Part shown: positions 1 to 24,000 of the stretch, piece by piece
Numbering within the stretch: the first letter of the stretch is position 1
How the letters are laid out: each line of letters starts with the position of its first letter
Assembly: GCA_049889355.1 (NCBI GenBank)
Contig: JBMHDN010000032.1
Span: 109,282-133,281, forward strand
DNA: 24,000 nucleotides
Source of the DNA: Candidatus Puniceispirillaceae bacterium
Lineage (GTDB): Bacteria > Pseudomonadota > Alphaproteobacteria > Puniceispirillales > Puniceispirillaceae
Direction: 5' to 3'
Notes under the pieces: generated by a model
Told to the model about the DNA's origin: nothing
The model's database searches: none
Seen by the model: only the letters and a program-made list of their open reading frames with translations
Position numbers and translations under genes: made by a program

Positions 1-7
1 ACATGGC

Positions 8-685
8 TCATTCCCCCTGACCTGCCTTCTTTTTCATAGAGCGATTAAAAAGAAAAACACCACCCCAAGTAAAGAGGTAAAAACCCGCCACCATCAGCAT
101 GGCCGGCGTCGGGTCTTCGATGGTGCTCATAGCACCTGCATAGGCGGCAATCAGCGCATAAGGCACCGTGCCCAAGAGCCAGGCTGCTAAAAACCGCCAG
201 AACCCCATACCGGTGAGCCCGGCAAGGCAAGCGGTTATCTCAGGCAACATCGGCACTGCACGTGAGATGAGGATCATCCAAAGGCCATAAGTCTGAAAGG
301 CAGATCTAGCGCGCGCCCTCTCTTCTGGTCTCGGCATCAGCCGCTCAAACAAGCGCAAGCCATAAAGACGGCTGAGCCAAAAGCCTGTGAGACCAGCCAG
401 CAAAAGCCCCAGCACCGCAAAAGCAGCACCGATAATCGGACCCAGCAAAAACCCGGCGATTAACACAGTGGAAAGAGTCGGCACAGATAAAAAGATATCA
501 ATGAAAAGAAGACCGGCTATAACCAGACCGATATAGACCGGCGGGCTATTTTGTGTGGCCAGCAAGGCGTCTTTAATCGCGGCTGGCTGTATCACACCGC
601 TGATATAGCCAAAAACCAGCAAACAGATGAAAAACCCGGCCATCATGGCCATTAATTTAAATAAGGCTGTCATTTCATTCAACAA
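8..685 (-). CDS. DedA / TVP38-TMEM64 (VTT-domain) family integral membrane protein
   Basis: The 225-aa ORF is strongly hydrophobic with about 5-6 helix-length segments. Its layout (FWLSRLYG, then basic loop RPEERARARS, then ISRAVPMLPEITACLAGLTGM) fits the VTT/SNARE-associated domain pattern. The ORF-track start at 685 is TTG and the first ATG is at 673. A 33-nt gap to the upstream cupin gene suggests co-transcription. Confidence 0.7.
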   Translation of the reverse strand: MLNEMTALFKLMAMMAGFFICLLVFGYISGVIQPAAIKDALLATQNSPPVYIGLVIAGLLFIDIFLSVPTLSTVLIAGFLLGPIIGAAFAVLGLLLAGLTGFWLSRLYGLRLFERLMPRPEERARARSAFQTYGLWMILISRAVPMLPEITACLAGLTGMGFWRFLAAWLLGTVPYALIAAYAGAMSTIEDPTPAMLMVAGFYLFTWGGVFLFNRSMKKKAGQGE

Positions 686-718
686 AGCCAGATAGGCGAG
701 ATGCCCGCAGGCCAGTCG

Positions 719-1084
719 CTAGACCCATTTGTCATTTTCGGCCGTGAGGTTGCCGCCAGCTTCGCCTGTATTCACCACGCCGCGCGGTTCAGCTAACAAC
801 ACATGGCATTCCTCATGCGCAAAAGGCTTATGCTGAACCCCTTTTGGAACCACATACATCTCACCCGCGTTAAGTGCCACTGTCTGGTCTGCCATTTCAA
901 TATACATCGTCCCTTCGACCACTAAAAACATCTCGTCTGTATCAGCATGATCATGCCAGACAAATTCGCCTTTGAACTTTGCCAGTTTCAACTGGTAATC
1001 ATTCAGCTCTGCAATCACCCGCGGTGACCAGAAATCAGAAAATTTGCTCAATTTTTCTTTCAGATTAATCGCTGTATCTGGCAT
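719..1084 (-). CDS. small cupin-domain protein (cupin_2 type)
   Basis: The ORF contains WHDHADTDEMFLVVEGTMYIEM...GEMYVVPKGVQHKP, i.e. the two-motif cupin beta-barrel signature G(X)5HXH...E / G(X)5PXG...H. I prefer the ATG at 1084 (MPDTAINLKEK, about 121 aa) because AGGA lies about 8 nt upstream. The ORF track extends to an ATG at 1111 that has no SD. Confidence 0.75.
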   Translation of the reverse strand: MPDTAINLKEKLSKFSDFWSPRVIAELNDYQLKLAKFKGEFVWHDHADTDEMFLVVEGTMYIEMADQTVALNAGEMYVVPKGVQHKPFAHEECHVLLAEPRGVVNTGEAGGNLTAENDKWV

Positions 1085-1161
1085 CAACTCATCCTGTCTA
1101 TAGTCCAACATATCGGTATATCAGCCTGCCCCCAAAGCGGGGTATGCTAGGGGCTGTTATC

Positions 1162-1293
1162 TTAAAAGCTGGTCAGCGCATACCAGATGACAAATAAAAT
1201 CCAGCCCATCAGATTCAATTCAAAGACCAGCAGATAAAAAATGATGGTGCCAACACACAAAAAGACTAAATTTTTGATGAAGGCTTTATCCAA
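1162..1293 (-). CDS. possible 43-aa small hydrophobic (two-helix) peptide, TTG start
   Basis: My own translation of the minus strand gives (TTG)DKAFIKNLVFLCVGTIIFYLLVFELNLMGWILFVIWYALTSF*. The frame is open from 1341, has no in-frame ATG and has a weak RBS. It is below the ORF-track size cut-off and may be a remnant or non-coding. Confidence 0.2.
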   Translation of the reverse strand: MDKAFIKNLVFLCVGTIIFYLLVFELNLMGWILFVIWYALTSF

Positions 1294-1333
1294 GGCATCT
1301 ATTCCACTGTCTTTGAATATGGTTGAATAAGGA

Positions 1334-2029
1334 TTAAGATTTTATCTTCTCCTTTATCCACTCCGAACTTCTTGGAAAATAGCTAAATCTACTCAGATGA
1401 GGAACACTAAATAAAAAAACTTTCTCTAATTTTAATTTATCTGCCTCTATTGCACCAACGTTTAAGGTACATATTTTTCGTTGAGGATTGGGTTTCAATT
1501 CAATTTCGCAATACTCATTCACAATCATCTTATTCTTAAAAAAATCATTTGCTCTTTTTCCGTTACAGATAACAAATCTAGGTTTTACTAATGACAATAT
1601 GAATTTATGGACTTGCCAACAAAGTTCTTCATCTACTTTGCGTAAATTGTTATCGTAACTATCTTCATCTACCGTTCTTACAAAACTAATATTTGAGGAA
1701 CATACTGTCTTTAGGTCAGGTGGAAGATCGGCAAATAATTGCTTTATTCTTTTCTGATGGGTATGGAGACCAGGTGGTTGGGGTTTTCCCCTTGCAAACC
1801 AAATACCCTCTGAAAACTCGTTAAAATTCTCATTTTTACGAAGTAAATGGTTTTCTATCGTATCTTCTTCTGGATTTTCAAATTGGTTACTTGAACCTCC
1901 AGGATTTGAACCCAGAAAATACCAATCACCTTTTTTTAAGGTATGGTTTGCTGAATACAAAAGTGACCCAGGGCGGTTGTTCAATCCTGTATCAATTAAT
2001 AATTTTTTAATTGATTCAATCTCTTCCAT
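1334..2029 (-). CDS. orphan 231-aa protein of the low-GC islet; candidate divergent uracil-DNA-glycosylase-superfamily (MUG/SMUG-like) fold
   Basis: This is an intact ATG-initiated ORF in DNA of about 30-35% GC. Its motif order is WYFLGSNPGG (compare GINPGL in MUG, GMNPGP in SMUG1), then VCSSNISFVRT (compare GVTKLVDRPT in MUG), then PRFVICNGKRANDFF (compare PQALAILGKQAYEQGF), then LFSVPHLSRFS (compare WVLPNPSGLS / HPSPRN). The comparison sequences are recalled from memory and no search was run. Confidence that it is coding is about 0.7; the figure given here is for the fold assignment. Confidence 0.45.
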   Translation of the reverse strand: MEEIESIKKLLIDTGLNNRPGSLLYSANHTLKKGDWYFLGSNPGGSSNQFENPEEDTIENHLLRKNENFNEFSEGIWFARGKPQPPGLHTHQKRIKQLFADLPPDLKTVCSSNISFVRTVDEDSYDNNLRKVDEELCWQVHKFILSLVKPRFVICNGKRANDFFKNKMIVNEYCEIELKPNPQRKICTLNVGAIEADKLKLEKVFLFSVPHLSRFSYFPRSSEWIKEKIKS

Positions 2030-2082
2030 ATATAAATTCTAGCATTCTATTCTTTCTTTTCCCATTCAATTTTCAATTTCCT

Positions 2083-2283
2083 CTACACAAGATCATATTC
2101 CACATGGAGGGATTCTAATCTCTCCTTTTTTTGACGATGTTTCTTGAGGACGGAATAAACAGAGTTTCCAGTTTCACCCCACCATTTTCCAATTTGAGTA
2201 GTGATACCTCTCTCAGTGAGGAGTTTAGTCATTTTGCCATAAGACATACCACCGTCCTGCAAAGACTTAATGTGATCATACAA
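2083..2283 (-). pseudogene. remnant of a serine-recombinase 'Recombinase'/HTH domain (integrase fragment), no ATG start
   Basis: The translation KELYDHIKSLQDGGMSYGKMTKLLTERGITTQIGKWWGETGNSVYSVLKKH follows the pattern A..V..IF.l...G.S...IA..LN..GI.T..GK.W....V..IL of large serine recombinases. No N-terminal resolvase catalytic domain is present. The ORF-track start is TTG. My translation shows the frame stays open upstream (…NRTNSFAKRNSDRYFARQ…) through the glmS stop without any ATG. This indicates a truncated gene. Confidence 0.5.
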
Positions 2284-2401
2284 TTCTTTTTGTCTTGCAA
2301 AATATCTATCACTATTGCGCTTAGCAAAGCTATTAGTCCGGTTTGAAACTTGAAAACAGAGATAATGAGAGTGTCTTGGTTCGCCAAATCCGTATTGGGA
2401 A

Positions 2402-4222
2402 TTACTCGACTGTAACCGATTTGGCGAGGTTGCGGGGCTGGTCTACGTCCGTGCCTTTTTCAACCGCGGTCAGATAGGCCAGAATCTGGGCAGGTATCGC
2501 CAGAATAATTGGTGCAACCAGCGGATCACATTCATCGAGTACCACCATATCACTGGCAAAATCCACCTGTGCAGCCGCTTCTTTTGTTGCGATCAGGATC
2601 ACCTCACCGCCGCGTGCTTCGGCTTCGCGCAAATTACTGGCCGACTTGGCAGACACCTCATCATTGCTAAGCATGGCAACAACCGGCAGCCCCTCTTCTA
2701 TCAATGCAATCGGCCCATGTTTCATCTCACCAGAAGCAAAGCCTTCTGCGTGGATATAAGAGAGCTCTTTGAGCTTTAGCGCACCTTCCATGGCCAGCGG
2801 GAACAGCATATCTCGGCCTAAAAACAGGCAGGAGCGTGCAGTGGTCAGCCGCTGGGCAACCGGCCGGATCGCATCAAACAAACCCGTTGCACGCCCGACC
2901 GCGCCAGGTACCCGCATCAGCAAATCATGGATCCGCGCTTCTTCAGCCGCCTCTAGCGTGCCATGTGCCCGGCCAAGAGCAACTGCAAGGCTGAGCAAGG
3001 CCGTGAGCTGGGCGGTAAACGCCTTGGTTGAGGCAACCCCAATTTCAGGACCGGCTCTGGTCGGGATGACCGCATCTGCCTCTCTGGCAATCGTCGATTG
3101 ATCAACATTGACCATGCCATAGGTTTTAAGCCCCATCTCTGCGCCATGGCGCATCGCCATTAGCGTATCAAGTGACTCGCCTGATTGTGAGATGACCAGC
3201 ACTGCACCGCCATTTACGGCAACAGGATGGCGATATCGATATTCAGAGGCGACCTCGACAACACACGGGATACCTGCAAGACGTTCAATCCAATAGCGGC
3301 CAATCTGGCCAGCATAATTGCTGGTCCCAGCCGCCAGAATGGTCAGATGCTTAATCTCACTTAATTGTTCATGACTGAGCGCGGCAGAGAGCCGACCTTC
3401 CCCATCTGTCATCGCAGACAGCGTATGGGCAATAGCATCAGGCTGTTCATGGATTTCCTTTTCCATGAAATGACGATAGCCAGCCTTATCAACCAAAATA
3501 GGGCTGGCAGTGGTGATGATCACTTCCCGATTTGCAGGCGCGCCTGACAGGTCAAATATCTCGGCCTCGCCTTTGCGGATGACCGCGTAATCCCCATCTT
3601 TTAAATAGATGATACGGCGGGTGAGATGGGCCATTGCAGCCGCATCTGAGGCAATGAAGCTTTCGCCGTCACCAAGGCCAATCGCCAGCGGTGAGGCATT
3701 GCGTGCCACCATCATAGAATCTGGATAATCTGTGCTAATGGCGGCCAGCGCATAGGCCCCTTCAATTTGGTCCAAAACCGAGGCAATGGCTTTTTCAGGG
3801 GTTAATCCAGATGACAGCGCGATATCAAATAAATGGGCCAGCACTTCAGAATCAGTATCGCTGGCAAATGAAATCCCCTTTGTGCTTAATTCAGCACGGA
3901 GCTCTGCGTAATTTTCAATAATCCCATTATGGACAATGGCGATTTTATCGCCGGCCATATGGGGGTGGGCGTTTGCCTCTGTCACGCCGCCATGGGTGGC
4001 CCAGCGTGTATGGCCGATTGCCAGATGACCGCTGAGCGGAGAGCCATTTAATTTTGCATCCAGTTCGGCGAGCTTGCCAACCGCGCGGCTGACCGCAAGG
4101 CCAGTCTCAGAAATGGCCGCGATCCCCGAGGAATCATAGCCACGATATTCCAACCTTTTGAGCGCATCTAACAAGATAGGGGCAGCATTTTGATCGCCAA
4201 TCTGTCCAACTATACCGCACAT
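2402..4222 (-). CDS. glmS: glutamine--fructose-6-phosphate aminotransferase (isomerizing)
   Basis: The 606-aa protein has the N-terminal MCGIVG (Ntn Cys nucleophile), a GATase-2 domain, two SIS domains and the canonical C-terminus ...LAKSVTVE. A GAGG SD lies upstream of the ATG at 4222. Confidence 0.97.
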   Translation of the reverse strand: MCGIVGQIGDQNAAPILLDALKRLEYRGYDSSGIAAISETGLAVSRAVGKLAELDAKLNGSPLSGHLAIGHTRWATHGGVTEANAHPHMAGDKIAIVHNGIIENYAELRAELSTKGISFASDTDSEVLAHLFDIALSSGLTPEKAIASVLDQIEGAYALAAISTDYPDSMMVARNASPLAIGLGDGESFIASDAAAMAHLTRRIIYLKDGDYAVIRKGEAEIFDLSGAPANREVIITTASPILVDKAGYRHFMEKEIHEQPDAIAHTLSAMTDGEGRLSAALSHEQLSEIKHLTILAAGTSNYAGQIGRYWIERLAGIPCVVEVASEYRYRHPVAVNGGAVLVISQSGESLDTLMAMRHGAEMGLKTYGMVNVDQSTIAREADAVIPTRAGPEIGVASTKAFTAQLTALLSLAVALGRAHGTLEAAEEARIHDLLMRVPGAVGRATGLFDAIRPVAQRLTTARSCLFLGRDMLFPLAMEGALKLKELSYIHAEGFASGEMKHGPIALIEEGLPVVAMLSNDEVSAKSASNLREAEARGGEVILIATKEAAAQVDFASDMVVLDECDPLVAPIILAIPAQILAYLTAVEKGTDVDQPRNLAKSVTVE

Positions 4223-4407
4223 ATCGAACCTCGTTTAACCTAGCCGTTAGCATGATGAGCAACAAGGTGGGATAACACACCACCTTCTTTTCATGGGCTT
4301 ACCATAAAAAACACCCTAAATCAGGCAGAAATTTGCTACAACCAAGATATCTGGATATATCTGTAGTTGCTGAACATTTGGGCAATAAAAAAGACAGTAG
4401 GGACGTT

Positions 4408-5739
4408 ATGGCATTCACCGCTATTATTTTGGCTGCAGGCAAAGGCAGCCGGCTCAAATCAAACCTTCCAAAGCCCCTACACCGCGTCGGTGGTCACCCG
4501 ATGCTGGGCTGGGTCATAGATAGCGCAACCTCAGCAGGCGCAACGCAAATCATCCCTGTAATTTCAAAGGACAGCCCTGCCCTCGAAGCCTATTTGAGCG
4601 ATTTTGAAGTCGCCATTCAGGACCCGCCACTTGGCACAGGTCATGCGGTATTGGCCGCCTCAGCCCATATCAAAGATAAATCAAAGCCGCTCATCATCTT
4701 ATTTGGCGACACCCCGCTTATCAGCGCAGCTAGTATCTCAGCCCTCGCCAAGACCATTGAAGAAGGTCTTGATATCTGTGTGGTAGGCTTTGAGACAGAG
4801 ACCCCGAAAGGCTATGGCCGGCTGGTCTTTGATGGTTCAGGCCAGCTCACCCGTATTGTTGAAGAATCTGAGGCCAGTTCCGCTGAAAAGGAAATCACAA
4901 CAGTGAATGGCGGGATGATGGCAGGGCGTGCAGATGTGATGCTCAGCTTGCTTGAAACCCTCTCGCCAGACAATTCACAAGGCGAGATTTTCCTGACCGA
5001 TATTGTCGCCTCAGGTCATGCAGCAGGTCACAAGATTAACGCTATCTTCATCGACCAATCTGAAATATCTGGCGTCAATAGCCGTGCTGACCTGGCGCAT
5101 ATTGAAACGTTGCTACAACATAAATTACGCGCCGCCGCAATGGCACAAGGGGCCACGCTGATTGCCCCTGAAACGGTGTTTTTATCAAGCGATACCGTCT
5201 TAGAGCGTGATGTGGTTATCGAACCGCATGTGGTGTTCGGAGCTGGCGTCCATATTGGTGAAGGCAGCATCATCAAAGCTTTTTCACATCTTGAAGGGGT
5301 GCAGACAAAAGCCTGCTGTGTTATCGGGCCTTATGCGAGACTGCGGCCGGGCACTGAACTGGATGAAGGCGTGAAAATCGGCAATTTCGTTGAAACCAAA
5401 AAAGCCCGCATTGCGGCCGGGGCGAAAGTCAACCACCTCTCTTATATCGGCGATGCAGAGGTCGGAGAGCAAGCCAATATCGGGGCGGGCACCATCACGT
5501 GTAATTATGATGGGTTTAACAAACATCAGACTCTTATCGGTGCTGGTGCGTTTATTGGCTCAAATACCGCGCTGGTAGCACCTGTATCGGTGGGAGCTGG
5601 TGCGATTATTGGTGCAGGCTCAACCATCACCAAAAATGTACCAGATGACGGTCTAGGCCTAACAAGAGCACCGCAAGCCAATTCAGAAAATATGGCCGAT
5701 AAGCTGCGTCAGCGCTTTCAAAAAGCCAAGAAAAAATAA
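4408..5739 (+). CDS. glmU: bifunctional UDP-N-acetylglucosamine pyrophosphorylase / glucosamine-1-phosphate N-acetyltransferase
   Basis: The N-terminus reads AIILAAGKGSRLKS..LPK (nucleotidyltransferase signature). The C-terminal half consists of hexapeptide left-handed beta-helix repeats (IGEGSII, IGPYARL, IGNFVE, IGAGTIT, IGAGAFIG, VGAGAIIGAGS). The true start is probably the ATG at 4408 (AGGGA SD about 6 nt upstream); the ORF-track start at 4333 is an upstream TTG. Confidence 0.95.
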   Translation: MAFTAIILAAGKGSRLKSNLPKPLHRVGGHPMLGWVIDSATSAGATQIIPVISKDSPALEAYLSDFEVAIQDPPLGTGHAVLAASAHIKDKSKPLIILFGDTPLISAASISALAKTIEEGLDICVVGFETETPKGYGRLVFDGSGQLTRIVEESEASSAEKEITTVNGGMMAGRADVMLSLLETLSPDNSQGEIFLTDIVASGHAAGHKINAIFIDQSEISGVNSRADLAHIETLLQHKLRAAAMAQGATLIAPETVFLSSDTVLERDVVIEPHVVFGAGVHIGEGSIIKAFSHLEGVQTKACCVIGPYARLRPGTELDEGVKIGNFVETKKARIAAGAKVNHLSYIGDAEVGEQANIGAGTITCNYDGFNKHQTLIGAGAFIGSNTALVAPVSVGAGAIIGAGSTITKNVPDDGLGLTRAPQANSENMADKLRQRFQKAKKK

Positions 5740-5766
5740 TGTAATAAGCCTGAGGAATGCTGATCC

Positions 5767-7296
5767 ATGGCCGGAAACATCGACAAAAAACATCATGCGC
5801 ATCTCGCAACCTCTCTGGTGGCAGAAATGCTGGATAATTTGCATGACAAAAAGCTGTTGGTTATCGGTGATGTGATGCTGGACCAATTTGTAGATGGTGT
5901 GGTGAATCGCATGTCGCCAGAAGCGCCAGTTCCGGTCTTATCGCGCTCACATACACAAAAAATGCCAGGTGGTGCAGCCAATGTCGCAGGCAACCTGGCG
6001 CATCTGGGTTTAGAGGTGATATTGATAGGTCTGGTCGGCAATGATGCCGCGGGTCAGGATTTACAGGCTGAACTGGCAAAACTACCACGGCTGTTATTTA
6101 TGCCTGTTCAAGATGAGAGCCGGCCAACCACTCAAAAAATCCGCTTTCGTTCTGGTGGCCAGCAAATGCTGAGAGTAGATGATGAATCTACACAAGATGC
6201 AAATCTTGATATTGAAGCGCAAATCATCGCCCGAACGCGCGCACTTATAGATGATGTGGACGCCATCATTTTATCTGACTATGCCAAAGGATGTTTGACT
6301 CAAACAACCATCCAAAATGTTATCAAAGCTGCGGGTGAAGCAGGCAAGGCGGTGATACTTGACCCGAAATCGCCTGATTTCGGACTTTATAAGGGAGCGG
6401 ATATCTTAACCCCTAATCTGTCTGAATTATGCAAAGCCGCAGGTCGCAACCTGACAAACCACCAAGATATTGCAACTGCGGCCATTCATTTATGCCAGAT
6501 GCATGATATTGGGCATATGTTGGTGACCTTAAGCGGTGATGGGATGATGCTTGTCTCAGCTTCTGATGAGGCGGGCGACACTGCACTTCATCTGCCGGCC
6601 AAGGCTGTTGAGGTGTTTGATGTGTCAGGTGCGGGTGATACGGTTGTGGCCGCTCTATCAGCGGGCCTTGTAGCATCTCTGCCTGTTGCAAAGGCGATGA
6701 GCCTGGCCAATCTGGCAGCTGGCATTGTGGTGGGCAAATCCGGTACCGCTATTGTGAGCCCTGGTGAGTTGCTTGCAGAAAATATCCTGCAATCTGCAGG
6801 AGGCAAAAAAGAGGTGGAAGACGATACCTCTACCCCGCTATCTGGTCCAGATAATTGGGAACAATTGGTACAACAAACCCGCCTATGGCAAAATCAGGGC
6901 CTGCATGTTGGTATCACAAATGGCTGTTTTGATTTGCTTCATCCCGGACATTTGCATGTGATCCGACAAGCCGCCACCTACTGCGACAAGCTGATTGTAG
7001 CCATTAATACAGATCGATCTGTCAAAATCTTAAAAGGGCCATCACGCCCCCAACAAAATCAGACAGAACGCATGGCTGTTCTCCAACATCTGCCGGCGGT
7101 ATCTGCTGTGGTGGTTTTTGATGAAGAAACACCGGCTGCATTATTTGAAGCGCTCAGACCAAATGTGCTGATAAAGGGCGGCGATTATAAAGCAGAAGAA
7201 CTGGTCGGCTATGACCAGATTATCGGTGATGGCGGGGCGGTGCATATCATTGATACCCTGCCCGGTCATTCAACCACCAATTTGCTGGAATCTTAA
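5767..7296 (+). CDS. hldE: bifunctional D-beta-D-heptose 7-phosphate kinase / D-beta-D-heptose 1-phosphate adenylyltransferase
   Basis: The N-terminal domain is a PfkB/ribokinase-like kinase (LVIGDVMLDQF..., DVSGAGDTVVA). The C-terminal domain is a cytidylyltransferase-like domain with the TNGCFDLLHPGH (HxGH) motif. It lies 27 nt after glmU, so the two are probably co-transcribed. Confidence 0.93.
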   Translation: MAGNIDKKHHAHLATSLVAEMLDNLHDKKLLVIGDVMLDQFVDGVVNRMSPEAPVPVLSRSHTQKMPGGAANVAGNLAHLGLEVILIGLVGNDAAGQDLQAELAKLPRLLFMPVQDESRPTTQKIRFRSGGQQMLRVDDESTQDANLDIEAQIIARTRALIDDVDAIILSDYAKGCLTQTTIQNVIKAAGEAGKAVILDPKSPDFGLYKGADILTPNLSELCKAAGRNLTNHQDIATAAIHLCQMHDIGHMLVTLSGDGMMLVSASDEAGDTALHLPAKAVEVFDVSGAGDTVVAALSAGLVASLPVAKAMSLANLAAGIVVGKSGTAIVSPGELLAENILQSAGGKKEVEDDTSTPLSGPDNWEQLVQQTRLWQNQGLHVGITNGCFDLLHPGHLHVIRQAATYCDKLIVAINTDRSVKILKGPSRPQQNQTERMAVLQHLPAVSAVVVFDEETPAALFEALRPNVLIKGGDYKAEELVGYDQIIGDGGAVHIIDTLPGHSTTNLLES

Positions 7297-7314
7297 AAAG
7301 ACTTTTGAGATGAC

Positions 7315-7348
7315 CAAAAAAAGGGCTGGAAAATACCCAGCCCTTTTT
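7315..7348. terminator. bidirectional rho-independent terminator between convergent hldE and sbmA/bacA
   Basis: AAAAAAA-GGGCTGG-aaaatac-CCAGCCC-TTTTTT: a perfect 7-bp GC-rich stem flanked by an A-run and a T-run. Confidence 0.85.
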
Positions 7349-7370
7349 TCTCAATATATTCAGCGCTTTA

Positions 7371-8624
7371 TCAAGAATCCAGCACCTGGCCTTTTTCCAT
7401 ATATTCCTGATCAATATCCAGAATATCCTTGTCCTGAATAGCCCGTTCAAATGATTGCAGACGCTTGAAAATCGAGATCAGCTCAATAATCGTGGTCCAG
7501 CTATTCACCAGATATTGGAAGGAATTAGACACTTGCGAGAAGGCGGTGATGATTTGCTGCATCACCCCATAGGTAAAGGCCGCCGCCGCAATCGCCGGGA
7601 TCAGAATAATATAGACAAAGATATTATCTGTTTGCAGATACAAGCCGCGGAAGACATTGAAATACATGTAATGGAAATAGAGACGGAAATAATTACGTCT
7701 CACATTGCCAAAAAGCTCCATCACTGTTGGTGGCTCAGCACGTGTTTCATCATCTTCGCCATAAACAAGCTCTTTGCGATAGGCCGCTTCAACACGCTGA
7801 TTGCGAAATTCAAGGCCTGGCAATTTGATACCCACAGCTGCCAAGAGACCTGTCCCGAAAATTGACCAAAACAGCGCAGCGGTAAGCAGTGGATAAGGAA
7901 TTGCGCCCACAATTGGCAATGTATCCACATAGCTGGACAGCGAAATCAGCAAAGGCAGGAAGGCAAATAAAGTCATGATCGCATCAACGATGGAAACGCC
8001 CAGCCCTTCCATAATACCGGCAAAACGCATGGTATCTTCCTGCACACGCTGGGCTGCCCCCTCAATATGGCGCAACCGGCCCCAGCGCGACATATAAAAA
8101 TCATTCATCGCATTACGCCAGCGGAAGATGTAATGGCTGACAAAAAAGCGCGTGGCGACATAAATCACCATCCAGACCAGCGCGATTTGCGCGAAAATCA
8201 GAATAAGGCTGTAAAACTCACCTGGGGTCACAGAATTTTCAGGGTTGAGCGCATTTTGAAGCAGGTCAAAAAATGGCCGCCGCCAATGGTTGATCGCAAC
8301 CGACACCTGCACCGAGAAATAAGTGGAAAACAGGATCAGCTGAGAGCCAACAATCGACCAGATCTGCCAGGGGTGTGGACAATAGCGGAACCAAAAGCCG
8401 GTAAATAGCGCACTAATGATGAAATAATAAATATAAAACCAGATAAAGTCAGGCGTGAAGAAAAATCCCATCCCAACAACAGGTTCAGCCCCTTCTGGTC
8501 TGGCCAGCCCAAAGCTCGCTCCTAAATCTGCGCCAAACAGATACCAAAAGGCCACCACAATCGCAGCCCAGACAATGGCACTGGTAAAAAACAGCTTTGG
8601 TCTTGGAAAAAATGACTCAAGCAT
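7371..8624 (-). CDS. bacA: SbmA/BacA-type peptide (antimicrobial peptide / microcin) uptake transporter, TMD-only ABC-like protein
   Basis: The 417-aa protein is near-colinear with E. coli SbmA as I recall it. Shared stretches include [88 protein letters not shown] and [14 protein letters not shown]. An AGGAGAGG SD precedes the ATG at 8624. Confidence 0.93.
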
Positions 8625-8655
8625 CTGTTAACCCCTCTCCTGATGACAACCGTCT

Positions 8656-9768
8656 TTATTGTAATTCTGCATCTTCTACTTGTCGGTGCAAAGCGATATT
8701 TACCACCACACCGAGCGCAGCAAATACACTCAACATGGCGGTGCCACCATATGAAATCAATGGCAAAGGCGCACCAACCACTGGCAATAAGCCCGTCACC
8801 ATAGCGATATTCACAAAGACATAAGAGAAAATCATCATCGCAATCCCCACACAAACAAGCCGGCTGAACCGGTTTTCAGAGGAAAGCCCAATACGGAATA
8901 TACCGCCCAATATCGCCAGATATACCCCAAGCACAACCAGATTTCCGACTAGACCAAATTCCTCGCCTATCATGGTAAAGACAAAATCGGTTTGTTTTTC
9001 GGGTAGATAGTTTAATTGAGATTGAGAGCCCATCAAAAAGCCTTTTCCGAAAAGCCCGCCTGAACCAAGCGCAATTTTAGATTGGGTGATTTGATAGCCT
9101 GCCCCCAGCATATCTGCCTCTGGGTTCAAAAACGTCATCACGCGCGCTTTTTGATAGTCATAAAGCTGAGACCAGATAACCGGGATTGAGGCCAGAACGC
9201 CAGCAAGGCTCAGGAAAATATAGCGTTTTGGCAGGCCTGCCGAAAAAATAACCGCTAAGCCGCCGAGCATTAGCATCAAGGCAGTGCCCAAATCAGGTTG
9301 TGTCACCACAAGACCAAAGGGAATAGCCAGCATCAAAATGGGAATGATATAGCTTGAAATCCGGCTGATATCATCAGGCTGGCGTGTTGAGAAATAGCGC
9401 GCCAAGGCAATAATAAGCGCCAATTTAGCAGGCTCAGATGGCTGAAAATTAAAGCCGCCAATCGCGATCCAACGCACTGCCCCTGTACCAACCCCTATCA
9501 CCGGCAATATGGCCAGAACGGCCACAGCACCCAGCAAGCCAGCATAGCTGAAATCATAAATCAGGCGTAAAGGCAGGGCCGCAATGACGATAATCATCAC
9601 CACCCCGAGGCAGGCCCTGATGATATGGCGTTCTGCCCAAGGAGACCAAGCCCCTTCTGAGGCAGAATAGAGAGCCAAAGAGCCGACCAAAACCAACATC
9701 GCGGTGAAAAGCAGCATCAGCCAAGGAACGGCTATCACGATTTTAAAAGGCGTATTGGGTCTGCTCAT
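8656..9768 (-). CDS. rodA: SEDS-family peptidoglycan glycosyltransferase RodA (elongasome)
   Basis: This is a polytopic membrane protein with typical SEDS stretches (QPSEPAKL, PDLGTAL, LPEKQTDFVFTMIGEEFG, PLPLISYGGTAML). I place the start at the ATG at 9768 (MSRPNTPFK, 370 aa), 4 nt after the mrdA stop. The ORF-track start at 9852 would overlap mrdA by 80 nt. Confidence 0.93.
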   Translation of the reverse strand: MSRPNTPFKIVIAVPWLMLLFTAMLVLVGSLALYSASEGAWSPWAERHIIRACLGVVMIIVIAALPLRLIYDFSYAGLLGAVAVLAILPVIGVGTGAVRWIAIGGFNFQPSEPAKLALIIALARYFSTRQPDDISRISSYIIPILMLAIPFGLVVTQPDLGTALMLMLGGLAVIFSAGLPKRYIFLSLAGVLASIPVIWSQLYDYQKARVMTFLNPEADMLGAGYQITQSKIALGSGGLFGKGFLMGSQSQLNYLPEKQTDFVFTMIGEEFGLVGNLVVLGVYLAILGGIFRIGLSSENRFSRLVCVGIAMMIFSYVFVNIAMVTGLLPVVGAPLPLISYGGTAMLSVFAALGVVVNIALHRQVEDAELQ

Positions 9769-9772
9769 CTCA

Positions 9773-11728
9773 TCACACCCCTTCGCGTCCCAGAAGATAG
9801 GCAAAGACATCACGCGCGACAGGCGCGGCCATGCTAGAGCCTGAGCCGCCATGCTCTACCACAACTGAAATCGCATAGCGCGGGTTTTTATACGGGGCAT
9901 AGGCAACAAACAAGGCGTGATCACGTTCTTTCCATGGCCTGTCAATATTATCAATAATGCCGGCATCACGTTGTGCTTGAGTAATCCGTTTGACCTGCAC
10001 CGTTCCGGTCTTTCCGGCAATCTGATAGTCTGGCAAATCATAACGCCGCGCCGTCCCAAATCCACCTTGCATCACCGCGCGCATCCCGCGGCGCATCTCG
10101 CGCAATATATCAGAAGAGACTGGTATGGGTTCAAATTTGCGACTGTCTAAATCATCTGATTGAATGATGGTCGGGCTGATTTGTTGGCCAGTGGCAATAC
10201 GCCCTGTCATCACCGCCAGCTGTATCGGCGTGGTCAGCACAAAACCCTGGCCGATGCCGGCAATCACGGTCTCACCCGGTGTCCAGCTGGTCCCATAGCG
10301 TGCTTTCTTCCAATCTCGATTAGGCATCACGCCAATTTTCTCACCCGGAATGCCAAGGCCAGATACCTCACCAAGCCCAAAACGTCGGGCCATTTCATGA
10401 ATCTTATTAATCCCTGTTTTCAGTGCAATCTGATAGAAATACACATCGCAGGATTGGGCCACGGCCTGTGTGCCATCCAGCGCGCCATGCCCCCCTTCTC
10501 GCCAGCAATAAAAATTGCGATCGCCAAATTCAAAAAAGCCGCTACAGCCAATTTTGGTACGCGGGCTGATAACCCCCGCTTCCATCGCCGCTGCCATGAC
10601 CACCATTTTAAAAGTGGAACCAGGTGAATAAAGGCCCGATAAGCTCCGGTTCAAGAGCGGGTTGCGTGGATGGGTGTTCACCCGGCTCCAATCGCGTTGT
10701 AACAACCTGTCGGTAAAAATATTTGGATCATAGGACGGCAAGGATACCATCGCCAATACAGCGCCAGTGCGGATGTCAATCACCGAAACAGATCCCGATT
10801 CAGGCGGAATAAGATTATCCTTCGCATCTTTGAAAATTTTATCATCACCTGCTGCAATATGCGCGCGCAAACTCTCATTGGACATTAATCCACGCTGGGC
10901 TTCAGATGAGGATAAATCCACCGGCCGCGCATTGCCTTGCTGCAAACGGTTAGTGATAAAATTCTGTAAATCGATATCGATGGTGAGATGCAAATCATCC
11001 CCCATCTCAGCTTGCCTATCGGTGAGCATGCGTACCGGCTTACCGCGTGCATTCACCTCAATGCGCTCCTGACCTTCACGCCCACGCAGTGAAGCCTCAA
11101 AACTGCGCTCCAAACCCGATTTACCTGTGCGCAAGCCAGGCAGACGGCGCAACCGCCGATTTTCTGAAACCTCACGTGCCGTGACAGGCGAGACATAACC
11201 GGTGATATGAGATAATAATGCGCCTTGCGGATAAATCCGCCTGAACCGTCGCTCAAAGACTGTACCGGGCAGCGCTGATGCGCGTACAGCAAGACGCGCA
11301 AGTTCTCGCTGGGTGAGATTTGAGCGAATAACCACTTCCAGAAAATCAGGCTGTCTTTCTACCTGTTCCAATATATCGCGGCGTTGCTGGGGGGTTAGCC
11401 TGACAATATGACCAACCTTATCGAGTAATTTATCAATATTATCAACATGGGCTGGCACCATCGTTACTTCAAAAACTTCTGAATTATCTGCCAGAATACG
11501 GCCACGGCGATCATAGATACGCCCGCGCGGTGCGACCATCAAACGCTCGTTAAACTGGTTATCATCCGATAATTTTTGATAGGCAGCAGACTGATTAATC
11601 TGGATTTGATAAAGCCGGCCGACCAGCACGGCACTCAGCAGTAATTGACCGCCAGCCACAAATAACATACGGCGCGAGATATTGGTTTTTTGTTCTTTAT
11701 TTTCTTTGCGTTCACGGCGCATCGCCAC
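9773..11728 (-). CDS. mrdA: penicillin-binding protein 2 (elongasome transpeptidase)
   Basis: The protein has an N-terminal membrane anchor, a PBP dimerisation domain, and a transpeptidase domain with STFK (SxxK), SCD (SxN-type) and KTGT (KTG) boxes in the right order. The start is the GTG at 11728 (GAGGA SD 6 nt upstream) or the ATG at 11722. Confidence 0.95.
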   Translation of the reverse strand: MAMRRERKENKEQKTNISRRMLFVAGGQLLLSAVLVGRLYQIQINQSAAYQKLSDDNQFNERLMVAPRGRIYDRRGRILADNSEVFEVTMVPAHVDNIDKLLDKVGHIVRLTPQQRRDILEQVERQPDFLEVVIRSNLTQRELARLAVRASALPGTVFERRFRRIYPQGALLSHITGYVSPVTAREVSENRRLRRLPGLRTGKSGLERSFEASLRGREGQERIEVNARGKPVRMLTDRQAEMGDDLHLTIDIDLQNFITNRLQQGNARPVDLSSSEAQRGLMSNESLRAHIAAGDDKIFKDAKDNLIPPESGSVSVIDIRTGAVLAMVSLPSYDPNIFTDRLLQRDWSRVNTHPRNPLLNRSLSGLYSPGSTFKMVVMAAAMEAGVISPRTKIGCSGFFEFGDRNFYCWREGGHGALDGTQAVAQSCDVYFYQIALKTGINKIHEMARRFGLGEVSGLGIPGEKIGVMPNRDWKKARYGTSWTPGETVIAGIGQGFVLTTPIQLAVMTGRIATGQQISPTIIQSDDLDSRKFEPIPVSSDILREMRRGMRAVMQGGFGTARRYDLPDYQIAGKTGTVQVKRITQAQRDAGIIDNIDRPWKERDHALFVAYAPYKNPRYAISVVVEHGGSGSSMAAPVARDVFAYLLGREGV

Positions 11729-11769
11729 ATCAATTCCTCAGGCTATAAGAATCCAAACCTAAATCATGT

Positions 11770-12435
11770 TCATCCATTATTCATCCGGCTGACAAGGCTA
11801 TTCAAAAAGAACATCACCACAAAAATAACAGGAAAGAAGATGATATTCAGGCCTGTTTGAAGCGCCATCTCACTCAAATCCGGAATGGTCAGATGAACCG
11901 CCAGAAAAACACCAAGCCGCCACAGCGCAATCACCAGACAGACCGAGGCGAAATGGGCCCAGAGCGACAGAAAATCCTCCCCTTCGCGGTCAAAGGGCCG
12001 ATAGGTCAGCCAAATCACCAATATCGGCAGGTAAATCACCCGCACACCCAACATATCAAGCCCTAATATTTCAGCAAAAAAGGCAATGATCCAAACAGAA
12101 CTTAAGGGCAGGACCAGAGGTTGATAGAGTGCCAGAAGATAGACATAAAACAAGCTCAGCATTGGTGTAGCTGACGAAAAAAACGACCAATTGGCCAGTT
12201 GCATTTCCACCAGAACCAGAAACAGCCCTATCATCAGCACCAAAAAGCGAGAGGATAGAAACCGAGCTGGATGGGTAGGCTGAATGGTTTCCTTCATGCG
12301 GCTGAGATAGCCACCATCTGTGTTATGCCGCCCGCCACTCTGGCGGCTCTGTCTTTGGCCTGCATGACCAAATCCGCGACCACCGCTTGTGCTCATATCT
12401 GTTTTCGTGCCCACCGCACGCCCACCACGCACCAT
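11770..12435 (-). CDS. mreD: rod shape-determining protein MreD, with an unusual Arg/Gly-rich N-terminal extension
   Basis: It sits between mreC and mrdA, and about 175 aa of the C-terminal part is multi-pass hydrophobic, as expected for MreD. The ATG at 12435 overlaps the mreC TGA (TGATG) and has GGAG 8 nt upstream. The alternative internal start at 12297 (MKETIQ) lacks an SD. Confidence 0.8.
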   Translation of the reverse strand: MVRGGRAVGTKTDMSTSGGRGFGHAGQRQSRQSGGRHNTDGGYLSRMKETIQPTHPARFLSSRFLVLMIGLFLVLVEMQLANWSFFSSATPMLSLFYVYLLALYQPLVLPLSSVWIIAFFAEILGLDMLGVRVIYLPILVIWLTYRPFDREGEDFLSLWAHFASVCLVIALWRLGVFLAVHLTIPDLSEMALQTGLNIIFFPVIFVVMFFLNSLVSRMNNG

Positions 12436-13391
12436 CAATTGCGCTCCGAGGGCTGTGTTTGCTGATCAATGACAGGCAACACATCACGTGTATTAAACCC
12501 TTCTAGCAAACGTTCATCTTCTGGATTGATCAAAGGGGTAAAAAATCCGTCTAAATCAGAGAGCTCAGCTGAGGTTGCTTCTTCATCACGCAGCAAAACC
12601 GAGACAAAGGAGAGCTGGCGCAAATCTACCGATGGGCGCACCAGCACCTGTTCACTGGATATCTGTTCGATACGACCGACCGGAATACCAGCTGGCAACA
12701 CACCGCCATGACCTGAGGTCTGCACAAGCTCGCCTTTGGTAGGGCGCGCTTCAAGCGGCAAAAATTGAAGCTTTAAGAGCAGGCTGTTCTGGCCATGAAT
12801 AAGGCCTGGCCAACTTGAGCGGCTGAGAATAACTGGGATACGCGCATTCACATCACTGAGCAGTAGCACACGTGAATAGCGGTTCCCCGGTTCAACAATC
12901 ATGCCCACAAGCCCATCTGCGGTTACCACCGGATCGCCGCGCCGAACTGCAAATCCCTCACCATGCTGAATCAGCACTGTTTGCACAAAACTGCTGCCAG
13001 GGGCTGTAATAACGCGGGCGGTGACCGCCACCCTGTCTTGCGGGATCACCGCGCCCAATACTGAACGTAACTGGCGGTTTTCTGATTCTAATATTTCGGC
13101 GCGTCTTTGCCACCGCCGTAGCCGCTCATTTTGAGCTTTAAGCCGCTGTGCCTCTTCGCGCAGGGACGCCACAGTGCGCATCCCTTCAAACATGTTTTCG
13201 ATTGACTGGATAGGGGCAGCTACCGCCTCCATCAGCGGTGCGATAACCTCTACCACACCTGACTTCACATGACGGGCAGCGGTAATGTCGGCTTTGCCTA
13301 CAAAAATCAGCAAAAAACCAATCAAAACAAGAAGGATTTGGGGCAGCCGGCTGGCACGTTCTTTTCGCCTGCCAACCAGTCGACCTTCCAT
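12435..13391 (-). CDS. mreC: rod shape-determining protein MreC
   Basis: The 318-aa protein has an N-terminal anchor (LPQILLVLIGFLLIF), a coiled-coil segment (LREEAQRLKAQNERLRRWQRRAEILESENRQLR) and C-terminal beta-rich domains. It lies between mreB and mreD. Confidence 0.92.
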   Translation of the reverse strand: MEGRLVGRRKERASRLPQILLVLIGFLLIFVGKADITAARHVKSGVVEVIAPLMEAVAAPIQSIENMFEGMRTVASLREEAQRLKAQNERLRRWQRRAEILESENRQLRSVLGAVIPQDRVAVTARVITAPGSSFVQTVLIQHGEGFAVRRGDPVVTADGLVGMIVEPGNRYSRVLLLSDVNARIPVILSRSSWPGLIHGQNSLLLKLQFLPLEARPTKGELVQTSGHGGVLPAGIPVGRIEQISSEQVLVRPSVDLRQLSFVSVLLRDEEATSAELSDLDGFFTPLINPEDERLLEGFNTRDVLPVIDQQTQPSERN

Positions 13392-13397
13392 CTTTTC

Positions 13398-14501
<1,104 letters not shown>

Positions 14502-14522
14502 TCAAAAAAGAATAGTCTGTTC

Positions 14523-14565
14523 AAATAGAAAACTGGCCACTTTTCTTTACCAGAAAAGCAGCCAG
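14523..14565 (-). terminator. rho-independent terminator after ilvC
   Basis: The minus strand reads CTGGC-TG-CTTTTCT-ggtaa-AGAAAAG-TG-GCCAG-TTTTCTATTT, a 12 bp Watson-Crick stem plus two G.U pairs followed by a U-rich tail. It lies about 30 nt after the ilvC stop. Confidence 0.8.
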
Positions 14566-14594
14566 CCTGTCATTGCGTTTATCGCGTGATGAAT

Positions 14595-15632
<1,038 letters not shown>

Positions 15633-15738
15633 TTAGGATTACGAGACAGGTGGTAGCTTCCTTCTGCTATGCTGTCAATTTGGATTTAAGTTTTCAGGGC
15701 TGATAACGGCCAGATTGGCTGTCTGAACCGTGCTTTGG

Positions 15739-16260
15739 CTAGTCAGCCAGGTCTATTTGATTGCCGCGGGTAATACCACAGACACCGGTCCGCGCGATTT
15801 CGACCTGACCCAAGGCACGCATCAAATCAATAAAAGCGGTGACTTTAGATGAATTGCCGGTGATTTCGAAAATGAAGCTGTTGAGCGTGCTATCTAATGT
15901 TCTTGCTCTGAAGCTGTCAGCCAGGCGCAATGCTTCAACCCGGGCATCGCCGTCATTGAGCACTTTCACCAGGGCCATTTCACGTTCTACATGGGCAGGC
16001 CCAACGGTGAGGTCTTCAACCATATGGACCGGCACGATTTTAGCCAGCTGGGCTTTGATCTGTTCAATCACATTGGGTGTGCCGGTTGTAACCACCGAAA
16101 TGCGTGATGTATGCTGGGCCGCATCTACCTCAGATACGGTCAGGCTTTCGATATTATAGCCGCGCCCTGAAAACAGGCCGACCACACGGGCCAAAACGCC
16201 CGGCTCATTATCAACCAAAATAGACAGGGTATGCGCTTCAATAGCGGTATTGTCGAACAT
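15739..16260 (-). CDS. ilvN: acetolactate synthase (AHAS) small regulatory subunit
   Basis: The 173-aa protein has an N-terminal ACT domain (HTLSILVDNEPGVLARVVGLFSGRGYNIESLTV). It lies directly downstream of the AHAS large subunit gene. Confidence 0.95.
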   Translation of the reverse strand: MFDNTAIEAHTLSILVDNEPGVLARVVGLFSGRGYNIESLTVSEVDAAQHTSRISVVTTGTPNVIEQIKAQLAKIVPVHMVEDLTVGPAHVEREMALVKVLNDGDARVEALRLADSFRARTLDSTLNSFIFEITGNSSKVTAFIDLMRALGQVEIARTGVCGITRGNQIDLAD

Positions 16261-16346
16261 GATATCTCCTTAAGAAGAGCGTGATGGCCATTTTCACAGG
16301 TTATGGCCACCAAAACAGAGTAAACCAGATACTAAAAACCGAAAGG

Positions 16347-18140
16347 CTAGACGAGAATTTTGCCTTCTTCAGAAATAGCGTCTTCGCTGTCTTCTGGCCC
16401 CAAAATCATCTCATTATGTGCAGCACCAGATGGGATCATCGGGAAGCAATTTTCTTCTTTTTCAACACGAATATCAGCAATGACAGGGCCATCTGTGGCC
16501 AGCATTTCCTGAATAACACCATCCAGATCATCATTAGTCTGCGCCACCAGGCCCTTCATGCCAAAGGTATCCGCTAGCTTGACGAAATCAGGCAATGAGG
16601 CTGAATAACTCTCAGAATAGCGCCCACCATGGATCAATTCCTGCCATTGCCGTACCATCCCCATCCATTCATTATTGATGATGAACATTTTCACCGGCAA
16701 ACGATATTGTGCGAGGGTGGAGAGTTCCTGCATATTCATCATGAACGAAGCTTCACCTGCGATATCCACGACCGTAGCATCTGGATGCGCAATCTGTGTG
16801 CCCATAGCAGCAGGCAGGCCATAGCCCATCGTGCCAAGGCCACCTGAGGTCATCCAGCGGTTTGGCTTGGAAAACCCGTAATATTGAGCCGCCCACATCT
16901 GGTGCTGACCCACTTCAGTTGTGACATAGGTCTCACGATCTTGTGTCAGTTCAAACAATCGGCGGATCGCATGTTGTGGCTTGATAATCGGGCCGGTTTG
17001 TTTGTAAGCCAGACATTGACGCCCGCGCCAACCTTCAATTTGATCCCACCATTTTTTCAATCCGGTTGTATCTGGTGCAAAAGACTGTGCCTTCATCTCA
17101 GCCAGCAGCGCATCAATTACCGCTTCTGCATCACCAATAATACCCAAATCAACAGGCACATTTTTATTGATAGATGACGGGTCAATATCGACATGAATTT
17201 TCGTAGATGCAGGCGAGAAATCAGAGAGGCGGCCAGTCACGCGATCATCAAAACGTGCACCCAGATTGAGCATCAAATCACAATGATACATCGTCAGGTT
17301 GGCTTCATAGGTTCCATGCATACCCAGCATACCAAGGAAATGCGGATCATCATGTGGCAAGGCGCCAAGACCCATCAATGTCAAAGTGGTCGGCCAGCCC
17401 GTCATCCGCACCAATTCGCGTAGCTTTTCAGAAGCAGCAGGCCCTGAATTAATCAGACCGCCACCGCCATAAATCACCGGACGTTTTGCCTTTTTCAGCA
17501 TTTTGACCGCCTGTTTAATGAGGTCAGCATCTGGCTTGGTCTGAGGCTGATAGCGCGGTGTTTCCATCACTTTGGCACCCTTTGTGCGATAGGGTGCATC
17601 CAGCATCAGGATGTTTTTCGGCAAATCAATCACAACTGGCCCAGGGCGGCCTGAGCGCGCCACATGGAAAGCCTCTTCAACGGCGTCATGCAGCTGGCCT
17701 GACTCGGTCACCAGATAATTATGCTTGGTACAAGGACGGGTGATGCCAGAGGTGTCAGCTTCCTGAAACGCGTCTGTTCCGATCAAATGCGAGGGCACCT
17801 GACCTGTCAGACAGACAATCGGCACTGAATCCATCAGCGCATCGGTAAGGCCAGTCACCGCATTGGTTGCCCCAGGGCCAGAGGTGACAAGGACCACTCC
17901 CACCTTACCGGTTGAACGCGCATAGCCTTCGGCTGCGTGGACCGCTGCCTGCTCATGGCGCACCAGAATATGCTTGATGCGATTATTTTTGAACAAGGCA
18001 TCATAAATTGGCAACACCGCACCGCCTGGATAGCCAAAAATTACCTCAACGCCCTGATCTTCCAGCACTTTTAAGAGGAGCTCAGCCCCTGGCATTTGCT
18101 GGGTGGCATCTTTTGTATTTTCTGCGTTCGCGGTCATCAT
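16347..18140 (-). CDS. ilvI: acetolactate synthase (AHAS) large catalytic subunit
   Basis: This is a ThDP enzyme with motifs GYPGGAVLPIYDAL, GPGATN and GGLGTMGYGLPAAMG...NNEWMGMV. I place the start at the ATG-ATG at 18140 (MMTANAEN, about 597 aa). The ORF-track start at 18206 is an upstream in-frame TTG. Confidence 0.95.
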   Translation of the reverse strand: MMTANAENTKDATQQMPGAELLLKVLEDQGVEVIFGYPGGAVLPIYDALFKNNRIKHILVRHEQAAVHAAEGYARSTGKVGVVLVTSGPGATNAVTGLTDALMDSVPIVCLTGQVPSHLIGTDAFQEADTSGITRPCTKHNYLVTESGQLHDAVEEAFHVARSGRPGPVVIDLPKNILMLDAPYRTKGAKVMETPRYQPQTKPDADLIKQAVKMLKKAKRPVIYGGGGLINSGPAASEKLRELVRMTGWPTTLTLMGLGALPHDDPHFLGMLGMHGTYEANLTMYHCDLMLNLGARFDDRVTGRLSDFSPASTKIHVDIDPSSINKNVPVDLGIIGDAEAVIDALLAEMKAQSFAPDTTGLKKWWDQIEGWRGRQCLAYKQTGPIIKPQHAIRRLFELTQDRETYVTTEVGQHQMWAAQYYGFSKPNRWMTSGGLGTMGYGLPAAMGTQIAHPDATVVDIAGEASFMMNMQELSTLAQYRLPVKMFIINNEWMGMVRQWQELIHGGRYSESYSASLPDFVKLADTFGMKGLVAQTNDDLDGVIQEMLATDGPVIADIRVEKEENCFPMIPSGAAHNEMILGPEDSEDAISEEGKILV

Positions 18141-18249
18141 CTTAACCTTTATCTTCAATTGAGACGTTTTGCCCTGTTTCAATATCGACCATCTGATTCG
18201 GAGCAAATGTGATAGCCATCGACCTGTTCCCTAACTTGGTCCCTAGTCA

Positions 18250-18285
18250 GTGCGCTGATCTGTGCGCTGATCTGTGCACTGTCTT
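18250..18285. repeat. 12-bp tandem repeat (2 perfect + 1 degenerate copy) in the ilvI leader
   Basis: GTGCGCTGATCT occupies 18250-18261 and GTGCGCTGATCT occupies 18262-18273. A degenerate copy GTGCACTGTCTT (8/12 identical) occupies 18274-18285. The array is bracketed by the inverted hexamers CAGTGC (18249-18254) and GCACTG (18276-18281). Confidence 0.85.
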
Positions 18286-18328
18286 CACATCGTGCCGTGT
18301 AATCGGTATTTCAATCTGTATTCCATAT

Positions 18329-18371
18329 AAAAAAGGCCGCACCTGCGCTTATCGGAGCAGGATATATGGCC
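18329..18371 (-). terminator. probable rho-independent terminator after miaA
   Basis: The minus strand reads GGCC-atatat-CCTGC-tccgataagc-GCAGG-tgc-GGCC-TTTTTT, beginning about 35 nt after the miaA stop. The stem is interrupted, but the T6 tail is clear. Confidence 0.55.
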
Positions 18372-18407
18372 GTCACTTCGACCAATTAAGCAATTTATGC
18401 CCCATGG

Positions 18408-19343
18408 TCAAGTAAAATTGATAATTTTTGAAAAGAAATTATCGAATTCATCGTTTGATAATTTCTGATTCACCTGAATATCGCTAATAAAATTATTACG
18501 AAGCCAGGTTAATTGACGTTTTGCATAATGGCGAGAGTCGCGCTGAGCCAGATATACCGCGCGTTCCAGCGTGATCTCCCCTGCCAAATGAGCTTCGATT
18601 GCCCGCACACCTAATGCCTTCATCGCTGGCAGAGAGGGGTCAAGCTGGCGAGCCAACAGCGCTTTGACTTCGTCAACTGCGCCCTGTTTCATCATCTCAT
18701 CAAAGCGCCGGTCAATCGCCTGATAGACCGCATCACGCGGCGGGGTCACCGCAATCCGCAGGGGTTTGCCTGACAGCTGCCCCTCACCTGGCTGTTTTTG
18801 CCAGACAGAAAGGGGGGTAGCTGTGGCCCGCACAACAGCCATCGCTCGCACAAGGCGCTGACTGTCTCCTGCCTCTAATTTATCACCTAATTCAGGGTCA
18901 AGCTGGCGCAGTCTTTCTTTAAAGGCTGGCCCGCCCATTTCGGCAAGCTCAGCTTCTATCTCGGCAACCAGTTGGGCAGGCACATCCGGAATAGGCGATA
19001 TCCCCTTCATCGCCGCATTCAGATACAGCCCGGTACCGCCAACCAAAATGGGCAATTTCTTTTCGATACGTGCCTGTGCCACCTCGCTTGCAGCCAGCGT
19101 CAGCCAATGCGCCACTGAACAGCGTGCGCTTGCATCCATCACGCCATAAAGCCGATGGGGGACGCTGTCTAAATCTGGCTGAGGCGGGCGCGCAGTCAGC
19201 ACATTCAGATCGGCATAAATCTGCATAGAATCCGCATTGATAATGACTGCATCCAAACGTTTGGCCAGCGCGATAGCCAGACTGGATTTCCCACTTGCCG
19301 TAGGGCCGGCGATGACCAGATAATGCGTGTCAAATTGAACCAT
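18408..19343 (-). CDS. miaA: tRNA (adenosine(37)-N6)-dimethylallyltransferase
   Basis: The 311-aa protein has the P-loop AGPTASGKS and the IPP-transferase stretches INADSMQIY, LTARP and GGTGLY. Confidence 0.95.
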   Translation of the reverse strand: MVQFDTHYLVIAGPTASGKSSLAIALAKRLDAVIINADSMQIYADLNVLTARPPQPDLDSVPHRLYGVMDASARCSVAHWLTLAASEVAQARIEKKLPILVGGTGLYLNAAMKGISPIPDVPAQLVAEIEAELAEMGGPAFKERLRQLDPELGDKLEAGDSQRLVRAMAVVRATATPLSVWQKQPGEGQLSGKPLRIAVTPPRDAVYQAIDRRFDEMMKQGAVDEVKALLARQLDPSLPAMKALGVRAIEAHLAGEITLERAVYLAQRDSRHYAKRQLTWLRNNFISDIQVNQKLSNDEFDNFFSKIINFT

Positions 19344-19412
19344 ATTGGTTATCTGTCCTCAGTGGGATAGGGTATGATGCAGAAAAAATAGACTGCCATA
19401 TGATAGTATCGC

Positions 19413-19472
19413 CCAGATCATGTTCCAGATCATGTTCCAGATGATGTTCCAAGCGATATTCCAAGTGATGTT
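19413..19472. repeat. five tandem 12-bp direct repeats in the divergent miaA-serB intergenic region
   Basis: The copies are CCAGATCATGTT (19413), CCAGATCATGTT (19425), CCAGATGATGTT (19437), CCAAGCGATATT (19449) and CCAAGTGATGTT (19461), all head-to-tail with no spacers. Confidence 0.9.
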
Positions 19473-19491
19473 ATAGACCAAGCAGAAAAGG

Positions 19492-20391
19492 ATGCAAGAA
19501 GTGGGCTCATACCAAAGGTTTCTTATCAGCACGAGTTCTGTGCAACCGGCTGGCCAAGAGATGGTTGCCACATTTGCCGACAGCCAGAATCTGACGATTG
19601 AAAACTGGCTCAGCCAGCCAGACAGTCCTCGCACAGCCTGTTATGCAATGGCTGGCACGCCCATAGATATGGCATCTTGCATCAGACTTCGCGCGGATGC
19701 AGATATGGCAAAATTAGATATCAACTGGCAATTCAGGCAGCATCCTGTGCGGTTGTTGTTGGCAGATATGGATTCCACCATCATCACCTCTGAGTCCCTT
19801 GATGATCTGGCAGAAATGGCCGGTATCGGTGAAGCGGTGCAGGATATCACCCGCCGCGCTATGGCTGGCGCGCTTGATTTTGAAGAAGCGCTGAATGAAC
19901 GTGTATCGATGCTAGCAGGGCAACCGGACAGCCTGCTCAAAAGGCTGATCGAGGAGACCCAATTCATGCCCGGGGCTGAGACCTTGCTGCGCACCCTCAA
20001 AGCCCAGGATGTGGCGTGTTATCTGGTATCAGGCGGTTTTACTTTCCTGACCTCTGTTGTGGCTCAAAAACTCGGCTTTGACGGGCATTATGCCAATCAG
20101 ATGGCTATTGAAGATGGGCAATTGGCAGGGACTGTCATCGGGCCTATTTTAGGCCGTGAAGCCAAGCTGGAGCGCCTGTTAGAGCGTGCACATACCCATG
20201 GAATAGACCTGAGCGAAAGCTGTTGTATCGGTGATGGGGCGAATGATCTCGCCATGCTAAGAGCAGCAGGCCTTGGTGTCGCTTATCAAGGCAAACCCCT
20301 GCTCCGCCAAGAGATAAATACCCAGCTCAACCATACTGATTTAACTGGGCTGTTATTTCTGCAAGGTATTGCTGAGCGCGATTTTCAATAA
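19492..20391 (+). CDS. serB: phosphoserine phosphatase SerB (HAD family)
   Basis: The HAD motifs LLADMDSTII (DxDST), VSGGF and GDGANDL are present, along with an N-terminal ACT-like region. The start is uncertain: either the ATG at 19492 (299 aa) or the ATG at 19561 (MVATFADS, 276 aa), which resembles the usual ..VATLIA.. N-terminus. Confidence 0.9.
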   Translation: MQEVGSYQRFLISTSSVQPAGQEMVATFADSQNLTIENWLSQPDSPRTACYAMAGTPIDMASCIRLRADADMAKLDINWQFRQHPVRLLLADMDSTIITSESLDDLAEMAGIGEAVQDITRRAMAGALDFEEALNERVSMLAGQPDSLLKRLIEETQFMPGAETLLRTLKAQDVACYLVSGGFTFLTSVVAQKLGFDGHYANQMAIEDGQLAGTVIGPILGREAKLERLLERAHTHGIDLSESCCIGDGANDLAMLRAAGLGVAYQGKPLLRQEINTQLNHTDLTGLLFLQGIAERDFQ

Positions 20392-20420
20392 ATATGTAAC
20401 AACCGCATAAGAGACCAAGG

Positions 20421-20466
20421 AAAAACCCCTGCACCACGATAAATGTGGAACAGGGGTTCTTTTTTT
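20421..20466. terminator. bidirectional rho-independent terminator between convergent serB and degP
   Basis: AAA-AACCCCTG-(19-nt loop containing CCAC/GTGG)-CAGGGGTT-CTTTTTTT: an 8-bp stem with a T-run on the + strand and an A-run on the other side. Confidence 0.85.
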
Positions 20467-20488
20467 GAAGTTTTATCAGAGCGGGGCG

Positions 20489-22000
20489 TTATTCTTTGCC
20501 AGCAAACGGAAGCTGAACAAAGCGTGTGCGCCCTTGCTGTTCAACCAGCAACAACACGCCAGACTTACCTGCCTCTTCTGCTGCTGTGATACCCGCGCTT
20601 AAATCATCGAGCGAGCGCACAGCACGCTGGCCGACACGCCGGATTAAGCCACCTGCCTCAAGGCCTTGACTTGCCGCAGGCGAACCATCAATCACCTCAG
20701 TGATAACAATACCGCTGGTACCTTCTGGCAGGTCAAAGCTCTCAACCAGCTCAGCGGTCAGCTCTTGGGCTGAAAAACCGAGCGCACCAAAGCTAGTTAC
20801 ATCGCTTTCTTCAGCTTTTGAGCCACCATCACCATTGATGAGACCGCCTTGCTCTGCTTGTTCGAGCTCACCTAACACAACTTGTATCTCTATGGTCTTG
20901 CCATTCCTAAACAGCTCAACAGCCACTGATTTTTCAACTGGTGTTTCAGCGACAATCCGTGGCAGATCGCGCATACGCTCAATAGTCTTGCCATCAAAGC
21001 TGAGCACCACATCACCTGGCTCGATGCCCGCTTCGTCAGCAGGCCCATTTTCAGATACCGCTGAAATGAGCGCACCTGCCGCTTCATCCAGACCGAGGCT
21101 TTCGGCGATATCAGGTGTGATTTCCTGAATAAAGACACCCAGCCAGCCGCGCTTGGTCCGGCCAAAATCGCGTAATTGCTGAACCACATTCACTGCGAGG
21201 TTCGAGGAAATGGCAAAACCAATACCCACAGAACCACCAGTCTGGCTGAAAATAGCGGTGTTGATACCGATAACCTCGCCATCCATATTAAACAGAGGCC
21301 CGCCAGAATTACCGCGGTTGATAGAGGCATCAGTTTGGATGAAATCATCATAAGGCCCAGAGCCAATATCACGGCCCCGCGCTGAGACAATACCAGCTGT
21401 TACCGTACCGCCAAGACCAAATGGATTCCCAATGGCCATCACCCAATCACCAACGCGAAGGGCGTTTGAATCGCCAAATGATACAGCTGAGAGCACAGTG
21501 TCTTCCGGATCAATTTTCAACAATGCGATGTCTGTTTTTGGGTCACGACCAACCAGCTTGGCTGGGAAACTGTCATTATTAGCCAGCGATACAGTGATTT
21601 CGTCTGCACCTTCAATCACGTGATTATTGGTCACCACATAACCTGTTTTATCAATGATAAATCCAGAGCCAAGTGACTGGGCACGCCTTGTCTGACCCCG
21701 ATCCTGAAACTCTTTGAAGAATTCTTCAAAAGGAGAGCCTGGCGGGAATTGCGGCATTTCCATAGATGGGCCAGTGCGCTCGATTGTTGTGGTTGAAATG
21801 TTTACCACTGCCGGCGATTTAGCCTCTGCCAAATCAGCAAAGCTTACCGGCCTGTCTGCTGCATGAGCCAGTTGGCTCAAACAGAAGAAAAGAAAAACAG
21901 TAACAGCACTGAGCAAACCAAATGAACGCCTATCGGTTTGAGTCTGCATTTTTGCTGAAATAGATTTAGGGGAAATATGATGCTTGATAGGTATCTGCAC
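20489..22000 (-). CDS. degP: periplasmic serine endoprotease DegP/HtrA family (trypsin domain + 2 PDZ)
   Basis: A signal peptide (LLSAVTVFLFFCLSQLAHA) is followed by the catalytic triad contexts TNNHV, DIALLK and GNSGGPL and then two PDZ-like regions. The GTG at 22000 has AAGGA about 9 nt upstream; the alternative ATG at 21949 lacks an SD. Confidence 0.93.
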   Translation of the reverse strand: MQIPIKHHISPKSISAKMQTQTDRRSFGLLSAVTVFLFFCLSQLAHAADRPVSFADLAEAKSPAVVNISTTTIERTGPSMEMPQFPPGSPFEEFFKEFQDRGQTRRAQSLGSGFIIDKTGYVVTNNHVIEGADEITVSLANNDSFPAKLVGRDPKTDIALLKIDPEDTVLSAVSFGDSNALRVGDWVMAIGNPFGLGGTVTAGIVSARGRDIGSGPYDDFIQTDASINRGNSGGPLFNMDGEVIGINTAIFSQTGGSVGIGFAISSNLAVNVVQQLRDFGRTKRGWLGVFIQEITPDIAESLGLDEAAGALISAVSENGPADEAGIEPGDVVLSFDGKTIERMRDLPRIVAETPVEKSVAVELFRNGKTIEIQVVLGELEQAEQGGLINGDGGSKAEESDVTSFGALGFSAQELTAELVESFDLPEGTSGIVITEVIDGSPAASQGLEAGGLIRRVGQRAVRSLDDLSAGITAAEEAGKSGVLLLVEQQGRTRFVQLPFAGKE

Positions 22001-22135
22001 GTTTTCATCCTTTTTTCAAATGCCAGCCAAGATATCAAAAAAGGCTGGCTATCTTATCTCTGCCGTTCTGTCTTAAACACCGACAAGAAATTTACACCTT
22101 ATCTATATGGTGCCTTTTCAAGGCGCGAATAGGGT

Positions 22136-22193
22136 AAAAATCAGGCCAGATTGTGACCGCTGTAAAAAGCCGTCACCGCTCTGGCCTGTTTTT
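22136..22193. terminator. rho-independent (bidirectional-looking) terminator after hflC
   Basis: AAAAA-t-CAGGCCAGA-(29 nt containing the inner GTGAC/GTCAC pair)-TCTGGCCTG-TTTTT. On the minus strand the 9-bp stem is followed by ATTTTTAC, about 25 nt after the hflC stop. Confidence 0.75.
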
Positions 22194-22215
22194 GATTATC
22201 TATGTCTCACAGCGC

Positions 22216-23091
22216 TTACTTTTGGCCTGAGCTATCCTTAAAGAACCGGAAGAACTCAGAATTTGGTGAAATCACCATGGAGGTGCCCGACCCCTGCCCC
22301 ATTGAGGCACGATAGGCTTCCATTGACCGGTAGAAGCTGAAGAACTCAGGATCCTGACCGAACGCATCCGCATAGATGGTAATCGCCTCTGAATCCCCGG
22401 CACCGCGCAGTTCCTGAGACTGACGGCGTGCTTCTGCCAATATCACTGTACGGGTTTTTTCAGCATCTGCCCGGATTTTCTGAGCTTCTTCTTCACCAGT
22501 CGCCCGGAATTCACGTGCTTCTCTTTCGCGCTCAGATTTCATCCGGTTAAAGATGTTCTGAGAGGTGGCGGTCGGATAATCAGCACGCCGCAGACGCACA
22601 TCGATAATCTCAATGCCAAGCGCGGAAACTGAGCTGTTCACCTCATCCCGGATAGAGCTGTTGATATCTTCACGCTCGCCGGTGAGGATCGAGGCAAGTG
22701 TCTCTTTACCCAGAACACGGCGCACAGATGAATCAATGATGGATTCAAGACGTGCACGCGCGCCCAATTCGTTGCGCACTGTCTGGAAGAACAGCAATGG
22801 ATCTTCAATGCGATAACGAGCAAAGGCATCTACCTGAAGACGTTTCTGGTCCGCCAGAATAACCTCAACTGCCCCTTGTGGAATCAGCGAGAGCACTCTG
22901 CGCTCATAATATTCAACATCCTGAATAAACGGGACTTTGAACGCCAAACCTGGCTCTTGGATGGTGCGCTTTGGCTCACCAAACTGGAGCACCAATGCCT
23001 GTTGTGTCTGATTAACAGTGAACAGCGCGGAAAAGGCACCCAGCCCGAACAGCACAGCAAGGCCAATAATGATGTTACGTGTCGCTTTCAT
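22216..23091 (-). CDS. hflC: FtsH protease modulator HflC (SPFH/band-7)
   Basis: The 291-aa protein has an N-terminal anchor and an SPFH domain (VLQFGEP..., GIEIIDVRLRRADYP). Its ATG overlaps the hflK stop (TAATG). Confidence 0.95.
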   Translation of the reverse strand: MKATRNIIIGLAVLFGLGAFSALFTVNQTQQALVLQFGEPKRTIQEPGLAFKVPFIQDVEYYERRVLSLIPQGAVEVILADQKRLQVDAFARYRIEDPLLFFQTVRNELGARARLESIIDSSVRRVLGKETLASILTGEREDINSSIRDEVNSSVSALGIEIIDVRLRRADYPTATSQNIFNRMKSEREREAREFRATGEEEAQKIRADAEKTRTVILAEARRQSQELRGAGDSEAITIYADAFGQDPEFFSFYRSMEAYRASMGQGSGTSMVISPNSEFFRFFKDSSGQK

Positions 23092-24000
23092 TATTTTGTC
23101 TCCCCGCTTTGGCTGGTTCTGTTCAGCTCTTTAAGAGGCAGGTAAGGCACAACGCCGCTGCCGCCTTCACCATCGACGATGATTTTCTCAACATTCTGGA
23201 ACACTGATTCCAATGTTTCGATATAAATCCGCTCTTTGGTGACGTCCTTATTCATTTTATAGGCCTGATAGACTTGGTTAAAGCGTGAGGCATCACCAGT
23301 TGCGCGGTTGACGACCTCAGCTTCATAGGCCTCGGCCTCAGCCACCAGCTTGGCGGCCTCACCACGTGCACGCGGGACAATATCATTACGGAAGGCCTCT
23401 GCCTCGTTTTTCAGACGATCACGGTCCTGGCGGGCACGCTGAACATCATTGAAAGCATCAATAACATCTGCTGGCGGGTCAACAGCCAACAGCTGAACAT
23501 CACGCACCGTGATACCTGCGCCATATTCATTCAGCAAATCCTGCAATTTATTGCGCACTTGTATCTGAACTGCCTGACGGCCTTCGGTTAGCACCGTCTG
23601 AATACGAGTCTGGCCGATAATCTCACGCATAATGGCCTCAGCAGCGACCTTAATGGTTTCATCTGGATCTGCCAGATTAAACAAATAAGAGCCGGCATCG
23701 CCGATACGCCAGAACACCACAAAGTCGATATCTACGATATTTTCATCACCAGTGATCATCTGGCTTTCATCTGCAATATCGCGGCGTGTTGAGGAACGCC
23801 CTGATACATCGCGGAAACCAATTTCAAGACGGTTATCGCTGGTGACCTCCGGGGTTAGCACCTGCTCAATTGGATATGGGATATGATAATGCAGGCCAGG
23901 TGCGGTTGTGCGCACCCATTCCCCAAAACGCAAGACCACACCTTGTTGCTGCGGATTCACGCGATAAAAGCCAGTGGCGAGCCATAAACCGATAAGCACA
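23091..24000 (-). CDS. hflK: FtsH protease modulator HflK (SPFH/band-7), 5' end outside the window
   Basis: The SPFH domain is present (GFYRVNPQQQGVVLRFGEW..., GITVRDVQLLAVDPP) and the C-terminal coiled-coil is rich in A/E/R. The frame is open to the window edge, so the N-terminus is missing. Confidence 0.93.
   Translation of the reverse strand, partial: VLIGLWLATGFYRVNPQQQGVVLRFGEWVRTTAPGLHYHIPYPIEQVLTPEVTSDNRLEIGFRDVSGRSSTRRDIADESQMITGDENIVDIDFVVFWRIGDAGSYLFNLADPDETIKVAAEAIMREIIGQTRIQTVLTEGRQAVQIQVRNKLQDLLNEYGAGITVRDVQLLAVDPPADVIDAFNDVQRARQDRDRLKNEAEAFRNDIVPRARGEAAKLVAEAEAYEAEVVNRATGDASRFNQVYQAYKMNKDVTKERIYIETLESVFQNVEKIIVDGEGGSGVVPYLPLKELNRTSQSGETK

What the first reader, a model, noticed from the sequence alone, without database searches (positions are those of the whole stretch)
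1130..2401. About 1.2-kb low-GC islet inserted about 25 bp downstream of the glmS stop (attTn7-type hot spot)
By-eye GC counts of 60-nt lines give 28-38% inside 1440-1560, against 53-63% in the cupin and glmS coding lines. The compositional break on the glmS side falls around 2375-2385, about 20-25 bp past the glmS stop at 2402-2404. That is the geometry used by Tn7-like elements and several other glmS-targeting integrative elements. The islet holds only a recombinase fragment and one intact orphan gene. I read this as a decayed integrated element whose cargo gene has been retained.
Basis: partly seen in the sequence, partly recalled or inferred. Interest (0 to 1): 0.6.

Follow-up and report, generated by a model that had tools for sequence, protein, structure and literature searches.

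The report
Recombinase-less gene cassette docked in glmS
The low-GC stretch behind glmS in this SAR116-type marine bacterium is a 1.1-kb mobile gene cassette. It was spliced into the last codons of glmS, and it belongs to a widespread, apparently undescribed family of serine-recombinase elements that stack such cassettes behind glmS; this copy has lost its recombinase and keeps only a DNA-glycosylase-like cargo gene.

Summary
Window 1299-2413 is 34.5% GC and is the lowest-GC 1.2-kb stretch of the 2.02-Mb assembly (mean 51.0 +/- 2.5%). The Tn7 reading does not hold.

The islet is bounded by two same-strand copies of the glmS terminus ACNGTNGARTRR (T-V-E-stop), at 2402-2413 and 1299-1310. The whole genome has only six such sites. 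Joining the two copies at their AC restores an intact glmS end.

The same motif recurs 3-7 times, on the glmS strand only, behind glmS in SAR116 relatives. It delimits cassettes with inverted-repeat arms. Fifty other alphaproteobacterial glmS loci have no extra copy.

In seven relatives a 550-601-aa large serine recombinase sits at the distal end of a cassette and reads into the site. Covariation places the crossover at the invariant AC.

The start-less "recombinase fragment" (2400-2086) is the standard first module of these cassettes. In the circular form of one element it is in frame with the recombinase. All seven recombinases carry an A8-A10 run just before the site.

The window copy is non-autonomous and decayed: it has no recombinase, and the module has lost its TTG start and gained a TAG. 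The cargo (2029-1334) is intact and has a UDG-superfamily fold.

Earlier reports of this scan described the same kind of glmS array in SAR86 and other marine bacteria. I found no publication of it.

The parts
2402..4222 (-). glmS (606 aa). Its last codons form the attachment site, and its final 10 nt (2411-2402, N GTC GAG TAA) are supplied by the cassette.
   Evidence: ORF. It is 62-68% identical to the glmS of SAR116 genomes. All 78 alphaproteobacterial glmS ends examined match ACNGTNGARTRR.
2402..2413 (-). Proximal core (attL): ACAGTCGAGTAA, encoding T-V-E-stop of glmS. The inferred crossover is at AC (2413-2412).
   Evidence: Covariation maps the switch between left-linked and right-linked positions to the AC.
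2377..2401 (-). Start arm (P' arm). CAATACGGATT (2397-2387) is the inverted repeat of the end arm. A 13-nt inverted repeat (2381-2393 / 2415-2427, 12 of 13) also spans the glmS stop.
   Evidence: (I10, I11). Four metagenomic copies and G027 share this arm; three cassettes with both ends held (G027, L155, L159) have an inverted partner arm, and L155 carries the perfect pair GAATACGGATTT/AAATCCGTATTC about 14 nt on either side of AC.
2047..2400 (-). Pseudogene of the cassette's first module. This is a small protein with a Recombinase-type helix-turn-helix, called the HTH module here. The frame is open from 2400 to 2086, an in-frame TAG lies at 2085-2083, and the family's C-terminal tail is still readable to 2050. 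The TTG start seen in relatives is TCG here.
   Evidence: The family has 143 clusters of 54-173-aa proteins plus four repeat-containing proteins of 275-2979 aa. Intact members hit Pfam PF07508 positions 1-51 above the cut-off. 36 of 43 copies sit at a fixed offset from a core. The TTG start in relatives is shown.
1334..2029 (-). Intact cargo gene: a 231-aa protein with a UDG-superfamily fold.
   Evidence: AF2 model with pLDDT 88.9 and pTM 0.88. All top Foldseek PDB hits are family-4 UDG, TDG, UdgX or SMUG1, with E down to 7e-5. Invariant NPGG and PH motifs appear in 11 homologues. There is a weak PF03167 hit.
1311..1335 (-). End arm (P arm). On the minus strand AATCCTTATTC (1335-1325) lies 14 nt before the AC. 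It matches the relatives' arm AATCCGTATTC at 10 of 11 positions and is 9 of 11 complementary to the window's own start arm.
   Evidence: The G027 copy shares this arm (36 bp, 86% identity).
1299..1310 (-). Distal core (attR): ACAGTGGAATAG, a second T-V-E-stop. It is inferred to be the original glmS terminus, displaced by the insertion.
   Evidence: There are only 6 such sites on both strands of the 2.02-Mb genome, and two of them lie 1103 bp apart here on the same strand. Joining at AC gives ...DQPRNLAKSVTVE*.
1162..1293 (-). 43-codon hydrophobic ORF just outside the cassette (36% GC). It may be native DNA or an older remnant; this is unresolved.
   Evidence: No homologue was found in the glmS neighbourhoods of relatives or elsewhere in the genome.

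Best explanation
The islet is one non-autonomous, partly decayed cassette of a family of integrative elements moved by a large serine recombinase (LSR). Their attachment site is the 3' end of glmS.

A complete element has this layout, as seen in relatives: core, start arm, small helix-turn-helix (HTH) module, cargo, sometimes a small serine recombinase, the LSR, end arm, core. As a circle, its end arm, core and start arm form a dyad-symmetric attP centred on an invariant AC. The LSR would recombine this with the glmS terminus (AAR TCN GTN ACN GTN GAR stop) at that AC. The element then supplies new final codons and a new stop for glmS, and the old terminus is pushed to the far side. Repeated insertions build arrays.

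The window cassette (1299-2413) keeps both cores, both arms, the HTH module (now a pseudogene) and one cargo gene of UDG fold. It has no LSR, and the genome holds none. It could therefore move only with an LSR supplied in trans, and it is probably fixed.

Shown here: the repeats, the arms, the arrays, the LSR position, and the same cassette in other contexts with other cargo. Inferred: the LSR as catalyst, the crossover at AC, and that the HTH module is the detachable C-terminal part of the LSR reading frame.
For: (1) GC outlier: it is the lowest 1.2-kb stretch in the genome.

(2) Two same-strand TVE-stop cores flank the islet, against 6 in 4.05 Mb of both strands. Excision at AC restores glmS.

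(3) Arrays: 3, 6, 6, 7 and 5 same-strand cores lie in the fetched stretches behind glmS in G030, G079, G064, G101 and G122, with one reverse-strand hit in all. In 28 SAR116-like loci there are 12 extra cores in 8 loci, none on the other strand and none upstream. In 50 other alphaproteobacterial loci there are none in 364 kb.

(4) Each cassette's start and end arms are inverted repeats of each other, and the arm types differ between cassettes.

(5) Core positions +2, +5, +10 and +11 co-vary with the right arm and -3 and -1 with the left arm, so the exchange point is at AC. The arms lie about 14 nt on either side of AC in the window's cassette type.

(6) LSRs of 550-601 aa (Resolvase + Recombinase, with a Zn ribbon in one) end at or within the core in G042, G044, G086, G105, G146, G170 and G184.

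(7) The same cassette at 85% nt identity, in contig L072, starts 3 nt before the AC but follows an HNH cassette rather than glmS. Four more metagenomic copies and G027 carry the same arm and HTH module (74-81% nt identity). They hold other cargo where the contig reaches it. Two sit behind a glmS only 42-46% identical to this one.

(8) The cargo recurs at 43% identity in another low-GC islet directly behind glmS.

(9) The own genome has no Resolvase domain.
Against: No recombination was observed. An exact empty-site pattern was not found in metagenome contigs, so there is no direct evidence for excision or for an empty allele in this species, and no same-genus genome is held.

No LSR-bearing element with the window's own arm type was found.

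Most genomes with arrays, including the complete G030, have no serine recombinase at all, so the catalyst is assigned by association in 7 loci.

The HTH module shows no significant similarity to the recombinase domain of the G105 LSR, and its fold search was inconclusive.

The window's end arm is degenerate and the two cores differ at 3 of 12 positions.
Confidence: 0.8

Rival explanations
1. The cassettes are integrated by host or trans-acting tyrosine recombinases (Xer-type, as for IMEX elements, or an integrase elsewhere in the genome). The serine recombinases would then be just one more cargo.
For: The only recombinases found in G000 are tyrosine recombinases: a 298-aa Xer-like one and a 392-aa integrase. 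G030, G079, G101, G064 and G122 have arrays but no Resolvase domain. One large element carries a 199-aa Phage_integrase-domain protein.
Against: None of the tyrosine recombinases lies near the arrays. The LSR has a fixed position and orientation: it is the last gene, ending at or reading through the core, in 7 of 7 loci. The site has long arms 14 nt on either side of an invariant dinucleotide. It does not look dif-like by eye against the E. coli dif sequence as I recall it (not tested).
Confidence: 0.08
2. A Tn7-like or other glmS-directed transposon remnant inserted downstream of glmS.
For: The position is next to glmS. The composition is foreign.
Against: The boundary lies inside the glmS coding sequence, not 23-25 bp downstream. 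The flanks carry a 12-bp repeat of the glmS end, not a 5-bp duplication. There are no TnsA or TniQ domains in the genome (the controls were also silent). The family's mobility gene is an LSR.
Confidence: 0.02
3. No site-specific insertion took place. This is a variable low-GC intergenic region exchanged by homologous recombination between conserved flanks, or simply a native AT-rich spacer, and the second TVE-stop motif is a chance match.
For: The cores differ at 3 of 12 positions. No empty allele of this species was seen.
Against: The chance of a second same-strand core within 1.5 kb is about 0.0015, given 6 sites per 4.05 Mb. The same modular cassette with conserved arms occurs in hosts whose glmS is only 42-46% identical and behind unrelated cassettes. 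The motif recurs on one strand only, and only in SAR116 loci.
Confidence: 0.05

Closest known systems
SCC/SCCmec-type cassette chromosomes at the 3' end of rlmH (orfX) in staphylococci, moved by Ccr large serine recombinases (from my own knowledge; PMC6222049 is named in an earlier scan note, which I did not read)
   Same: LSR-mediated insertion into the last codons of a conserved housekeeping gene, keeping the gene intact. Direct repeats of the site flank the element. Composite or tandem islands form, and recombinase-less pseudo-elements are left behind.
   Different: The target is glmS, not rlmH. The units are mostly 1-3 kb single-gene cassettes. There is one LSR (sometimes with a small serine recombinase) rather than CcrAB or CcrC. 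A conserved small HTH module abuts the site, and the LSR reading frame runs into or through attP.
SSV1-type integrases of archaeal viruses, whose attP lies inside the int gene so that integration partitions the gene (own knowledge)
   Same: Integration separates the recombinase reading frame into two pieces at the two ends of the element. Here this is shown in silico for G042, where the 580-aa LSR becomes a 698-aa ORF across the circular junction.
   Different: Those are tyrosine recombinases of archaea that integrate in tRNA genes. Here the enzyme is a bacterial LSR, only a C-terminal HTH extension is detached, and in 5 of 7 elements an A8-A10 run and a frame change intervene.
Additive flexible genomic islands and tycheposons of marine bacteria (PMC10872708; bioRxiv 10.1101/2020.12.28.424599)
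   Same: Successive site-specific insertions at one conserved site in streamlined ocean bacteria. [quoted passage not shown] Degenerate recombinase-less remnants occur.
   Different: Those sit at tRNA genes, and 910 of 937 Prochlorococcus elements use tyrosine recombinases. Here the target is a protein-coding gene end and the recombinase is an LSR with an attP-spanning frame.
Tn7 and Tn7-like elements at attTn7
   Same: They use the highly conserved glmS 3' end as a safe, universal landing site.
   Different: Tn7 recognises the glmS end through TnsD but inserts about 25 bp downstream by transposition with a 5-bp duplication. Here recombination occurs inside the last codons, with no Tns genes.
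Chromosomal integrons and CALINs; cis-mobilisable elements (CIMEs) formed by tandem accretion
   Same: Arrays of mostly single-gene, promoter-poor cassettes on one strand behind a fixed site. Many units lack their own recombinase.
   Different: There is no IntI and no attC hairpin sites. The sites are dyad-symmetric duplex sites with arm types that differ between cassettes, and the associated enzyme is a serine recombinase.

Membership tests
LSR-mobilised integrative cassette (SCC-like) | Element flanked by direct repeats of the attachment core | tested here: met
   ACAGTCGAGTAA at 2402-2413 and ACAGTGGAATAG at 1299-1310, on the same strand. Only 6 such sites exist in the genome.
LSR-mobilised integrative cassette (SCC-like) | Element encodes a large serine recombinase (Resolvase + Recombinase + Zn-ribbon domains) | tested here: not met
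   None in the islet or anywhere in the 92%-complete genome. It is met in complete elements of 7 relatives. The window copy is therefore filed as a non-autonomous derivative.
LSR-mobilised integrative cassette (SCC-like) | Dyad-symmetric attP arms around a central dinucleotide shared with attB | tested here: met
   Arms CAATACGGATT and AATCCTTATTC lie about 14 nt on either side of AC. The pair is perfect in metagenomic contig L155. Covariation puts the exchange at AC.
LSR-mobilised integrative cassette (SCC-like) | Insertion preserves the target gene | tested here: met
   glmS is intact (606 aa) with a cassette-borne terminus. The empty-site join also gives ...KSVTVE*.
LSR-mobilised integrative cassette (SCC-like) | Excision or circular form, or empty-site alleles in the population | not testable with these tools
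The exact empty-site pattern was not found in metagenome contigs.
Tn7-like transposon at attTn7 | Insertion about 23-25 bp downstream of the glmS stop with a 5-bp target duplication | tested here: not met
   The junction is inside the last four codons. The repeat is the 12-bp glmS end.
Tn7-like transposon at attTn7 | TnsA/TnsB/TnsC plus TnsD/TniQ genes or remnants | tested here: inconclusive
   PF06527 and PF08722 were not found in the genome, but the control genomes were silent too. The islet ORFs have no such Pfam hits.
Integron cassette array | IntI tyrosine integrase next to attI, and attC sites | tested here: not met
   The only Phage_integrase hits in G000 are on other contigs. The sites are copies of the glmS end with duplex inverted-repeat arms.
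Uracil-DNA glycosylase superfamily (cargo protein) | UDG alpha/beta fold | tested here: met
   pLDDT 88.9. The top 50 PDB matches are all UDG-superfamily enzymes (best E 6.8e-5; TM normalised to target length up to 0.59).
Uracil-DNA glycosylase superfamily (cargo protein) | Active-site motifs (motif A G-x-x-P-G type; motif B H-P-S type) and glycosylase activity | tested here: inconclusive
   Invariant L-G-S-N-P-G-G and S-V-P-H-L motifs occur at the expected order in 11 homologues. The Pfam UDG hit is below the cut-off. Activity and substrate are untested.
Small Recombinase-HTH module family | Match to the first half of Pfam Recombinase (PF07508) and a fixed position abutting the core | tested here: met
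   The window copy aligns over 105 residues with the family (E to 1e-23). Intact members score above the Pfam cut-off. The offset from the core is fixed in 36 of 43 copies. The window copy itself is below the cut-off (E 0.08) and is a pseudogene.

The most novel reading that the evidence does not exclude
The small HTH module is the detachable C-terminal DNA-binding domain of the recombinase. A full-length LSR-HTH protein can be made only from the excised circle, where attP joins the two parts. In some elements the join is direct and in frame. In others it depends on slippage at a conserved A8-A10 run.

Integration into glmS would then cut the enzyme. The HTH piece is left to be translated from a TTG inside the core, coupled to glmS. 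This would give the element built-in directionality and copy control without a separate directionality factor.

Because the attB is the near-universal glmS terminus, such enzymes would be natural 'attTn7-like' landing-pad integrases.
Probability: 0.35. Interest if true: 0.85.

Novelty: new variant of a known kind. Interest (0 to 1): 0.62.

Why it matters
SAR116 is among the most abundant bacterial groups of the surface ocean (own knowledge), and how its small genomes acquire strain-specific genes is poorly understood.

This finding shows that the glmS terminus, known as the Tn7 landing site, is used in this clade by a different machinery. That machinery is a large serine recombinase which stacks small, mostly single-gene cassettes behind glmS. 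The cargo includes nuclease-type, probably defence-related proteins and DNA-glycosylase-like proteins.

The same cassette type is found behind the glmS of distantly related hosts, so these cassettes are a route of gene flow across lineages.

The recombinase reading frame running through its own attachment site, with a conserved A-run, suggests an unusual self-limiting control. It could be tested directly.

Recombinases with a nearly universal bacterial attB would also be of practical interest as integration tools.

Tried and rejected
- A structured RNA under the conserved 366-nt stretch shared with G027: no Rfam, tRNA or tmRNA hit. The conservation is protein-coding.
- A fragment of a normal large serine recombinase: rejected. 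139 of the 143 family clusters are proteins of 54-173 aa.
- A resident serine recombinase: none in G000 or in five array-bearing relatives.
- Tn7 genes: not found, but the controls were silent.
- Anti-phage system models (PADLOC), NCBIfam and PHROGs for the cargo and the window's HTH copy: nothing significant.
- PDB sequence searches for both proteins: nothing.
- Fold search of the HTH model: no significant match. Bxb1 integrase ranks second, but at E 2.1.
- BLASTP of the HTH module against the G105 LSR: no similarity.
The phage collection gave only weak hits to recombinase HTH regions.
- Exact empty-site pattern in metagenome contigs: no hit.
- Homologues of the 43-aa ORF, the cupin protein or DedA next to glmS in relatives: none, so local synteny gives no empty-site comparison.
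- Literature searches for serine recombinases or cassette arrays at glmS found no description.
Full report
**Observation.** The window holds, on the minus strand, glmS (4222-2402), then an open but start-less 105-codon frame (2400-2086), then a 231-codon ORF (2029-1334). After these come a 43-codon hydrophobic ORF (1293-1162) and a cupin gene (1111-719).

GC falls to 28-39% between about 1200 and 2400, against 52-61% in glmS. Over the whole 2.02-Mb assembly, 1.2-kb windows average 51.0% GC (sd 2.5). The islet, at 34.7%, is the lowest of 19,584 windows.

**What bounds the islet.** The last twelve bases of glmS, ACAGTCGAGTAA (T-V-E-stop, 2413-2402), recur 1103 bp downstream on the same strand as ACAGTGGAATAG (1310-1299), again reading T-V-E-stop. 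The degenerate motif ACNGTNGARTRR occurs only six times on both strands of the whole genome. A second same-strand copy within 1.5 kb is therefore expected about 0.0015 times. Removing the DNA between the two AC dinucleotides leaves an intact glmS ending ...DQPRNLAKSVTVE*.

**The same build in relatives.** By the titles of the nearest glmS loci, the genome belongs to the SAR116 / Puniceispirillales group. No genome of the same genus is held.

In other genera and families of the order, the region behind glmS is often low in GC. It begins with a homologue of the start-less frame at a fixed distance from the stop. In G030, G079, G064, G101 and G122 the TVE-stop motif recurs 3, 6, 6, 7 and 5 times in the fetched stretches behind glmS, always on the glmS strand, with a single reverse-strand hit in all.

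As a control I fetched 80 glmS loci; 78 of them hold the glmS 3' end. The 28 SAR116-like loci carry 12 extra same-strand motifs in 8 loci (125 kb downstream), none on the other strand and none upstream. The 50 loci of other Alphaproteobacteria carry none in 364 kb downstream. Seven of the 28 SAR116 contigs break within 400 bp after glmS, as expected for a hypervariable site.

**Anatomy of a unit.** Each unit between two cores starts with an arm directly after the stop codon. It ends with the inverted repeat of that arm, some 10-22 nt before the next core. Several arm types exist, and they pair within a unit, not across a junction. In the circular form, end arm, core and start arm would thus form a dyad-symmetric site.

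Among 65 non-glmS junctions, the variable core positions +2, +5, +10 and +11 follow the right-hand arm and -3 and -1 the left-hand arm. The exchange point therefore lies at the invariant AC of the Thr codon.

In the window's own cassette type the arms lie about 14 nt on either side of that AC. The pair is GAATACGGATTT / AAATCCGTATTC in contig L155 and CAATACGGATT / AATCCTTATTC in the window. It follows that the last 10 nt of the present glmS come from the cassette. The motif at 1299-1310 is then the displaced original terminus. This is an inference.

**The enzyme.** The window's genome has no Resolvase domain, and neither do five array-bearing relatives, including the complete G030. An order-wide search nevertheless found large serine recombinases of 550-601 aa inside glmS arrays in G042, G044, G086, G105, G146, G170 and G184.

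The four checked in Pfam (G042, G044, G105, G184) carry Resolvase and Recombinase domains, and the G105 one also a zinc ribbon. Each is the last gene of its unit and reads toward the end arm. It stops 18-52 nt before the AC, or within or after the core.

Complete elements run from the glmS core through the small HTH gene and cargo to the LSR and the next core. G044 and G086 add a small serine recombinase. In G105 the cargo includes HNH-HIT, T5orf172 and a short tyrosine recombinase. These elements measure 5.9 kb in G044, 8.4 kb in G086, 9.6 kb in G042 and 13 kb in G105. Most units, including the window's, lack the LSR.

**The "recombinase fragment".** Its translation matches 143 clusters. Almost all are proteins of 54-173 aa, and none is a normal-length recombinase. 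Intact members hit only positions 1-51 of Pfam Recombinase, above the cut-off. In the order, 74 of 192 genomes carry it, often several copies per array. 36 of 43 copies with an N-terminus lie at a constant offset from a core: 14 behind glmS itself and 22 behind another cassette.

I joined the G042 element at AC. The 580-aa LSR then continues in frame through the site into the HTH module, giving a 698-aa ORF that ends at the family's normal C-terminus. The G184 LSR also reads through the core.

The other five LSRs stop shortly before the core. However, all seven have an A8-A10 run 47-82 nt before the AC. In those five a second frame is open from the run through the AC. For the three of them whose start is held (G044, G105, G086), that frame continues into the HTH module across the circular junction. 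By eye, two of these sites read as the classical A AAA AAG / A AAA AAA -1 heptamer. I infer that a fused LSR-HTH protein can be made only from the circle, directly or after slippage. This is not shown.

In copies of the window's type, the integrated HTH ORF starts at a TTG inside the core (GTTGAATAA). That arrangement would couple it to glmS translation.

**State of the window copy.** The core reads GTCGAGTAA, so the TTG start is lost. An in-frame TAG (2085-2083) cuts off the last 11 codons, which are still readable. Sister copies carry different lesions, while L155, L156 and L159 are intact.

**Mobility of this cassette type.** Metagenome contig L072 carries the same HTH-plus-cargo cassette at 85% nt identity. 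The similarity begins 3 nt before the AC, and upstream lies the end of an HNH-endonuclease cassette, not glmS.

G027 holds the same arm and HTH module at 74% with a 143-aa secreted cargo. Four more marine contigs hold it at 77-81%; where the contig reaches the cargo it differs (197 aa in L155, 115 aa in L159). Two of these sit directly behind a glmS only 42-46% identical to this one, and two behind another cassette. Similarity to the window always ends at the end of the HTH module (about 2053).

The cargo gene itself occurs at 83% identity in a cassette with other arms and no HTH module (L073). It also occurs at 43% identity in a 1.2-kb low-GC islet directly behind the glmS of a 55-60% GC organism. 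Further copies lie next to tyrosine integrases, one of them also next to a Schlafen/AlbA_2-domain gene, in SAR116 single-cell genomes.

**The cargo.** Only eleven homologues are known and none is annotated. With their alignment, AlphaFold gives a confident model (pLDDT 88.9). Its best 50 PDB matches are all UDG-superfamily enzymes: family 4, TDG, UdgX and SMUG1. Invariant LGSNPGG and SVPHL motifs sit where UDG motifs A and B would be. Substrate and role are untested. A repair function, or a defence function directed at modified bases, is plausible.

**Comparison with what is known.** It works most like SCC elements at rlmH: LSR-mediated insertion into the end of a housekeeping gene, composite arrays and recombinase-less units. 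The partition of the recombinase frame recalls SSV1-type integration. The ecology recalls additive islands and tycheposons, which sit at tRNA genes and mostly use tyrosine recombinases. It is not Tn7-like: the junction is inside glmS, the flanks carry a 12-bp site repeat, and no Tns genes were found (with silent controls).

Searches of the paper library found no description of serine recombinases or cassette arrays at glmS. Earlier reports of this scan found the same kind of array on other DNA (SAR86, e1-2361264; another marine genome, e1-1427248). My results agree with them and extend them to SAR116.

**Limits.** No recombination event was observed. No LSR element with the window's arm type was found. 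The HTH fold search was inconclusive. The stretch 1130-1298 remains unexplained.

**Verdict.** Interest is 0.62.

Noticed in passing
L065-L071 (G146, G042, G044, G105, G170, G184, G086), 47-82 nt before the distal core: All seven large serine recombinase genes carry an A8-A10 homopolymer near their 3' end. In five of them a second frame opens at the run and reads through the attachment core, which suggests programmed slippage or phase variation.
   Followed up: partly
window 2381-2393 / 2415-2427: A 13-nt inverted repeat (12 of 13) spans the glmS stop. The cassette's start arm mirrors the glmS codons for L-A-K-S-V. It could be part of the hybrid attL site or a hairpin behind glmS.
   Followed up: no
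window 1123-1293: A 43-codon ORF with two hydrophobic runs (36% GC) and a GC-rich hairpin lie between the cassette and the cupin gene. No homologue was found in relatives' glmS neighbourhoods. It may be an older cassette remnant without a recognisable core.
   Followed up: partly
SAR116 glmS loci L076, L083, L086, L095, L099, L101, L113; G007 C34/C4; G002; G022: Many assemblies break within a few hundred bases after (or inside) the glmS 3' end, as expected if repeated cores and strain-variable cassettes defeat assembly.
   Followed up: no
G000 C19:25001-26801 and other low-GC stretches (C16:124501-130101, C32:172201-174101, C56, C50, C3): Seven further low-GC islets (37-39% GC) exist in the genome. 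The one on C19 coincides with a 392-aa tyrosine integrase.
   Followed up: no
L068 (G105:C7) 2000-16850: A 13-kb complete element behind glmS carries an HNH-HIT fusion, a T5orf172/MUG113 protein, a 199-aa Phage_integrase-domain protein and, in the next cassette, a GIY-YIG protein. This looks like a nuclease-rich, probably defence-related cargo set.
   Followed up: partly
proteins P0067 (948 aa), P0082 (2979 aa), P0151 (275 aa): A few long proteins contain 3-8 tandem copies of a segment similar to the small HTH module. P0151 scores strongly as four Recombinase-domain repeats.
   Followed up: no
L074 and L016 (SAR116 single-cell genomes): Homologues of the UDG-like cargo (44-45% identity) lie in islands with a tyrosine integrase (adjacent in L016), and in L074 directly beside a Schlafen/AlbA_2-domain gene. 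This hints at a defence-island association for the family.
   Followed up: no
L050 (G122:C10), L066 17524-17904, L068 16470-16847: In one subfamily the HTH gene sits at the end arm and reads inward on the opposite strand. The module can therefore occupy either arm of a cassette.
   Followed up: partly

Follow-up and report, generated by a model that had tools for sequence, protein, structure and literature searches.

Immediately downstream of glmS, a classical insertion hotspot, the window analysed here (the whole stretch of 24,000 nucleotides from a Candidatus Puniceispirillaceae contig) carries a gene for a 231-aa protein in an islet of unusual composition, and the locus raises the question of what this protein is and why it lies there. 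A reading made from the sequence alone had proposed an intact but orphan gene on low-GC, foreign-looking DNA, encoding a MUG/SMUG-type member of the uracil-DNA glycosylase (UDG) superfamily. The open reading frame listing confirmed the intact gene with its ATG start, every string quoted from the protein was located in the translation, and the composition is as described: GC content is 33.2% in the gene and 35.6% in the islet (1112-2401), against 53.8% in glmS and 49.5% in the whole window. The ORF is a genuine gene under purifying selection rather than a chance frame, since dN/dS is 0.15 against an 82%-identical copy from another genome (L005) and homologues exist. The latter number 11 close homologues and, in a profile search, 1036 clusters of ~220-250 aa each, and the label “orphan” therefore had to be dropped. 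DNA similarity to L005 (82%) covers exactly 1321-2073, and minus-strand positions 2076-2049 hold a sigma-70-like site (a consensus match only). No phage homologue was found by tblastn against 50,697 phage records, nor the gene in complete genomes of E. coli, where the sole match was to an unrelated ORF, the upstream partner at the Citrobacter locus. Pfam gave no informative family match for the 43-aa ORF beyond the right-hand repeat, and an Rfam search of the whole window gave no match.

Table 1. Features of the glmS-adjacent islet. Coordinates refer to the window, residue numbers to the 231-aa protein.
Feature	Coordinates	Strand	Residues; key codon	Basis or remark
glmS, core gene, insertion target	2402..4222	minus		606 aa, ending ...NLAKSVTVE
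True glmS 3′ end (codons K S V T V E stop), left islet boundary	2402..2422	minus		core 12-mer ACAGTCGAGTAA at 2402-2413
Recombinase-domain (PF07508-type) ORF, 66 aa from TTG	2083..2283	minus		weak Pfam match; homologue profile
Upstream block travelling with the glycosylase gene, with promoter-like site	2030..2073	minus		DNA similarity to L005
UDG-superfamily glycosylase-like gene	1334..2029	minus	231 aa, ATG start	AF2 model, Foldseek, family profile, dN/dS
Motif 1, WYFLGSNPGG, strand β1 and putative catalytic loop	1895..1924	minus	36-45; Asn42, 1904-1906	conservation, model, alignments
Block 2, VCSSNISFVRT, strand β2	1673..1705	minus	109-119; Asn113, 1691-1693	conservation, HMM alignment
Block 3, KPRFVICNGKRANDFF, strand β3 and helix	1538..1585	minus	149-164	alignment, conservation
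Block 4, SVPHLSRFS, loop past last strand, motif-B-like	1382..1408	minus	208-216; His211, 1397-1399	conservation, Pfam coverage
Direct-repeat copy of the glmS terminal 12-mer (ACAGTGGAATAG), right islet boundary	1299..1310	minus		pattern search
43-aa hydrophobic ORF, outside the repeat-bounded unit	1162..1293	minus		ORF listing

The predicted fold is that of the UDG superfamily, because the AlphaFold2 (AF2) model, its structural matches and the homology of the family profile all point there. The model (pLDDT 88.9, pTM 0.88) returned UDG-superfamily structures for each of its 50 top Foldseek matches in the PDB, with no unrelated family among them; the best was the family-4 enzyme of Sulfolobus tokodaii (4zbx; E 6.8e-5, TM 0.49/0.57), TM values to solved UDGs being moderate (0.45-0.57), and a viral library yielded only UDGs and UDG-fused polymerases. 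A profile built from 142 family sequences matched 4zbx among PDB sequences at E=4.8e-6, the only such search to succeed; single-sequence and shallow-profile searches of the PDB sequences gave nothing useful. The superfamily assignment made from the sequence alone was thus upheld by the structure prediction and Foldseek search it had suggested. Its other suggested check, Pfam PF03167, gave a divided answer: 30 of the 142 family members match the profile (best 4.7e-7), whereas the 231-aa protein by itself stays below threshold (16.4 bits against a cut-off of 24.3, E 0.0098), with residues 144-226 on profile positions 78-133 of 141. NCBI labels some members “uracil-DNA glycosylase family protein”; neither NCBIfam nor PADLOC v2, which is older than Brig1, has a match for the 231-aa protein. 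The MUG/SMUG-type affiliation did not survive, as the best matches are to family 4, followed by TDG (third, E 3e-4, TM 0.45) and UdgX, with SMUG1 only at rank 18 (E 7e-3, TM 0.38), and the protein belongs to a separate clade of the superfamily that is claimed by no family model.

The four blocks that the sequence-only reading had set against UDG motifs correspond to genuinely conserved elements: the S. tokodaii enzyme can be aligned column by column with blocks 2 and 3, and blocks 1 and 4 hold the nearly invariant N42/P43/G44 and P210/H211. Across 142 family representatives, G40, N42, P43, G44 and G45 are each at least 90% conserved, as are P150, G157 and P210, while N113 reaches 99%, F116 98% and H211 92%. 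Residues 36-40 form a strand in the AF2 model, and motif 1 aligns with LGLNPG of Brig1 and, weakly, with GEAPG of 4zbx (domain 1 of the HMM alignment); block 3 aligns with MPKIIVTLGRHSTKYI of 4zbx in the family-profile HMM alignment. The acidic insertion NQFENPEEDTIENH occupies residues 48-61. The N-terminal ~35 residues had been taken for an extra segment; instead they are conserved within the family, G21, Y25, S26, T30 and G34 each reaching 90% or more. The only cysteines are C110, C137, C155 and C187, the first 100 residues having none. N113 falls on N82 of the S. tokodaii UDG in the HMM alignment, a residue that reads the Watson-Crick face of uracil (PMC11078745), and Asn113 is the predicted base-reading residue. 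Block 4 presents “PHLS” after the last strand in the order P-H, against the order H-P of motif B, and His211 is by its position the probable counterpart of the motif-B His. As judged from these alignments, Asn42, Asn113 and His211 appear to join family-2/3 chemistry to a family-4-like core.

The genomic distribution of the family is that of mobile cargo. Chromosomal contexts are mobile or variable in 16 of 16 cases, with no core operon among the contexts examined; the sequence-only reading had named core housekeeping surroundings as evidence against its proposal, and the homologues lie in mobile and defence contexts throughout. Genes adjacent to integrases are found in L001, L003, L013, L016, L018 and L020, one relative is cargo of a Tn7-like element (L019), another is part of an integron cassette array with attC-like repeats in V. 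vulnificus (L102), some members are plasmid-borne, and glmS-adjacent islets carry the gene in SAR116 genomes, SAR86 genomes and a Shewanellaceae MAG. Five or more kinds of mobile element carry the family as single-gene cargo. The glmS-adjacent position is shared by five lineages with glmS genes only 42-48% identical, the range between glmS of the window and those of L002, L008, L009 and L010, each with a UDG-like gene downstream. A known defence gene adjoins the glycosylase gene in L004, L020, L016 and L003 (~4 of 16 contexts, a count made without a background model), these neighbours being a Type IV restriction enzyme (E ~1e-216), PDC-S06 with a Type IIG/ISP restriction-modification enzyme, an MspI-type restriction-modification system, and an SLFN_AlbA_2 (Schlafen-domain) protein. 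In the contexts L011, L017 and L002 defence genes were not seen.

In the window, direct repeats of the glmS end enclose a foreign cassette of 1.1 kb that contains the glycosylase gene, the right-hand copy lying 24 nt past the stop codon of this gene. The window holds two copies of the pattern ACNGTNGARTAR, each on the minus strand, where 0.08 are expected, and two or more copies arose in none of 100 shuffles. Four copies occur in the metagenomic contig L103, against 0.13 expected and all on the glmS strand, three in L008 and two each in L010 and L005, and the arrangement of the window recurs in L008, L010, L004, L005 and L103. The boundary repeat was detected by cross-locus comparison of flanks only; generic repeat finding on 600-2800 missed it. 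Searching with the cupin protein from the flank (80 loci, unrelated) yielded no empty-site comparator. These glmS-terminal 12-mer direct repeats around the islet are a new observation. The cassette is best explained by integration at the glmS 3′ end, through a mechanism that we infer. Tn7 inserted at attTn7 brings tnsABC(D), end repeats and a 5-bp target duplication ~25 bp past glmS; the window has neither Tns genes or a transposase nor Tn7 ends, its boundaries being direct repeats of the glmS coding end, and a Tn7 remnant was rejected.

The second ORF of the cassette had been described as a recombinase remnant on a decayed element. The link to recombinases stands: the 66-aa ORF alone matches Pfam Recombinase weakly (E=0.083), and a profile search brought up at least 2475 homologues, 89-147 aa long, the majority with PF07508. 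Instead of a decayed element, the locus is better described as a small cassette with glmS-end direct repeats, whose ORF comes from a large family of stand-alone recombinase-domain proteins that is itself linked to the repeat. The ORF is possibly truncated; its frame is open from 2442, and no in-frame ATG, GTG or TTG lies upstream of 2283. An AF2 model of the 119-codon frame has a helical core with pLDDT 70-85, an overall pLDDT of 61, values below 50 for residues 1-25 and 31-42, and block means below 50 up to about residue 40; Foldseek with this poor model returned nothing meaningful. NCBIfam and PADLOC had no match for the ORF, and it shows no similarity to the GIY-YIG endonuclease of L008.

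Because relatives of the glycosylase ride integrons, transposons, prophages and defence islands, an anti-phage base-excision enzyme is the most likely reading, and we judge the chances to be evenly balanced that the protein is a catalytically competent monofunctional glycosylase from a distinct clade of mobile cargo (~1000 clusters), most probably serving defence of the Brig type. Such a role for the 231-aa protein is a plausible hypothesis, and its chemistry may be sketched from the conserved residues. The target base would be flipped into the enzyme pocket, where Asn113 would read a uracil- or thymine-type Watson-Crick face; Asn42 of the GSNPGG loop would position the attacking water, His211 of the C-terminal loop would stabilise the leaving base, and a conserved 60-residue segment between motif 1 and β2 (N70, W77, Q92) could widen the pocket for a 5-substituent. 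A modified pyrimidine of phage DNA, absent from host DNA, would then be excised, and the resulting abasic sites would block phage replication. Against the defence reading stand the silence of PADLOC and NCBIfam and the moderate similarity to solved UDGs.

A broader reading, which we hold only tentatively, makes the glycosylase the defence cargo, with a U/T-type modified-base specificity unlike that of Brig1 and Brig3, of an undescribed gene-capture platform at the glmS 3′ end. Mini-cassettes, each bearing a sequence that mimics the final 12-21 nt of glmS and often beside a ~120-aa protein consisting of a recombinase domain only, would pile up in tandem, as in SAR116 and SAR86 genomes and in L103; the platform would be integron-like in manner, with a different site and different machinery.

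The alternative that fares best is a repair-type UDG carried on mobile elements, which would clear uracil or other deaminated or oxidised pyrimidines out of the DNA of host or element and, in this housekeeping-like capacity, help AT-rich mobile DNA without any role in immunity. Repair enzymes such as SMUG1 use the same Asn/Asn/His constellation, N113 aligns with the residue by which a repair UDG reads uracil, ordinary UDGs are common on phages and plasmids (many appeared among the viral-library matches), and the contexts L011, L017 and L002 have no defence genes. A conserved uracil-reading Asn is expected equally of a repair UDG, which tells against the defence reading, as does the small share of contexts with a recognised defence gene directly adjacent. 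The distribution, however, is patchy, confined to mobile elements and without any core-genome context; the clade is too divergent from every repair family for Pfam and NCBIfam thresholds, the additional pocket segment is conserved, and Type IV and other restriction systems are among the neighbours. On this evidence we consider a repair role unlikely. Less probable still is a protein that kept the fold and lost the glycosylase activity, acting as a binder of modified bases or AP sites, as a regulator, or as an anti-defence factor for the mobile element. Non-canonical chemistry is found among UDG-fold proteins, for instance in UdgX, a covalent crosslinker that is also among the Foldseek matches; similarity to solved enzymes is only moderate, and the “modified-base sensing” suggested from the sequence alone would be compatible with such a role. 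Yet the expected catalytic positions are nearly invariant over ~1000 clusters, which argues for retained chemistry, and the KRRIH-type loop specific to UdgX is absent from the 231-aa sequence. Very improbable is a glycosylase that serves the mobility or maintenance of the cassette, whether by nicking or damaging DNA at the glmS-end repeat or as an addiction toxin not directed at phages: the repeat-bounded cassette of L008 does hold the glycosylase gene alone, next door to a cassette with a GIY-YIG homing endonuclease, but elsewhere the repeats enclose unrelated cargo (a glyoxalase-like gene, a MORN protein, small ORFs) and the family also rides integrons, Tn7-like elements and integrase islands with their own machinery.

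Base-excision immunity (Brig1 to Brig3, the Dag enzymes) is very recent among the bacterial defences, and to our knowledge only a handful of its specificities are known. The clade described here, of ~1000 clusters, escapes Pfam thresholds, NCBIfam and PADLOC, and its Asn42/Asn113/His211 set would predict U- or T-type targets as opposed to the cytosine derivatives of Brig1 and Brig3. If the enzyme is active, glycosylase immunity would reach abundant ocean bacteria (SAR116, SAR86), and phages with modified pyrimidines would be hinted at there. The glmS-end repeats together with the very abundant small recombinase-domain proteins suggest accretion of cassettes at glmS, which could account for the exchange of single genes among streamlined marine genomes.

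Among the established families, family 4 (S. tokodaii 4ZBX/4ZBY, T. maritima 1L9G/1VK2) provides the best profile and Foldseek matches, and its β2 Asn and β3 “PKxI(I/V)xxG” strand align with the present family. Family 4 is characterised by the motif A GE(A/G)PG and a 4Fe-4S cluster with a set of four Cys ligands, whereas here motif A is GSNPGG and the ligand set is lacking, because the first 100 residues contain no cysteine; membership was rejected on these two counts. The present family also has ~30 more residues between motif 1 and β2 and ~35 conserved residues before β1. With SMUG1 (family 3; motif 1 GMNPGP, motif 2 HPSPRN) it appears to share a catalytic logic of motif 1 Asn, β2 Asn and motif-2 His, and with MUG/TDG (family 2; GINPG, and NPSGLS or MPSSSAR) the Asn of motif 1; MUG/TDG lack the motif-2 His, whereas a His is conserved in the C-terminal loop here. 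The family profile matched none of SMUG1, MUG or TDG among PDB sequences, and both memberships were rejected, that of SMUG1 also on its Foldseek rank, the likeness being one of residue logic only, and that of MUG/TDG also on the conserved His and the moderate fold match to TDG.

Each of Brig1, Brig2 and Brig3 is a single gene of the UDG superfamily that confers defence through excision of modified bases (PMC11078745; bioRxiv 10.1101/2025.10.29.685425; 10.64898/2026.02.25.707755). Brig1, an alpha-glucosyl-5hmC DNA glycosylase (Hossain et al., 2024, PMC11078745), is likewise a single-gene protein in mobile or defence-island DNA, has the S. tokodaii family-4 UDG as its best structural match (PMC11078745), and shows an alignable LGxNPG motif 1 and the same overall order of elements. 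It differs in its base-reading position, Glu147 as against the invariant Asn113 (followed at +2 by Ser/Ile in the present family), and in a C-terminal loop without His. Comparison of its sequence (from the supplement of PMC11078745, corrected against DNA) with the 142-sequence profile was not significant (hhalign probability 7%, motif 1 alone aligned), and membership of the Brig1 family was rejected on this result and the unshared Glu147 reader. The same sequence, used as a query for a deposited Brig3, found nothing among PDB chain sequences.

With Brig2 and Brig3 the family is compared by their descriptions rather than by sequence. Brig2 is a UDG-like defence that integrons encode and that acts on thymidine-modified phages (Getz et al., 2025, bioRxiv 10.1101/2025.10.29.685425), and by that description shares a UDG-like fold, AT-rich mobile contexts mostly in Pseudomonadota, members as Vibrio integron cassettes (here L102) and a substrate of the U/T type that Asn113 would predict; its homologues are ~25% Bacillota, whereas the named members here are Pseudomonadota in 8 of 8 cases. 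Among the Brig2 homologue entries accessible for comparison, none of six accessions of the present family had a match. The traits of fold, integron and AT-richness are common to 11 different integron UDG-like clusters and are therefore no proof of identity with Brig2, and on the phage panel of Getz et al. defence was lacking for 6 of 7 integron UDG-like proteins (bioRxiv 10.1101/2025.10.29.685425), so that the prior for any single UDG-like cargo gene is modest. Brig3 is a 5hmC glycosylase with a partner, BapA (bioRxiv 10.64898/2026.02.25.707755); it shares the superfamily, six strands with a β-hairpin, location in defence islands and the Asn-Pro of motif 1 (N50-P51, N50A abolishing defence; bioRxiv 10.64898/2026.02.25.707755). 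It differs in depending on Asp127 and Glu55 for a cytosine-type base, where the present family has Asn113 and no conserved acid, and no BapA-like partner is present in the window.

The cassette, too, has its counterparts. Integron cassettes differ in their attC, which the window lacks, and integrons, Tn7 and tRNA-end islands all differ in that the sole linked “recombinase” here is a ~120-aa PF07508-only protein without a catalytic domain. The likeness is to additive flexible genomic islands, which have recurring tRNA 3′-end repeats as borders, as in Methylophilaceae fGI-2 (PMC10872708): here too cassettes lie beside a conserved gene and are separated by its last ~12-21 nt, the repeated target being in this case the end of a protein-coding gene, glmS.

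The 231-aa protein encoded beside glmS is almost certainly a member of the UDG superfamily, a placement well supported by the matches of its family profile together with structural comparison. Searched singly, the protein scores below threshold against the Pfam UDG family (16.4 bits where the cut-off is 24.3; E 0.0098) and has no match in NCBIfam, PADLOC or the PDB sequences. The Pfam family is matched by 30 of the 142 aligned family members (best E 4.7e-7), and the family profile reaches the Sulfolobus tokodaii family-4 UDG (4zbx) at E 4.8e-6, in an alignment which sets '...vcasNliFvrsk' opposite 'VFITNVVKCRPP' and 'kPkvIiafG' opposite 'MPKIIVTLG'. An AlphaFold2 model calculated from an 11-sequence alignment is confident (pLDDT 88.9, pTM 0.88), and a Foldseek search of the PDB places UDG-superfamily enzymes in all 50 of the top ranks, including family 4 (E 6.8e-5; TM 0.49/0.57), TDG (E 3e-4), UdgX, the T. 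maritima and T. thermophilus UDGs and SMUG1 (E 7e-3); matches in the viral structure library are phage COG1573 UDGs and UDG-fused polymerases. The proposal of the sequence-only reading, a divergent UDG-fold glycosylase on foreign DNA and a candidate single-gene defence, held in all computational tests run.

The gene is present exactly where it had been predicted, with an ATG start, and the protein contains every peptide motif quoted for it; the four motif blocks are real conserved elements. It is no orphan, as had been supposed: there are 10 close homologues besides the protein itself (38-84% identity), a profile built from these retrieves 1036 cluster representatives at E<=1e-3 (646 of them also pass E<=1e-10, and almost all are 210-250 aa long), and an identical protein is already recorded as hypothetical in a Candidatus Puniceispirillaceae (SAR116) MAG. 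Comparison with the 82%-identical copy in L005, a single-cell alphaproteobacterial genome, gives a dN/dS of 0.15 (dS 0.66, dN 0.10); the gene is under purifying selection. Positions conserved at >=90% in the 142-sequence alignment are G21, Y25, S26, T30, G34, Y37, G40, N42, P43, G44 and G45 in the N-terminal half, followed by W77, Q92, N113, F116, W138, H141, P150, G157, P210 and H211. The 35 N-terminal residues regarded as "extra" are themselves conserved and belong to the family. Motif 1 is followed by a 60-residue segment, ~30 residues longer than its S. tokodaii counterpart, that holds the near-invariant W77 and Q92, with N70 at 83%. One long member, P0024 (535 aa), has a PIN_3 nuclease domain fused to the UDG-like domain, and N-terminal extensions are also found in P0023, P0047, P0059, P0093, P0129 and P0160.

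The protein falls in none of the established UDG families and has its own clade. The Asn-Pro of its motif 1 (GSNPGG) is common to families 2 and 3 and to the anti-phage glycosylases Brig1 and Brig3. Family 4 was rejected, as its motif 1 is GE(A/G)PG, and its Fe-S ligand set is absent, the first 100 residues here being without cysteines; MUG/TDG was rejected since its C-terminal loop lacks the His conserved here. The Asn/Asn/His logic is also that of SMUG1, which is only a distant fold match and has no profile match. The earlier label "MUG/SMUG-type" is therefore apt for the chemistry and not for the lineage.

N113, conserved at 99%, stands opposite residue 82 of 4zbx in the HMM alignment, and two residues further on the family lacks a conserved acid; from these two features we infer that the target would be a uracil- or thymine-type base, possibly 5-substituted. 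Human UNG N204D reportedly gains cytosine-DNA glycosylase activity, for which reason Asn at the base-reading position can be taken to mark uracil/thymine-type specificity. In S. tokodaii UDG, N82 hydrogen-bonds the Watson-Crick face of uracil, and Brig1 has Glu147 in its place (PMC11078745); Brig3, which targets 5hmC, depends on Asp127 and Glu55 (bioRxiv 10.64898/2026.02.25.707755).

The 1.3 kb separating glmS from the cupin gene has 35.6% GC, as against 53.8% for glmS and 49.5% for the whole window, bearing out the description as low-GC foreign DNA. The remaining genes of the window are core housekeeping genes (glmU, hldE-like, sbmA/bacA, rodA, PBP2, mreC, mreB, ilvC, ilvN, ilvB, miaA), with neither tRNAs nor Rfam families in its whole length. 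A strongly hydrophobic 43-aa ORF, flanked by the right-hand repeat and the cupin gene, may be a native small membrane protein or a further cassette remnant.

Features of the window and of loci from other genomes and contigs (L numbers)
Locus	Feature	Position	Strand	Remark
Window	cupin gene	719-1111	minus	far side of low-GC stretch
Window	43-aa ORF	1162-1293	minus	
Window	repeat copy 2	1299-1310	minus	24 nt past glycosylase stop codon
Window	UDG-like gene	1334-2029	minus	231 aa
Window	small ORF	2083-2283	minus	frame open to 2442
Window	inverted repeat, 13 nt	2381-2393 / 2415-2427		12/13 complementary
Window	repeat copy 1	2402-2413 within 2402-2422	minus	true glmS end
Window	glmS	2402-4222	minus	
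L003	partner ORF	99-995		
L004	partner ORF	6822-7163		
L004	two glmS-end repeats	7951-7971, 8082-8102		past the gene
L005	small ORFs	1032-1418, 1338-1748, 4195-4557	minus, plus, plus	
L005	two glmS-end repeats	1390-1401, 4193-4213		homologue of window small ORF after each
L008	three glmS-end repeats	9088-9108, 9949-9969, 10761-10781		
L008	homing-endonuclease gene	9110-9889	plus	start 2 bp past glmS stop
L010	two glmS-end repeats	9034-9054, 9937-9957		
L011	partner ORF	9534-10004		
L017	partner ORF	9459-10004		
L019	Tn7-like element	10001-20702		Shewanella mangrovisoli
L102	integron cassette	1-2774		Vibrio vulnificus
L103	four repeat cores	12147, 11646, 10006, 1892	glmS strand	
L103	small-ORF-type gene	10001-10378	facing glmS	1.8 kb downstream of glmS

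At the DNA level the window resembles L005 only over 1321-2073, which takes in the gene, 44 bp before its start and 13 bp past its stop, indicating that the gene moves as a compact unit. When the flanks of the loci were compared, the cassette boundaries proved to carry direct repeats of the final glmS codons (K S V T V E stop; consensus AARTCNGTNACNGTNGARTAR). The core 12-mer ACNGTNGARTAR has exactly two copies in the window, both on the glmS strand (0.08 expected by chance; >=2 in 0/100 shuffles), and four in the independent 551-kb contig L103 (0.13 expected; >=4 in 0/100 shuffles), where ~10 kb of small ORFs lie further out. Repeats of the last 12-21 nt of glmS delimit single- or few-gene cassettes 3' of glmS in SAR116, SAR86 and L103. 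In the SAR86 locus L008, the repeats enclose first a homing-endonuclease gene (free-standing GIY-YIG, NUMOD3 and HTH), filling the cassette adjoining the UDG-like gene, and second the glycosylase gene alone; the presence of the endonuclease gene suggests that spread at the glmS site may be helped by homing. The inverted repeat across the glmS stop of the window, with the core 12-mer in its 21-nt loop, might act as a terminator or belong to a recombination site.

The 66-aa small ORF had been read as a recombinase remnant on a decayed element; no catalytic recombinase was found in the window, and the setting is rather a repeat-bounded glmS-end cassette. The small ORF itself may be decayed, since it has no upstream start codon and ends early, and the quality of its structure model was insufficient to confirm the fold. 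Its profile retrieves at least 2475 proteins (89-147 aa, median 123 aa), most of them from marine metagenomes and bearing the Pfam Recombinase domain (PF07508) as sole annotation; a catalytic resolvase domain is absent. In 47 of the 120 top homologues, the called N-terminal end includes a forward or reverse-complement translation of the glmS-end motif; the genes adjoin the repeat in either orientation, and L103 confirms this link.

Sixteen distinct chromosomal contexts, the window included, were read for the family. Five lie directly 3' of glmS on the same strand (the window; L002, L008 and L010 from SAR86; L009 from a Shewanellaceae MAG), and the glmS proteins of these loci share only 42-48% identity. 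A tyrosine integrase adjoins the gene in L001, L003, L013, L016, L018 and L020; in L019 it stands last among the cargo genes of a Tn7-like element with TnsB, TniB and two TniQ/TnsD genes, where it also adjoins a RES-domain gene. L102 is of the classic superintegron type, with attC-type repeats of ~75-130 nt between every ORF (ends TAACAAA...GCCCCTTA...GCGTTA); L011 (Leclercia) is an island made up of small ORFs with toxin-antitoxin pairs, L004 and L005 are cassette arrays, and plasmids of Roseomonas, Roseibium and Sphingobium also carry copies. In four loci (see partner ORFs in the table) an upstream, co-oriented ORF abuts the start of the glycosylase gene or overlaps it, by 4 bp in Leclercia and Citrobacter, a possible sign that some lineages have a two-gene unit; the Citrobacter ORF has no PADLOC or Pfam assignment, and relatives of it at the DNA level lie on 63 E. 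coli plasmids that lack the glycosylase.

For the function of the gene, we give defence, as a candidate single-gene system, an even chance. A core housekeeping context, sought as counter-evidence, was found for none of the relatives in the 16 contexts, and a recognised defence gene adjoins in four: a Type IV methyl-directed restriction enzyme (L004; PADLOC E about 1e-216), PDC-S06 (E=0) with a Type IIG/ISP enzyme (L020), an MspI-type restriction-modification pair within a P2-like prophage (L016) and a SLFN_AlbA_2 (Schlafen-domain) protein (L003). A search of 50,697 phage records yielded no homologue. A repair-type role for this glycosylase-like gene is unlikely, a non-catalytic or other role for its protein more doubtful again, and one in mobility or addiction highly improbable.

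UDG-superfamily defence glycosylases are already a known kind of protein. With the Brig1 sequence, taken from the supplement of PMC11078745 with text-recognition errors mended by DNA and published residue numbers, profile-profile comparison aligns motif 1 alone (probability 7%), and a PDB query with it returned no related chain. Brig2 and Brig3 were compared with the family through their published descriptions. Brig2 is an integron-encoded UDG-like protein defending against modified-thymidine phages, beside ten further integron UDG-like clusters (bioRxiv 10.1101/2025.10.29.685425); six family accessions have no match in the accessible part of the supplement. Given the Vibrio integron-cassette members, the AT-rich mobile DNA and the predicted U/T-type base reading, Brig2 is the key comparison, and the family may be identical with that of Brig2 or with one of the ten further clusters. 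The glmS-end cassette platform, with its abundant small recombinase-domain proteins, is a more unusual observation than the glycosylase gene. Its layout matches that of additive flexible genomic islands, in which the bounding repeats derive from a tRNA 3' end (PMC10872708), but the repeated target here is the glmS coding end; likewise, the array resembles an integron-like array whose repeat is the end of a protein-coding gene.
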